Positions 1-64,000 of a DNA stretch of 64,000 nucleotides are shown here, piece after piece; position 1 is the stretch's first letter, and every line of letters begins with the position of its first letter. Source of the DNA: Candidatus Adlerbacteria bacterium (GTDB taxonomy: Bacteria; Patescibacteriota; Minisyncoccia; Phycocordibacterales; SBAW01); the NCBI GenBank assembly GCA_028286685.1, contig JAQBRA010000005.1, forward strand, positions 80,726 to 144,725, read 5' to 3'. The position numbers were made by a program, and so were the translations under genes. The notes below the pieces were generated by a model. The model was not told the DNA's origin, ran no database searches, and worked only from the letters and a program-made list of their open reading frames with translations.

Positions 1-559
1 AGAAGCGCTCCGAGGTAACGTAGTAAACCTTGCGGTCCGGGGCCTGCATCCTGAAGTGGTTCCCTATCGCCTGTATTAGGTGGGTTTTGCCCAATCCGGT
101 CGGTCCATATATAAGAAGCGGGTTGTAGGCGATGCCCGGCTTACGCACCACTGCTTGAGCGGCCGCATGGGCTAGCTCATTAAAGGGTCCAACCACGAGG
201 GAAGAGAACATAAACCTGGGGTTAAGACTCGTTTTCTGATGCACCGGCTCCAAAGCCAGCTCGGTGGGCGGCGGCGGGATAGTCCGGGGCTCCTCTTGTG
301 CGCGCTTCTGGCCGCGCGATATGACGTACTCGACATTGCGGACGCTGTCGGAGAGCATGCGCAGAGAGCGCACGATGTCCTTATGAAACTTGGTGGAAAG
401 CCAGTCGCGGGCGAATTGCGAGGGTACGCCGAGAAATACCGAGCCGTCCTCTACCCTTACGATGTGAGTATCCTTAAACCACGTGTTGAAATTGGGCTTT
501 GATATGGAGAGTTCTAGCTCTACCAACGCGTTTTCCCAAAGTTCTTTAGTGGTAGTCAT
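1..559 (-). CDS. dnaA: Chromosomal replication initiator DnaA (N-terminal part; gene continues past window start)
   Basis: Minus-strand frame from ATG at 559-557 reads MTTTKELWENALVELELSISKPNFNTWFKDT... then ...FSSLVVGPFNELAHAAAQAVVRKPGIAYNPLLIYGPTGLGKTHLIQAIGNHF. This matches DnaA domain I and the AAA+ Walker A region. It is absent from the ORF track only because it is truncated by the window edge. Confidence 0.85.
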   Translation of the reverse strand, partial: MTTTKELWENALVELELSISKPNFNTWFKDTHIVRVEDGSVFLGVPSQFARDWLSTKFHKDIVRSLRMLSDSVRNVEYVISRGQKRAQEEPRTIPPPPTELALEPVHQKTSLNPRFMFSSLVVGPFNELAHAAAQAVVRKPGIAYNPLLIYGPTGLGKTHLIQAIGNHFRMQAPDRKVYYVTSERF

Positions 560-734
560 GGAAGAAGTACCAAGTAAGGATACTCGTGTGTGGATAACTC
601 GTCAAAAAAGGCGATTAAGTGCATAAGGTGTGGAAAAACAGGGGATAACTCTTTGTTGACAGGGTTTGGCGGCAAAAAAGCCCCTAGTTGGGACCCAATT
701 GTACTTGGGGCATCTGTTGTGTTATTGTTTCTCC
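560..734. promoter_or_regulatory. dnaA-rpmH divergent spacer with DnaA boxes (candidate oriC or dnaA autoregulatory region)
   Basis: A perfect TGTGGATAA lies at 589-597, a 1-mismatch TGTGGAAAA at 629-637 and a weaker GGGGATAAC at 641-649. It sits in the classic dnaA / rpmH-rnpA-yidC-jag context. Confidence 0.45.
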
Positions 735-869
735 ATGTCGCAAACATACCAGCCAAAAAAGCGCAAAAGGGCCCGTGCACACGGGTTCCTCAAGCGTAAT
801 GCTACTCCGGCAGGCCGCCAGATCCTTAAGCGCCGCGCCCGCCGCGGTCGTGCCCGCTTGTCGGTCTAA
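735..869 (+). CDS. rpmH: 50S ribosomal protein L34
   Basis: Internal ATG of ORF 666-869 gives MSQTYQPKKRKRARAHGFLKRNATPAGRQILKRRARRGRARLSV, the canonical 44-aa L34. Confidence 0.9.
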   Translation: MSQTYQPKKRKRARAHGFLKRNATPAGRQILKRRARRGRARLSV

Positions 870-872
870 TCC

Positions 873-1166
873 ATGCTGCCCAAGCTCTCTCGGCTTACTG
901 CCCTTGAGGTGCGCCAGGTCATAAAAGAGGGGCGCTCAGCCAGGGTTGAGGGCCTTTCTATAAAACATATAGCCGCCCCAGTTCCCAAGGCGGCCGTAGT
1001 GGTAAGCAAGAAGGTTGCTCCGGGGGCTGTCGAGCGCAATCGGCTGCGCCGCCTCATTTACAGCAGCCTCCCCTCCCCCCTCCCGAGCGCCCATATGGTA
1101 TTCTTTGTCCAATCGCCCGCAGTTGAGCCAGAGCAGGTTGCCAAACTATGTTCACAACTTTCCTAG
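873..1166 (+). CDS. rnpA: RNase P protein component
   Basis: 97-aa basic protein immediately after rpmH with the ...VVVSKKVAPGAVERNRLRRLI... motif. Conserved synteny. Confidence 0.8.
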   Translation: MLPKLSRLTALEVRQVIKEGRSARVEGLSIKHIAAPVPKAAVVVSKKVAPGAVERNRLRRLIYSSLPSPLPSAHMVFFVQSPAVEPEQVAKLCSQLS

Positions 1167-1855
1167 TACAGCCTATCTACAACCTGTTCGTCTTCCTCTT
1201 GGGCCTTATGCCTCAGGGCGATGCTGGCTTGGCCATTGTGGCTCTCACTCTCTTTATGCGCGCAGTGCTCTACCCGATCTTTACTGCCTCCATCCGCACC
1301 CAGATGGGCATGCAGGCCATGCAGCCGGAGCTCGATGCGGCTCTCGAGAAATATAAGGACGACAAGGAGGCGCTGACCCGCGAGCGCATGGCGCTCCTCA
1401 AGAAGCACAAGGTTAACCCGTTTGCGGGCTTCGGCGCGCTTATCGTGCAGCTGGTGGTGCTTGTGGCGCTTTACTTTGCGCTCTTCCGCGAGGGATTCCC
1501 GGCAATACACACTGAGCTTCTCTACAGCTTCGTAAGCGTCCCGGCGCAGGTGTCGACGGCCTTCTTTGGGCTTATGGACCTCTTGGCGCCCAAAAACATC
1601 GTGCTGGCGCTTTTGGTGGGTGCGACCCAGTACCTTGCTATACGCCTCACGCTGCGCCGTACCCCTGCCCCGACGCATCCGGACAAGGAAGCGGCTCATC
1701 GGCTGCAGTCGCAGATGATGCTCTACTTCATGCCGGCGCTTATGGCCGGAGTCTCATACTTTTTCCCGGCTGCGGTCGGCATCTACTTTGTTACCGGCAA
1801 CCTCGTATCCCTTTTCCAGGAGTGGATGCTGATGCGCGGCAAAAAGCAGAACTAA
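1148..1855 (+). CDS. yidC: Membrane protein insertase YidC/Oxa1, short form
   Basis: 235 aa with 5 hydrophobic helices. It overlaps the rnpA end and sits in the position of yidC in the rpmH-rnpA-yidC-jag block. Confidence 0.8.
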   Translation: MFTTFLVQPIYNLFVFLLGLMPQGDAGLAIVALTLFMRAVLYPIFTASIRTQMGMQAMQPELDAALEKYKDDKEALTRERMALLKKHKVNPFAGFGALIVQLVVLVALYFALFREGFPAIHTELLYSFVSVPAQVSTAFFGLMDLLAPKNIVLALLVGATQYLAIRLTLRRTPAPTHPDKEAAHRLQSQMMLYFMPALMAGVSYFFPAAVGIYFVTGNLVSLFQEWMLMRGKKQN

Positions 1856-1889
1856 AAAACAGGAGCGTCCACTGTCTCCTGCAGCCGTT

Positions 1890-2372
1890 GTGGTTTATAG
1901 TGGGCTTATGGAGTCCTCCTTGCTTAAAGACTTTGTAGCGGAGCTTTTGGATAAGCTAGGGCTTGAGCCTTCCTCGGTTTCGGTTACCTCCGGCCACCGC
2001 ACCGTTGTCGCGGTCGAGCTAGAAGACCCCGCTCCCCTCTTGGGCCAAGAAGGCGAAGCTTTGCGCGCGCTCAACTCAATCGCCAAGCGCATGATTGAAA
2101 AAAGCCACGGCGAGGAGGGCGCAGCTTTCCTTATAGACGTAAACGGGCACCACGAGTCGCAAATGGACCGCGTGCGCGATGCTGCGCGCGTCCTGGCGCA
2201 ACGCACGCGCCTCTTTAGGCAGGACGTCGAAATGCCTCCCCTCTCCGCCTACGAGCGCCTGGTAGTGCACGAGCTGTTTGCTGAAGATCCGGATATAACA
2301 ACCGAGTCTGCGGGCGAGGGCAAGCTGCGCCACATCGTCCTTAAGCATAAAAGCCCGGGCAAAAAATCCTAA
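1890..2372 (+). CDS. jag: Jag/KhpB-like RNA-binding protein (KH plus R3H)
   Basis: 160 aa with an ...LLGQEGEALRALNSIAKRM... KH-like segment and a C-terminal R3H-like ...YERLVVHELF... segment. Synteny supports it. The listed start is GTG; an ATG at 1908 is an alternative. Confidence 0.65.
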   Translation: MVYSGLMESSLLKDFVAELLDKLGLEPSSVSVTSGHRTVVAVELEDPAPLLGQEGEALRALNSIAKRMIEKSHGEEGAAFLIDVNGHHESQMDRVRDAARVLAQRTRLFRQDVEMPPLSAYERLVVHELFAEDPDITTESAGEGKLRHIVLKHKSPGKKS

Positions 2373-2381
2373 CCCCTGCTC

Positions 2382-3668
2382 CTAGTAGAGCCGCACTCCC
2401 CAAAGGCTCCGCTCTCCCTTTTTTATAAACAGAAGATATTTGTCGTCTTGCGAGATTGTAAGGTTCGTAATATCCGAAGCCTCTCCCCCCTCAGCGCCCC
2501 CTGGGTTTGCAAGTATGGCGGTCAGTCCGGTCGCTAGGTTAAAGACCACAATCGAGTCTATGCTCGAGCCGGTACCTTGGTGCAAGAGATCTATGTAGTT
2601 GGTCGGCAAGTACGAAAGTGATACCGCGCAATACATGACGCTCACCTGGGTCCGGCTCCAGGCGCATTTTTCCGGAATAGGGTCAAAGGATAGCGGCCGG
2701 TCGAGATTTGTTTTGGTGTCGTGCGTATAGGTTGTGCGCGCATTTTCCGTAGCGCTCTGGTATACAACCTGGCTAAAAAAGCTGTCGGCAGTGGTGGTAA
2801 GTCCTGGTGCGTACAGGATTGGCGCGGTGGCACCGGTCGTGGCATTAACGGAAAATGCTATGCCCGCGAGTCCCGTAGCTGCTTTAGAAGTAACCATAAG
2901 GGTGGACTGGGTCGGCCACGACAGCAGTACCTGGGAGAGCGGGAGAGAAAAGAGTCGTGTGGTATTAGTACCGTCTGCTCGTGCAACATAGCCGTCGACA
3001 CCGCCTGGGGCTGCCAGCAAATAAGCCAGGGAGCGTCCGTCTGGAGATGCGACAATATCGATTATGTCGTTAGGCAGGAATTGTATCCGTACCGGAGCGG
3101 GCGTGCTGGATGTGGTGCTTGCCAAGGGGAAGTTCAAGAGCACGGTCTTAATCGTAGATCCTTCGATGTACTGCATGGTGGCGCCGGCTGCGCGGGTGCG
3201 CCCGGCGTCCTGCTGCAGCTCCCACGCTACTCGCGCTACGCCCGGTATGGTCGTGTTGGAGGAGGCGCGCGCGACCGAGCCCGGGCTATCGATGGCCAAG
3301 TCGAGCACATGGCCGTTTTCCTGCTTTACGAAGCGCGCGATAGTTGTCGTGGGTCGCAGCTCCTGCATAAAGGTGGCGCCGGCAATCGGTCCGTCGCTTA
3401 TCTTAAATACTTTCTGCTGCGACACGGGCGAGGGTATCGCCTCGTTGGCGTTAGTTGATCCCACAACACTATTGGCACCCACCGAAGTCTGTGAGTTAAA
3501 CGAGCCCGTCTGCTGCGGAGTCTCCGTTGGGGTGAGTTCCGGCGTGGAGCGGAAAAAGAAGAACCACGCTACGAGCATGACAAAAAGTATTCCTCCGATA
3601 ATTTCTACTACCAGTTTCCAATTAAAATTAGACTTCATTTCCGTTTGCGCATAAGCATTGCCAGTCAT
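2382..3668 (-). CDS. Membrane-anchored PD40/TolB-like beta-propeller repeat protein (last gene of the T4SS-like operon)
   Basis: N-terminal TM helix, a Ser/Thr-rich linker, then repeats such as SPDGRSLAYLLAAPGGVDGYVARADGTNTTRLF typical of PD40 blades. Confidence 0.5.
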   Translation of the reverse strand: MTGNAYAQTEMKSNFNWKLVVEIIGGILFVMLVAWFFFFRSTPELTPTETPQQTGSFNSQTSVGANSVVGSTNANEAIPSPVSQQKVFKISDGPIAGATFMQELRPTTTIARFVKQENGHVLDLAIDSPGSVARASSNTTIPGVARVAWELQQDAGRTRAAGATMQYIEGSTIKTVLLNFPLASTTSSTPAPVRIQFLPNDIIDIVASPDGRSLAYLLAAPGGVDGYVARADGTNTTRLFSLPLSQVLLSWPTQSTLMVTSKAATGLAGIAFSVNATTGATAPILYAPGLTTTADSFFSQVVYQSATENARTTYTHDTKTNLDRPLSFDPIPEKCAWSRTQVSVMYCAVSLSYLPTNYIDLLHQGTGSSIDSIVVFNLATGLTAILANPGGAEGGEASDITNLTISQDDKYLLFIKKGERSLWGVRLY

Positions 3669-4512
3669 TGCTGGTTGGATAATGTACGGTGCAGATTTGG
3701 GTGCCGCTGCTCTGATTCTGGCAATCGTTAACCTTTTTATTGTTTATTGCCTCTGCAGTTTGCTGGGGGGTGATTTGTTGTATCGCGTTCTGCCCGGAAG
3801 TGATCGAGCTTAAGTTGAGCTTGAAGGTAACCAATTCAGGATTGATAGTATTGAGTATAAGGTACGAAGACATAAGGAGAACGATGGCCCACATGGCGCC
3901 GCGGATGCGTCCCAATGCCTTAGTCTTGTTGCCCACCACATCAGAAAACATGTAGGTAAGCGCGCCTAAGACGAGCATAACGACTGCAAGTGTGGCCCCT
4001 GCCCCCAAGAGGAGCTGGAACGAGCTTGTTATCAGGCTTTGGAAGGAACCCTGCCCCTGATTGGGGCCGTAGATATTAGGGAGTCCTGGCAAGGGCTCGA
4101 GCGGGATATAGGTGCATTTTCCGCCCTGACAAAAAGCATTGGGATTTATTGGTTGCGTTTGTGTTTGAGTGGTGGGAGTGGTTGCACTTGGGTTTTTTAT
4201 GTCCGTAAGCGAACCGGTGTAGCCAGTTTCTTTGGCACACTGGGAAAAATGTGTTTGTTCCGAGATAAGCAACCCCCCGGTCTTCATGCACTCAGTAACT
4301 TTTTGAGCTGTCGATGCTGAGTTGCTGGGCGTTGGGACGCATCCCCCTTTTTCCCAAAACCAAAATCCTCCAGTACTCGAGTAGGTCTGTCCATCGGCAC
4401 ACGTATAGTCGGTGGCTGCAGGGGTTGGGCTAATGAATGTTGGATTAAACTGAGCCTGGGCAATATGGCCCGCAGGCAAAAGAAGCAAGGCGAGTATTAA
4501 AAATTTTTTCAT
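3628..4512 (-). CDS. Secreted VirB2/TrbC-like two-helix hairpin protein with Cys-rich ectodomains (candidate pilin-like subunit)
   Basis: Signal peptide MKKFLILALLLLPAGHIAQA. A Cys-containing N-domain is followed by two hydrophobic helices (LLLGAGATLAVVMLVLGALTYMF and AMWAIVLLMSSYLILNTI) separated by a short basic loop, as in VirB2/TrbC. A Cys-rich C-terminal tail follows. Confidence 0.35.
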   Translation of the reverse strand: MKKFLILALLLLPAGHIAQAQFNPTFISPTPAATDYTCADGQTYSSTGGFWFWEKGGCVPTPSNSASTAQKVTECMKTGGLLISEQTHFSQCAKETGYTGSLTDIKNPSATTPTTQTQTQPINPNAFCQGGKCTYIPLEPLPGLPNIYGPNQGQGSFQSLITSSFQLLLGAGATLAVVMLVLGALTYMFSDVVGNKTKALGRIRGAMWAIVLLMSSYLILNTINPELVTFKLNLSSITSGQNAIQQITPQQTAEAINNKKVNDCQNQSSGTQICTVHYPTSNDWQCLCANGNEV

Positions 4513-5531
4513 ATACCGAAGAAGGATGCGGTTGCCGAGCCGGGCTGACCGAAAAGTATGCCCAGTACGGTTTGTGCTGCTTGTACCAGCTGGTTTTGGT
4601 TGTTGTTTTGGAGAGATACTTCAAGTGCGGCTGAGCCCGTGCCCGTGCCCGTCTGGCGCAAGGTAAGTATGCCGTGGCTTGAGTCCGGGCCCGCAATTCC
4701 CTCGCCGCTAAGCGTCCACTCATATTGTACTGCCCCGCCGATAACCGATACGCGGGAAAAGTTGTAGGGCTGCGCCGCTATGGTGATTTCCTTAGTACTC
4801 AGCGACAGGGAGCTCGGCAGCGCCAAGTCGTACAAGACGCCCCGCAAGGAGTCTCGCTCGTACAGCACTACTTGCGGTTGGCTCACGGGTATAACTACTC
4901 CCCCGCGGCCCACCAGACTCGTGCCAAAGTAGACATCAACGGCAATAGTTTCCTGCGCCTGCAGCTGATCCCCGTCAAAAGAAAGGGTGTTGCGGCCGAG
5001 TCCGGACTGTGCGGGCAGCGGCTCGTCGTTGCGGGTCCATTGGTACGAAAGGCTCGAAGCGGCAACCTGTGCGTTGTTTATTATGACCATGGGGAATGCC
5101 GCCACTTTAAGCGGAGAACCTGCCGAGTAGAGGGGTTTCCCTCGGTAGAGAGGCGGTGCCCAAGTATCTGCCTCCCATACCAAATTGACCAATGAAGGAC
5201 GAAAAACAAAATCCTTGCCGTATGTGCCTTCAGTCGGAGACTGTATGTCAACGCGTACCTTGGTTATACTGCCCACTGCGCCCGTTATAAAAGAGTACGT
5301 GCGAAGTCCTGCGCCCGACTGTACTACTTGGCCGTCCTTCTTCCAGATAATGGTAGCGTTGCCTAAAAAAGTGCCCAGGCCTTGGGCCTCTATGGTTACC
5401 TGCTGGTTTGGTCCTGGCACATCTGGGGTAATAACGTATTGCACCGGGTCGGGTGCGACCTGGGCATGGGCCCAAGGAGTCGCGAGTAGGAAGCCAGAGG
5501 CTATGGATAGTTTAAGCAGCTTTTTGTACAT
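4509..5531 (-). CDS. Secreted beta-rich repeat protein, hypothetical (operon member)
   Basis: An internal ATG at 5531 gives MYKKLLKLSIASGFLLATPWAHAQ, a signal peptide. It is 340 aa with repeated Gly/Thr-rich beta-like segments and a hydrophobic C-terminus. It overlaps the downstream gene by 4 nt. Confidence 0.5.
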   Translation of the reverse strand: MYKKLLKLSIASGFLLATPWAHAQVAPDPVQYVITPDVPGPNQQVTIEAQGLGTFLGNATIIWKKDGQVVQSGAGLRTYSFITGAVGSITKVRVDIQSPTEGTYGKDFVFRPSLVNLVWEADTWAPPLYRGKPLYSAGSPLKVAAFPMVIINNAQVAASSLSYQWTRNDEPLPAQSGLGRNTLSFDGDQLQAQETIAVDVYFGTSLVGRGGVVIPVSQPQVVLYERDSLRGVLYDLALPSSLSLSTKEITIAAQPYNFSRVSVIGGAVQYEWTLSGEGIAGPDSSHGILTLRQTGTGTGSAALEVSLQNNNQNQLVQAAQTVLGILFGQPGSATASFFGI

Positions 5532-6195
5532 AAGATGGTCTCTCGGGAGCCCGGTTGTCGTTCGCCGCCGCGCGTATGCCGTCAAAATTTCTAGTCTGGA
5601 GCGGAATGTGGACGGGGTTTGACGGAGTTGCACTTGCAGTGTGAGTCGCCATATACACAATGGGTTTTACTGCGGCAAGGGCTGTTCCGACTCCTGGTAT
5701 TATAGATGCGACATTGAGTGCCGTCATAAGTTTGGAACGTCCTGTTCCGCCGGATGCTTGCGTTTGGTTGTACGTCTTTATACAACGGTGTACTAATATG
5801 CTCCATCCGGGTACAAAGGCGTTAACCCCCGGCAACATCTCACTACTAAAACCCATCACCACAGCCATAAGAGAAAACCGCCCGGACACCCACAGCATAA
5901 GAATAAGCAGGACGCCAAAGGTACAGCTTATGGCAATGTCTATCGCCATGCCTGCAGGAATGGCGATAGCACTGAGTCCTGCGCCAACGATCCCGCCACC
6001 CACTGCGCACTTAAAGCCTTCCAGCAGTCCGGAAATGACGCCGCTTGTGGCGTTGTAGCAGAAATAGGCTCCGGTCGCTGCGCCCGTCAGGCCGCCTCCC
6101 ATTGGCGTCATAAACTGGAACGCCAGTAGGGTTATAAAGAATATGAACTGCAGAAGATCGATAACTCCGGCGAATAGGCGCAACGCGAGATTCAT
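5512..6195 (-). CDS. Polytopic Gly-rich integral membrane protein, hypothetical (operon member)
   Basis: 227 aa with at least 5 hydrophobic helices rich in small residues. It lies 6 nt downstream of the VirB4 ORF. Confidence 0.5.
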   Translation of the reverse strand: MNLALRLFAGVIDLLQFIFFITLLAFQFMTPMGGGLTGAATGAYFCYNATSGVISGLLEGFKCAVGGGIVGAGLSAIAIPAGMAIDIAISCTFGVLLILMLWVSGRFSLMAVVMGFSSEMLPGVNAFVPGWSILVHRCIKTYNQTQASGGTGRSKLMTALNVASIIPGVGTALAAVKPIVYMATHTASATPSNPVHIPLQTRNFDGIRAAANDNRAPERPSYVQKAA

Positions 6196-6201
6196 GTACC
6201 C

Positions 6202-8016
6202 CTATTGTACAGCGGCTTCCGCCTTTTGCTTGCGCAATGCTAACACCTGGGAGGGGTCCGAGGTAATGATCTGGTCCTCGGTATATGAAGCGATAACTTT
6301 TATAGCCACGTGCTTGAGTCCCGCGAAGAAGATCCCCTCTCCCACGTCCGATTCCAACAGGAGGTATTTCTCTTCCTCCGATAGGTTAAAGGTCTTTTGC
6401 AGGCTGTCGATAGTGGTTGGCGACTGCTTGAGCAGTATCTGGATCGAGGAGTTGGAGATCATGGGGAGTCCGTACGGCGACTTCAGGAAGTCATCCACGT
6501 CCTGGGTAATGGTAGCTAAGCCTAGGTAGTACTTGCGGCCGCGCTTGGCCATGCCGTAGAGGAACGATGCTGTGTCTTCCGACTTCATCATCCACCAGGC
6601 CTCGTCGATTACCAAAAGGCGCTTCTTGAGGTTCTTGCGGACCGTGTTCCAGATGTAGTGGGTAATGAGGTACATTGCCACGGGCTTGAGGTCGTCCTCC
6701 ATGTCGCGGACGGAAAAGACCACGAACTTCTTGTTCATGTCGACGTTGGTCGGCTGGTTGATGAAGCCGGACCAGGTCCCCTTGGTGTACTTGGAGAGGC
6801 GCTGCACCAGAGACTCCGAGCCCTGCATGCCCGAGAGTACCAGCTCGAAGTCCGACAGCAGGGGTGGTTCGATCTCGGCAAAGTTGGAATCTATAGTTAT
6901 GTCCTTGAGGGCGTACGTCTCTGAAATGGCCTTGTCGATGATGGCGTCTTCTTCCGGAGAGAGGCCGCCGAGCATGATGCGGAACATACCCACCAGCGCC
7001 ACGATGTTGGAGCGCAGGATGTCGGCTGCCGCTTCGTCCTCGCGGGGCGGGGCCAGGTCAAACGGGTTTATGTGGTGCTCGGAATTGAGCGAGATGTTGA
7101 AGTAGCGCCCCCCTACCGCTTGGGCCAGGAACTCGTACTCGCGCTCGGGGTCGATCACTATTACTTCCGTATCGAACATGAGCGTGCGCAATATCTCAAG
7201 CTTGGTCATGTAGGACTTGCCGGAGCCCGACTTGGCAAAAATTACCGAGTTGTAGTTCTCAAGCGAGAAGCGGTCGAAGAGCACCAGGGAGGCATTGTGT
7301 CGGTTAACCCCGTAGAGGATGCCCTTGTCGGACGTAAGGTCAAAGGATATGAACGGGAATATGGAGGACAGCGGCGAGGAGTTGAGCTTGGAATTAACGT
7401 TGAGCTCATCGTGGCCTAAGGGCAGCACCGATTTGAAGCCCTGTTCCTGCTGGAAGAGAGCCGGCTTTACGTATACCAGGCGGCTCTCGAGCATGGATTT
7501 GATCTCGCTTTCGGCCTTGTCGAGTTCTTCGACTGTTGTGCCGTAGATAGTAATGTAAACGCCGACATCGAACAGTTTTTCCTGAGCCTGCTGCAGCTGG
7601 TCGCGCAGGGACTCGAGGTCTTGGTAGGCGGTGTCGAGTATCGGGTCGCGCACCAGCCCCTTCTCCTCGCGGGCCATGATCTGGCTCTGCACCTCGGCCA
7701 CTTTCTTCTGGAACTTCTTGAGTATGTCGGCGGAGTCTATCGGGTGGATGAATACCGATATGTCGAGCACGCGGTCGAGGTTGATGATGGGCGCAAACCA
7801 CGAGTCGGTAAGGACGCGCGGGTAGGACATTACAAAGAAAGTACGCGCAATCTTGTCGCCGAGGTTTATCTCGCGCGGCGTAATCTTGAGCGCCGAGGGA
7901 GCGATGACGTCCTGGAGCTCGAGCACGCCCTGTTTATAAATCTGCTCGGGCATGATCGGCGCTACTGGGGCGCTTTGCGGAGACTCTTTAGATTTGAATA
8001 GGTCAAGGAATGCCAT
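6202..8016 (-). CDS. virB4: VirB4/TraE/CagE-family conjugal-transfer ATPase (ATPase body)
   Basis: Walker A FAKSGSGKSY, Walker B RLLVIDEAWWMM, and the ...FFVMSYPRVLTDSWFAPIINLD... region typical of VirB4. 604 aa. Confidence 0.85.
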   Translation of the reverse strand: MAFLDLFKSKESPQSAPVAPIMPEQIYKQGVLELQDVIAPSALKITPREINLGDKIARTFFVMSYPRVLTDSWFAPIINLDRVLDISVFIHPIDSADILKKFQKKVAEVQSQIMAREEKGLVRDPILDTAYQDLESLRDQLQQAQEKLFDVGVYITIYGTTVEELDKAESEIKSMLESRLVYVKPALFQQEQGFKSVLPLGHDELNVNSKLNSSPLSSIFPFISFDLTSDKGILYGVNRHNASLVLFDRFSLENYNSVIFAKSGSGKSYMTKLEILRTLMFDTEVIVIDPEREYEFLAQAVGGRYFNISLNSEHHINPFDLAPPREDEAAADILRSNIVALVGMFRIMLGGLSPEEDAIIDKAISETYALKDITIDSNFAEIEPPLLSDFELVLSGMQGSESLVQRLSKYTKGTWSGFINQPTNVDMNKKFVVFSVRDMEDDLKPVAMYLITHYIWNTVRKNLKKRLLVIDEAWWMMKSEDTASFLYGMAKRGRKYYLGLATITQDVDDFLKSPYGLPMISNSSIQILLKQSPTTIDSLQKTFNLSEEEKYLLLESDVGEGIFFAGLKHVAIKVIASYTEDQIITSDPSQVLALRKQKAEAAVQ

Positions 8017-8025
8017 ATAGATAGA

Positions 8026-8676
8026 TTACTGCTGCATTTGGGTTACCTGGAGCGGCTTCTCCAGCTCGCCCGGGTTGAAGAGCTTGTAGAAGAGTTCTAT
8101 GACCTCCTCGGTGCCCAGCTGCACGATGCGGACCCCGGTGCGCACCAAGCCTTGTTCGATGACCGATACCCGCTGCTCGAGCTGGGTACGGTACTGCTGG
8201 AACTGCTCGTCGGTGAGGGTGGCAGATGCCGAGGTGCCGCCCGAGAGCATAGAGCTGAAGCCGCCGCGCGAGGCCAAAGCCGGGTCGTACGGCACAACGA
8301 TAAAGAAGTTCTTGGACATTATGTTAGCCCGTTCAGTAAAGTCCTTAATAAAGGCTATGTACTCGCGTATCTGGATGCGCATCAGGTCATCAAGCTCCTT
8401 CTGGTAGCGGTCTTCCAAAAGAGCAATGTAGGGGCGGATATCAAGGGCGCGGCTCTGGACGAAAAATTGCGCCGTAAACTCCAGCGAGTTGAGGAAGTTC
8501 TGAAACTGTCCGATGACGGCCTGCTGCTCGTCTTGGGACTTGAGCGCCAGGTTGATAGAGGAAGCCATAAGGAGCGCGCGCAGGCTGCCGTCTTTTAGTA
8601 TCACAATGCCGTTGCGCACCTCCTTTATGGGGACGAAGTCCTGCGTGGCTTTGGCTTGGGCGGCGTTAGTTGCCAT
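8026..8676 (-). CDS. VirB4 N-terminal segment, in the same frame as ORF 6202-8016 and separated from it by one TAA plus 9 nt
   Basis: 216 aa with ...VPIKEVRNGIVILKDGSLRALL..., resembling the N-terminal motif of VirB4-type ATPases. 216 + 604 aa adds up to the usual VirB4 length. Frames are identical: the stop sits at 8028-8026 and the next ATG at 8016-8014. Confidence 0.6.
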   Translation of the reverse strand: MATNAAQAKATQDFVPIKEVRNGIVILKDGSLRALLMASSINLALKSQDEQQAVIGQFQNFLNSLEFTAQFFVQSRALDIRPYIALLEDRYQKELDDLMRIQIREYIAFIKDFTERANIMSKNFFIVVPYDPALASRGGFSSMLSGGTSASATLTDEQFQQYRTQLEQRVSVIEQGLVRTGVRIVQLGTEEVIELFYKLFNPGELEKPLQVTQMQQ

Positions 8677-8696
8677 AAGTATGGTGGTTCATAAGG

Positions 8697-9143
8697 CTAT
8701 ATTTGGAATCCGCTGCGCGGCGCCGCATCTCCTGCCTGATTGTGGTCTTTTATATTGAGCGACCAGGAGAGGTCCTTGAGCCTGCTTTGAGAGAGTCTGG
8801 GCACTATGAGCGTTGAAGGATCTGCAGCTTTTACTGCTGTGGCTTCCGGTGCAGAAGTCGAGTCGCGCTGCTTCCACAAGTAAAGCTTGTGTCCCAGGGC
8901 GTAGCTGAAGGCGTGCTCAGCGGCCGATATAAGCGGCCTACCGTTGACCTTGTAAAAGGCAAACGCGGTTCCGATGCCTACAGAAAGGCCTACCAAGGGC
9001 AGGGCAAGTATGAGCGGCAGGAGCGTAAAGAAGATGAGCGAGAGCCCTGCTCCGCCGGCCAGGTAGATAAACTGCCGCAGTGTCAGCGGACCAAATATCT
9101 TGTCTTCAACCTCGATAAACTGGGGTACTTGGTACTGAGCCAT
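8697..9143 (-). CDS. PrgI/VirB3-like small two-TM protein
   Basis: MAQYQVPQFIEVEDKIFGPLTLRQFIYLAGGAGLSLIFFTLLPLILALPLVGLSVGIG... This looks like the N-terminal motif and double-TM layout of PrgI-family (VirB3-like) proteins from Gram-positive-type T4SS. Confidence 0.5.
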   Translation of the reverse strand: MAQYQVPQFIEVEDKIFGPLTLRQFIYLAGGAGLSLIFFTLLPLILALPLVGLSVGIGTAFAFYKVNGRPLISAAEHAFSYALGHKLYLWKQRDSTSAPEATAVKAADPSTLIVPRLSQSRLKDLSWSLNIKDHNQAGDAAPRSGFQI

Positions 9144-9168
9144 CCCCTATAGTATATATCCACTTTGG

Positions 9169-9858
9169 TTACTCCACAGGTTCGCGATACGGGTCAGCTT
9201 TGTAATTCTGGGGCAAAGTAGGGTCCGTAGCGGGTGAAGCGGCTGGCGCCACAGCCGGAGAGGGAGACGAGGGCGCAATAGGAGTGCTTACCTTTTTCTC
9301 CGAGAGCATTACCTCGGCGGCCATAAGATCAGGCACTACCGCAGGCTTGGGGCCTACGCTGATAGGGGTTAGTAAGGGCGCAACTGCGACAACTTCCACA
9401 GGAGCTTCGGGGGCTGCCGGTTCCAAGACCGGCTTTGCGGCTGAAGGCATCACGACCTGGGGAGTAGAGGCGGGCTCAGGTTGAGGCACAGATACTGCTG
9501 CCGGCGCGGACGCGGGCAATTCCTCCCCTCCCCTTTTTTTCTCGGCCCACGCCTTCATAGATTCGCGTATCGGCATGAAGATGTCATCTGCAACATCTGA
9601 TGCTATTGCGTCCGCCTGAGCCGGCGTTACAAGCAAAGTGGCTACAAGTTGGTCCACGAACTCCTTTGGCTCTGCAAATCCGAGCATGATTAGTATCGTT
9701 TCGTCCTCCAGGTCCCCTATCTGGTCTATATGAAGTCCCTGCTTCTGGCCGATGGCTTGCACTTTTTTACTCAGATCAACCGACTGAATGGCGTCGCGCA
9801 CGTCTTGAGGGAGTTCGGCAAGTCTCTTTTGTACCTGTGCTTCTAAGTTCTGTTCCAT
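9169..9858 (-). CDS. Hypothetical protein with Pro/Ala-rich C-terminal half (operon member)
   Basis: 229 aa with an acidic helical N-half and a C-half of PAxxP repeats. It is tightly packed in the operon. Confidence 0.45.
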   Translation of the reverse strand: MEQNLEAQVQKRLAELPQDVRDAIQSVDLSKKVQAIGQKQGLHIDQIGDLEDETILIMLGFAEPKEFVDQLVATLLVTPAQADAIASDVADDIFMPIRESMKAWAEKKRGGEELPASAPAAVSVPQPEPASTPQVVMPSAAKPVLEPAAPEAPVEVVAVAPLLTPISVGPKPAVVPDLMAAEVMLSEKKVSTPIAPSSPSPAVAPAASPATDPTLPQNYKADPYREPVE

Positions 9859-9880
9859 AATAATATTATATTAGAACCTG

Positions 9881-12253
9881 TTATTTATTTTCTGCTGGCT
9901 TTCCGTTTCTTGTTTTCTTGATTACGTCCCGTATGGGATTTTTTTTATCTCTGAAGTTAGTTAAGTTTTTGTTTAGCTGTGCGATAGGTTTAAGACTCTC
10001 CTCAAGTTTGGCAGGCATTTCCCCCATAGTTTCTATCAGCTTTCCTACTTGTTCCGCAAGATTTTTCGTTTGTGAATCATGCGGAGTGGATTGAGATGGC
10101 TGAGTTTTCGGCTGATCTTTGGTTTTATCAGTAGGGATAGTAGTAGAGGCTGATGATGCGGGATTTTGCGCCTGTGAGGGATTAGGGATAGTGGTCAGCG
10201 GAGCAGGATGAGAAGAAGTTTCGCCTGAGCCGCCAAGGTTTTTAATAAGATTAAGGATACGCGTTTTGTCGTCCTTAGAGTCGCGCATTTTCGCGGCAGC
10301 CTCCTTATCTCCTCTAGAAATTAAGCCTGGTATGCCTGAACTTCCGATTCCGCCCATATTCTGCCAGCTTAGTTTGTCCATCTTGCCGATAAATTCCTTT
10401 GAGTAGTCTCCTCCCGCCAACTTCTTGGCTTTCTTTATGACCTCTGTCCTATTTATGATCTCACTATAAGCTTTTTTCTTTGCCTTAACTTCCTCTGTAG
10501 TTGCTTCTCCGTTCTTATGGTCTTCCTGTGCATCGGCATATTCTTTTGCCGCTTTTGCTAAGGCATCTTTATCTCCTGAAGACAATCCTCCAAGAGCGTT
10601 CTTGTACGCCTGATCGAGTTCGTAGTCGGACGGTTTTAGGGCTCTTGCCTGCTTCTCGCGCAAGGCAGTCCTTGTTGCGACCGCTCCGGCGTAGCCATCT
10701 TTGCCTCCTGCTTCGGCAGTGTCTATGCCCAACTTCCCAAGCCCGGTACGCACGCCCGGAGCGGCGCGCATGTCAAATGAGCTTTTTCCGATGCCTGTTA
10801 AGGCGCTCTGGAGTAGCCTGCCGGGAGCATACTGAGCGCCTGCGCGTATGGCAGAGCTTTGAGAAAGTGCGTAACCTCCGGCACCAAAGGTGTTGCGAGC
10901 TAAGGCACCAGCACTGCCGAAGGCTGCGCTGGTGCCTGCACGGCCCGCCCATCCGGTAACGGTGTGCGCAACGCCCGCGCCCTGCACGCCGATATATTCA
11001 GATGCCTTGAGCGCGATATAAAGCATAGCCACCACAAAACCGAGCCGGATGCCTACGTTGGCAACCTGGCTAGCTATAAAGGTAAAGCCGTTCAGGTTAT
11101 TAGCTGAGTTGTTAAGGTCGGTCGCCAGGCCGGCCAATATGCCGTTTTTTGTTCCTAACCCAGTCATGACCGTGTTTATAAACAGGAATATAAAGAGGAA
11201 TGCCGCCGGATAAAAGGTATGAGATATAAGCTCGTGCTGCCACCGGTCATACCAGCTGGACACCGAGTCTTTAGGCACTGCCTTGGCGATAAACGCCAGA
11301 GGCGCCGCGATAATAAGGAACCAGAGCACCACTATGCGCACCAAAAACTTGATCCCGACCGCCAAGAACATGGCCGCAAGGATAAAATAGCAGGCACCGA
11401 CCATTATGTAGAGGAAGGACAGGATGATGAATTTCGTGCCAAACCCGCTTGCTTTGGCAAACTGCTGGAAGTTCTTGTCGGCAAAAAGCTCCTCTATACT
11501 AAGCGTCTTCATGATGCCTGCAGTAAGGTCTTTGGTGTGCTCAAAGACGCCATTAGGGCTGAGTTTGCTTGCGATGCCGGCTGCAGCGTTAGCGAGCGTT
11601 CCTGTGTTTGCGCTGGTTTCGCTAACAGTCGACAACATAGTGGGCGCATCTATGGCGTTATAAAACTGCACGGCTAAGATATTGCCTGCGTCGATGACCA
11701 CGCGGGTCAAAAAGAAGCTAAAGTTGATAATGAGCGCGATAAATATCACTCCCGCCAAGAGCCGTATGGTGCCCGGGGTCTCCGCCTGAAACATGATCAT
11801 AAAGGCGATGTAAACCAAGATGAGGATAAAGCCCATGTTGGCCAGGTCGCGTGCGGTGCCCCAGCCTGATGAGAGGAAGTCGAGCGCATAAGCCGAGCTA
11901 TTAAGCGAGAGCGATACTGTCATGTCAAATATAAACCCGCCGACGTAGGCTAGTCCGCTGCCAAGGCCTACCGTAAAGACATAGACAATGTTGGCCAGAC
12001 AGTTGGACATGTCTGAAATTTCGCACTTAAGTCCGTCGCCGGTGTCTTGGCCGGCCGGTGTCTTGCTGGTAGGCGGGGTACCGCTTGCGGTGCCGATTTG
12101 TTGAGCGTGCGCAGACGGAATTGTCAGGACCTGGAAAAAGGGAGAAAAGGTTATCGTCGCTAGTACCAATGCAAAACCCGTCTTGCTGGCGTACTGGAGA
12201 AGTTTTTTTGTAAGATTGGTAGGCACGTAAGTTAGGCGCCAAGGGCGCGGCAC
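9881..12253 (-). CDS. VirB6/TrbL-like polytopic membrane protein with long hydrophilic C-terminal extension
   Basis: 790 aa with a signal-like N-terminus and at least 8 hydrophobic helices over the first 450 aa. The tail is rich in Gly/Ala/Lys and ends in a Ser/Thr/Pro/Gln-rich region. Its size and topology resemble PrgH/TcpH/VirB6. The listed start is GTG. Confidence 0.5.
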   Translation of the reverse strand: MPRPWRLTYVPTNLTKKLLQYASKTGFALVLATITFSPFFQVLTIPSAHAQQIGTASGTPPTSKTPAGQDTGDGLKCEISDMSNCLANIVYVFTVGLGSGLAYVGGFIFDMTVSLSLNSSAYALDFLSSGWGTARDLANMGFILILVYIAFMIMFQAETPGTIRLLAGVIFIALIINFSFFLTRVVIDAGNILAVQFYNAIDAPTMLSTVSETSANTGTLANAAAGIASKLSPNGVFEHTKDLTAGIMKTLSIEELFADKNFQQFAKASGFGTKFIILSFLYIMVGACYFILAAMFLAVGIKFLVRIVVLWFLIIAAPLAFIAKAVPKDSVSSWYDRWQHELISHTFYPAAFLFIFLFINTVMTGLGTKNGILAGLATDLNNSANNLNGFTFIASQVANVGIRLGFVVAMLYIALKASEYIGVQGAGVAHTVTGWAGRAGTSAAFGSAGALARNTFGAGGYALSQSSAIRAGAQYAPGRLLQSALTGIGKSSFDMRAAPGVRTGLGKLGIDTAEAGGKDGYAGAVATRTALREKQARALKPSDYELDQAYKNALGGLSSGDKDALAKAAKEYADAQEDHKNGEATTEEVKAKKKAYSEIINRTEVIKKAKKLAGGDYSKEFIGKMDKLSWQNMGGIGSSGIPGLISRGDKEAAAKMRDSKDDKTRILNLIKNLGGSGETSSHPAPLTTIPNPSQAQNPASSASTTIPTDKTKDQPKTQPSQSTPHDSQTKNLAEQVGKLIETMGEMPAKLEESLKPIAQLNKNLTNFRDKKNPIRDVIKKTRNGKPAENK

Positions 12254-14145
12254 TCTGCAAGCGAAGCGTTGGTTTGTTGGTTGCGGGCGGCAAGTTCTGT
12301 CTGGAGTGTGGTGCGATTCTGCTGCGCAGTGGTTATGTCTGCCTGGGTTAGGAAAGATCCCTGGGCTGCGGCAGACGAAATGGCGGAAGCGGCGGCCGAA
12401 ACCTCCTCGGGCGTTGTTGCAAACATAACCTGCGATTGCATATTTTGTATAAGGCCCAGAGAGGCATTTGATCGGGTTATTTCATCGTTGTAGGCAGTAA
12501 TGCGGACCTCGAGTGCGGTCTGGGCCGAGTCCAGGCTCGCTGCCTTGTCGGCGGCGCTCGCCTGCTGCGATGAGTTGAGCGCGGTTGATGAGGCGGCGGT
12601 GCTCCAGCAGTTAAAGGCCATATTAAGCCCCGACTGCGCACCTTGGATATCGGCAATGCTCCCCTGCTCTACGTTGGCATACTGTCCCGCATAGCCCAGA
12701 TAGCCTTGGAGCTCGCTCAAAAGCCCCTGTGCCTGCGCGCTTGCTGCCTGGTCTATGGCGGGAGTAAGTGGGTTGGTAACGCCAAGCGAATTGCCGAGCC
12801 CGCCGTACAGCGTCTTTATCATCACTTGGTTGGTAAGCGCCCTGATAATGTCATTTATGTTCTGCGACAGGTTAAGTCCCTGTATAGGCGAGGCGAGACT
12901 GGTGTTAAGTGATTGCTGTATGACTTCGCCCGGGGTGGTTACCTTGCAATTACCCTTCGCCACGCTCTCTCCCTTGCTTGCGTCGCACTTCTGGAGCGAT
13001 ATGAACCCGCCCGGAGAGACATTGCGGTTGGCATTGGCCTGCGCATTATTTACGTAGTTACTAAGCTGTCCGTTTATGGAAGAATAAGCGCCAAACTGGT
13101 TATTTGCCGGCGAGGTGGTCATCTGAAGCATCCTACCCCATCCATTTATGTTATTAGTAACTTTACTAAGGGTGCAAGCGGCCCCATTGGCATTATTTCG
13201 GTTAGCGTAGCTCTGCGCCACGGCGATCTTTATCTGCGGCGCAAACGGCGAGCAGAGGAAGGAAAGTGCGGAGCTTTTGAGAAACTCCCCTGCCGCCTGG
13301 TCGGCAACGTTCGCAAAGTACTGGTTAAAGTTGGTAACAAAAGACGGCTTTCCGTTGAAGCCCGAGTTTATCCAGGTAACGATGCTCCGGGTTATCTGGT
13401 CTATGGCAGCCTGCGCAATAGTCTTAACAAGGCACTCTTCGACGCTCTTAAACTTAGTGTTATTGAGCTTTGCGCTCGAATTAAAGTCGAATACGACCAC
13501 GTAGGGTCCGGCTCCAGCCAAGGATTTGGGGCCGTCCGTGGTTGCCTGCAAGTTTCCCGATATCTCGTATGCCAAGTACTGCGCAAGGCACCCGGCTGCT
13601 GCAAGCCCTAGCACAAGCCCTGAGGTACCCAAGCCTGCCGCCTGTGGCGTAGTTGATATAAGAGGAGTGCCGCTAATGCCAGCGGTAGAGTTTATCTGGT
13701 TTATTTCCGCGGCAGTAAAGGCGCGCTCGGTTACGGTCGTGTTGATACCTCCTCCTACCCATGCGGCGCTTTGATTGCCGCCTTGAGAGGAGTTTGCAGA
13801 GCCTGTCTGCGAGTCCGAGTTTGATCCCGAACTTCCCTGCGACCCGGTGTCTATCCCGCTACCGGTTATGTCGATACCATCCAAGCCTCCGGTGTCGGTG
13901 CCTGGGATAGTGGAGGGTGTGTTGCTCGGGTCTCCTGATCCAAGCGAGCCGCTCGGGCCGCGGTCACTCGAGGTGCCAAAGCCGCTTGGGTTTTGGGTGG
14001 TAACAGCCGGTTCCCGGTTAAGGAGCCAGAACCACAATATGCCGAGCAGCGCCAAGAAGAGCAGTGCCCCTCCGATGATGAATATGATCTTCCTGGTCAT
14101 GACAATAGCAGGGCGCCTTAGGATGCGGATAGGAACGTGTCCCAT
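12232..14145 (-). CDS. Membrane-anchored large extracellular protein, Ser/Gly/Thr/Asn/Gln-rich (operon member)
   Basis: 637 aa with an N-terminal TM helix (KIIFIIGGALLFLALLGILWFWLL), a low-complexity S/G/T linker, then a large domain with scattered Cys. No catalytic motif was recognised. An alternative start lies at 14100. Confidence 0.5.
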   Translation of the reverse strand: MGHVPIRILRRPAIVMTRKIIFIIGGALLFLALLGILWFWLLNREPAVTTQNPSGFGTSSDRGPSGSLGSGDPSNTPSTIPGTDTGGLDGIDITGSGIDTGSQGSSGSNSDSQTGSANSSQGGNQSAAWVGGGINTTVTERAFTAAEINQINSTAGISGTPLISTTPQAAGLGTSGLVLGLAAAGCLAQYLAYEISGNLQATTDGPKSLAGAGPYVVVFDFNSSAKLNNTKFKSVEECLVKTIAQAAIDQITRSIVTWINSGFNGKPSFVTNFNQYFANVADQAAGEFLKSSALSFLCSPFAPQIKIAVAQSYANRNNANGAACTLSKVTNNINGWGRMLQMTTSPANNQFGAYSSINGQLSNYVNNAQANANRNVSPGGFISLQKCDASKGESVAKGNCKVTTPGEVIQQSLNTSLASPIQGLNLSQNINDIIRALTNQVMIKTLYGGLGNSLGVTNPLTPAIDQAASAQAQGLLSELQGYLGYAGQYANVEQGSIADIQGAQSGLNMAFNCWSTAASSTALNSSQQASAADKAASLDSAQTALEVRITAYNDEITRSNASLGLIQNMQSQVMFATTPEEVSAAASAISSAAAQGSFLTQADITTAQQNRTTLQTELAARNQQTNASLAECRALGA

Positions 14146-14990
14146 GCCGCGCCCGGTTCGTCCTTAGTAAAAAGTATACCGCCCTTCTTAAGAGCCTCGG
14201 CTATGTTTGTTAATATACGCCCTGCTTCGCCCATAAGCGCCTGGTATTTTTGCAGCGCGGCGACTCCCCGCAGCGGATCGTCTATCGCTTTGCTCATATC
14301 CGGATACGCGGCGGCAATTCCGTAAATGTTCTGCACCACCTGAGAATGGAGGGGCGAGAGCGTTCTAGGTACTTCCAAGGCAGCTAACTCGTCGGCAATG
14401 GCTTTATACTCGCGTCCGATAGGCGCCAGCGCCGCCAATTGGGCAGTATCAGCAGCGCCAGCCATTGCTACGTAAGTTGCTTCGGAGCTAGCTTTTGGAT
14501 GTCCGGCAAAAACTTGCATAACGGCGTTGCCGTAGGCACGCAGCGTAAGATCGGATGATTCGACGAGGGTGAGAGTGGGAGCTTTCGGTGCAATTTGTGA
14601 AGCGTTAATGCGCCCAATTGCCTCGGCGACGATGCTATCTTGGGTCGGAATATCGTCACCGAGGCCTTGTACTCCGGCGTTCGTCAGCCGTACCAGGAGA
14701 CTGCGCCCTATAGAGTCGGTCAAATTGTCGCTTTGAGCGTCTGCAATCAAGGTTTCTATTGTGCCTTGGCTGGGCGTGTCGGGGAGCGATATGCCGCTTT
14801 CTGCCTGTATTTGGGCCAATGCCCGCTCCCATTCGTCGTCCTGGAAGGCATTTTCTGCACTGGCAAGCACTGCCGGTGCGTTTTTTGAGGAGGCGTAGTA
14901 TTGCGCGGCGGCTACCGCTCCCCCGGATATGGCGAGGGCGCCCACAACGACCATGAATTGAGCAGAAGGAAGATACGTACGGACACTCAT
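14118..14990 (-). CDS. N-terminally anchored periplasmic/extracellular protein (first gene of operon; VirB8-like role possible)
   Basis: 290 aa with a TM helix at residues 10-30 followed by an Ala-rich soluble domain. AAGGA sits 4 nt before the ATG at 14990. Confidence 0.4.
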   Translation of the reverse strand: MSVRTYLPSAQFMVVVGALAISGGAVAAAQYYASSKNAPAVLASAENAFQDDEWERALAQIQAESGISLPDTPSQGTIETLIADAQSDNLTDSIGRSLLVRLTNAGVQGLGDDIPTQDSIVAEAIGRINASQIAPKAPTLTLVESSDLTLRAYGNAVMQVFAGHPKASSEATYVAMAGAADTAQLAALAPIGREYKAIADELAALEVPRTLSPLHSQVVQNIYGIAAAYPDMSKAIDDPLRGVAALQKYQALMGEAGRILTNIAEALKKGGILFTKDEPGAAWDTFLSAS

Positions 14991-15014
14991 TTGTCCTTAG
15001 TATATAATGAAAAG

Positions 15015-15389
15015 ATGCATAACCTTCTCCGTGTTCTAGTAGTCTTCAGTATTATCGGTGCTTTTACGGTTCCTTTTTCTGCTTCTGCAATCGCTTTTCT
15101 TCCTTTTGGAGGCCGGGTCGTTACTCCTATTCCCTGCGTGTCAGGAGAAGGACCGTCTTGGTTTATCACTATAGTTCCCTTCGGTCTGCCGGGCACTATT
15201 CCGGTAACATTTATTTGGACTCCTCTTACCCTAACCAGTACGATCCCCCCTATTCCGTCAAAGCCGCCCTATCGCCCTGGGCAGCAATTACTGGGCACGT
15301 ATATTCCAGGAGGATTTCAAATCTGTATGGTAGGCAAGGTGCCCCTGACTGGCTTGAGGATGTTTACGGTAAATACGGAACTCTTTTAA
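15015..15389 (+). CDS. Small secreted Pro/Thr-rich protein, hypothetical
   Basis: An internal ATG at 15015 gives MHNLLRVLVVFSIIGAFTVPFSASA, a signal peptide. 124 aa. It is convergent with rsmA, with a 4-nt overlap. Confidence 0.4.
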   Translation: MHNLLRVLVVFSIIGAFTVPFSASAIAFLPFGGRVVTPIPCVSGEGPSWFITIVPFGLPGTIPVTFIWTPLTLTSTIPPIPSKPPYRPGQQLLGTYIPGGFQICMVGKVPLTGLRMFTVNTELF

Positions 15390-16135
15390 CTAGCCGCCAG
15401 CGCGAGCCAAGCTTCAAGCAGCACATCCTCGGCGCGCGCCTTGGCGGGTATGCCGGCTTCTTCTAGGTGTTGCATATAGCCAGCGCCCAGCAGTTCTTTT
15501 AGGTTGCTCGCGAGCAGTTTTCTTTTCTGCCCGAAGCCTGTGCGCAGGAGTTCAAAAAACCGCTCCTCGTCCTTTTCGCTTTTAAAATTGCTACGGGAAA
15601 TGCCTGAAATAAGCAGGATAGCCGAGTCGACTTTGGGCGGCGGCACGAACGCGCCCGCCGGCACGGTCTTTATATAGGAAGGGGTGCCGTACGCTTTTAT
15701 TGAAAGAGAGAGAATGCTTTCTTTTTTGCTGCGCGCGATGCGCTCGGCGACTTCCTTCTGTATTAAGAAAACTAAAGATGATGGCTGGTTAATGCCCGAT
15801 AGAAACTTTTTAAACAGCGCGCCGGTAATGTAGTACGGGATGTTGCCGACTACTTTGTAGTTCTTAAACGCGGGCTCGTACTCCAGGGCGTCGCCTTCTA
15901 TAACCTCGAACTTTTCTCTGGAGAATTTTTCTTCCAGTAAATTTATGAGCCGGGAATCTTTTTCAAGCGCGACTACTTTTGCTCCGCGCTCAAGCAGTAC
16001 TTGGGTCAGTGCGCCTTCGCCGGGACCAATCTCGAGCACCATGTCCCCTTTTACAAGATTGGCCGCATCAGCCACCAAGTTAAGGTAGTGCTTATTGTGC
16101 AAAAAATGCTGGCCGAGTGATTTTTTCTTCTCCAT
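15386..16135 (-). CDS. rsmA: 16S rRNA (adenine1518/1519-N6)-dimethyltransferase
   Basis: SLGQHFL, VLEIGPGEGALT and VVGNIPYYIT motifs. Confidence 0.85.
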   Translation of the reverse strand: MEKKKSLGQHFLHNKHYLNLVADAANLVKGDMVLEIGPGEGALTQVLLERGAKVVALEKDSRLINLLEEKFSREKFEVIEGDALEYEPAFKNYKVVGNIPYYITGALFKKFLSGINQPSSLVFLIQKEVAERIARSKKESILSLSIKAYGTPSYIKTVPAGAFVPPPKVDSAILLISGISRSNFKSEKDEERFFELLRTGFGQKRKLLASNLKELLGAGYMQHLEEAGIPAKARAEDVLLEAWLALAAS

Positions 16136-18033
16136 TAGTCTAAGTATATGGTCTTGCCCAGCTTCTCCGGGGTTTCGGCAAACAGGAGCTCGCCCGGCAG
16201 CTCCTGCAGGAAGGATGAGGCGGTACGCATGTCGAGGTTACCGAATACGGTGCGCATCATTGCAAACGAGAGGTACAGTTTTTTCTCTGCACGGGTAATA
16301 GCCACATACATCAGTCGGCGCTCCTCCTCTACCCCGCTCGAGGCGTCCTCCTCTCTCGCGTACGGGAACAGTCCTTCCTCGAGCCCGACGATAAACACAT
16401 ATGGAAATTCCAGGCCTTTGGCGGCGTGCACGGTCATAAGCCGCACGCGGTTCTGCTCCTCTTTTATCTCGTCCTGGTCGCTCGCCAAGGCAGCGCTCTC
16501 CAGGAACTGCTCAAGTCCTTCTGGTACTGGCAATGCATCGTAGCGGCTCGCCAAGGACACAAGCTCGGCGAGGTTCTCCAGCCGCTCTGCGCCCTCGATC
16601 TTATCTTCCTTGAACGCTTTCTCCATGCCGCTCTCCACCACGACCATGCGCACCAGTAGCGATGGCTGCAGTGCCTCCGCGCTCCTGCGGATTTTCTCAA
16701 GCAATGCGCGCATGCCGCCGATGCGCTCGCGCATCTTCAGCGGCAGCGCCGCTTCCTGCCCCGACAATATTTTTACCTTGGTTACTTTGCCTATGCCGGG
16801 CAGGGTGTCGATGACGCGGCCCAAGTCGGCCGGCGTTTCCTGTATCGCCGCGCGTATAAAAGAAAGCGCGTCCTTGACCTCTTTGCGCTCAAAGAAGCGC
16901 GTGCCCAGCACCTGGTACGGTATGTCCGCTGCGAGGAGCTTCTCTTCCAGTGCGCGCGATTGGAAGTTGGCGCGGTACAAAATGGCGATGTTCTGGCACC
17001 GGGTCCCCTCCTGGCGCAGCTCCGCTATCTTGCGCGCCACAAAGAGCGCTTCGTCTCCCCCGTCGCCCGCTATATATAAGGAGATGGGCGCTCCCGCTTC
17101 CTTACCGGTAAACAGGTTCTTAAACGGCCGGTTCTGGTTGTTAGAAATCAGTTCGTTGGCCGCATCGAGTATGTTCTTAGTCGAGCGATAGTTCTCTTCC
17201 AAGAGGACTGCGCGCGCCTGCGGATACTTTTTCTCAAAGTGCAGGATGTTTTCTATCTTGGCGCCCCGCCATCCGTAAATGGTCTGGTCCGGATCGCCCA
17301 CCACGCAGATATTCTTTTTCGGTCCTATAAGCATCTCGGCCAGGTGCTCCTGCACCGCGTTGGTATCCTGATATTCATCTATATGTACGTAGCGCCAGCG
17401 CTCCTGGTAGTGCGCCCGAATTTCGGGATGCTTTTTCAGGAGCTCGACCGCGCGCAGCAGCAGGTCGTCAAAGTCCACTGCGCCGTCCTCGCGCAGGGTC
17501 TTCTCATACAGCGCCCAGGCGCTGGCGATAGTCCGCTCCCTGAAGCTGCCGGCGGTCTCGGTGTATTCGCCCAAAGATATCCCCTCTCCCTTGGCGCGCG
17601 ATATGGCGCCCAAGACCATTCGGGGCTCAAACTCTACCTCGCCTACGGCTTTGATGGCCGCCTTTATCTCGCGCAGGCAGTCCGCCCGGTCGTAAATTGC
17701 CGGGGTGCGCTTGTACCCCAGGAGCTTGGCATGCTCCTTTATAATAGACAGCCCTAGCGAGTGAAAGGTCGAGACAAAAGGCGTTCCTCCCCCTGCCTGG
17801 CCGTATTCGGCCAAGAGTGCGGCCACCCGCTGCCGCATTTCCCCCGCCGCCTTGTTGGTAAAGGTGATAGCCAGGACCTCCTGGGGCTTAGCCCCTTGCC
17901 GGATAATCTCCAAAATTCGGTGGGCAATGACCCGGGTTTTGCCTGCTCCGGCTCCGGCCAAGACCAGGAGCGGTCCGTCTATTGCCAAAACAGCCTCTCG
18001 TTGCGCACTGTTTAAACCGTCGAGATGGTTCAT
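16135..18033 (-). CDS. pcrA: UvrD/PcrA-family ATP-dependent DNA helicase
   Basis: AGAGAGKTRVIAHR Walker A, DEYQDTN, and a VGDPDQTIYGWRGA motif. TAATG overlap with rsmA. Confidence 0.85.
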   Translation of the reverse strand: MNHLDGLNSAQREAVLAIDGPLLVLAGAGAGKTRVIAHRILEIIRQGAKPQEVLAITFTNKAAGEMRQRVAALLAEYGQAGGGTPFVSTFHSLGLSIIKEHAKLLGYKRTPAIYDRADCLREIKAAIKAVGEVEFEPRMVLGAISRAKGEGISLGEYTETAGSFRERTIASAWALYEKTLREDGAVDFDDLLLRAVELLKKHPEIRAHYQERWRYVHIDEYQDTNAVQEHLAEMLIGPKKNICVVGDPDQTIYGWRGAKIENILHFEKKYPQARAVLLEENYRSTKNILDAANELISNNQNRPFKNLFTGKEAGAPISLYIAGDGGDEALFVARKIAELRQEGTRCQNIAILYRANFQSRALEEKLLAADIPYQVLGTRFFERKEVKDALSFIRAAIQETPADLGRVIDTLPGIGKVTKVKILSGQEAALPLKMRERIGGMRALLEKIRRSAEALQPSLLVRMVVVESGMEKAFKEDKIEGAERLENLAELVSLASRYDALPVPEGLEQFLESAALASDQDEIKEEQNRVRLMTVHAAKGLEFPYVFIVGLEEGLFPYAREEDASSGVEEERRLMYVAITRAEKKLYLSFAMMRTVFGNLDMRTASSFLQELPGELLFAETPEKLGKTIYLD

Positions 18034-18241
18034 ATACCTAAAGTAGCGCGAAAACCCTTAATTTACAACCATTTTTCGGGATTTTATCCCCTTTTTATGC
18101 ACAGAGTTCATAATCGTTGGTTGACGTGCCAATTCATGCTGGCTACAGTTACCTATGTGCTGGGAGGGAGCTTAAATTTGGCTCAATAGAGCCATTTTTT
18201 AGCGGAATGACGCAGAAATCACGTTAAAACTGCCTCAAGTT

Positions 18242-19372
18242 TTGATAGTGAACCCAGTACAACCTGCTTTGTCACAAAAAAAACTCACTCCTTCTCCTCG
18301 GGACGCTCGGTCCTTTGCGGGGAAGCTCAAAAAAGCCGTTGTGTACTTGCTGCTCGCTAGCGGGTCATCTTCGGGGCTATTGGTCCCCACTGCCGCCTCG
18401 GCCGGCTTCTTTTCCATATCTACTCTCTTAGAGAGGATAACGCCGCAGGCAAGTGCTGCGGCCCCGTCCCAGAACTCCCAGAATGTTCCCCTGTTGGCCC
18501 CCGCTACCAATATCGACCCTAATCCGTCGATTGGCGGCGGTGATGTAAGCGTAGTGGGAGGCTCGGCCCTCATGGCCCAGGAAGGCCCTTCCGGTACCGC
18601 AGCCGATATCGCGGCTCGGCCCCAGTCCTCGGCAGTAAGCGTATATACTGTCCATGCCGGCGACAGCCTCGGCGCCATTGCACAGATGTTTGGCGTGTCA
18701 GTTAACACGATCAAGTGGGCCAACGACCTAAAGAGCGGCACGATCCATGAGGGGCAGGAGCTGGTGATCCTTCCGGTCAGCGGCGTGCGCCACAAGGTCC
18801 AGAAGGGCGACACGGTCGCTTCGCTCGCCAAGAAGTATCAGGCGCAAGAAGAAGAGATCCGTGAGCATAACGACATCGTGGGCAATCTTGTGGTCGGCCA
18901 GGAACTTCTGATACCTAACGGGACACTCGCTTCGGCGCCTGCCGCCAAGCCCGCAGCTGCAGTCAAGAAAACCGGATCGGGCGCGGGCGCCTCGGTTGCC
19001 GCAGGCGGTCCGGCAATTTCCGGCTACTACGGCTGGCCGGTAGCGGGCGGCATCATTACGCAGGGCATCCACGGATACAACGGTATTGATATCGGCGCAC
19101 CCAACGGAACTACTATATTCGCTGCAGCCGCCGGTACGGTCGTGGTCGCTATCTCCAACGGCGGCTACAACGGCGGCTACGGCAACTATGTGGTGGTCCA
19201 GCATGCAAACGGCACGCAGACGCTGTACGCGCACATGAGCCGCGTGCTTGCCACCCAGGGAGCGGCAGTCGGCAAGGGCGAGGTCATCGGTCTCGTCGGC
19301 AGCACTGGACGCTCGACCGGCAACCACTTGCACTTCGAGGTTCGCGGCGCCGCCAACCCGTTCGCGAGATAA
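18242..19372 (+). CDS. LysM-domain M23 family metallopeptidase
   Basis: Two LysM repeats (YTVHAGDSLGAIAQMFGVSVNTIKWAN and HKVQKGDTVASLAKKYQAQEEEI) and a C-terminal M23 core GIDIGAPNGTTIFAAAAGTVV...HLHFEV. The listed start is TTG, so the true start is uncertain. Confidence 0.8.
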   Translation: MIVNPVQPALSQKKLTPSPRDARSFAGKLKKAVVYLLLASGSSSGLLVPTAASAGFFSISTLLERITPQASAAAPSQNSQNVPLLAPATNIDPNPSIGGGDVSVVGGSALMAQEGPSGTAADIAARPQSSAVSVYTVHAGDSLGAIAQMFGVSVNTIKWANDLKSGTIHEGQELVILPVSGVRHKVQKGDTVASLAKKYQAQEEEIREHNDIVGNLVVGQELLIPNGTLASAPAAKPAAAVKKTGSGAGASVAAGGPAISGYYGWPVAGGIITQGIHGYNGIDIGAPNGTTIFAAAAGTVVVAISNGGYNGGYGNYVVVQHANGTQTLYAHMSRVLATQGAAVGKGEVIGLVGSTGRSTGNHLHFEVRGAANPFAR

Positions 19373-19394
19373 TTCAAAAATACATAAAATAAAA

Positions 19395-19427
19395 CAACCG
19401 CTGAATTTTGTTCAGCGGTTGTTTTTT
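19395..19427. terminator. Rho-independent terminator (bidirectional)
   Basis: caaccgctgaa-tttt-gttcagcggttg followed by a T6 run. Confidence 0.55.
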
Positions 19428-19539
19428 GTGTGGAGCAAAAGAGGTTTGGCGGAGGCTCCGCAAGTGTGACGACACGAGGCTTGAGGAAATTTTTAGCAAA
19501 AAATTATCCGTACTCCGCCAGGCCTGCTTTTGCAAAACT

Positions 19540-20385
19540 CTATCGCGGGAAGATATCCGCGAGCTCTTGAGAGTTGTAGAAGTTGGCGCCGAGCTGGCCG
19601 TACGCGTAGGTTTTGCCACCGGTCGTTATCGCAGCACCTGCGGCGCGCGGATTAGGATTCGGGTTGCTTGCGGCAAAGCCGATGTTAAACAGCGTGGCTA
19701 CTGCTTCCGGGTTTTTTGAGATGTCGAAGCCGGCGCGCTTCCATTGCTCCTGTATTTCTTTTATGTAGAGCGCGGTGTACAGGAGCGAGTAGTAATGATC
19801 CTTCGCATCGGTCAGCCGGTTGTATAGCTCGGTACCAGGATCGACGCCGTCTTCGTACGCGATCAGGTCAGCCATTCCCTCGCCCGGATAAAACGGCGAG
19901 GCCGGATCGTTGGCATTTCTTTCAATCGCTTCGGCGGTCTCAATTTTTATGCCGGAGACGCCGAGCGAGAACTGCGACAGCGAGCCCAAGATCTTGAGCG
20001 GCTCAAAGTAGCGCTTGAACACCTCGCGGTTGGATGTAAAAAAGCGCACCTGCTCGGGCACCACGACCGTCGCTATCATGCGCGCATCAACGCCGGTTTC
20101 TTTTGAAACGCGCGCAATAACACCCGCATCTTTCTGCAGTCCGCCTTTGACCACGACCCACTCCGGAGTCTGGTTCCAGTCGCACGATTTCGCCGCGTCA
20201 TCTGTGCATGGCTGTGCCGGCAGTGTCGTCGTGGCCGTATCCAAAAAGAACGCGTTGCGCTCGTCAATCGAGCCGCGCACATTAAGAAGCCCGAACTGCA
20301 TCGCGGCAAACACCGCGACAAAAGCGGCGCCCACGAGCGCGAATACTGCGACCACTGCGATGCCGATCCATTTCCAGATTTTCAT
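19540..20385 (-). CDS. N-terminally anchored hypothetical protein
   Basis: An internal ATG at 20385 gives MKIWKWIGIAVVAVFALVGAAFVAVFAA, a TM anchor, followed by a 250-aa soluble domain. The longer ORF upstream is probably not translated. Confidence 0.5.
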   Translation of the reverse strand: MKIWKWIGIAVVAVFALVGAAFVAVFAAMQFGLLNVRGSIDERNAFFLDTATTTLPAQPCTDDAAKSCDWNQTPEWVVVKGGLQKDAGVIARVSKETGVDARMIATVVVPEQVRFFTSNREVFKRYFEPLKILGSLSQFSLGVSGIKIETAEAIERNANDPASPFYPGEGMADLIAYEDGVDPGTELYNRLTDAKDHYYSLLYTALYIKEIQEQWKRAGFDISKNPEAVATLFNIGFAASNPNPNPRAAGAAITTGGKTYAYGQLGANFYNSQELADIFPR

Positions 20386-20530
20386 GCTGGCTATACTAGC
20401 AGAAATAAATATTCCTGCATGCGCGATGCGCGCTTTGGCCGCGGCTTTTGGCATCCGTGGCTGTTGCACAGCTTTGTGAAACCTGGGGTGGGCGCTTTGG
20501 GCAGACCCAACTTGTGTAACACAAGTTGGC

Positions 20531-21181
20531 CTAGATGCTGGGTTTTTTGGAGATCTGCTTCTGTGTAACTTCCTCATCCATATAGCGCCAGAGGTACATG
20601 CATGCCAAAGTTCGGTGTCCGGCCCATGGCCGTGAAAGCCGCTCCATCTGGGCGGGCGATGGCTTGGCGCGGAGCCCAAAAAGCTTCTGGAATCCTTTCT
20701 GAATACCCAGGTCGCCGGTCGGCAGAATGTCCGGCCGGTTGAGTGTGAACATCATAAACATCTGCGCCGTCCATTCGCCTATCCCTTTGACGGCAACTAC
20801 GTGCGCGATAATTTCCTGATCAGTCATCTTGCTAAATAATTTTGGATTGATCGTGCCGTCCTTGAACTTGAGCGCCAAGTCTTTGAGGTAGCTTGCCTTC
20901 TGCCCCGAAAGCCCGGCTGTGCGCAGCATCTCTGTTTTTATTTTCAGCACGTCCTCGGGTGTGGGGAATTTCTTGTCCGGAAACAGCGCTGTAAATCTTT
21001 TTAAAATAGTCCCCGCCGCCTTGCCGGAGAGCTGCTGGTAAATGACAGATTCGCACAGAGCCTGGAACGGCTCCGTGGTGTGCTTGCGCCGGAACCACAA
21101 AGGCCCGAAGTTTTTTATAAAAGCGCCCAAGTGCTTGTCCTTCAAAAGGAAAGTGTGCGAGTCTTTGTAATGTGTTGTCAT
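20531..21181 (-). CDS. alkA: DNA-3-methyladenine glycosylase II (HhH-GPD family)
   Basis: HhH-GPD segment VKGIGEWTAQMFMMFTLNRPDILPTGDLGIQKG with the catalytic Asp. Confidence 0.7.
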   Translation of the reverse strand: MTTHYKDSHTFLLKDKHLGAFIKNFGPLWFRRKHTTEPFQALCESVIYQQLSGKAAGTILKRFTALFPDKKFPTPEDVLKIKTEMLRTAGLSGQKASYLKDLALKFKDGTINPKLFSKMTDQEIIAHVVAVKGIGEWTAQMFMMFTLNRPDILPTGDLGIQKGFQKLFGLRAKPSPAQMERLSRPWAGHRTLACMYLWRYMDEEVTQKQISKKPSI

Positions 21182-21331
21182 GTCCTAGCGAGTGAGCGAA
21201 TAAAAGCTTGCTTTTAATTCCGAGCGAGCGACGGACATACGAGACGTCCTCGTGCTCTTATACCGGCATCATACCCGCTCACGGCTTTTTGCGGTACACA
21301 AATAAAATCACCAAAATGCTATACTCTCCGC

Positions 21332-21673
21332 ATGTCTAAATATACGGGAGGGTGCCATTGCGGAGCAGTTAAATACGAGGTCGAGACAGACTTGGAAAAA
21401 GTCATTGAGTGCAACTGCTCGCACTGCCACAAGAAAGGATTTCTGCTTACGTTTGTCGACAAGGACAAATTCGCGATTATCTCAGGCGCCGATAATCTGA
21501 GCGAATACCAATTCAATAAAAAAGCTATACGCCATTTGTTCTGCAAGACCTGCGGTGTACAGAGTTTTGCCGAAGGAATTTCCTTCCCCCAGATTGCGAT
21601 CAATGTCCGCTGCTTGGACGATGTCGATACCAAGTCGCTCAGTATCGAGCAGTACAACGGAAAAGATATCTAG
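21332..21673 (+). CDS. GFA/CENP-V family zinc-binding protein
   Basis: GGCHCGAVKYEV...CNCSHCHKKG...CKTCG cysteine pattern. Confidence 0.7.
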   Translation: MSKYTGGCHCGAVKYEVETDLEKVIECNCSHCHKKGFLLTFVDKDKFAIISGADNLSEYQFNKKAIRHLFCKTCGVQSFAEGISFPQIAINVRCLDDVDTKSLSIEQYNGKDI

Positions 21674-23229
21674 CTTTTCCTCTCGCGATATTGCAGGGCT
21701 TCTAAAACATGCGAGTCGTTTACATCCGGCGCGCCGTCAAGGTCGGCTATCGTGCGCGCGACTTTTATCACGCGATGATACGCGCGCGGCGAAAGGGCCA
21801 GACGCGTCGCGGCTCTTTCCAAAGTTGTGCGGACGCCCGCAGTCAGCGGTACCAACTCATCAAGCTCGCGCGGGGAAAGCTCGCTGTTGGTCTTGTTGGG
21901 ATTTTTAGTGTGCACGAACCGCCCCTTCTGCGCGGTACGCGCCTTTGCCACTTTCTCGCGCGCGATGCGCGTTTCAGTCCCCTCTTTGTTTCTTTTGCCC
22001 AGCTCGCTTAACACCACCGGGCCCATAGTGCTCCATAGATCGATGCGGTCGGCGATGGGGCCGGAAATTTTTCTTTTATATTTTTCCAAACTAATCGGCG
22101 TGCAGGTGCAGGCAACTTCCGGATGCCCGTAGTTGCCGCACGGGCATGGGTTCATCGCGGCGACGAGCGTAAAGCGCGCCGGGAATATCGCCGTGCCGCG
22201 CGCACGGGCCACCGATATGACCCGGTCTTCCAAAGGCTGGCGCAGCGCCTCGATAACCCGCCGCTCGAACTCCGGGAACTCGTCCAAAAACAAAACGCCT
22301 TTGTGCGCGAGCGTTGCCTCGCCCGGCCGCGGGTTTGCTCCGCCGCCCACAATCGAAACGTAGGAGCTGGTGTGGTGCGGAGAGCGGAAAGGCGGCAGGG
22401 TCAGAAGTTCGCCGCGCAAAACGCCGGCGACCGAGTGTATGCCGTTTACTTCGAGCATGTCATCGAAGTTAAGCGGCGGCAGTATGGATGCCAGTGCGCG
22501 GGCCAGCATGGTCTTGCCGGTACCAGGAGGACCCGACAGTCCCAGGTTGTGCCCGCCCGCCGCGGCGATAATAGCCGCGCGCTTGGCAGACTCCTGTCCG
22601 CGGATGTCTTCAAAGGCAAATTGTCCTTCGCCCCAGCTAACCTCAAGCTTGGTCTGCGGCGCGGGCGCAAGCTTAACTCCGACTTTCTTTTCTTTGGCCT
22701 CCGGGGTCTTCTTTTCGTTTAAAAAATCTACCACTTCCTGCAAGCTCTCGGCGCCGTATATGTCTATCCCGCGGACCAGGGCCGCCTCTTCCTCGTTGCC
22801 TTTGGGTACGAACACGGCCTGCTTCCCTTTCTTCTTGGCCTCAGCGACCAGGGGCAGTATGCCCCGCACAGGCTGCAGTGCCCCGTCCAAAGACAGCTCG
22901 CCCACGAACAGGTACGGCTTGGGGTCAAAGCGTATGTCCCCCGCCGCCAATAAATACGAAAGCGCTATCGGCAAATCAAACATCGGCCCTTCCTTCTTTA
23001 AGTCTGCCGGGGCAAGAGAGATGACTATTTTTTGGTTGCGCGACTTGGGAGACTCGAATCCTGAGTGCTTAATGGCTGCTGCAACCCGGTCGCGGGACTC
23101 CTCGACCGCCTTATCCGGAAGTCCGACGACAGTAAAACTATGGAGGCCGCGCGAAAGGTCGGTCTCGATGGAGACTAAGTAAGGAGAGAGCAAAGAGGTC
23201 TGAGCCCCGTGCACCTTCGCGTACTGCAT
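21670..23229 (-). CDS. comM: Mg-chelatase-like AAA+ protein YifB/ComM
   Basis: An internal ATG at 23229 gives MQYAKVHGAQTSLLSPYLVSIETDLSRGLHSFTVVGLPDKAV... with Walker A GPPGTGKTMLA. 519 aa. Confidence 0.85.
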   Translation of the reverse strand: MQYAKVHGAQTSLLSPYLVSIETDLSRGLHSFTVVGLPDKAVEESRDRVAAAIKHSGFESPKSRNQKIVISLAPADLKKEGPMFDLPIALSYLLAAGDIRFDPKPYLFVGELSLDGALQPVRGILPLVAEAKKKGKQAVFVPKGNEEEAALVRGIDIYGAESLQEVVDFLNEKKTPEAKEKKVGVKLAPAPQTKLEVSWGEGQFAFEDIRGQESAKRAAIIAAAGGHNLGLSGPPGTGKTMLARALASILPPLNFDDMLEVNGIHSVAGVLRGELLTLPPFRSPHHTSSYVSIVGGGANPRPGEATLAHKGVLFLDEFPEFERRVIEALRQPLEDRVISVARARGTAIFPARFTLVAAMNPCPCGNYGHPEVACTCTPISLEKYKRKISGPIADRIDLWSTMGPVVLSELGKRNKEGTETRIAREKVAKARTAQKGRFVHTKNPNKTNSELSPRELDELVPLTAGVRTTLERAATRLALSPRAYHRVIKVARTIADLDGAPDVNDSHVLEALQYRERKS

Positions 23230-23305
23230 ATAAAATAGTATATATGAAGAATTCACCGCTAGTCGGTGAATTCTTAGAGTAGAGGAAAAGAAGTTTCTCC
23301 GGAGC

Positions 23306-23656
23306 CTACAGGTGAGCCATGCAGGTGCGGGCGGCCGGGTTTGCCTCAAGACGTTCCTCCTCTATAGGAGCCTGGCAGACTTCGCAGGTGCCGTAGGTCC
23401 CCTGCTCGATGCTTTCTAGTGCCTTTTTAACATCTGCCATTCGGGCCGAAAGGGTCGTTACCTCCTCGGTGCGCTCGTCTATCTCCTCTATCTTGTCGGC
23501 AGCCTCGTTAGGCTCGGCGATTGGGCTCATAACATCCATCTCGGGCGCCTTGGCGGTCCAAATTCCGTTGTCTCCCTCTTGTGCGATATCGCCCAGCTGT
23601 TTCTCCAATAAGGAAAGCTCCTCGTCCAGCTTCTGCTTAAAATGCTCAGTATTCAT
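23306..23656 (-). CDS. DksA/TraR-family zinc-finger protein
   Basis: Coiled-coil N-terminus and a C-terminal CEVC-x17-CxxH finger. Confidence 0.6.
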   Translation of the reverse strand: MNTEHFKQKLDEELSLLEKQLGDIAQEGDNGIWTAKAPEMDVMSPIAEPNEAADKIEEIDERTEEVTTLSARMADVKKALESIEQGTYGTCEVCQAPIEEERLEANPAARTCMAHL

Positions 23657-23700
23657 ATGGCCCCAGTATACCTTGCCCTACTCTGGTACCCAAACCTCCC

Positions 23701-24966
23701 CTATTGCTGGGGCAGCGACAGGATGCTTGCCTGGGACAAGCGCGAGATGATCTCGCGCAGAGTCGCGTCGTTGGTGGTAATGACTATGGTCGAGCGATCG
23801 AGGAAGGTCCACAAGAGCAGGATGTCGCCGTCTTGGTTGAGTATTACGCGCGTGTCGCGGTTCTCCACTATCTTGTCGGCAAAGTTGCCTACGAAAAACT
23901 GCGGTGCGGCCTGGGTCGGGGTGGTCGAAGCCGTTGTTGATGCGGTTTGTGCAGTGGTGCTGGCAGAGGTGGTGGCCAGGGGTCCGGTGGGGACTGACGG
24001 GCGCGCATGCACGGCTGGCGTGCGGTTAAACAGGGGCAGGAGGTCGGCCCGCATACTGGTCTCCCACGCGAGCATGCCCGAGTAGGCGGTCTCGTAGGAG
24101 TCGGCTTTGAGTATCATAAAGGCCTGATTCTCGTCGTAGCTGTGGATACCCAAGAGCATTTGGGGCTCAAGCGTGCGCAAAAGCGCCGGAGGGATCGTGC
24201 GCGCCAAAAGCGGCAAGAAATCCTGCGCGGCAAACTCCTGAACGCTGCCGTCTTGAGATTGAGCAACGACCTGCAGGCGCGCGATAAGGCCCAATGAAAG
24301 GTTGATAGAGTCGCGGGCGGCGACCAGCTTCTGCATGGTGGCGCTGCGCGAGTCCTCGGCAGAGACCGGTACGGTCAGGGTGCTGTCGACGAATATGAAA
24401 GGCGCCGGCGACTGCTCGGCGATAGGCACCGGCTGCAGGCGTATATAGAGGTAGTAGCTGATGCCGATGGCAAAGAGCACAAACAGGGCCCCGCCCGTTA
24501 TCATGAGCATTTTCCCGAGCCATGGCCGGCTGGGTTCGGCTGCCAAACTGTCTCCCAGTTTTGCCATGCCGCGGCGATCGGCTTCGGCGGCGGCAATGGT
24601 AACGACCGATACGTTTTTCTTGTCTACTAAACTTTCAATATCGCCCTGGTAGGTCTGCAGCGGCCGCACCATAGGGGCGTCTTCCTTGTGCTGGGTTGGC
24701 ACTGGGGCCGGCGCTTCCTTGGGTGCTTGGGGCAGTGCGGCTTTCTGTTCCTGCTCAAACAGTGCTCCGGCGTTTATGCGCTGTGCGGAGTCTACCGAAG
24801 GCGCACCTTTTTTAGGGAGTATGAGCTTGTCAAAGTCGACATGCCCGGCGCCCGTCTGGTGGGCAGCCTCCGACGCAGGAGCAGCGGGTACGGGAGTCGG
24901 CTGCGGCGCAGGGGTCGCAGGATTAGGCGCTGTGTTCGGGTCTTGTGGTGTGTTCTGGTCCGGCAT
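23701..24966 (-). CDS. Pro-rich membrane protein, hypothetical
   Basis: 421 aa with PxP-rich N and C termini and one TM helix (LGKMLMITGGALFVLFAIGISYYLYI). Its start overlaps the pnp stop by 44 nt. Confidence 0.45.
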   Translation of the reverse strand: MPDQNTPQDPNTAPNPATPAPQPTPVPAAPASEAAHQTGAGHVDFDKLILPKKGAPSVDSAQRINAGALFEQEQKAALPQAPKEAPAPVPTQHKEDAPMVRPLQTYQGDIESLVDKKNVSVVTIAAAEADRRGMAKLGDSLAAEPSRPWLGKMLMITGGALFVLFAIGISYYLYIRLQPVPIAEQSPAPFIFVDSTLTVPVSAEDSRSATMQKLVAARDSINLSLGLIARLQVVAQSQDGSVQEFAAQDFLPLLARTIPPALLRTLEPQMLLGIHSYDENQAFMILKADSYETAYSGMLAWETSMRADLLPLFNRTPAVHARPSVPTGPLATTSASTTAQTASTTASTTPTQAAPQFFVGNFADKIVENRDTRVILNQDGDILLLWTFLDRSTIVITTNDATLREIISRLSQASILSLPQQ

Positions 24967-27097
24967 TGGTTGCAGGGGTAAGTCCGTGGCGGATAGCGAA
25001 CTCGGGGTCGGCCATCTTTATCGAGAGGTTGATGCGGCCCTTCTCGTCTATCTCCTTTATCATAACGCGTACTTTGTCCCCTATGGCAACGGCATCAGAA
25101 ATCTTGTTGATTTTGAATGGCGCTACTTCTGAGACATGCACGAGGCCCTCGGCGTCCTTGCCTGGTCCCACGCGTACGAACGCGCCGAAGTCCATAAGCC
25201 GGGTTACTTCCCCGTCATAGACCTCGCCCGGCTTGTATTCCTTGACCAGGGCCTCGATCATCGCCTTGGCTTTGGCCGCGCTGCCGCCTTTTCCGGTAAT
25301 GAACACTGAGCCGTCGTCTTCTATAGTAATATCGTCTACTTTCGTAATGTCGCGGATGCCGTTTATGGTCTTGCCTCCCCCGCCTATGACCATGCCTATC
25401 TGGTCGGGCTTTACCGTAAGCGAGAGTATCTCAGGCGCGCGCGGCGATATATTCGGTCGGGGTGCTTGAATTTCTTTCTCAATAACGTCGAGTATCTGCA
25501 GGCGCGCCGCTTTGGCCCCTGCGAGTGCCTCGGTCAGTATCTCAACCGGTATGCCGTCGAGCTTTATGTCCATCTGTATGGCGGTAACGCCTGCGCGCGT
25601 ACCGGCGACCTTAAAGTCCATGTCGCCGAATTCGTCCTCAGGGCCCTGGATGTCGGTCAGCACTTTGTACTTTTTGTCTTGCGCATAATCGGCAGAGAGC
25701 ATCAGGCCCATCGCAATGCCGGCGACCGGCGCTTTAATCGGCACGCCGCCGTCCATGAGCGCGATGGTCGAGGCGCACGCCGAGCCCATGGAGGTCGATC
25801 CGTTAGAGGCCAGACACTCCGACACCAGGCGTATCGTGTATGGGAAATCCTCTGCGCTCGGGAGCACGGCCTCTAATGCCTTTTGCGCTAGGGCACCATG
25901 TCCGGTGGCGCGGCGATTAATGCCGCCCATGCGCCCCGTTTCTCCCGAGGAGTACGGCGGGAAGTTGTAGTGATGCATGAAACGCTGTTTGGTGTCGTGC
26001 TTCTCCATCGTGTCGATTATCTGGTTTTCGCCTGGGCCGCCCAAGGTAAGCGCGGTAAAGACGTGCGTGCCGCCGCGATAAAAGATCCCCGAGCCGTGCA
26101 GTACGGGGCTGACCCCGCCCGCTTTGGCAAAGAGAGGGCGTATCTGGTCCATGGGGCGATTGTCCGCGCGCTTGTTCTCTTCTACTGCTCCGCGGTGTAT
26201 TTCCTCGTCTACCTTGTCCTCGAAGAATCGCTTGGCTGCGCCCTTAAGTTTGCCGAGCTCCTCGGTCTCCCCTACCCGCTTCATGTACTCATCCTCAAGC
26301 GCATGTATCGCGTCTTTGCTCGGCGCACCGCAGAACACCGCCGCGCTCATGCGGCTTGCGAATTCTGCGGCATACAGGTCCGTTAAGGCCGCAGGCAGTT
26401 CGGGCTTGGCGGCATCCTTCTTTGGCTTTCCAATTTCTTGGATAATCTTCTTCTGCCAGTCTAAAATTTTGTTATGCTCCTCGACAGCTTTGCCAAAGCC
26501 GGCCGCAATTACATCTTCTGTAATTTGCTTGGAGCCTACTTCTATCATGTTGATAGTGCCGTCTTTGCCGCAGGCTAGAAGATCGAGCGATGCGTTCTCC
26601 CTTTCCTGGTAGGTAGGATTTACGGCGAGATTGTCTCCAATGCGCACCGCGGCGACCGGCCCGCCCCACGGTATCGGCGATGTTGCGAGCGCCAGGCTTG
26701 CGGCGTTGACTGCTAGCTGCGCCGGGTCGTCCTCGCCCAAAGCGAGCACGGTTATTACTACCTGCACCTCTTGGCGCATGTGCGCGGCAAACAAGGGGCG
26801 TATGGTGCGATCAACAATGCGACCATTGAGTATCGCCGCCTCTGACGGTCTCCCCTCGCGGCGCATGTACTGCGATCCTAAGATTGCCCCTGCGGCATAG
26901 TAGCGCTCCTCGAAGTCTACCGTCAGCGGAAAGTAATCGATGTCGTCGCGCGTGCGGCTAGACATGACCGCAGTTGCCAAAACCGCGGTGTCGCCATAGC
27001 GCAAAATGACCGAGCCCTGCGCCTGCTCAGCCAAGTCCGTAAATTCCGCAATCATCGACTTCTTTCCGACTTCGAGAGAAAAAGATTTGCTTTGCAT
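24923..27097 (-). CDS. pnp: Polyribonucleotide nucleotidyltransferase (PNPase)
   Basis: 724 aa with two RNase PH domains, a KH domain and an S1 domain (...GEVYDGEVTRLMDFGAFVRV...). Confidence 0.9.
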   Translation of the reverse strand: MQSKSFSLEVGKKSMIAEFTDLAEQAQGSVILRYGDTAVLATAVMSSRTRDDIDYFPLTVDFEERYYAAGAILGSQYMRREGRPSEAAILNGRIVDRTIRPLFAAHMRQEVQVVITVLALGEDDPAQLAVNAASLALATSPIPWGGPVAAVRIGDNLAVNPTYQERENASLDLLACGKDGTINMIEVGSKQITEDVIAAGFGKAVEEHNKILDWQKKIIQEIGKPKKDAAKPELPAALTDLYAAEFASRMSAAVFCGAPSKDAIHALEDEYMKRVGETEELGKLKGAAKRFFEDKVDEEIHRGAVEENKRADNRPMDQIRPLFAKAGGVSPVLHGSGIFYRGGTHVFTALTLGGPGENQIIDTMEKHDTKQRFMHHYNFPPYSSGETGRMGGINRRATGHGALAQKALEAVLPSAEDFPYTIRLVSECLASNGSTSMGSACASTIALMDGGVPIKAPVAGIAMGLMLSADYAQDKKYKVLTDIQGPEDEFGDMDFKVAGTRAGVTAIQMDIKLDGIPVEILTEALAGAKAARLQILDVIEKEIQAPRPNISPRAPEILSLTVKPDQIGMVIGGGGKTINGIRDITKVDDITIEDDGSVFITGKGGSAAKAKAMIEALVKEYKPGEVYDGEVTRLMDFGAFVRVGPGKDAEGLVHVSEVAPFKINKISDAVAIGDKVRVMIKEIDEKGRINLSIKMADPEFAIRHGLTPATNAGPEHTTRPEHSA

Positions 27098-27162
27098 CGA
27101 TAAACTGTAGCAAAAAAGCCCGGGCTCTGCGAGCCGGGCTTTTCATTTATTTTTTTATTTGA

Positions 27163-27831
27163 TTACTCCCCCGACATCTTAATAGCCGGGTCCTCGCCGT
27201 CGGTCTTGCCGTCCCACTCCTCTTGTACCTCGGTGGTATCAGGGCTGGTATCGGCGTTGACGCGTCCGGCGTTGCGGTCAGACCCGGCAGTGCCGAAGCC
27301 CGGTATCCACTTGGAGCCGCCGCGGTAGCCAATGAGATAGTTGCGCGGATCGTCGCACATATCGATAAACTCGTCTGCGGCGTCGCGCAGCTGGCCCGAG
27401 GATGACTTGCCGAAGGCAATCACCTCCACCTGGCAGCCGTGCGCGTATTTTAGGTACTCAACGACCGGGACAAAGTCGCCGTCGCCTGTCGCGAGGATAA
27501 TAGTGTCGAGCTTCTGCGCCATGGCAACGAGGTCAACGACGGTGCCCAGGTCCCAATCGGCCTTCTTGGCGCCACCGGCAAAGACGCGGATGTCCTTGGC
27601 CTTGGTCTCGATCCCGAGCTTGTTAAGGGCCTCAAAGAAGCCCTTTTCCTCCTCCGACTCGGTGCGGATAACGTAGGCGACGGCGCGGATGAGTACGCGG
27701 CCGGCCACGGCCTCCTTAACTACCTGGCCGAAGTTTACCTTGGCCTTGTAGAGATTCTTGGCGCTGTGGTACAGGTTCTGCGTGTCAATGAATATGCCGA
27801 CACGCTGGGCTTTATGCTTAATGATAGCCAT
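27163..27831 (-). CDS. NYN/LabA-like (PIN-fold) domain protein
   Basis: GIFIDTQNLYHSAKNL N-terminus and acidic residues typical of NYN nucleases. It lies between rpsO and pnp. Confidence 0.65.
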   Translation of the reverse strand: MAIIKHKAQRVGIFIDTQNLYHSAKNLYKAKVNFGQVVKEAVAGRVLIRAVAYVIRTESEEEKGFFEALNKLGIETKAKDIRVFAGGAKKADWDLGTVVDLVAMAQKLDTIILATGDGDFVPVVEYLKYAHGCQVEVIAFGKSSSGQLRDAADEFIDMCDDPRNYLIGYRGGSKWIPGFGTAGSDRNAGRVNADTSPDTTEVQEEWDGKTDGEDPAIKMSGE

Positions 27832-27983
27832 ATGTTGTGGTCGCTCTGGCTAGGCTCGGGCCGGCAAACAATATGCCACCCCTGCCCTGCCACACGAAAA
27901 TTTAGAAAATAAAAACGCCCCTCCTAATAAAGTATACACCTCTGCTGCAAAAATATTTCATGAACCCGCAAGCGCGAGTGGCT

Positions 27984-28250
27984 TTACTTCTTAAGGCCGA
28001 GCTTCTTAATAAGAGCGTTGTAGCGCTTCTTGTCGCTGCCCTCGAGGTACTTCAAATGAGTACGGCGGTCGGCAACCATCTGCAAAAGGCCGCGGCGAGA
28101 GTGCTTGTCCTTGGTGTGCTTACGCAAATGCGAAGTAAGCTCGTCAATTTGTTTGCAAAGCAAAGCGACCTGGACCTCCGGCGAGCCGGTGTCCGTAGCA
28201 TGTACTGCGGTCTCCTTGATGATTTTGGTCTTTTTTTGCTTGGTAAGCAT
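27984..28250 (-). CDS. rpsO: 30S ribosomal protein S15
   Basis: An internal ATG at 28250 gives [69 protein letters not shown]..., the S15 consensus. Confidence 0.85.
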
Positions 28251-28361
28251 AATGTGTATGAAACGCGAGGCGAAGTGCCCCGTATCAATAAGCATAGCAC
28301 AGGCGCTTGTTTTGCGCAATACCCGGGGTCTGGGCCATGGTAAAATTGTGCGACACATCCC

Positions 28362-37193: not shown

Positions 37194-38030
37194 TTGTATA
37201 CTACGGCCATGGACCTTAAACAAATAGCCTGGGGCGCGGGAATTCTATTGGCACTCGCTTTGGTGTTTGGCATCTGGGCGTCCTACACCACTCCCGCCAA
37301 GGTTGAAACTCCGCAGCAGCAGGCCCTCGCCGGCACCCTGCAGCCCAATGGCGATTACAAATACAGCGAGTCGACCGAAATCTACACGATAGAGGCTTCC
37401 TGGCCCGAAAAGGTGCCATTGGCCACTGCCGAAGCAAGCGCCAAGGCCCGTTTTGCAATCGAGCAAGGGCTTTCCGACGAGATAAACCGCTTTAAGGCGG
37501 ACAGCAATTTTGCCGGCATGACGCAGGCAGATATCGAGATGATGGGCATCGGCGGCGACCGCAAGTATGCCCTGGCGCTGGAATATAAGGATTATGACGC
37601 TCCGGGCTACCACTCGTATGCTTACACCGTATATGCCGACACCTTGGGCGCGCATCCCAACGGCTACTTCAAGACGTTCGTGTTTGATGTCGAGGGTAAC
37701 CGCGTCATGCTCGCCGACCTGTTTGACCCTTCTGTCAACTGGCTCGAGGAGCTTTCCCTGCTGGTTTCCAATGATGTAACTGCTCAGATGAAAGCTCGGC
37801 TGGGGGAGAGCCTCCCGCAGGGCGACGAGGGCCCGGACCTGACCGGCGCCATCTTCCCCGAAGGCCTCTCTCCGTCAGAGGAAAACTTCCAGAACTTCGT
37901 TATCGACGGGGATGCGCTGGTTATTCTCATCCCGCCGTACCAGGTGGCCGCCTATGCTGCAGGCTCCTTCGAGGTCCGCATCCCGTTTGCAGACATTGCA
38001 AGCAATCTGAAGGTGGGCGTGATGCGATAG
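37194..38030 (+). CDS. Membrane-anchored DUF3298/DUF4163-like (RsiV/PdaC-type) domain protein
   Basis: A TM anchor followed by an ...EIYTIEASWPE...KYALALEYKDYDAPGYHSYAYTVYADTLGAHPNGYFKTFVFD... region, reminiscent of the RsiV extracellular domain pair. Confidence 0.5.
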   Translation: MYTTAMDLKQIAWGAGILLALALVFGIWASYTTPAKVETPQQQALAGTLQPNGDYKYSESTEIYTIEASWPEKVPLATAEASAKARFAIEQGLSDEINRFKADSNFAGMTQADIEMMGIGGDRKYALALEYKDYDAPGYHSYAYTVYADTLGAHPNGYFKTFVFDVEGNRVMLADLFDPSVNWLEELSLLVSNDVTAQMKARLGESLPQGDEGPDLTGAIFPEGLSPSEENFQNFVIDGDALVILIPPYQVAAYAAGSFEVRIPFADIASNLKVGVMR

Positions 38031-38108
38031 GCCATACAAGAACTCCCGCAGAAACGAAAAAGCCCCGAATATTCGGGGCTTTTTCGTTCGAGGGGATGAA
38101 ACAGCTAG

Positions 38109-38381
38109 CTACTTCACTGCCTCCTTGAGAGCCTTGGCGGGCTGGAACTTGGGCACGCGCATGGCGGGGACCTGTACGGTCGCGCCCGTGCGCGGGTTGC
38201 GGGCCTGGCGCGCGGCGCGCATCTTGGTCTTAAAGATGCCAAGACCGGCTACGGAGACCTCGCCGCCCGACTTCAACTCGGTGACGATGCAATCGATCAT
38301 GGTCTCGACTGCGCGTTCCGCATCGGCCTTGGTAGAACCCAAGACGCCGTGCACTTTCTCCGCGATATCTTGCTTGTTCAT
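38109..38381 (-). CDS. hup: HU-family DNA-binding protein
   Basis: MNKQDIAEKV...GLGIFKTKMRAARQARNPRTGATVQVPAMRVPKFQPAKALKEAV, 90 aa. Confidence 0.85.
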   Translation of the reverse strand: MNKQDIAEKVHGVLGSTKADAERAVETMIDCIVTELKSGGEVSVAGLGIFKTKMRAARQARNPRTGATVQVPAMRVPKFQPAKALKEAVK

Positions 38382-38482
38382 AGCGAAATATGTTGGCTGG
38401 TAAAGGTTTTGCCCTGCGCCGCTAGTATACCCCCCTCAAAAAAGCTTGCAACAAAGGGCGGGGGATAGACAAGAGCTGGTTT

Positions 38483-40012
38483 TTACCGAGCAAACTCTAT
38501 AGCGCGCAGCTCGCGGATGACATTTATCTTTATCTCTCCGGGGTATTTCAGCTCGTTTTCGATGCGGAGCGCTATGTTGCGGGCTAATTCGCGGGCCTGG
38601 AAGTCGGTCATATCCTCGGGCTTAACGAACACGCGCACTTCGCGCCCGGCTGAAATGGCGTAGGACTTCTCCACGCCTTCAAACGAGTTAGCAATGCCTT
38701 CAATGTCTTGGAGGCGCTTGATGTATTGCTCGACCGAGTCGCGGCGAGCGCCCGGACGTCCGCCTGAGATAGCATCGGCCACCTGCACGATGTAGGACTC
38801 CAGGGTCTCGTACGGGTATTCCTCGTGGTGGGCCTGCATGGCCTTTATGACTTCCTCCTGGACGCCGAACTTCTGCAGCACGCGGCGGCCGATCTCCACG
38901 TGCGTGCCCTGTACTTCGTGGTCAAGCGCCTTGCCTATGTCGTGCAAGAGGGCGCCTGCACGGGCCACTTGCGGGTTCGCACCCAGCTCTTCGGCGAGCA
39001 TGCCGGCAATGTGGGCCATTTCTATGGAGTGCTGCAGCACCGACTGCCCGTAGCTGGTGCGGAAATGGAGCCGGCCGAGGATCATGAGGAGCTTCGGATC
39101 GAGATTGAGGACTCCGGTCTCGAAGGCGGCCGCATCGGCCTTCTCCTTGATTATCTTGTTTGCCTCGGCTTTGCATTTCTCGACGATCTCCTCGATCTTG
39201 GCCGGCTGGATGCGGCCGTCGATTATAAGCTGCTCGAGCGCCATGCGCGCTATCGCGCGGCGCAGCGGATCGTAGGAAGAAAGCACGATAGAGCCTGGCG
39301 TGTCATCGATGATGACCTCGACGCCGGTAGCGCGCTCGAACGCCTTTATGTTGCGGCCCTCCTTGCCGATTATCTTGCCCTTAAGTTCGTCGTTGGGGAT
39401 AGTGATGGCGGTTGCCATGGTGTCGGAGGCGACCGAGTTTCCGAGGCGGTGTATGGCAGTCGTCAAAATCTCGCGGGCCTTGCGCTCGAGGCGCTCGTGC
39501 CCGTCGCGCTCCAGCTTGGTCGCGCGCATCATGAAGTCCTCGTCGGCTTCGCGCTCAATCTCCTGCATGAGCTGCGTTTTAGCCTCGTCCTTGGTCAGTC
39601 CGGCCACTTTGGCGAGCTCGCCTGCGCGCTCCGTCAGGAGCGTGTCGGCGCGCTCCTTGATGCTGCGGACCTCCTCGATCTTTCCCTTAAGCGCCTGGAC
39701 CTCCGAGTCGAGCTCGCCCTGCTTCTTGTCCAGGGCTTCCTCACGCTTAAAAACGCGCTCTTCGGCGCGGGTTACCTTCTCCTCTTTTTCAGCCACGGTC
39801 GCATCAAGCGAAGACATGACCTCTTTAGCCTTCTGGTCTGCCTCTTCGGTGATTTTCTGCGCTTGGACCTGGGCGTTGAGGACTATCTGCTTTACCTCTA
39901 TTTCGATCGAACCCTTACGGGCGAGTACCAAGAGCCAGCGCAGGACGTAGCCGAGCGCCGCTCCCCCCAAGGCCGCCAAGGCCAAGAGGACGAACACTAG
40001 TTTTAATGACAT
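38483..40012 (-). CDS. rny: Ribonuclease Y
   Basis: N-terminal TM helix, coiled coil, KH domain (GKIIGKEGRNIKAFERATGVEVIID) and HD domain (GALLHDIGKA). Confidence 0.85.
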   Translation of the reverse strand: MSLKLVFVLLALAALGGAALGYVLRWLLVLARKGSIEIEVKQIVLNAQVQAQKITEEADQKAKEVMSSLDATVAEKEEKVTRAEERVFKREEALDKKQGELDSEVQALKGKIEEVRSIKERADTLLTERAGELAKVAGLTKDEAKTQLMQEIEREADEDFMMRATKLERDGHERLERKAREILTTAIHRLGNSVASDTMATAITIPNDELKGKIIGKEGRNIKAFERATGVEVIIDDTPGSIVLSSYDPLRRAIARMALEQLIIDGRIQPAKIEEIVEKCKAEANKIIKEKADAAAFETGVLNLDPKLLMILGRLHFRTSYGQSVLQHSIEMAHIAGMLAEELGANPQVARAGALLHDIGKALDHEVQGTHVEIGRRVLQKFGVQEEVIKAMQAHHEEYPYETLESYIVQVADAISGGRPGARRDSVEQYIKRLQDIEGIANSFEGVEKSYAISAGREVRVFVKPEDMTDFQARELARNIALRIENELKYPGEIKINVIRELRAIEFAR

Positions 40013-40171
40013 AGAAAGGAATCATGAAGTTTGTAGTGAAATGCACAGCCTCAGAATAGCACAAAAGGCAAGGGCCGCAATTCTGCGGAAAATAGTCTGG
40101 CCCGAGAGCGCTCCGAGCGCGATACGGGAGATCCGAGGACTTTTTCTGCAGAATTGCGGCCCGGGGCCTGT

Positions 40172-40813
40172 TTACTTCTTCGAAGTGGGAGTGCTCAGGC
40201 CTTTCTGGGTAAAGATCGCATCAATGAGGCCGTACTTCTTAGCGTCCTCGGCCATCATGAAGTAGTCGCGGTCCACATCCTTCTCCACTTTCTCGAGCGG
40301 CTGGCCCGATGCCTTGGCAAGAATCTTGTTGAGGCGCTCGCGGGTTGCGATGATGTGCTTGGCGGTAATCTCGATGTCGGTCGCCTGGCCCTGGGCTCCG
40401 CCCCATGGCTGGTGGATCATGACCTCGGCGTTAGGCAGGGCAAAGCGCTTGCCTTTTTCTCCGACGGCCAGGATGACTGCTGCGGCGGAGGCGGCCATGC
40501 CCACGCATACGGTAGCAACGTCCGGCTTAACGTGGTTCATGGTGTCGAGTATCGCCAAGCCGGCCGAGACCGAGCCGCCAGGAGAGTTGATGTAGATGTG
40601 GATGTCCTTCTTGGGATCCTCGGACTCCAAGAAGAGGAGCTGCGCGATGATGAGGTTGGCCATATGGTCCTCGATAGGGCCGGTAAGGAAGATAATGCGC
40701 TCCCTAAGCAGGCGCGAGAATATGTCGTACGCGCGCTCGCCGTACGGCGACTTCTCGATAACCATGGGCACGAGCTGGTTTCGGAATCCTTCGGAGTGGT
40801 CGTTGTTTTGCAT
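40172..40813 (-). CDS. clpP: ATP-dependent Clp protease proteolytic subunit
   Basis: An internal ATG at 40813 gives ...[49 protein letters not shown]...MIHQP. The Ser-His-Asp context is conserved. Confidence 0.85.
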
Positions 40814-40920
40814 GGGCACAGTATAGTTCTTGACGCCCCAACTTTCAAGGGTGATAATGCGCAGGCAGGGCAATTCTCTTAGTCGTCCAACTTTTGGCGG
40901 CTCAACCACCAGGGGCTATC

Positions 40921-41151
40921 ATGTCGAACTACATTCTCGCTGTCGGCGCTTGCATCGTGTTGGTCATTATTGCGTCGATGGGTGCCGTGCACTACGTCGA
41001 AGTCTTCTACTCGACGGAAGCCGCAGCCACCTCCCTCTACGTAGCCGCTCCATGCGCAGCCTTCCTGATAGGGCTTATCCTTGTCATGTTTGAGGATTTG
41101 CGCATCCGGCTCACGCTGCAATCCCGGGCAGAACGCGGGTTCCATGGGTAA
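40921..41151 (+). CDS. Small two-TM membrane protein, hypothetical
   Basis: MSNYILAVGACIVLVIIASMGAV... and a second helix AAPCAAFLIGLILVMF. A terminator ggccggac-ttcgt-gtccggcc followed by T8 lies at 41199-41230. Confidence 0.35.
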   Translation: MSNYILAVGACIVLVIIASMGAVHYVEVFYSTEAAATSLYVAAPCAAFLIGLILVMFEDLRIRLTLQSRAERGFHG

Positions 41152-41252
41152 CTAAGTGGACGTTCTTTCGTTCATAAAGCGCCTTCGGGTGCTTAAAGGC
41201 CGGACTTCGTGTCCGGCCTTTTTTTTCCTATTCCCAAAAGTTGATAACTCCT

Positions 41253-41281
41253 TTGACGCAGTAAGCGAGCAGGAGTATAAC
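41253..41281 (+). promoter_or_regulatory. Near-consensus sigma70 promoter (TTGACG, 17 nt, TATAAC)
   Basis: -35 at 41253-41258 and -10 at 41276-41281. It would drive a transcript of about 300 nt that ends at the 41559-41590 terminator. Confidence 0.45.
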
Positions 41282-41389
41282 TCACCACTAGACGGTCTTG
41301 TTTGGTAAAGCATGTCGTGGTCAGGCGCGTCGGGTGCCAACCGCTCTGCAGGGAATCTGCACCAACTACCCCAAAAACGGGGAAGGTGT

Positions 41390-41537
41390 CATGAAAGTGT
41401 GGAAGTTTGACCATAGGTCGGGACGTCACAGGCTGTGCATCAAGAAAACTTCCTTGGCGGCCAAAGCGGCCCTGGTCAAGTGTTTGGCCAGAATCGAAGG
41501 CGCGCGCCATCTGGGCGCAAAGACGGTTCGTTCATAG
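41390..41537 (+). CDS. Candidate 48-aa basic small protein (or a non-coding transcript)
   Basis: GGAAGG precedes the ATG by 6 nt. MKVWKFDHRSGRHRLCIKKTSLAAKAALVKCLARIEGARHLGAKTVRS. Promoter and terminator bracket it. Confidence 0.3.
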
Positions 41538-41558
41538 AGCCGCAAGCAAAAATATTAG

Positions 41559-41590
41559 AGGCCTGGTCGCAAGATCAGGCCTTTTTCCTT
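41559..41590 (+). terminator. Rho-independent terminator
   Basis: aggcctg-gtcgcaagat-caggcct followed by ttttcctt. Confidence 0.5.
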
Positions 41591-41626
41591 GCAAAATGAG
41601 GGTATTTTAGGAGAAGTAGAGGATAC

Positions 41627-41655
41627 TTGACAAAACAGCAATATGGGAGTATAAT
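41627..41655 (+). promoter_or_regulatory. Perfect consensus sigma70 promoter (TTGACA, 17 nt, TATAAT)
   Basis: TTGACA at 41627-41632 and TATAAT at 41650-41655 with an exact 17-nt spacer. It lies 40 nt upstream of a strong RBS, agggagag. Confidence 0.6.
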
Positions 41656-41695
41656 ATAAATATAGGATGATCTTTGAGCAAGAGGGAGAGCGACC

Positions 41696-41887
41696 ATGAT
41701 CACTTCGACTTTTGCTGGTCTGGCCCTCCTGGCCGCAGCATACTCCACCCATGTGCCGATGCCGGTAGTTGAGCTGGAGGATCTGCTCCAGCTCCCTGTT
41801 TCGGAAGAAGTACAACAGCCTAGCTATAAGGGCCCATACGCAGAGTACTGCGAGATCCATGCAGATGATAAAGAAGTGTGCGACTAA
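41696..41887 (+). CDS. Small secreted acidic peptide with two Cys (63 aa)
   Basis: Signal peptide MITSTFAGLALLAAAYSTHVP, then an acidic mature part ...YAEYCEIHADDKEVCD. Strong promoter and RBS upstream, and a terminator at 41888-41925. Confidence 0.45.
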   Translation: MITSTFAGLALLAAAYSTHVPMPVVELEDLLQLPVSEEVQQPSYKGPYAEYCEIHADDKEVCD

Positions 41888-41939
41888 AAAGGCGGACCGG
41901 AATTTCTCCGGCCCGCCTTTTCTACTGCCTAAATAAATT

Positions 41940-42980
41940 TTACTTGGTTCCCTCCAGGAGTTTCAGGACCTGCTCGTTGCGCAGCACGGTCTCGATGTGG
42001 ACCTTAACGAGGTCCGGCTTGGCCTCGGGGAAGTGCTCGAGCGCATGCTTCATCTCGGCCTCGATTGCGGTCGGGTCGGCCTCAACCTTCTCGTCCTCAG
42101 CAATCTTGTTAAGCAGGAGCTGGAGCTTGGCGCGCTTGCGGGCCTGGTCGCGGAACTCATCCTTCATGTCGTCCTGCGACTTGCCGACGCGCTTGAGGTA
42201 GTCGTCCATGGTCATGCCCATGCGCTCGATATCCTCGCCCATCTGCGCCAAAATCTTCTGCAGCTCGCTTTCAACAAATATCGCGGGCACGGCAAGGTCG
42301 GACTTCTCAAGCAATGCCTCGATCAGCTTGCCGCGGCGCTTGTCGCGCGCCTGGCGGGCCTTCTCCTCGGTGATGCCTTTGGTTATCTGCTCGCGCAGCG
42401 CCACGAGCGATTCAAACGCGCCCACAGATTTGGCAAACTCGTCGTTGAGCTCCGGCAGTACGGGCTCCTGGCCCTCTTCGGCCTTAGGTGCGCGGCTGCG
42501 GCGCAGGTCTTCAAGCGTCTTATCTACCTCCTCTTGCGTGGCCGGCTCTGCCGCTTCAAGAGCGACTTCCTCGGTAAGCTTCTTCCAGTCCTTGGGGACT
42601 TCCACAGCAGGGTAGACGCTGGCGCGCACAATGAGTCCTACGGGATTACCGGGAGCAAGCTTGGTGATGGCGACGTTGGGGCGGCCGATAGCGTCCACCT
42701 TGTGCGCCTCTATAAGCTCGAGATAAAAATCCTTAACAAACAGCTCGACCGCCTCTTCCAAAACGGCAATTTCACCTACATTCTTAAGCGCCATGTCAGC
42801 CGGCACTTTGCCCGGGCGGAAGCCTGGCAAGTTTAGGTGCTCGGCGATGTGCGCCAGGGCCTGGGTGCGGTACGGCTCCACGGCCTCATAGGGAACGTCC
42901 CCTGAAAGCTCAACTTCGGAGTCCGGCAGGCTCTTAAGCGCGAATTGCTTCGCTATGTCTGCAAATGTATTCGATTCCAT
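41940..42980 (-). CDS. tig: Trigger factor lacking the PPIase domain
   Basis: GFRPGKVP ribosome-binding signature in the N domain and a helical C domain. It is 346 aa against about 430 aa for canonical TF. Confidence 0.75.
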   Translation of the reverse strand: MESNTFADIAKQFALKSLPDSEVELSGDVPYEAVEPYRTQALAHIAEHLNLPGFRPGKVPADMALKNVGEIAVLEEAVELFVKDFYLELIEAHKVDAIGRPNVAITKLAPGNPVGLIVRASVYPAVEVPKDWKKLTEEVALEAAEPATQEEVDKTLEDLRRSRAPKAEEGQEPVLPELNDEFAKSVGAFESLVALREQITKGITEEKARQARDKRRGKLIEALLEKSDLAVPAIFVESELQKILAQMGEDIERMGMTMDDYLKRVGKSQDDMKDEFRDQARKRAKLQLLLNKIAEDEKVEADPTAIEAEMKHALEHFPEAKPDLVKVHIETVLRNEQVLKLLEGTK

Positions 42981-43009
42981 TCGGGCGATAGTAGCAGATT
43001 TCGCCCGAA

Positions 43010-43294
43010 TTACAAAGCGTTATTGAGGTCGGTGACGTCGGCATCGGCGCCGCTGGTGCCCGTTGCGTCGAGGTCTGCCTGCATGGCATCTACGGATTCA
43101 TCTGATGCCGTAGCGGTCTCGGCACCCTGCGCTGCATTCAACTGCTCCTCAGCTGCCGCCTGCTTCTGCTGCTGTTCATAAAAGAAATAGAATCCGCCGG
43201 CTGCAAGCAGGAGAACTATTATTACTGCGGCAGCCAAGGGGCCGACATTGCCGGAGCCGGGCGCTGGCTGTGTAGGAAAAGGGTTCTGGTCCAT
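43010..43294 (-). CDS. Small membrane-anchored acidic protein, hypothetical
   Basis: N-terminal TM helix (LAAAVIIVLLLAAGGFYFFY) followed by a Q/A/E/D-rich tail. Confidence 0.4.
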   Translation of the reverse strand: MDQNPFPTQPAPGSGNVGPLAAAVIIVLLLAAGGFYFFYEQQQKQAAAEEQLNAAQGAETATASDESVDAMQADLDATGTSGADADVTDLNNAL

Positions 43295-43316
43295 ATAAGC
43301 GTCGATTAGCGGTTAA

Positions 43317-44033
43317 TTATCTGGTAATTGTAGTCTGGGTAGTTGAGGTGGCCGTAGCCTCGGCTCTGATCGAGCGCAGCAGCGTTCCTAAGTCGTCCTT
43401 GGCGAGCTTGAGTGCATCCTCGGCAGCCTTTACCGCGCTGCGCACCGCCGGTATTTCCGCTTTCGGGGTCGTAGTAGCCATTGCAGCCTGGAGCGTCGCA
43501 TTGACGGAGATTATCTTGTCGTCTGCAGCGTCAATGCTCGCGCGAGCCTCAGCGAGAAGCGCTATCGAGGCGTCCATGTCGCGGCCCCCTGCCTCGAGTT
43601 CGCCTATGCGGTCTTCGGCGCGATCGGCAATTGAGGCAAGGCGCACCGAGGTAGAGGCGAGCCGATCAGACACTTGGCCGACCAGTTTTTCCACCCGATC
43701 GCCGAAGCGCTCATGAGCCTTCTCGCGGGCCTCTTTGGCGCGCTCCTGCATAGTACCGCGCTTCTGCTCAACCAGTGCATGGATGGCATCGAGCTTCTTC
43801 TTGATAACTTCGCGCGTGGTCGAGGCAGTCCCCTTAAGCTCGGCGCGGGTGGTAGAGGCAACGTTTCGTATCGCAGGCCCTAGTTTTTGTAGTGCCGCCG
43901 GACGGAGCTTTTCCATCGTGGTCGAGGCGTGCATCTCAGCTTTGAGGTTTGGGCGCACATCTTCTGTCTGCGCGAGCACAAAAGACGGAGCAAGGAGAAG
44001 CGAGGCGGCTACAAGGGTGGCGAGTTTTTTCAT
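43317..44033 (-). CDS. Secreted helical (coiled-coil-like) protein, hypothetical
   Basis: Signal peptide MKKLATLVAASLLLAPSFVLAQT, then an Ala/Arg/Glu-rich helical repeat sequence. Confidence 0.5.
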   Translation of the reverse strand: MKKLATLVAASLLLAPSFVLAQTEDVRPNLKAEMHASTTMEKLRPAALQKLGPAIRNVASTTRAELKGTASTTREVIKKKLDAIHALVEQKRGTMQERAKEAREKAHERFGDRVEKLVGQVSDRLASTSVRLASIADRAEDRIGELEAGGRDMDASIALLAEARASIDAADDKIISVNATLQAAMATTTPKAEIPAVRSAVKAAEDALKLAKDDLGTLLRSIRAEATATSTTQTTITR

Positions 44034-44145
44034 AGAGAGGCGGAAGTAAATTAATCTGTTACTGCGTATCTAAAGTATACGTGAAATGCCCGTCATGTGA
44101 TGACGGGCATGGGGAGAGGGAATTACTGCGGCGCTTATAAGGGCT

Positions 44146-44682
44146 CTACTGCGCCTTTCTTTGCTGGTAGATCGAAACTGACTTCTTCACGGCTTCTAGT
44201 GCCGCTGCCTTGTCATAGATGCCTTTTATCTCGACCGGGGCCGGCTTGCCCTTAAGGGCCTTGTAGGTCTCGAAGAAATGCTGGAACTCCTTGAGGCTGT
44301 GCTTGTTTATGTCTTTGAGGTCCTGCACGTCGTCCCAGCGCTTATCTTCCACAGGCACGGCGATGATTTTGTAGTCGCTTTCCCCGCCGTCGACCATGTC
44401 GATGACTGCCACGGGGCGCACGGCTACCAGTATGCCCGGGTGCAAAGGGAACGTGGTCAGCACGATGACGTCGAGAGGATCGCCATCCTCCCACAGGGTC
44501 TGCGGCGCAAAGCCGTAGTCGAACGGAAAGGGGGCCGAGGAGTAGTTGGCGCGATCGAGCTTGATGAGGCCCGTGTCCTTGTCGACTTCATACTTGTTTG
44601 CGGAACCCTTCGGGATCTCGATGATGACGTTTATTTCGTTCGGTGCGTCATCGCCCAGGGGTACGTCGTGCCAGAGGTTCAT
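44146..44682 (-). CDS. ppa: Inorganic pyrophosphatase
   Basis: IEIPKGSANKYEVDKDTG...DGDPLDVIVL motifs. 178 aa. Confidence 0.85.
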   Translation of the reverse strand: MNLWHDVPLGDDAPNEINVIIEIPKGSANKYEVDKDTGLIKLDRANYSSAPFPFDYGFAPQTLWEDGDPLDVIVLTTFPLHPGILVAVRPVAVIDMVDGGESDYKIIAVPVEDKRWDDVQDLKDINKHSLKEFQHFFETYKALKGKPAPVEIKGIYDKAAALEAVKKSVSIYQQRKAQ

Positions 44683-44797
44683 ATAGTAAAAATTAAATAG
44701 ACTGACTTAATAACCCATACATCATATATAGCGGCGGCGCATAGTGCAATAAAGAAAAAGCCCGGACGCATGTCCGGGCTTTTTCTTTTTGATTTGT

Positions 44798-46000
44798 TTA
44801 CTCAGCTTCGAGCGGCGGGGGAGCGATGTCGGCCGGGTTAGGGGCGTCCGCTATATCTTTGTCGGAGGTCGGCTTGGTGCCGCCAACGCTCTGGATATCA
44901 AGGCGCCAGCCGGTGAGCTTGGCCGCCAAGCGCACGTTCTGTCCGCCGCGCCCGATTGCCAAAGACTGCTGGTCGTCGGCAACCTTAACCAGGGCCTGGT
45001 GCTGCTCCTCGTCGAGGTTCACCTCGAGTATGCGGGCCGGAGAGAGCGCCTCCTCGATAAAGCCCTTGGTATCCTCGTTCCACTCGATAATATCGATCTT
45101 CTCGCCGCCGAGCTCGGAGGTAACGGTCGAGACGCGCACGCCGCGCTGGCCAACGAGGGAGCCTACCGGGTCCACATGCGGATCGGTCGAGGTAACGGCC
45201 ACTTTGGAGCGACTGCCGGCCTCGCGCGCGATAGCCTTGAAAATGACGGTGCCGTGGGCAACCTCGGGTACCTCGAGCTCGAAGAGCTTCTTGAGGAAGT
45301 CAGGATGCGCGCGGGACATGCGCAGGTAAATGCCGCGAGGAGACTCCTCTACTTGGTAGAGGAGGGCGCGGATGCGCTCGCCCTGGCGGTAGCGCTCTCC
45401 CGGGATCTGCTCGTCGTAGGGGAGTATGCCGGTAGCGCGGCCCAAGTCGATGTAGATATTGCCGCGCTCCATGCGCTGCACGGTGCCGCTAACGATATCG
45501 CCCTGGCGCGCACCGTACTCGGCAACGACCGAGACCTTCTCAGCCTCGCGGATCTTCTGGATGATGACCTGCTTGGCGGTCTGGGCGGCGATGCGGCCGT
45601 AGTCGTCCTTGGCTTCAAGCGGGAAGACGAGCTCTTCGCCTACCTGGACGTCGCGCTTGATGAACTTGGCATCGGCCAAGAGGATATGCTGCTCGGGGTT
45701 GTAGCGCGGCAGCTCGGGAACAATGTTGCCCTCGGCATCAAGCTCCGGCTCCTCTTCCTCTTCGCCTTCCTCCTCCATGCGCACCGTCGACTCGTCGACG
45801 ACCTCCTTTACCTGCTCGAACTCGGTCGTGCCGGCGCTCATGTCCAGGCGGGCGCGGATAACCTGGCCCTTCTTGGCGTACTCCTTCTTATATGCGGTCG
45901 CCAAAGCGGCCTCGATGGCCTCGATAACCTTCTCGCGCGGGATGCCCTTCTCTTCTTCGAGCTCGCCGAGGACCGAGTTCATTACTTTTAAATCCATCAT
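44798..46000 (-). CDS. nusA: Transcription termination/antitermination factor NusA
   Basis: N-terminal domain, S1 domain and two KH domains (...GQNVRLAAKLTGWRLDI...). A terminator hairpin lies downstream at 44756-44785. Confidence 0.9.
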   Translation of the reverse strand: MMDLKVMNSVLGELEEEKGIPREKVIEAIEAALATAYKKEYAKKGQVIRARLDMSAGTTEFEQVKEVVDESTVRMEEEGEEEEEPELDAEGNIVPELPRYNPEQHILLADAKFIKRDVQVGEELVFPLEAKDDYGRIAAQTAKQVIIQKIREAEKVSVVAEYGARQGDIVSGTVQRMERGNIYIDLGRATGILPYDEQIPGERYRQGERIRALLYQVEESPRGIYLRMSRAHPDFLKKLFELEVPEVAHGTVIFKAIAREAGSRSKVAVTSTDPHVDPVGSLVGQRGVRVSTVTSELGGEKIDIIEWNEDTKGFIEEALSPARILEVNLDEEQHQALVKVADDQQSLAIGRGGQNVRLAAKLTGWRLDIQSVGGTKPTSDKDIADAPNPADIAPPPLEAE

Positions 46001-46141
46001 ATATGGGTGCGTTATTTAAATTTTTTAAGTCTGAAGCCTCTTTCCGTTTGGAAAAAAGAAAGACCGCCCACTCGGGGCAGTCATTCAGATACGTTTATCC
46101 TACCCCCAGGCCCGTATAAAGTCAATAGTGTTATATAATGA

Positions 46142-47692
46142 ATGCAAATGTACGCCGATGACCAAGTATTTGGGCAGTTTTTAGTTGACGCGGGGCTCCT
46201 GTCGCGCTCACAGCTCACGGATTTGAGCCGGAGCGAGGCGCCGCTTTCCAAAACACTGGTCGATTTGGGCATCTTAGGCGAGGACGAAGTGCGCCGCGCC
46301 CAGGCGCATGCGTGGGGCGTGCCGTTTGTCATTATCGAGCCCCATGACATTCCGCTTGAGGTGCTGGCGCTTGTCCCCGAACCGCTTTCCCGCCGGCACG
46401 GTATCGTGGCTTTTGCCGCAGACGAGCGGGGCGTCTCTCTGGCGCTGCTCGACCTCTCTGACTTAGAGGCTGTCCGGGCCCTGGAGGCGGAGGGGCATTT
46501 CGGCGGGCGCCGGGTGGTGCCGCACTTAACGACAAGCGAGAGCATCAAGCGCGCGCTCCTTAAGTATCAGAAGCATCTTAAGGAAAAATTCGGCGAGCTG
46601 TTGTCCGATGGCCGCCATGTTGCCGAAGCGCTCATAAGCCATGCGCTATACAGCAAGGCTGGGGGTGCGCATGTGGACCTCTCGACCCATGGCGCCCTGG
46701 TGCGCTACCAGATAGGCCACGCGCTCCATGAGGCCTTCTCTTTATCCGAGCAGGCGGGCCAAGCGCTCATAGGGCAGCTCAAGACGCTGGCCCGGCTCTT
46801 GCCGGTGGCGCGCCCGCAAACGGGCGCCTTTAAGTTTGAGAAGGACAACGAGATGATGCATATCCATGTATCTACGACGCCGACTGTCAGCGGCGAGCGC
46901 CTGCACGTGCGCTTTGCGCGCGCAGGACGCGGCCAAGAGGGGCATACGCTTGAAGCGCTCGGCTTCCATGGAGAGAATTTGTCGGCTTTGCGCAAAACGC
47001 TGCATCATCGCCGCGGGCTTGTGGCGGTCTCGGGCACCGAAGGGTCGGGCAAAACCGCTCTTTTATATACGCTTTTGGATTTGTTGCAGCATCCCGGCAT
47101 GTCCGTGGCCACCGTAGAGGAGCGGGTGGAGCGCCGGCTGCCGTATGCGGCACAGACCGAGGTGGGGCCGGGGGTCTCGGCGGCGGCGGCGCTGCGCGCG
47201 GCCTTGCGCCAGCACCCGGATATCCTCATGGTAGGCGACGTACGCGACCAGGAAACCTCTTCCCTTATAAGCGCGGCTGCCGCTCGCGGCGTATTTGTCC
47301 TGGCAGGAGCCTTGCAAGAGGACTTTTTGCCGCAAGAGGGCGTGCTGGTGCGCGTGGCCCTGGCGCGCCGGCTTGCTACCAACCAGTTTGTCCACAAGGC
47401 TCCGCTTACGCGCGCGGAGTCAGAGGCGCTTGAGGGGTCCGCTGATTTTAGAAAAGTGTACGAGGCGCTCAAAGATGAGCAGATCATCGACCCGGGCGTT
47501 GCTTGGAAAGATATAGGCTTTGCTCGCCCGACCCCTTCAACGGAGTATCCGGAAGGCTACGACGGCTTCATCGGCCTCCAAGAGGTCGCTGCTCCGGGTT
47601 TTGGAACTTTAAATGTAGCGGAAGATGCCCTTTTCAAGTCGGCGCAAGGACAGACCAGTATCGAGGAGGCTTTGCGCGCCGCAAACGGGTAA
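46142..47692 (+). CDS. GspE/PilB-family secretion ATPase with N-terminal GspE_N-like domain; motifs atypical
   Basis: Walker A GTEGSGKTA. The Walker B-like segment DILMVGDVRD has Asp where Glu is usual. The His-box-like segment is HVSTTPTVSGERLHVRF. There is no C-terminal tetra-Cys motif. Confidence 0.65.
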   Translation: MQMYADDQVFGQFLVDAGLLSRSQLTDLSRSEAPLSKTLVDLGILGEDEVRRAQAHAWGVPFVIIEPHDIPLEVLALVPEPLSRRHGIVAFAADERGVSLALLDLSDLEAVRALEAEGHFGGRRVVPHLTTSESIKRALLKYQKHLKEKFGELLSDGRHVAEALISHALYSKAGGAHVDLSTHGALVRYQIGHALHEAFSLSEQAGQALIGQLKTLARLLPVARPQTGAFKFEKDNEMMHIHVSTTPTVSGERLHVRFARAGRGQEGHTLEALGFHGENLSALRKTLHHRRGLVAVSGTEGSGKTALLYTLLDLLQHPGMSVATVEERVERRLPYAAQTEVGPGVSAAAALRAALRQHPDILMVGDVRDQETSSLISAAAARGVFVLAGALQEDFLPQEGVLVRVALARRLATNQFVHKAPLTRAESEALEGSADFRKVYEALKDEQIIDPGVAWKDIGFARPTPSTEYPEGYDGFIGLQEVAAPGFGTLNVAEDALFKSAQGQTSIEEALRAANG

Positions 47693-47708
47693 ATGATATA
47701 GTTGCTAG

Positions 47709-48470
47709 GTGTCAAAAAAACTTTTTGTAGTCGGAAATTGGAAGATGTACGTCGACTCGGCTGAGTCGGCAAAGAAATTCGCCAGCTCGCTGCGCAAGAA
47801 GTCGCGCTCGTTCGTCGGCGTCGAGGTGTGGCTTGCGCCCGCCTTTCCCTTCATTGCTCCCGTAGCCCTGGCGCTCAAGGGTTCGACTATCAAAGTTGGC
47901 GCGCAGGCCCTATCTGCCTACGCCGATGCGCCGCATACCGGAGAGGTGTCGGCCCGGATGCTTAAGGGCCTTGGCGTTTCATTCGTAATCATCGGCCATT
48001 CCGAGCGTCGCGCGCTCGGCGAGGACGACGAATCAATCCGGGCGCAGCTCGTACAGGCCGGGGAGGCAAAGCTTGCGGCGATATTGTGCGTGGGCGAGCA
48101 TGAGCGCGTAGCGGACGGCTCGCACTTTCAAGAGGTTGCCAACCAGCTCAGTCGCGCGCTCCATGGCATGACGATACCCGCGGGCCGGCTTATGGTGGCC
48201 TACGAGCCCGTATGGGCCATAGGCAAGTCGGCAGCGGAGGCCATGCAGGGCGAAGAGGTAGAGGAGATGGCGATCTTCATACGCAAGATACTCTCCGAGG
48301 CGCTCGGGCGCGAGGCGGCCAACAAGGTGCCGATACTTTACGGCGGCTCGGTAGAAGCGGCAAATGCGCAGGCGCTCATTAAAGAGGGCGGCGTCAGCGG
48401 CCTCTTGGTAGGACACGCGAGCGCTGACGTTGATTCATTTATAGCTATTCTCTCATCATGCAAGAAGTAA
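47709..48470 (+). CDS. tpiA: Triosephosphate isomerase
   Basis: LFVVGNWKM, IIGHSERR and YEPVWAIGKS motifs. GTG start. Confidence 0.85.
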   Translation: MSKKLFVVGNWKMYVDSAESAKKFASSLRKKSRSFVGVEVWLAPAFPFIAPVALALKGSTIKVGAQALSAYADAPHTGEVSARMLKGLGVSFVIIGHSERRALGEDDESIRAQLVQAGEAKLAAILCVGEHERVADGSHFQEVANQLSRALHGMTIPAGRLMVAYEPVWAIGKSAAEAMQGEEVEEMAIFIRKILSEALGREAANKVPILYGGSVEAANAQALIKEGGVSGLLVGHASADVDSFIAILSSCKK

Positions 48471-49576
48471 AATCGGTCAGGGACGCGGATGTTAAAGGTA
48501 AACGCGTCCTGGTGAGTGTCGACTTTAACGTGCCCCTTAAGGACGGCATGATTATGGACGATGCGCGCATTCGTGCCTGCCTGCCCACCTTAGAGTTGTT
48601 GTGCGGCAGGGGAGCAAAGGTGGTCCTTATGACGCACTTGGGCCGCCCGGGCGGCAAGGAGGTTGCTAGCTTGAGTGTGGCGCCGTTGGCGCGCCGCTTG
48701 GGCGAACTGATAAATCAGCGCGTGACCGTGGCGCCCGAGGAAAGCGATCTTATGATGCTGGAGAACCTGCGCTTTGATCCGCGCGAGGAAGAAGGGAGCA
48801 TGGAATTGGCGCAGGAGCTCGCTACTTTCGGCGACCTGTTTGTTAACGAAGCGTTTTCCAACTCGCATCGCAATCATGCCTCTATTGTGGGCGTGGCGAC
48901 GCTCTTGCCGAGCTTTGCGGGCGTACGCCTTATGGAAGAAATGGAAAAGCTGCAGCAAGCGCTTACGCCGCCACCCGGTTCCTTGGCTATTATCGGAGGC
49001 GCTAAATTCGAAACTAAGCAGCCGCTTATTGAAAAATTAATGCCGCACTACGCCCGCATCCTGCTGGGCGGCGCCTTGGCCAACGACGTGATACGCGCGC
49101 GCGGGCTTCCGGTCGGCGCTTCACTCGTATCAAACACTCCCGCGAGCGTGGAGATCGCCAGCAATGATAAATTGGCTGTAGCGACCGATGCCGTTATGGA
49201 GAAAGAAAATAAAGAAGCGCGCACCGGCCTCATTGTCGACGTGCGCGCCGACGAGCGCATCGTGGATGTGGGCCCTGTAACGGCAGCCGCATGGTCGCAG
49301 ATGGCCGAGGATGCGCCCTTTGTGCTTTGGAACGGCCCTCTGGGCATTTACGAGGCCGGCTACACCGAGGCAAGCGATCTGGTTGCCAAGGCCCTTTCGC
49401 GCAGCAACGCGCACGCCGTTGTGGGCGGCGGCGATACGGGTGCCGCGCTTAAGAAATACTCCTTCGACCCGGCTAAAGTATTCCTTTCGACCGGCGGCGG
49501 TGCCATGCTCCAGTTTTTGACCGAGGGCACTCTCCCCGGCATTGAGGCGTTGAAGAATTCCAAACCGGGTATATAG
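48458..49576 (+). CDS. pgk: Phosphoglycerate kinase
   Basis: VDFNVPL...HLGRP...GGAKFETK motifs. It overlaps tpiA by 13 nt. Confidence 0.85.
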   Translation: MQEVKSVRDADVKGKRVLVSVDFNVPLKDGMIMDDARIRACLPTLELLCGRGAKVVLMTHLGRPGGKEVASLSVAPLARRLGELINQRVTVAPEESDLMMLENLRFDPREEEGSMELAQELATFGDLFVNEAFSNSHRNHASIVGVATLLPSFAGVRLMEEMEKLQQALTPPPGSLAIIGGAKFETKQPLIEKLMPHYARILLGGALANDVIRARGLPVGASLVSNTPASVEIASNDKLAVATDAVMEKENKEARTGLIVDVRADERIVDVGPVTAAAWSQMAEDAPFVLWNGPLGIYEAGYTEASDLVAKALSRSNAHAVVGGGDTGAALKKYSFDPAKVFLSTGGGAMLQFLTEGTLPGIEALKNSKPGI

Positions 49577-49595
49577 TAGCGGCAGAGCAGTTGGC

Positions 49596-49781
49596 ATGAA
49601 GGAGGATGCAATGCGTCAGCCGGACGACCCGGGAGTAAACAAGGTAATCAGCAGGAATGTGCCAGCGCGCAGAGAGTACGGAAATTTCGCCCCGCTACTC
49701 TTTGCCGTATTGGTGGCGCTAGCGGCCAGCTTGGCCGCGTTCCAATACGTAACCGGTATCAACGTGGGCTTTAAATTTTGA
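49596..49781 (+). CDS. Small single-TM protein, hypothetical
   Basis: 61 aa with FAPLLFAVLVALAASLAAFQYV. Confidence 0.3.
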   Translation: MKEDAMRQPDDPGVNKVISRNVPARREYGNFAPLLFAVLVALAASLAAFQYVTGINVGFKF

Positions 49782-49822
49782 AGAAGGATGCAAATGGCGG
49801 ACCGATTGGCCCGCCATTTTCC

Positions 49823-50152
49823 TTATATCCCGAGAGTGGTGTCTTTAAGTTTCAGGGGAATGAGATGGATGTGCACGTGCGGAACTTCGGTGCCCACTAT
49901 GCTCAGGCGTACGAAGTCAGCCCCATATTCTTCTTTGAGCGCTGTAGCGTGCTTTTTTGCCGCACGGAAGAGATTGTCCGAGACCGCATCGGGCAGGTCG
50001 ATAAACCAGCGGTGGTGCTCGCGAGGTATAAGGAGCGTGTGCCCGGGCGCTTTGGGGTGCATATCAAGGAAGCCGATGGTCGTGTCGTCTTCATAGGTAA
50101 TCTTGGCCGGTATCTCGCGCGCGATTATTTTGCAAAAAATGCAGTTTTCCAT
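49823..50152 (-). CDS. HIT-family (histidine triad) protein
   Basis: CIFCKI...HVHIHLIP. Confidence 0.75.
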   Translation of the reverse strand: MENCIFCKIIAREIPAKITYEDDTTIGFLDMHPKAPGHTLLIPREHHRWFIDLPDAVSDNLFRAAKKHATALKEEYGADFVRLSIVGTEVPHVHIHLIPLKLKDTTLGI

Positions 50153-50175
50153 ACACCTCAGTATACTAAAGAGTA

Positions 50176-51831
50176 ATGAAAGAGTATCTGGTACGGGACA
50201 GGCTGCACGACAGCCTGCTGGAGCATCTTATGCTCGCGCGCGGGATAGAGGAGTCGGGCTTTGCCGACTTCCTAGAGCCTGACTACGTAGCGCACAGCCA
50301 TGACCCGTTCCTGCTTCCGGGCATGGGGGTCGCGGTAGAGCGGATTATTTCGGCTATTAAGAATGCGGAACCGATATGCGTGTGGAGCGACTATGATGCC
50401 GATGGCGTTCCTGGCGGCGTCATGCTCGCTCATTTTTTCCGCGATATCGGTTTGCAGGTGCGCCACTACATACCGCATCGCCACAAAGAGGGGTACGGGC
50501 TTAATAAGGAAGGCTTGAAGGCACTTGCCGAGCAGGGCATCAAGCTCGTTATTACCTGCGACCTGGGCACGACCGAGGTCGAGCATATTGCCTTTGCGAA
50601 TTCCCTAGGCATCGACGTTATCGTGACGGATCATCACTTAGAGCCCCCGGTACTGCCTGATGCATTAGCGATCATTAATCCGAAACTAAGTAGCAGTAAG
50701 TATCCCTTCGACGGCCTTTGCGGCGCCGGTGTTGCCTGGAAGCTGGTGCAGGGCGTGCTGCTCAAATACCGGCCTGAAAGCTTTCCGGAAGGGAAGGAAA
50801 AGTGGTATCTCGACTTGGTCGGCATCGGTACGCTCTCTGACATGGTCCCCTTGGTGGGGGAGAATCGCATGCTCGCGCAGTTTGGTCTTAAGGTAATGCG
50901 CCGCGGCCGCCGTCCTGGACTTGCCGCGCTGCTTAAGCTTTTGCGCATACAACCGCGCACGCTTACCGAGGACGACATCGGCTTTATGGTCTCCCCGCGC
51001 ATTAATGCCGCTTCACGCATGGATAGTCCGGAAGCTGCGGCCCGGTTGCTGGCGACAGAAAATGTCGAGGAGGCGGGCGAGCTCGCGCGCGAACTCAATA
51101 AGATAAACGACGAGCGCAAGACGCTGGTTGCCAGCACGGTTAAGGAAGTTAACAAGCGCTTGCTGCTTGGCGGGCTCGAGGGTCCGGTCATTGTTATGGG
51201 TAATCCGTCGTGGCGCCCGGGCATTTTGGGCCTGGTCGCTAATAGCTTGGTAGAAGCGCACCAGAAGCCCGCGTTTTTGTGGGGCCGCGAGGGTGGCGAG
51301 CTTTTACGCGGGTCGTGCCGCTCCGACGGCATTGTTAACATTGTCGAGCTTATGCGTGCCGCCGGACCGGTGTTTGAGCACTTCGGCGGACATGCTGCCT
51401 CGGGCGGGTTCGCACTGCACGAGGAGCATGCGCACGAGCTGCCGGCGAAGCTCTCGGCTGCCTATGACTCGCTTAAGTCTGTAGGTGCCGGAGTTAAGAA
51501 AGTAACGGTAGACCGCGAGATGGATCTAAGCGAACTGCCGCATGCGCTCAAAAGCCTCGACCGGTTGGCGCCCTTTGGTATCGCAAACGAGAAGCCGCTG
51601 TTTATATTCCCCAACGCGACCATTGGCGCCATGCGCATGTTCGGCAAGCAGCAGAATCACCTCGACATTGTCTTTCAGGATGACTTTAATAAGGTGGGTG
51701 GCATCGCCTTTTTCTCCACGCCCGACTCATTCCAAAAGCGCCCCCAAGAAGGGGAGCGCGCCGACGTGGTAGGTAATATAGAGAGGGACTGGAAGAACCA
51801 GCCCCGCATCCGCGTTGTCGATATTTTATAG
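50176..51831 (+). CDS. recJ: Single-stranded-DNA-specific exonuclease RecJ (DHH/DHHA1)
   Basis: ICVWSDYDADGV, ITCDLGT and VIVTDHH motifs. Confidence 0.8.
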   Translation: MKEYLVRDRLHDSLLEHLMLARGIEESGFADFLEPDYVAHSHDPFLLPGMGVAVERIISAIKNAEPICVWSDYDADGVPGGVMLAHFFRDIGLQVRHYIPHRHKEGYGLNKEGLKALAEQGIKLVITCDLGTTEVEHIAFANSLGIDVIVTDHHLEPPVLPDALAIINPKLSSSKYPFDGLCGAGVAWKLVQGVLLKYRPESFPEGKEKWYLDLVGIGTLSDMVPLVGENRMLAQFGLKVMRRGRRPGLAALLKLLRIQPRTLTEDDIGFMVSPRINAASRMDSPEAAARLLATENVEEAGELARELNKINDERKTLVASTVKEVNKRLLLGGLEGPVIVMGNPSWRPGILGLVANSLVEAHQKPAFLWGREGGELLRGSCRSDGIVNIVELMRAAGPVFEHFGGHAASGGFALHEEHAHELPAKLSAAYDSLKSVGAGVKKVTVDREMDLSELPHALKSLDRLAPFGIANEKPLFIFPNATIGAMRMFGKQQNHLDIVFQDDFNKVGGIAFFSTPDSFQKRPQEGERADVVGNIERDWKNQPRIRVVDIL

Positions 51832-51894
51832 GTTCGAACTCACGTCCCCAGTCAGTAAAAAGAAAATCCGTACTTCCTGAAAAAGAAGTACGGA

Positions 51895-52419
51895 TTACGT
51901 CAGCTCAAGACGTGAGTGGAATTCGGCACCCATATCGCGGTAAAGGAAAAAGCTTTTCCTGAAATCCGCGTGACCTTTCCAATCTGCAAGTAACTCGCCA
52001 ACTGTTACCACTTTGTACATATGGATGTCTATTGCGGTCGTGGCTGTATCGAGAACGCACGAACTCGCATTTATTCCCATAAGCAGCAACTCGGTGGCCC
52101 CTAGGGTCTGTAGGGTTTCGTGCAGTGCGGAGTCTTGGAAACCGTCGTCGTGACGCCCTTTAATTCTATGGACACGTGGCACCTTTTTTATTTCTTCCTG
52201 CAGCGCTTCAATAGTTGGGCCCCTGCGAGCGTACTCAACAATCACGAGAGGGACATCTTTTTCTGCGCAAGCTCGAATAAGCCTCTTTTGAGCACGTATT
52301 AGGCGAGGAGCGGTAGTCTTTGCGAGATTGCTCACGAACTTTTTTTGCATATGAATGAGTAGTACTGCCAGGGCCCGGTGGGCCGCCAGCTGTACTGGCG
52401 GCTTTCTTTGGCGAGGCAT
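51895..52419 (-). CDS. Isochorismatase-family cysteine hydrolase
   Basis: ALAVLLIHMQKKF (the ALLVIDMQndF equivalent) and a nucleophile Cys in LLMGINASSCV. Confidence 0.65.
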   Translation of the reverse strand: MPRQRKPPVQLAAHRALAVLLIHMQKKFVSNLAKTTAPRLIRAQKRLIRACAEKDVPLVIVEYARRGPTIEALQEEIKKVPRVHRIKGRHDDGFQDSALHETLQTLGATELLLMGINASSCVLDTATTAIDIHMYKVVTVGELLADWKGHADFRKSFFLYRDMGAEFHSRLELT

Positions 52420-52562
52420 TTACTATGCTCCATAGTGCTACTTCACTAGTACACAAAGTAACATGTTTTGTTATAAGCCTATATTTATTCCTTTTGCTGC
52501 AACGATTCCAACATCGTCCCATGCACCTCGTAAATTTAATGTTAGAAGGCGGTCTGCAAAAA

Positions 52563-53249
52563 CTACTCACTGAATTTAAAAGTTGAGAGTATTTTTTCGG
52601 CAATAAGCTTGTACTGCAAGCCTGGATCCAAGGAGAGGCTGTAATACCGGTTATCGCGGGCCACGAGCACAATCTCACAAAAATCCTTTCCTGAGTGTCC
52701 GCACAAGGCGTCGAGATAGCGGGTCGCCGGGAGGCCGTTTAGCTGGAATTGCTGGGCTATGCGAGCTTTGCGGGGATTATACATGGCCTCCTCTTCTTTC
52801 GAGGGGCCGATAATCCAAAAGTTCACTGACGACGGGCCGTCACAACCTACATATTCGCTTGAATAAGCAGAGCGTAAGCGTATCTGCGCTCCATCCATGC
52901 ACTCTGCTATAGCCCAATCGGCTGGGTACTGGACTTCCCAGCCATTTTTATTTTTGTAAGTTTTCCAGCCGTCCGTAGGAATGTTAGAGAGGGCATCAGA
53001 AAAGCCTGCAGGATACGAAATGCCTTCAGTCGCTGCGCTTGCAGGGGGAATGGTAACGGCAATCTGCTGCTTTTGATATTGATACCAAATGCCGAAATGG
53101 AAAGCGCCCCATACCAGGGCAACGAAGAGGATGACGGCGAGAGCCTTGGAATACCAAGTTACTTGGGTATATGTAATGGGGGAACTTGGTTGGGGCTGCG
53201 GAGGCATGCAGGAATTGTACACCTCAAAACCCGGCCAGTTGATAACCAA
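52563..53249 (-). CDS. Membrane-anchored hypothetical protein (lower-GC segment)
   Basis: TM helix ALAVILFVALVWGAFHFGIWY, then a W/Y-rich soluble domain containing Cys. Confidence 0.45.
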   Translation of the reverse strand: MVINWPGFEVYNSCMPPQPQPSSPITYTQVTWYSKALAVILFVALVWGAFHFGIWYQYQKQQIAVTIPPASAATEGISYPAGFSDALSNIPTDGWKTYKNKNGWEVQYPADWAIAECMDGAQIRLRSAYSSEYVGCDGPSSVNFWIIGPSKEEEAMYNPRKARIAQQFQLNGLPATRYLDALCGHSGKDFCEIVLVARDNRYYSLSLDPGLQYKLIAEKILSTFKFSE

Positions 53250-53288
53250 GTTTTTAATTTGGCTAGAACTGCTACAGTTGGGGCACCC

Positions 53289-54263
53289 ATGCCCCCTTCA
53301 GAAAATTCACCCCAAGAAGCGAATCTTGCCTCTATCCCTGCTCCGGTCTCTAATCATAAGAAAATATGGCTGCTTGGCGCCGCAGCGGCGGCATTTCTTT
53401 TAGCGGGGGCCGGAGGCGTATACGGATATGTTTCTTATATGCAGGCTCGTCAAAATAGTGCTTCTTTGGAAAAGCGCGGCGAAGCGTGGAGCACTTCTAC
53501 TATTGCCGCGCAGCTTCCAGGTGCGCCGGCATTTACCGTAAGCTATCCCGCCCACTTTGGAGAGCCTCAGGTGTCTGCCAGTATCGGCACCCAGTCGACT
53601 ATAGACCCTGACAATAACGTCGAAAAGATAGACTTTTACAAGCCCTCGTTGGGGTCGGACGAGACCGGTCGCTTTTTGGGAGGATTCTTCCTCATCGCCC
53701 AATTGGAACCAGGGCAGACTCTCGCGGATTATGCCAATGCCCAATTGCTGCCGACTGCAACTGACAAGCTTCAGTATGACCTTACGGTAGATGGCCGTCC
53801 CGCTATTGCGCAAAAAGTAACTCCATCAAGTCCGATGACTTTGTACTATATAGAATTTAAAGAGGGGCTCGTGCTGAACCTGACCTTTACTCAAAACAGA
53901 TACGAGGTAGATCCGGAAGAAGGCCGCGCCTTGCAGGACAAAATAGTCAAAACAATAAAATTTACAAATCAGGTACAGTCTCCGGTCCTTTCGCCTGAGC
54001 AAGCTGCGGTACGACTTAAAGAAGATATAACGCTCCTGCAGGGGACTTCCGTATCAGTTAGCAAAAGCGAAGGAAAGTACTATCTTTTCCATTCGTCGGA
54101 TGGCAATGGTGGCATAGTGGGTATTGCGAAATTGGAAGATGATAGTCATTTTGCTCTTTTGTGGACGGGGCAAGAGGCTCCTAACTGCTCAACCTTCCCC
54201 CAAGAAATCCCTCTGACTCTCATGGACACGTGTTACCAGGGTAATGATCTCAGGTCTCGATAG
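53289..54263 (+). CDS. Membrane-anchored hypothetical protein (lower-GC segment)
   Basis: An internal ATG at 53289 gives MPPSENSPQ... with a TM helix IWLLGAAAAAFLLAGAGGVYGYV. 324 aa. Confidence 0.45.
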   Translation: MPPSENSPQEANLASIPAPVSNHKKIWLLGAAAAAFLLAGAGGVYGYVSYMQARQNSASLEKRGEAWSTSTIAAQLPGAPAFTVSYPAHFGEPQVSASIGTQSTIDPDNNVEKIDFYKPSLGSDETGRFLGGFFLIAQLEPGQTLADYANAQLLPTATDKLQYDLTVDGRPAIAQKVTPSSPMTLYYIEFKEGLVLNLTFTQNRYEVDPEEGRALQDKIVKTIKFTNQVQSPVLSPEQAAVRLKEDITLLQGTSVSVSKSEGKYYLFHSSDGNGGIVGIAKLEDDSHFALLWTGQEAPNCSTFPQEIPLTLMDTCYQGNDLRSR

Positions 54264-54426
54264 TACTGCTGCGTCTAAATCAACCCTGCGGCTCAACCAT
54301 CGCCCTGTCTTCGATAAGACTTAGGATAGATCACATGCCCGACTCGGGATTGTTGCGCAGGATAAATACTTGCTAACTAAAAAGGGGGATGGGATACTCT
54401 CTGTATTAGGAGCTCATAATTTTTTC

Positions 54427-54834
54427 ATGACAAAGACATTGATTGCAGTAGTAGCGGCGCTCGCGGTTGCTGGTGCAGGTTGGTACTGGTATATGGGGGG
54501 CGAAAAGCCCGACGTAGTTGCAGATGATACGTTCGGCACCTATGCATACTCGTGCGACAACGGCGTCAGGTTTGAGATGACTCTCTTCTCGAATGTTTCT
54601 TCCGTGGCGCTCAAGGCGCAGGGGAGTGCTCCTTTTAGTGAGGTCGTGCTGGAGCAGAAGTCTTCCTCGACATACGCGACGCAGGAGGGCGAGGTCGTGC
54701 TTGTCGGGGATGGGGAAGAGATAAAGCTTACCGTTGGTGCGGCTAACATGACATGCAACCCTGTGCCCAGCGACGACATGGCCCCATTCAACTGGGGCGG
54801 TGCGGGCGAGGGACCTGACGCGAGCGCAAATTAA
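54427..54834 (+). CDS. Small membrane-anchored protein, possibly MliC-like
   Basis: TM helix, then YSCDNGVRFEMTLF...EGEVVLVGDGEEIKLTVGAANMTCNP with two Cys in a beta-like context. Confidence 0.3.
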   Translation: MTKTLIAVVAALAVAGAGWYWYMGGEKPDVVADDTFGTYAYSCDNGVRFEMTLFSNVSSVALKAQGSAPFSEVVLEQKSSSTYATQEGEVVLVGDGEEIKLTVGAANMTCNPVPSDDMAPFNWGGAGEGPDASAN

Positions 54835-54908
54835 AACCTCGACCTATCGCGAGTCTCTGGAGTAGCCGTACTGTCGTACCGGAAACCGTTACGCGCTATA
54901 CTGCGCAC

Positions 54909-55616
54909 ATGCAAGAAATCCTTTTATTTACCGACGGGGCTTCCAAGGGCAATCCGGGCCCGGGCGGATGGGGTGCCGTGGTGGCAGGACACGGCAAGGC
55001 CACAGAGCTGGGTGGCGCCGAGCCGCACACCACCAATAACCGCATGGAGCTGACGGCCGCCCTGCGCGGCCTCCAGCATGCCAAGAGCCTGCCTGCGGGC
55101 CCGCGCGTACTGCGTACCGACTCCTCCTACGTTATAAACGGCATTACTAAGTGGGTGCACGGCTGGCAGAAGAACGGCTGGAAGACGCAGGATAAGAAAG
55201 ACGTGCTCAACAAGGACCTCTGGCAGGATTTGGCAGAAGCGGCCCATGGCCAGCAAGTAGCCTGGGAGTACGTAGGCGGGCACGTGGGCATTGTGGGCAA
55301 CGAGCGCGTCGATACCATCGCCTCCGAGCTGGCGCTGGGAAAGAACGTCGAGCTCTACAAGGGCCCTATCGAAAGCTACGAAATAGACATTGCCAACCTG
55401 GCGCATGATGTCGTTTTAAAAGAAAAGAAGTCGTCCTCGCGCACCAAGTCCGGCATAAAGGCCTTTTCCTATATAAGCGAGGTGGACGGCGTCGTTATGG
55501 TGCACAAGAACTGGCCCGAGTGCGAGAAGCGCGTGCGCGGCCGCCGAGCCCGGTTTAAGAAGGTATATACTCCGCAGGAGGAGGCCGAAGTGGTCGCTAC
55601 CTATTCACGCCCGTAA
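54909..55616 (+). CDS. rnhA: Ribonuclease HI with C-terminal extension
   Basis: FTDGASKGNPGPGGWGAVV, NNRMEL and VGGHVGIVGNERVD motifs, plus about 90 extra C-terminal residues. Confidence 0.75.
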   Translation: MQEILLFTDGASKGNPGPGGWGAVVAGHGKATELGGAEPHTTNNRMELTAALRGLQHAKSLPAGPRVLRTDSSYVINGITKWVHGWQKNGWKTQDKKDVLNKDLWQDLAEAAHGQQVAWEYVGGHVGIVGNERVDTIASELALGKNVELYKGPIESYEIDIANLAHDVVLKEKKSSSRTKSGIKAFSYISEVDGVVMVHKNWPECEKRVRGRRARFKKVYTPQEEAEVVATYSRP

Positions 55617-55637
55617 TTTTAGGCGTACCATAGAGGG

Positions 55638-64000: not shown

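Follow-up and report, generated by a model that had tools for sequence, protein, structure and literature searches.

The CPR/Patescibacteria account for much of bacterial diversity and seem to live on other cells. Few machines are candidates for this host dependence; a conserved T4SS is among them. The patescibacterial T4SS has been described by Wang 2023 (PMC10633639), by Quinonero-Coronel 2025 (PMC12102498) and in a review (PMC12857230) as a relaxase-free, pilin-bearing system that is derived from monoderm conjugation systems and lies near dnaA. A chromosomal, non-conjugative reading has already been published for the whole clade. In Southlakia (Saccharibacteria), Tn-seq showed that the T4SS is essential for epibiotic growth (PMC10633639). 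According to the 2025 survey (PMC12102498), just 15 genomes have a relaxase close to virB4, and in most Patescibacteria the VirD4-like genes are distant from it. For Paceibacteria, the same survey notes VirB1-like proteins that carry M23/LysM domains in the vicinity of virB4.

Members of this clade (PMC12102498; Southlakia epibionticum SEML1_0006-0019, PMC10633639) have a monoderm-type VirB4, a separate TrsD, PrgI/VirB3, a VirB6-like protein and a PF18895 VirB2-like pilin, with no relaxase nearby and a chromosomal site by dnaA, rnpA, rpmH and ksgA. We analyzed a 64-kb window (the whole stretch of DNA under study) from a Candidatus Adlerbacteria genome and found all the testable defining features of the clade at one operon. 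The locus is a typical member of the origin-proximal, relaxase-free T4SS cluster carried by most ultra-small CPR/Patescibacteria, a system already described in 2023-2025. The window therefore holds no new kind of system; it offers a clean Paceibacteria example together with testable leads.

Results

The operon consisted of 11 minus-strand ORFs running from 14990 to 2382 (Table 1), all present at the coordinates given in a preliminary description of this DNA. That description had also put every gap or overlap at 10 nt or less. The tight spacing was borne out but this limit was not, since gaps reached 25 nt and overlaps 41 nt when computed with the listed start codons. The spacing suggests that the operon is co-transcribed. 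A promoter scan was uninformative (7 promoter-like sites, where chance predicts 8.1), as was a terminator scan, which gave 25 terminator-like sites against 15.1 expected and none marking a boundary of the operon. TGA recoding as an explanation for rare TGA stops was unsupported, and the ORFs were intact under table 11.

Table 1. Features of the T4SS operon and its surroundings in the window.
Feature	Position	Strand	Basis or remark
dnaA, 5' part (runs off window)	1..559	-	N-terminus and Walker A GPTGLGKTH in translation
rpmH-rnpA-yidC-jag/khpB	735..2372	+	convergent with operon end
428-aa protein, last operon gene, N-terminal TM anchor	2382..3668	-	weak TolB profile match
294-aa protein with VirB2-like two-helix pilin hairpin (aa ~154-223)	3628..4512	-	PF18895 T4SS_pilin
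340-aa secreted protein, three tandem Ig-like beta-sandwich domains	4509..5531	-	AF2 and Foldseek
227-aa Gly-rich polytopic membrane protein	5512..6195	-	hydropathy
VirB4 ATPase, 604 aa, monoderm CD1110/MPF_FATA type	6202..8016	-	NF045971; PF19044, PF12846
TrsD-like protein, VirB4 N-terminal domain as its own 216-aa ORF	8026..8676	-	NF041427
PrgI/VirB3-like small membrane protein, 148 aa, hydrophobic hairpin aa 24-64	8697..9143	-	PF12666
229-aa soluble protein, family unrecognised	9169..9858	-	conserved N-terminal ~100-aa domain, Pro/Ala-rich linker
790-aa polytopic membrane protein, candidate extended VirB6	9881..12253	-	hydropathy, ~6 or more TM
637-aa anchored ectoprotein, TM aa 12-44, S/G/T/N-rich linker	12232..14145	-	hydropathy
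290-aa protein, first operon gene, TM anchor aa 9-31, no known family	14118..14990	-	hydropathy
uvrD/pcrA-ksgA	15386..18033	-	upstream of operon, same strand
LysM-LysM-M23 peptidoglycan hydrolase	18242..19372	+	PF01551, PF01476

The operon was flanked by ksgA/uvrD on one side, from which a small divergent ORF (15012-15389, plus strand) separated it, and by jag-yidC-rnpA-rpmH-dnaA on the other. The reported neighbourhood of dnaA was genuine; its first 186 codons lay inside the window (559 to 1, minus strand), and DnaA boxes were found at 589-597 and 629-637. The GC content of the operon was the same as that of its flanks.

A survey of related genomes showed that the gene order was kept, the dnaA side included, in up to 80 Paceibacteria loci. 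The arrangement uvrD-ksgA-(11 genes)-jag-yidC-rnpA-rpmH-dnaA recurred in Adler-, Nomura-, Kaiser-, Campbell-, Taylor- and Zambryskibacteria, with dnaA adjacent in 53 of the 80 loci. VirB4 was 76-93% identical across related loci, where UvrD, KsgA and YidC were 35-50% identical. The median identities in 70 distant loci were 78% for VirB4, 61% for TrsD and 48% for PrgI, relative to 50% for UvrD, 47% for KsgA and 35% for YidC. By this contrast in rates, the constrained core comprises VirB4, TrsD and PrgI. Judged by these identities, VirB4 is under strong purifying selection, which would be consistent with essentiality for epibiotic growth.

Profile searches recovered four parts that the preliminary description had named, namely VirB4, its N-terminal domain, PrgI/VirB3 and the VirB2-like hairpin. 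VirB4 matched the NCBIfam CD1110 family NF045971 (6.4e-118; 395 bits against a cut-off of 325), with Walker A (AKSGSGKS) and Walker B (VIDEAW) both intact. Its best 120 homologues were all at least 90% identical, and the named sources among them were all Parcubacteria/Paceibacterota or an unclassified patescibacterial MAG. Among the matches listed, more than 100 VirB4 clusters reached at least 90% identity, every one of them from Parcubacteria/Paceibacterota, and one VirB4 with 100% identity carried a Candidatus Adlerbacteria annotation. The closest non-CPR VirB4s came from monoderm plasmids (Firmicutes/Actinobacteria) at 28-36% identity. The family score and the identity ranking of the best 120 homologues would place this VirB4 in the Patescibacteria clade. 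The TrsD-like ORF matched NF041427 TrsD/TraD (4.9e-10) and aligned to N-terminal positions of the VirB4 models (CD1110 2-116; VirB4_plasma 100-233). Since it occurred as a separate ORF of 209-272 aa in 77 loci, the split from VirB4 is conserved and does not mark a pseudogene. The PrgI/VirB3-like protein matched PF12666 (2.9e-10; 41 bits against a cut-off of 27) and was found in 77 of 80 loci at 42-64% identity. Together, the TrsD-like ORF and PrgI/VirB3 adjoined virB4 in 77-78 of the 80 loci.

The 790-aa protein had been called VirB6-like with a long tail. Its polytopic topology and tail were upheld, but the window protein gave no direct VirB6/TrbL Pfam hit at E 0.1 or better, and TrbL/VirB6 PF04610 matched only 3 of 29 orthologues (best E 1.6e-4). 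The family profile gave no VirB6 match among PDB sequences. By hydropathy, its topology fits the VirB6 pattern of at least 5 TM segments, and its tail is long, hydrophilic, coiled-coil-like and rich in K/E and S/T/P. Its position upstream of VirB3/VirB4 was kept in 60 of 80 loci. These features weakly suggest that it is VirB6-like. The VirB2-like hairpin was recovered by PF18895 T4SS_pilin at aa 154-223, although marginally (3.4e-6; 27.5 bits against 26.6). The 294-aa protein comprises a signal peptide, a Cys-rich N-terminal region of ~130 aa, the hairpin and a Cys-containing C-terminal tail, and the hairpin core was conserved in 42 orthologous ORFs. A custom-HMM search of the window found no other pilin-like ORF. 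We regard this protein as a pilin with large extra domains and a putative ability to form filaments.

Four to five of the 11 operon products had no assignable fold or role, and four (the 290-, 637-, 229- and 227-aa proteins) could be placed in no known family. The 340-aa protein gave an all-beta AF2 model (pLDDT 89.4, pTM 0.77) whose top Foldseek match was the Ig domains of phage Hoc (3e-10), followed by Ig-type adhesion molecules; its sequence profile also matched Hoc. It lay directly after VirB4 in 76 of 80 loci. An identity as VirB8/TcpC was rejected for this protein, as the model predicts three Ig-like sandwiches and not an NTF2 fold. The 428-aa protein, described earlier as a PD40 propeller, had no Pfam match, PD40 included; what survived of that claim was a weak match of its profile (29 orthologues) to TolB propellers from several species, with a best E of 1.5e-4 over ~120 residues. 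Its ectodomain is a candidate TolB-like beta-propeller. The protein has two invariant Cys and was found in 63 of 80 loci. The 229-aa protein, present at the same position in 49 of 80 loci, matched nothing in PDB or Pfam and carries a C-terminal DPYRE motif in which D222, P223, Y224 and E226 are invariant. The sequence of the 227-aa protein was poorly conserved; a polytopic ORF occupied the same position in about two-thirds of the loci, and positional equivalents that have 2-5 TM segments were present in most loci.

The 290-aa protein matched nothing in Pfam, NCBIfam or PDB, and its ectodomain is probably helical. It had orthologues at the same position in 23 of 80 loci, and bacterial TSP3 Ca-binding repeats were present in 9 of 24 orthologues, indicating an extracellular location. 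The 637-aa ectoprotein has a conserved Cys-containing core (WINxGFxGxPxFVTN...LCSPF...) followed by a C-terminal bundle of long helices. Its AF2 model (47 sequences; pLDDT 64) was confident only in the C-terminal helix bundle of ~175 aa. A Foldseek search against PDB returned generic helical matches, none at E 0.001 or better, and AF2/Foldseek gave no fold assignment for the Cys-rich core. Homologues were all annotated "hypothetical" and were without Pfam domains; in orthologues, the C-terminus was replaced by F5/8-type-C discoidin (6 of 29) or Ig-like domains. Profile searches against PDB sequences gave nothing meaningful for the 637-, 290-, 790- and 229-aa families.

In agreement with the preliminary description, a Pfam scan of the larger window ORFs (~150 aa and above) found no relaxase, VirD4-type or VirB11-type ATPase. 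This absence applies to the 64 kb, and a T4CP may lie elsewhere in the genome. No VirB8-like subunit (PrgL/TcpC, NTF2 fold) was recognised in the operon, where the 340- and 637-aa proteins were modelled and the others were assessed by sequence. A VirB1-like hydrolase was likewise not identified inside the operon. The window had been said to lack a lytic transglycosylase. None passed threshold, the ORF at 19540-20679 having a DUF1402 match of 25 bits, below the cut-off of 27, and no counterpart in PDB, but a LysM-M23 hydrolase lay 3.2 kb upstream of the operon. The hydrolase recurred at the equivalent site in 6 loci, and could possibly supply a VirB1-type, cell-wall-opening role. The reported PilB-like ATPase (46142-47692) and split ComEC (55638-56999 plus an MBL domain at 57990-58862) were both present. 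A tyrosine recombinase was located at 28362-29291.

Discussion

Synteny, the lack of a relaxase, T4CP or mobile context, and the purifying selection on VirB4 all agree with the initial reading of a chromosomally fixed, non-conjugative T4SS-like machine beside the origin. Within the clade, pilins come in arrays of 2-11 in Saccharimonadia and Microgenomatia; the Paceibacteria locus encodes just one, to which large extra domains are attached. The Saccharibacteria locus contains lysozyme/peptidase genes, while the Paceibacteria operon has neither inside it. The lineage-specific accessory genes of the Paceibacteria locus, encoding the three-Ig protein, the candidate TolB-like propeller, two anchored ectoproteins and the DPYRE-motif protein, were left unassigned in the survey (PMC12102498).

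Among conjugative systems, the locus resembles the MPF_FATA T4SSs (pGO1/pSK41 trs, pCF10 prg, pCW3 tcp, CTn2 CD1110) in its CD1110-family VirB4, its PrgI-type VirB3 and the absence of the outer-membrane core proteins VirB7, VirB9 and VirB10, and shares with pGO1 a TrsD that is a separate N-terminal-domain protein. It differs from them in lacking a relaxase, a T4CP, a VirB1-type SLT/CHAP hydrolase and a recognisable VirB8-like protein (PrgL/TcpC), in having a fixed chromosomal site next to the origin, and in a VirB4 that is only 28-36% identical. It also has a VirB2-like pilin, which Gram-positive systems do not. The effector or toxin T4SSs Bordetella Ptl and Brucella VirB similarly work without a coupling protein or relaxase and have a VirB2 pilin; however, they belong to the MPF_T class of diderms, possess VirB8, VirB11 and a VirB7/9/10 core, and have no sequence relationship to the locus beyond VirB4 and VirB3.

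The locus is most probably a T4SS that arose from monoderm MPF_FATA machinery, lost its DNA-processing module and serves contact-dependent transfer with a host cell rather than conjugation. VirB4 would dock on PrgI/VirB3 and the large VirB6-like polytopic protein to form a membrane translocon, and would power extraction and assembly of the pilin. In relatives, the 227-aa-type polytopic protein was fused N-terminally to the Ig-like protein (P0243, P0312, P0327, P0338, L004) and the Ig-like protein to the PF18895 pilin (P0294 and P0337). These gene fusions suggest that the pilin acts jointly with the three-Ig-domain and small polytopic proteins. The three membrane-anchored ectoproteins, whose orthologues bear exchangeable discoidin, Ig-like and TSP3 modules, probably build the part that spans the wall and contacts the host. 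The cargo could be proteins or something else, moving in either direction. By analogy with Saccharibacteria, whose locus differs, the T4SS is probably essential in Paceibacteria.

A surface organelle in which VirB4 assembles a filament or adhesin complex for host attachment, with no translocation, would account for the pilin, the three-Ig protein, the adhesion-type modules of the ectoprotein orthologues and the absence of a coupling protein from the window. We consider this unlikely, as the VirB6-like and VirB3 translocon parts are kept and conserved and type IV pili are described as already giving adhesion in Saccharibacteria (PMC12206443), although our data fit this reading and the favored one alike. 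Somewhat less probable still is a competence machine that resembles Helicobacter ComB or archaeal Ced and feeds ComEC. CPR bacteria are unable to make nucleotides and are naturally competent (PMC10633639; PMC12857230), and ComEC and the PilB-like ATPase lie in the same window. VirB4 matched CedB and CedD, but weakly (37 bits against a cut-off of 700, and 18 bits against 600), and comEC is separated from the operon by 40 kb, with no synteny between the two. Moreover, deletion of comEC in Southlakia abolished competence but not viability while the T4SS genes were essential (PMC12857230), so the role of the T4SS is not solely ComEC-dependent DNA uptake. An ordinary ICE or integrated-plasmid remnant, with relaxase, T4CP and integrase outside the operon, would fit the Gram-positive, conjugation-type VirB4, TrsD and PrgI and the tyrosine recombinase, but was rejected as very improbable, given the same chromosomal neighbours across several Paceibacteria lineages, the flank-like GC content, the lack of relaxase and T4CP in 64 kb, a recombinase 13 kb off behind housekeeping genes, a VirB4 more conserved than UvrD, KsgA and YidC (the opposite of a decaying element) and the rarity of relaxases near virB4 (PMC12102498).

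For the contact-dependent T4SS favored above, one speculative extension, to which we give little weight, is that the Paceibacteria-specific accessory set (two ectoproteins with swappable lectin/Ig/TSP3 modules, three-Ig protein, TolB-like propeller and cytoplasmic DPYRE protein) forms a hitherto uncharacterised extracellular module. This module might convert a Gram-positive conjugation core into a decorated pilus or conduit that imports host material (lipids, nucleotides or proteins). If true, these organisms would depend on an import-directed T4SS, which would account for a conservation of VirB4 above that of DnaA, UvrD, KsgA and YidC. To the published descriptions the present analysis makes small additions, namely the polytopic/Ig-like/pilin fusions, the variable adhesion domains in accessory orthologues and the unusually conserved VirB4. 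A DUF4141 match was also seen in one orthologue of the 637-aa ectoprotein.

Operon layout and T4SS core components

The eleven same-strand ORFs of the preliminary description were all recovered in our ORF calls (see table), the 340-aa member extending to 383 aa if begun at an upstream TTG. Judged by the listed start codons, intergenic gaps ranged from 6 to 25 nt and overlaps from 4 to 41 nt, so the spacing of 10 nt or less first reported does not hold throughout; the arrangement is looser than stated and still looks operon-like. The GC content of the operon (0.51-0.56) was the same as that of its flanks. The start codons of the first operon gene and of a small divergent ORF lay ~21 bp apart, leaving almost no room for an operon promoter. 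Homologues of the small ORF occupied the same position in five related loci (L006, L007, L008, L030 and L070).

Features of the window, with domain calls from Pfam and NCBIfam searches
Feature	Position	Strand	Evidence or remark
dnaA	559 to 1	-	first 186 codons, then off the window edge; DnaA boxes at 589 and 629
jag/khpB, yidC, rnpA, rpmH	735-2372	+	converge on the operon end, left side
Eleven-ORF operon	14990 to 2382	-	290, 637, 790, 229, 148, 216, 604, 227, 340, 294 and 428 aa
294-aa protein with PF18895 (T4SS_pilin) hairpin	3628-4512	-	hairpin at aa 154-223; 27.5 bits (cut-off 26.6)
Overlap of 227-aa and 340-aa genes	5512-5531	-	20 nt, different frames
VirB4 ATPase, 604 aa	6202-8016	-	monoderm CD1110 family, 395 bits (cut-off 325); also PF19044, PF12846, DUF87
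TrsD/TraD-family ORF, 216 aa	8026-8676	-	E 4.9e-10; matches N-terminal positions of VirB4 models
PrgI/VirB3, 148 aa	8697-9143	-	41 bits (cut-off 27)
229-aa protein	9169-9858	-	
637-aa protein	12232-14145	-	
Small ORF, ~125 aa	15012-15389	+	ATG at 15012; signal-peptide-like N-terminus
ksgA, uvrD/pcrA, LysM-M23 hydrolase			upstream of the operon; Pfam scan
379-aa membrane protein	19540-20679	-	sub-threshold DUF1402 at aa 283-338, 25.2 bits (cut-off 27)
Tyrosine recombinase	28362-29291		
Low-GC stretch	30-33 kb		GC about 0.46-0.48 (~0.55 elsewhere)
Four tRNA genes	34697-37181		
PilB/GspE-type ATPase	46142-47692	+	T2SSE and MshEN domains; adjoins tpiA and pgk
ComEC membrane core	55638-56999		Competence/DUF4131
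ComEC metallo-beta-lactamase domain	57990-58862		separate gene

By homology, a monoderm-type VirB4/TrsD ATPase, its VirB3 partner and a VirB2-like pilin are present, and the preliminary assignments of all three were upheld by the domain scores. Both Walker A (AKSGSGKS) and Walker B (VIDEAW) motifs were legible in VirB4. Since the match of the TrsD-like ORF to VirB4 models fell at their N-terminal positions, the N-terminal domain of VirB4 is a separate protein, as it is in staphylococcal pGO1. The ORF is not a pseudogene, because 77 related loci likewise encode it separately, at 209-272 aa. The core of the pilin hairpin aligned well with 42 orthologous ORFs. The reading of the 790-aa protein as VirB6-like fared less well: hydropathy confirmed that it is polytopic, but the protein itself gave no TrbL/VirB6 match in Pfam or NCBIfam, PF04610 was matched by only 3 of its 29 orthologues (best E 1.6e-4), and a profile search with the family found no VirB6 among PDB sequences. 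Topology, position and weak homology thus tentatively suggest the label.

Other operon members and gene fusions

The high-confidence AF2 model of the 340-aa protein (pLDDT 89, pTM 0.77) consisted of three tandem beta-sandwiches, whose best structural matches were phage Hoc Ig domains (3e-10) followed by Ig-type adhesion molecules. This Ig-like model ruled out a VirB8 or TcpC identity. Among database homologues, a polytopic domain like the 227-aa protein was fused to the Ig protein in P0243, P0312, P0327 and P0338, and the Ig protein was fused to a PF18895 pilin in P0294 and P0337, which speaks for joint action of these three neighbouring products. The genes for the 227-aa and 340-aa proteins show a fission/fusion polymorphism among relatives; in those where they form a single ORF, what is otherwise the Ig protein's "signal peptide" turns into an internal TM helix. 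About two thirds of the loci had a polytopic ORF with 2-5 TM segments at the 227-aa position.

The 229-aa protein matched no known family and lacked a TM segment. Its conserved N-terminal domain was followed in the ortholog alignment (A8) by a variable Pro-rich linker and an invariant C-terminal DPYRE, a pattern suggestive of a peptide that docks onto another subunit. The 637-aa family had a conserved Cys-containing core, for which AF2 gave no confident model, and a C-terminal helix bundle that was modelled confidently and had no specific structural match. In orthologues this C-terminus was swapped for discoidin (6/29) or Ig-like domains, and TSP3 repeats occurred in 9 of 24 orthologues of the 290-aa protein. 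One 637-aa orthologue (alignment A3) matched Pfam DUF4141 (E 1.3e-5), a domain that occurs in TraI proteins of Bacteroidetes conjugative transposons. For the 428-aa protein, described earlier as a PD40 propeller, the family profile gave a weak match to TolB propellers (E 1.5e-4).

Relation to the Patescibacteria T4SS and possible function

Wang et al. (2023, PMC10633639) described in Southlakia epibionticum an unusual Gram-positive-like T4SS that has pilins, lacks both relaxase and coupling protein, and is indispensable for growth as an epibiont. In a survey of 3,035 genomes of Patescibacteria (Quinonero-Coronel et al. 2025, PMC12102498), VirB4 occurred in 2,417, mostly as one clade nested in MPF_FATA, with TrsD, PrgI/VirB3, VirB6 and PF18895/VirB2 pilins nearby; VirB8 was seldom found, relaxases were almost absent, and in Paceibacteria the genes lay close to dnaA, dnaN, rnpA, ksgA and rpmH. 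These systems are also covered in a review of T4SSs from 2025 (PMC12857230). The operon is a typical Paceibacteria member of this known system, and the earlier interpretation as a chromosomally fixed, non-conjugative T4SS-like surface machine was right and essentially the published one. The additions to published work are the fusion links, the Ig-like fold found for the conserved protein after VirB4, the adhesion modules that vary among orthologues of the anchored proteins, the DPYRE motif and the rate contrast that sets VirB4 apart.

In agreement with the preliminary description, a Pfam scan of the window's larger ORFs (~150 aa and above) found no relaxase, VirD4/TcpA-type or VirB11-type ATPase. 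Absence of a coupling protein from 64 kb does not show genome-wide absence, since VirD4-like genes occurred in most surveyed genomes, distant from virB4 (PMC12102498).

We propose that the 790-aa protein would be a VirB6-type channel subunit, that the pilin would act with the Ig-like and polytopic proteins, and that the anchored ectoproteins and propeller would form a wall-spanning, host-contacting part. The machine probably serves contact-dependent exchange with a host cell, not conjugation. An organelle for adhesion only is a conceivable alternative. DNA uptake linked to ComEC is unlikely to be the only function, since Southlakia can dispense with comEC but not with the T4SS (PMC12857230). 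That the operon is an ICE was rejected on the synteny across related loci.

Distribution, synteny and divergence

A VirB4 100% identical to that of the window was annotated from a Candidatus Adlerbacteria MAG, and the matches listed included >100 clusters at >=90% identity from Parcubacteria/Paceibacterota. Eighty loci were taken from GTDB species genomes and searched with all window proteins. The order uvrD-ksgA-[290]-[637]-[790]-[229]-PrgI-TrsD-VirB4-([227])-[340]-[pilin]-[428], facing jag-yidC-rnpA-rpmH and then dnaA, recurred in Adler-, Nomura-, Kaiser-, Campbell-, Taylor- and Zambryskibacteria and in unclassified Paceibacteria, an arrangement incompatible with recent insertion of a mobile element. 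dnaA adjoined in 53 loci, nearly every one with a long enough flank.

Across 70 loci with VirB4 <85% identical, median identity was 78% for VirB4, 61% for TrsD, 50% for UvrD, 48% for PrgI, 47% for KsgA, 35% for YidC, 29% for the 340-aa protein and 26% for the 428-aa protein; the N-terminal part of DnaA was about 50% identical, as read off the hit list rather than computed as a median. The loci were picked by VirB4 similarity, which biases the absolute identities, while the within-genome contrast is still real. By this measure the ATPase core is more constrained than neighbouring housekeeping genes and the extracellular parts are fast-evolving.

Other features of the window

The 379-aa membrane protein near the operon had no matches in a PDB sequence search and might be a lysozyme-like wall hydrolase. 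The split comEC and orphan PilB-like ATPase of the preliminary description were located; a superoxide dismutase gene lay on the opposite strand between the two ComEC genes, and the window held no other pilus genes near the PilB/GspE-type ATPase. The tyrosine recombinase was followed by the low-GC stretch with Exo_endo_phos and DUF3800 genes and then by the tRNA genes; the region 28362-37200 is possibly a small integrated island with no link to the T4SS. Stop codons of the 64 ORFs called in the whole window were TAA (41), TAG (20) and TGA (3), and the TGA trinucleotide was as frequent as TAA in the window DNA. The ORFs were intact under table 11, so the scarcity of TGA stops suggests a bias in stop-codon use rather than recoding.

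Follow-up and report, generated by a model that had tools for sequence, protein, structure and literature searches.

Separate, adjacent trsD and virB4 genes in a chromosomal type IV secretion locus of Candidatus Adlerbacteria

Introduction

The chromosomal type IV secretion systems (T4SS) of Patescibacteria are the closest described relatives of the locus analysed here. In the available text of Quiñonero-Coronel et al. (2025, Microb Genom; PMC12102498), TrsD is described as a remote homologue of the N-terminal portion of VirB4. Of all T4SS components it is the most abundant in the phylum, and its gene usually lies beside virB4 (1,664 of the 2,272 TrsD homologues adjoin it). The same text reports VirB3-VirB4 fusions in some systems and cites Wang et al. 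(2023, Cell) for a TrsD homologue that is essential in Southlakia epibionticum. It assigns TrsD no function, and what it does not spell out is that the adjacent VirB4 is without the N-terminal portion, that a corresponding break point occurs in TrsE of plasmid pSK41, or that a natural fusion exists. TrsD is not mentioned in the FEMS review of T4SS nomenclature (PMC12857230).

A comparable arrangement occurs in the TrsD/TraD and TrsE/TraE proteins of the staphylococcal conjugative plasmids pGO1 and pSK41 (MPF_FATA, pGO1 subclass), where a VirB3-like protein, a TrsD of about 220 aa, a short spacer and an ATPase of 600-670 aa follow one another. In pSK41, these are a VirB3-like ORF, trsD (227 aa), a 14-nt gap and a 672-aa DUF87 ATPase. 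In one-piece VirB4 proteins (TrwK of R388, VirB4 of Agrobacterium, CD1110 of Firmicutes ICEs and TraC of F), the same two modules are present in the same order, but within one polypeptide rather than two.

Results

T4SS genes and their genomic setting

The analysed stretch of DNA (hereafter the window) comprises 64,000 nt from a metagenome-assembled genome of Candidatus Adlerbacteria. It includes the following features:

666..869, rpmH, neighbouring gene
873..1166, rnpA, neighbouring gene
1148..1855, yidC, neighbouring gene
3628..4512, minus strand, 294-aa protein with a T4SS pilin domain (Pfam T4SS_pilin PF18895, 27.5 bits, cutoff 26.6)
6202..8016, minus strand, virB4, short-form ATPase of 604 aa without the N-terminal domain, start codon ATG at 8016..8014
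6618..6601, minus strand, Walker B motif LLVIDE (aa 467-472), intact in the virB4 ORF
7227..7213, minus strand, Walker A motif GSGKS (aa 264-268), intact in the virB4 ORF
8017..8025, minus strand, 9-nt intergenic spacer tctatctat from trsD to virB4, without a Shine-Dalgarno motif
8026..8028, minus strand, trsD stop codon TAA (read 8028..8026), followed by T (TAAT)
8026..8676, minus strand, trsD-like gene, 216-aa ORF, stop included
8697..9143, minus strand, prgI (VirB3-like), 148 aa (Pfam PrgI PF12666, E 2.9e-10), 20 nt upstream of trsD
15386..16135, ksgA, neighbouring gene

The gene order is prgI (9143..8697), trsD (8676..8026) and virB4 (8016..6202), with the T4SS_pilin-domain ORF at 4512..3628. 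The locus is chromosomal and lies close to the origin-proximal genes rpmH, rnpA and ksgA, as in Paceibacteria. It shares with the Patescibacteria systems its phylum, the set of TrsD homologue, VirB4, PrgI/VirB3 and VirB2-like pilin, the position of trsD directly beside virB4 and the proximity to rpmH, rnpA and ksgA; no substantive difference was found, and the window is one more example of these systems.

The 216-aa protein and the 604-aa ATPase

The 216-aa protein matches positions 13-199 of 201 of the NCBIfam TrsD/TraD model NF041427, which represents the staphylococcal/enterococcal subfamily (E 4.9e-10, 39.6 bits); this score is far under the curated cutoff of 200 bits, and the protein is a remote relative of that subfamily, not a narrow-sense member. 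Profile searches also matched it to the N-terminal parts of five VirB4/TrbE models, among them VirB4_CagE (positions 4-182 of 792) and CD1110 VirB4 (positions 2-116 of 752), in agreement with the VirB4 N-terminal character proposed for this product by an earlier note made from the sequence. At an E-value of 0.01 or below the Pfam scan of this protein gave nothing, and a relaxed threshold gave a weak TraC_F_IV match (E 0.022); the precomputed database label PF26593 was not reproduced by the local Pfam scan.

Structure comparison is consistent with the profiles. The AlphaFold (AF2) model of the 216-aa protein has a pLDDT of 83.1, and its top 14 PDB matches in Foldseek are all TrwK/VirB4 of R388 (probability 1.00, TMq 0.46-0.57), with only noise below them. 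Searching the PDB by sequence, first with the single protein and then with a 76-sequence profile, gave no match, and TrwK was retrieved by fold comparison only. Because the Foldseek output omits the aligned TrwK residues, placement at the N-terminus of TrwK relies on the sequence-profile coordinates. Homologues of the 216-aa protein number 7,764, and the best 120 of these 7,764 are all 216-226 aa long and come from independent assemblies. The protein stands alone in 149 of the 150 best representatives of 50%-identity clusters, down to 35% identity. We identify it as a homologue of the VirB4 N-terminal domain that is encoded as a protein of its own.

The 604-aa ATPase carries the Pfam domains P-loop_TraG, AAA_10 and DUF87 and matches the CD1110-family VirB4 model (NF045971) at 395 bits, above the curated cutoff of 325, over positions 184-733 of 752. 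No single polypeptide spans the whole CD1110 model, as the 604-aa ORF is without positions 1-183 and the match to positions 2-116 belongs to the separate 216-aa ORF. As in one-piece VirB4, the N-terminal fold matches TrwK, the body matches CD1110 above its cutoff and the two parts add up to a canonical 823 aa.

Aligned with pSK41 TrsE, the window ATPase matches from its first residue (both proteins begin MAFL...; 23% identity, E 5e-33), which indicates an equivalent split point in the two systems. Pairwise BLASTP of the 216-aa protein against pSK41 TrsD detected no similarity (E 3.5); given this result and the score of 39.6 against a cutoff of 200 bits, the link to staphylococcal TrsD is at the remote profile level only. 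The two systems also differ in context. The conjugative plasmid pSK41 encodes both a relaxase and a coupling protein; the Patescibacteria locus sits on the chromosome near the origin, and the literature describes it as usually lacking a relaxase.

The boundary between trsD and virB4

On the minus strand the boundary reads ...cag cag TAA tct atc tat ATG gca..., and when 8676..6202 is translated in one frame the only two stops are codon 217 and the final codon. Re-translation thus bears out the geometry on which the earlier note had built, namely the TAA at 8028..8026, the 9-nt in-frame spacer without a further stop, the ATG at 8016 and the sum of 216, 3 and 604 codons. From this geometry the note had concluded that VirB4 is interrupted by an in-frame TAA, and had offered a genuinely split ATPase, programmed readthrough or recoding, recent pseudogenisation and sequencing error as its possible causes.

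The junction was compared in 76 related Patescibacteria loci and the window (n = 77), in which amino-acid identity is 58-89% for the N-terminal part and 74-95% for the ATPase. The two genes are separate in all 77 junctions. The gap between them varies from 1 to 493 nt (median 5), with 1-5 nt in 39 junctions and more than 13 nt in 24; eleven loci have the junction TAAtATG. The trsD stop codon is TAA in 61 cases, TAG in 15 and TGA in one. The ATPase start methionine is conserved throughout (77/77), together with a MALLDFLK-like N-terminal peptide. A 78th junction (L043) reads TAActATG, in frame +2. Six loci have a gene between trsD and virB4, which is prgI in L046 and, by sequence, a 23S_rRNA_IVP-family ORF in L044, L059, L074, L075 and L076 (family confirmed with Pfam in L044, and in L059 and L074, which have an identical ORF). 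The aligned orthologues are two conserved independent genes, an outcome that the note itself had said would refute its reading, and the idea of one interrupted gene does not survive this comparison: trsD and virB4 are separate genes, each with its own start and stop, and purifying selection acts on both throughout the class.

Each of the three possible relative frames is represented among the 77 junctions (21/36/20). Two adjacent genes on the same strand share a frame by chance in one case in three, and the 21 in-frame junctions (27%) do not exceed this expectation (binomial p = 0.28 vs 1/3). The shared frame in this genome is a coincidence, and the in-frame match of the two ORFs no more than chance would produce.

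Readthrough or recoding of the TAA at 8028..8026 could yield a one-piece VirB4 of 823 aa, and it would draw on the shared frame and stop-free spacer of the window ORFs, on a fused length matching canonical VirB4 and on a naturally fused relative, P0233 (797 aa), which aligns over residues 4-218 with the 216-aa protein (41%) and over 226-795 with the ATPase (56%). Against it, 56 of the 77 junctions are out of frame, the in-frame share lying below one third, and a whole gene intervenes in six loci, so a fused product is not a conserved requirement. The junction makes use of TAA, TAG and TGA alike, and no conserved sequence or structure was found downstream of the trsD stop in the 77 junctions. 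The stop context in the window is TAAT, which is the most efficient termination tetranucleotide in E. coli. Readthrough in this genome is highly improbable, and as a conserved mechanism it is effectively refuted by the junction comparison. Reassignment of TAA through a change of genetic code was likewise rejected, TAA being the commonest ordinary stop (30 of 47 window ORFs) and TAG and TGA occurring at the junction in relatives.

An in-frame stop between the halves of a normally single protein is also the pattern that a nonsense mutation in a formerly one-piece virB4 would leave. However, the split is of ancient origin and holds throughout the clade, as seen in every junction and in the stand-alone homologues down to 35% identity. 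Neither ORF is disrupted, both are conserved and Walker A and B are present; the ATPase also has its own conserved start methionine and N-terminal peptide, which a nonsense mutation would not create. A TrsD homologue is moreover essential in S. epibionticum (as reported in the available text of PMC12102498). The comparative data refute recent pseudogenisation. A sequencing or assembly error as the source of the stop is likewise rejected, its chance being close to negligible: errors are possible in a metagenome-assembled source, but proteins of 216-226 aa end at the same place in assemblies made independently from a variety of samples and projects (NCBI, JGI, ENA, Logan), 76 genomes of other species have a stop there too, a separate CDS entry (JWL87_603) exists for the identical 216-aa protein and the identical architecture occurs in hundreds of independent assemblies. 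Among the causes offered in the earlier note, only the genuinely split ATPase stands.

The spacer tctatctat, which the note had regarded as part of a compositionally odd repeat, is a doubled 4-mer (tcta tcta t) within AT-rich intergenic sequence. The 64,000-nt window contains it a single time, and nothing in the spacer sequence is conserved across the 77 junctions, where relatives have differing short AT-rich strings; we rejected it as a signal.

Translation signals

Shine-Dalgarno-like motifs precede 7 of 47 ORFs, equal to the random background of 14.8%, and the genome does not use Shine-Dalgarno sites. The earlier note had asked that independent orthologous genes each have an RBS, and the lack of Shine-Dalgarno usage is the one caveat on that point; we also rejected the missing motif before the ATPase as an argument against independent translation, such sites being absent genome-wide.

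Translation of the ATPase may instead be coupled to that of trsD. Ribosomes that finish trsD at its stop codon would begin again at the neighbouring ATG of the same mRNA, as suggested by the very short spacers (median 5 nt) in a genome without Shine-Dalgarno sites, and TrsD and the ATPase would then be made in roughly matched amounts. With gaps of more than 13 nt in 24 of the 77 junctions, such coupling cannot be universal.

Alternatively, virB4, likewise as a separate gene, could be expressed from its own leaderless transcript, starting at or next to the ATG at 8016. A -10-like box, TAATCT, overlaps the trsD stop at -12..-7 from the ATPase ATG, a matching distance, and the genome is without Shine-Dalgarno sites. 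TATACT-type boxes end 7-9 nt upstream of 10 of 49 starts, as opposed to 1.1% of random 30-mers, which points to widespread leaderless mRNAs; the TATACT box upstream of prgI ends 8 nt before its ATG. However, TAATCT is weak and fits only a loose TAnnnT rather than the enriched TA[TC]A[CA]T pattern, and the relatives with 1-5 nt gaps (39/77) have coding sequence there and not a promoter box. We consider a leaderless virB4 transcript unlikely; it would alter a detail of expression only and not the identity of the feature.

Discussion

We conclude with high confidence that the feature is a normal trsD/virB4 gene boundary in a chromosomal T4SS locus of Candidatus Adlerbacteria, in which VirB4 function comes from two cistrons. 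The trsD gene supplies a homologue of the N-terminal domain of about 215 aa, and virB4 the body of about 600 aa with the Walker A/B ATPase. TrsD may join the ATPase and PrgI/VirB3 non-covalently at the membrane and perform in trans the role that the attached N-terminal domain has in undivided VirB4 proteins (TrwK of R388, for example), that is, anchoring the ATPase to the inner-membrane complex. A putative complex of TrsD with the ATPase, with PrgI or with both is suggested by strict adjacency, by co-conservation and by the single natural fusion P0233, which by Rosetta-stone logic indicates that the TrsD and ATPase parts work together.

The break point shared by the Patescibacteria ATPase and pSK41 TrsE raises the possibility of a single ancient fission of VirB4, shared by pGO1-type conjugation in monoderms and the whole Patescibacteria T4SS, with the detached domain as a functional innovation. 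The detached domain could, for example, be an exchangeable or regulated adaptor controlling the docking of the ATPase hexamer onto PrgI/VirB3, and not the product of a neutral split. As a separate matter, accidental rare readthrough of TAA could give traces of one-piece VirB4 in the approximately 27% of genomes with in-frame junctions, this one included. We offer these ideas only tentatively and think them rather doubtful.

Returning to the two-gene organization, the arrangement of trsD and a short virB4 is standard in the Patescibacteria T4SS locus and has already been described. The apparent in-frame stop is a clean negative, which should be neither flagged nor "repaired" in annotation. The points added here refine a published observation and are no discovery. 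The Patescibacteria T4SS is of current interest, as epibiotic life depends on it in the only species tested, and for this system our small additions lead to a concrete hypothesis, in which TrsD acts in trans as the N-terminal domain of VirB4; it is suggested by the complementary profile coverage, the pSK41 TrsE break point, the naturally fused relative and the match to the TrwK fold.

Two independent cistrons at the trsD–virB4 junction

The locus carries two independent conserved cistrons in the order prgI-trsD-virB4, with trsD encoding a homologue of the VirB4 N-terminal domain and virB4 encoding the ATPase body. The junction between them is composed as follows:

8676..8026, minus strand: trsD-like gene, 216 aa (from ORF and homology)
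8028..8026, minus strand: trsD stop codon TAA (from sequence)
8025..8017, minus strand: 9-nt spacer tctatctat (from sequence)
8016..6202, minus strand: virB4 ATPase gene, 604 aa, starting with ATG at 8016 (from ORF and homology)

The minus strand reads ...cag cag TAA tct atc tat ATG gca..., and translation of 8676..6202 in a single frame meets a stop only at codon 217 and at the final codon. Translation and coordinates agree with the geometry in the earlier note, which had described TAA, spacer and ATG in a common frame as an interruption of VirB4. The spacer, whose plus-strand reading is atagataga, has a single occurrence in the window, contains no Shine-Dalgarno (SD) motif and is not conserved; other short AT-rich strings are found at the junctions of relatives.

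Complementary parts of a canonical VirB4

The 604-aa protein is an ATPase of the VirB4 type. Against the NCBIfam CD1110-family VirB4 model it reaches 395 bits (cutoff 325), covering only positions 184-733 of 752; it has the Pfam domains P-loop_TraG, AAA_10 and DUF87, and both Walker motifs are intact, A as GSGKS (aa 264-268) and B as LLVIDE (aa 467-472). At its N-terminus the short ATPase carries a peptide, M-A/G/S-L/I/F-L/F-D-F-L-K-x-K (8016..7930, minus strand, in the window), that is kept in 77/77 junctions and to which TrsD might dock; the start of TrsE of the staphylococcal plasmid pSK41, MAFLKKKK, echoes it (entry L081, 26584..).

The 216-aa protein had no match in the local Pfam library at E ≤ 0.01. 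The NCBIfam TrsD/TraD stand-alone model aligns over positions 13-199 of 201 (E 4.9e-10), with a score of 39.6 bits that is far under the curated cutoff of 200. Its identity as a VirB4 N-terminus, suggested earlier, is borne out by matches to the N-terminal portions of five VirB4/TrbE models:

Mbov_0397 family: positions 100-233 of 894
CD1110: positions 2-116
VirB4_CagE: positions 4-182
TrbE, PRK13873: positions 9-169 of 815
TrbE, PRK13830: positions 14-186 of 818

Hence the 216-aa and 604-aa products are complementary pieces of a canonical VirB4. Searching the PDB by sequence alone gave no match for the 216-aa protein. An AlphaFold2 model built from a 76-sequence alignment (mean pLDDT 83.1, pTM 0.70) had as its top 14 PDB matches TrwK/VirB4 chains of R388 type IV secretion system (T4SS) cryo-EM structures (probability 1.00, TMq 0.46-0.57), below which matches were noise (probability ≤ 0.16).

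Homologues of the 216-aa protein in the databases number 7,764. In the best 120, at 80-100% identity, length stays within 216-226 aa; they derive from independent NCBI, JGI, ENA and Logan assemblies whose labels include Adlerbacteria, Paceibacteria, Nomurabacteria and similar names. The deposited annotation of a Candidatus Adlerbacteria MAG lists the identical sequence as a CDS of its own. When representatives of 50%-identity clusters were searched exhaustively, 2,360 clusters were recovered at E ≤ 0.001; 149 of the best 150 representatives, which reach down to 35% identity, stand alone at lengths of 138-443 aa. The other, P0233 (797 aa), matches the 216-aa protein at residues 4-218 (41%) and the window ATPase at residues 226-795 (56%), and is missing the ~29-residue peptide with which the separate ATPases begin. 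It appears to be a natural TrsD-VirB4 fusion, the sole one among these 150, which a gene-calling or assembly artefact may explain. Several 300-440-aa homologues (P0171, P0193, P0158 and others) have low-complexity C-terminal tails, 150-230 aa long and enriched in Pro, Ala, Gln and Thr.

The junction in relatives

Junctions were measured by tblastn at 80 loci from different Patescibacteria species, of which 76, plus the window, had both genes (n=77). The N-terminal gene ends in TAA (61), TAG (15) or TGA (1), and the ATPase opens in every case on a conserved ATG, its first residues forming a MALLDFLK-like peptide that is likewise conserved. The stop-to-ATG gap ranges from 1 to 493 nt (median 5; ≤ 13 nt in 53/77), and the string TAAtATG recurs in 11/77. 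Relative frames 0, +1 and +2 occur 21, 36 and 20 times, such that in-frame junctions are not enriched (21/77, binomial p = 0.28 vs 1/3); the common frame in the window is a one-in-three coincidence. A further junction, at locus L043, is normal, reading TAActATG (frame +2); there the ATPase match starts only at residue 106 because an N-run (masked or scaffold gap) lies within virB4 at ~4960-4970.

Other genes may separate the pair. At L046 (~2072-2568), prgI, encoding a 140-aa PrgI-family protein (PF12666, Pfam E 1.5e-12), lies between trsD and virB4 instead of upstream of trsD. At five other loci an ORF of 118-127 aa from the 23S-rRNA-intervening-sequence-protein/four-helix-bundle family (PF05635) sits exactly between them:

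L044: ~4685-5088, Pfam E 4e-39
L059 and L074: ~4613-5063, identical ORFs, Pfam E 5e-26
L075: ~4634-5048, placed by sequence resemblance only
L076: ~4613-5100, placed by sequence resemblance only

Recurrence in five genomes suggests repeated insertion of a small gene at this junction.

The survey and the stand-alone homologues therefore exclude a conserved fused product (variable gaps, all three frames, genes between in six loci), a recent nonsense mutation (a stop in 77/77 junctions, stand-alone homologues down to 35% identity) and an assembly error (separate 216-226-aa proteins in independent assemblies, the split in 77/77 junctions). The ortholog comparison proposed in the earlier note thus finds separate conserved genes at all 77 junctions; of its four readings, a genuinely split ATPase stands, and readthrough or recoding, pseudogenisation and sequencing error fall.

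Precedents and locus context

As in the window, pSK41 has a VirB3-like ORF followed by trsD, whose 227-aa product is annotated as a conjugative transfer protein of the TrsD/TraD family; after a gap of 14 nt comes the gene for a 672-aa DUF87 ATPase. Alignment of the two ATPases begins at residue 1, each protein opening with MAFL... (23% identity, E 5e-33), and the break point is therefore equivalent. Pairwise comparison of the two TrsD proteins found no similarity, their relationship being at profile level only. Quiñonero-Coronel et al. 2025 (PMC12102498) rank TrsD first in abundance among the T4SS components of Patescibacteria, with 2,272 homologues of which 1,664 are associated with virB4, and describe it as essential in Southlakia epibionticum, assigning it no function. 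The same source places Paceibacteria virB4 near dnaA/dnaN, rnpA, ksgA and rpmH, with which window synteny agrees (rpmH, rnpA and ksgA nearby). The split arrangement, already published for Patescibacteria and long annotated on staphylococcal plasmids, is an ordinary known feature.

Origin-proximal and housekeeping genes neighbour the T4SS locus, and the window order is rpmH, rnpA, yidC, T4SS pilin-domain ORF, virB4, trsD, prgI and then ksgA:

666..869, plus strand: rpmH
873..1166, plus strand: rnpA
1148..1855, plus strand: yidC
4512..3628, minus strand: T4SS pilin-domain ORF
16135..15386, minus strand: ksgA
18033..16135: UvrD-like helicase
18242..19372: LysM and Peptidase_M23 protein, which could be a VirB1-type cell-wall hydrolase of the T4SS

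Seven ORFs around prgI-trsD-virB4, all on the minus strand, have no Pfam match (9881..12253, 12232..14145, 14118..14990, 9169..9858, 5512..6195, 4509..5660 and 2382..3668) and are probably lineage-specific T4SS components. One of 790 aa, hydrophobic over long stretches of its N-terminal half, is by its sequence a VirB6-like candidate; another of 227 aa, directly downstream of virB4, is Gly/Ala-rich and hydrophobic.

Expression and proposed function

SD sites are not used by this genome: an SD-like motif precedes 7/47 long ORFs, against a random background of 14.8%. Of 49 starts, 10 are preceded by a -10-like hexamer, TA[TC]A[CA]T (TATACT in most cases), a pattern present in 1.1% of random 30-mers; in 9/10 its final base falls 7-9 nt ahead of the start (example starts with upstream signals: 9143-, 9858-, 14990-, 16135-, 30913+, 50176+, 54909+ and 57990+). 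Together these features point to widespread leaderless mRNAs. Since a TATACT box ends 8 nt ahead of the prgI ATG, the prgI-trsD-virB4 mRNA may itself be leaderless. As the spacers are only a few nucleotides long and SD sites are lacking, termination-reinitiation on this mRNA would be the most likely way for the ATPase to be translated. A weak TAATCT box overlaps the trsD stop, but we think it improbable that it yields a separate leaderless virB4 transcript in the window genome.

On the strength of gene adjacency, co-conservation, the apparent natural fusion and the fold match, we propose that TrsD acts in trans, binding both the ATPase and PrgI/VirB3. TrsD would thereby take the place of the N-terminal domain that one-piece VirB4 (TrwK) carries covalently and through which it contacts VirB3 and the inner-membrane complex.
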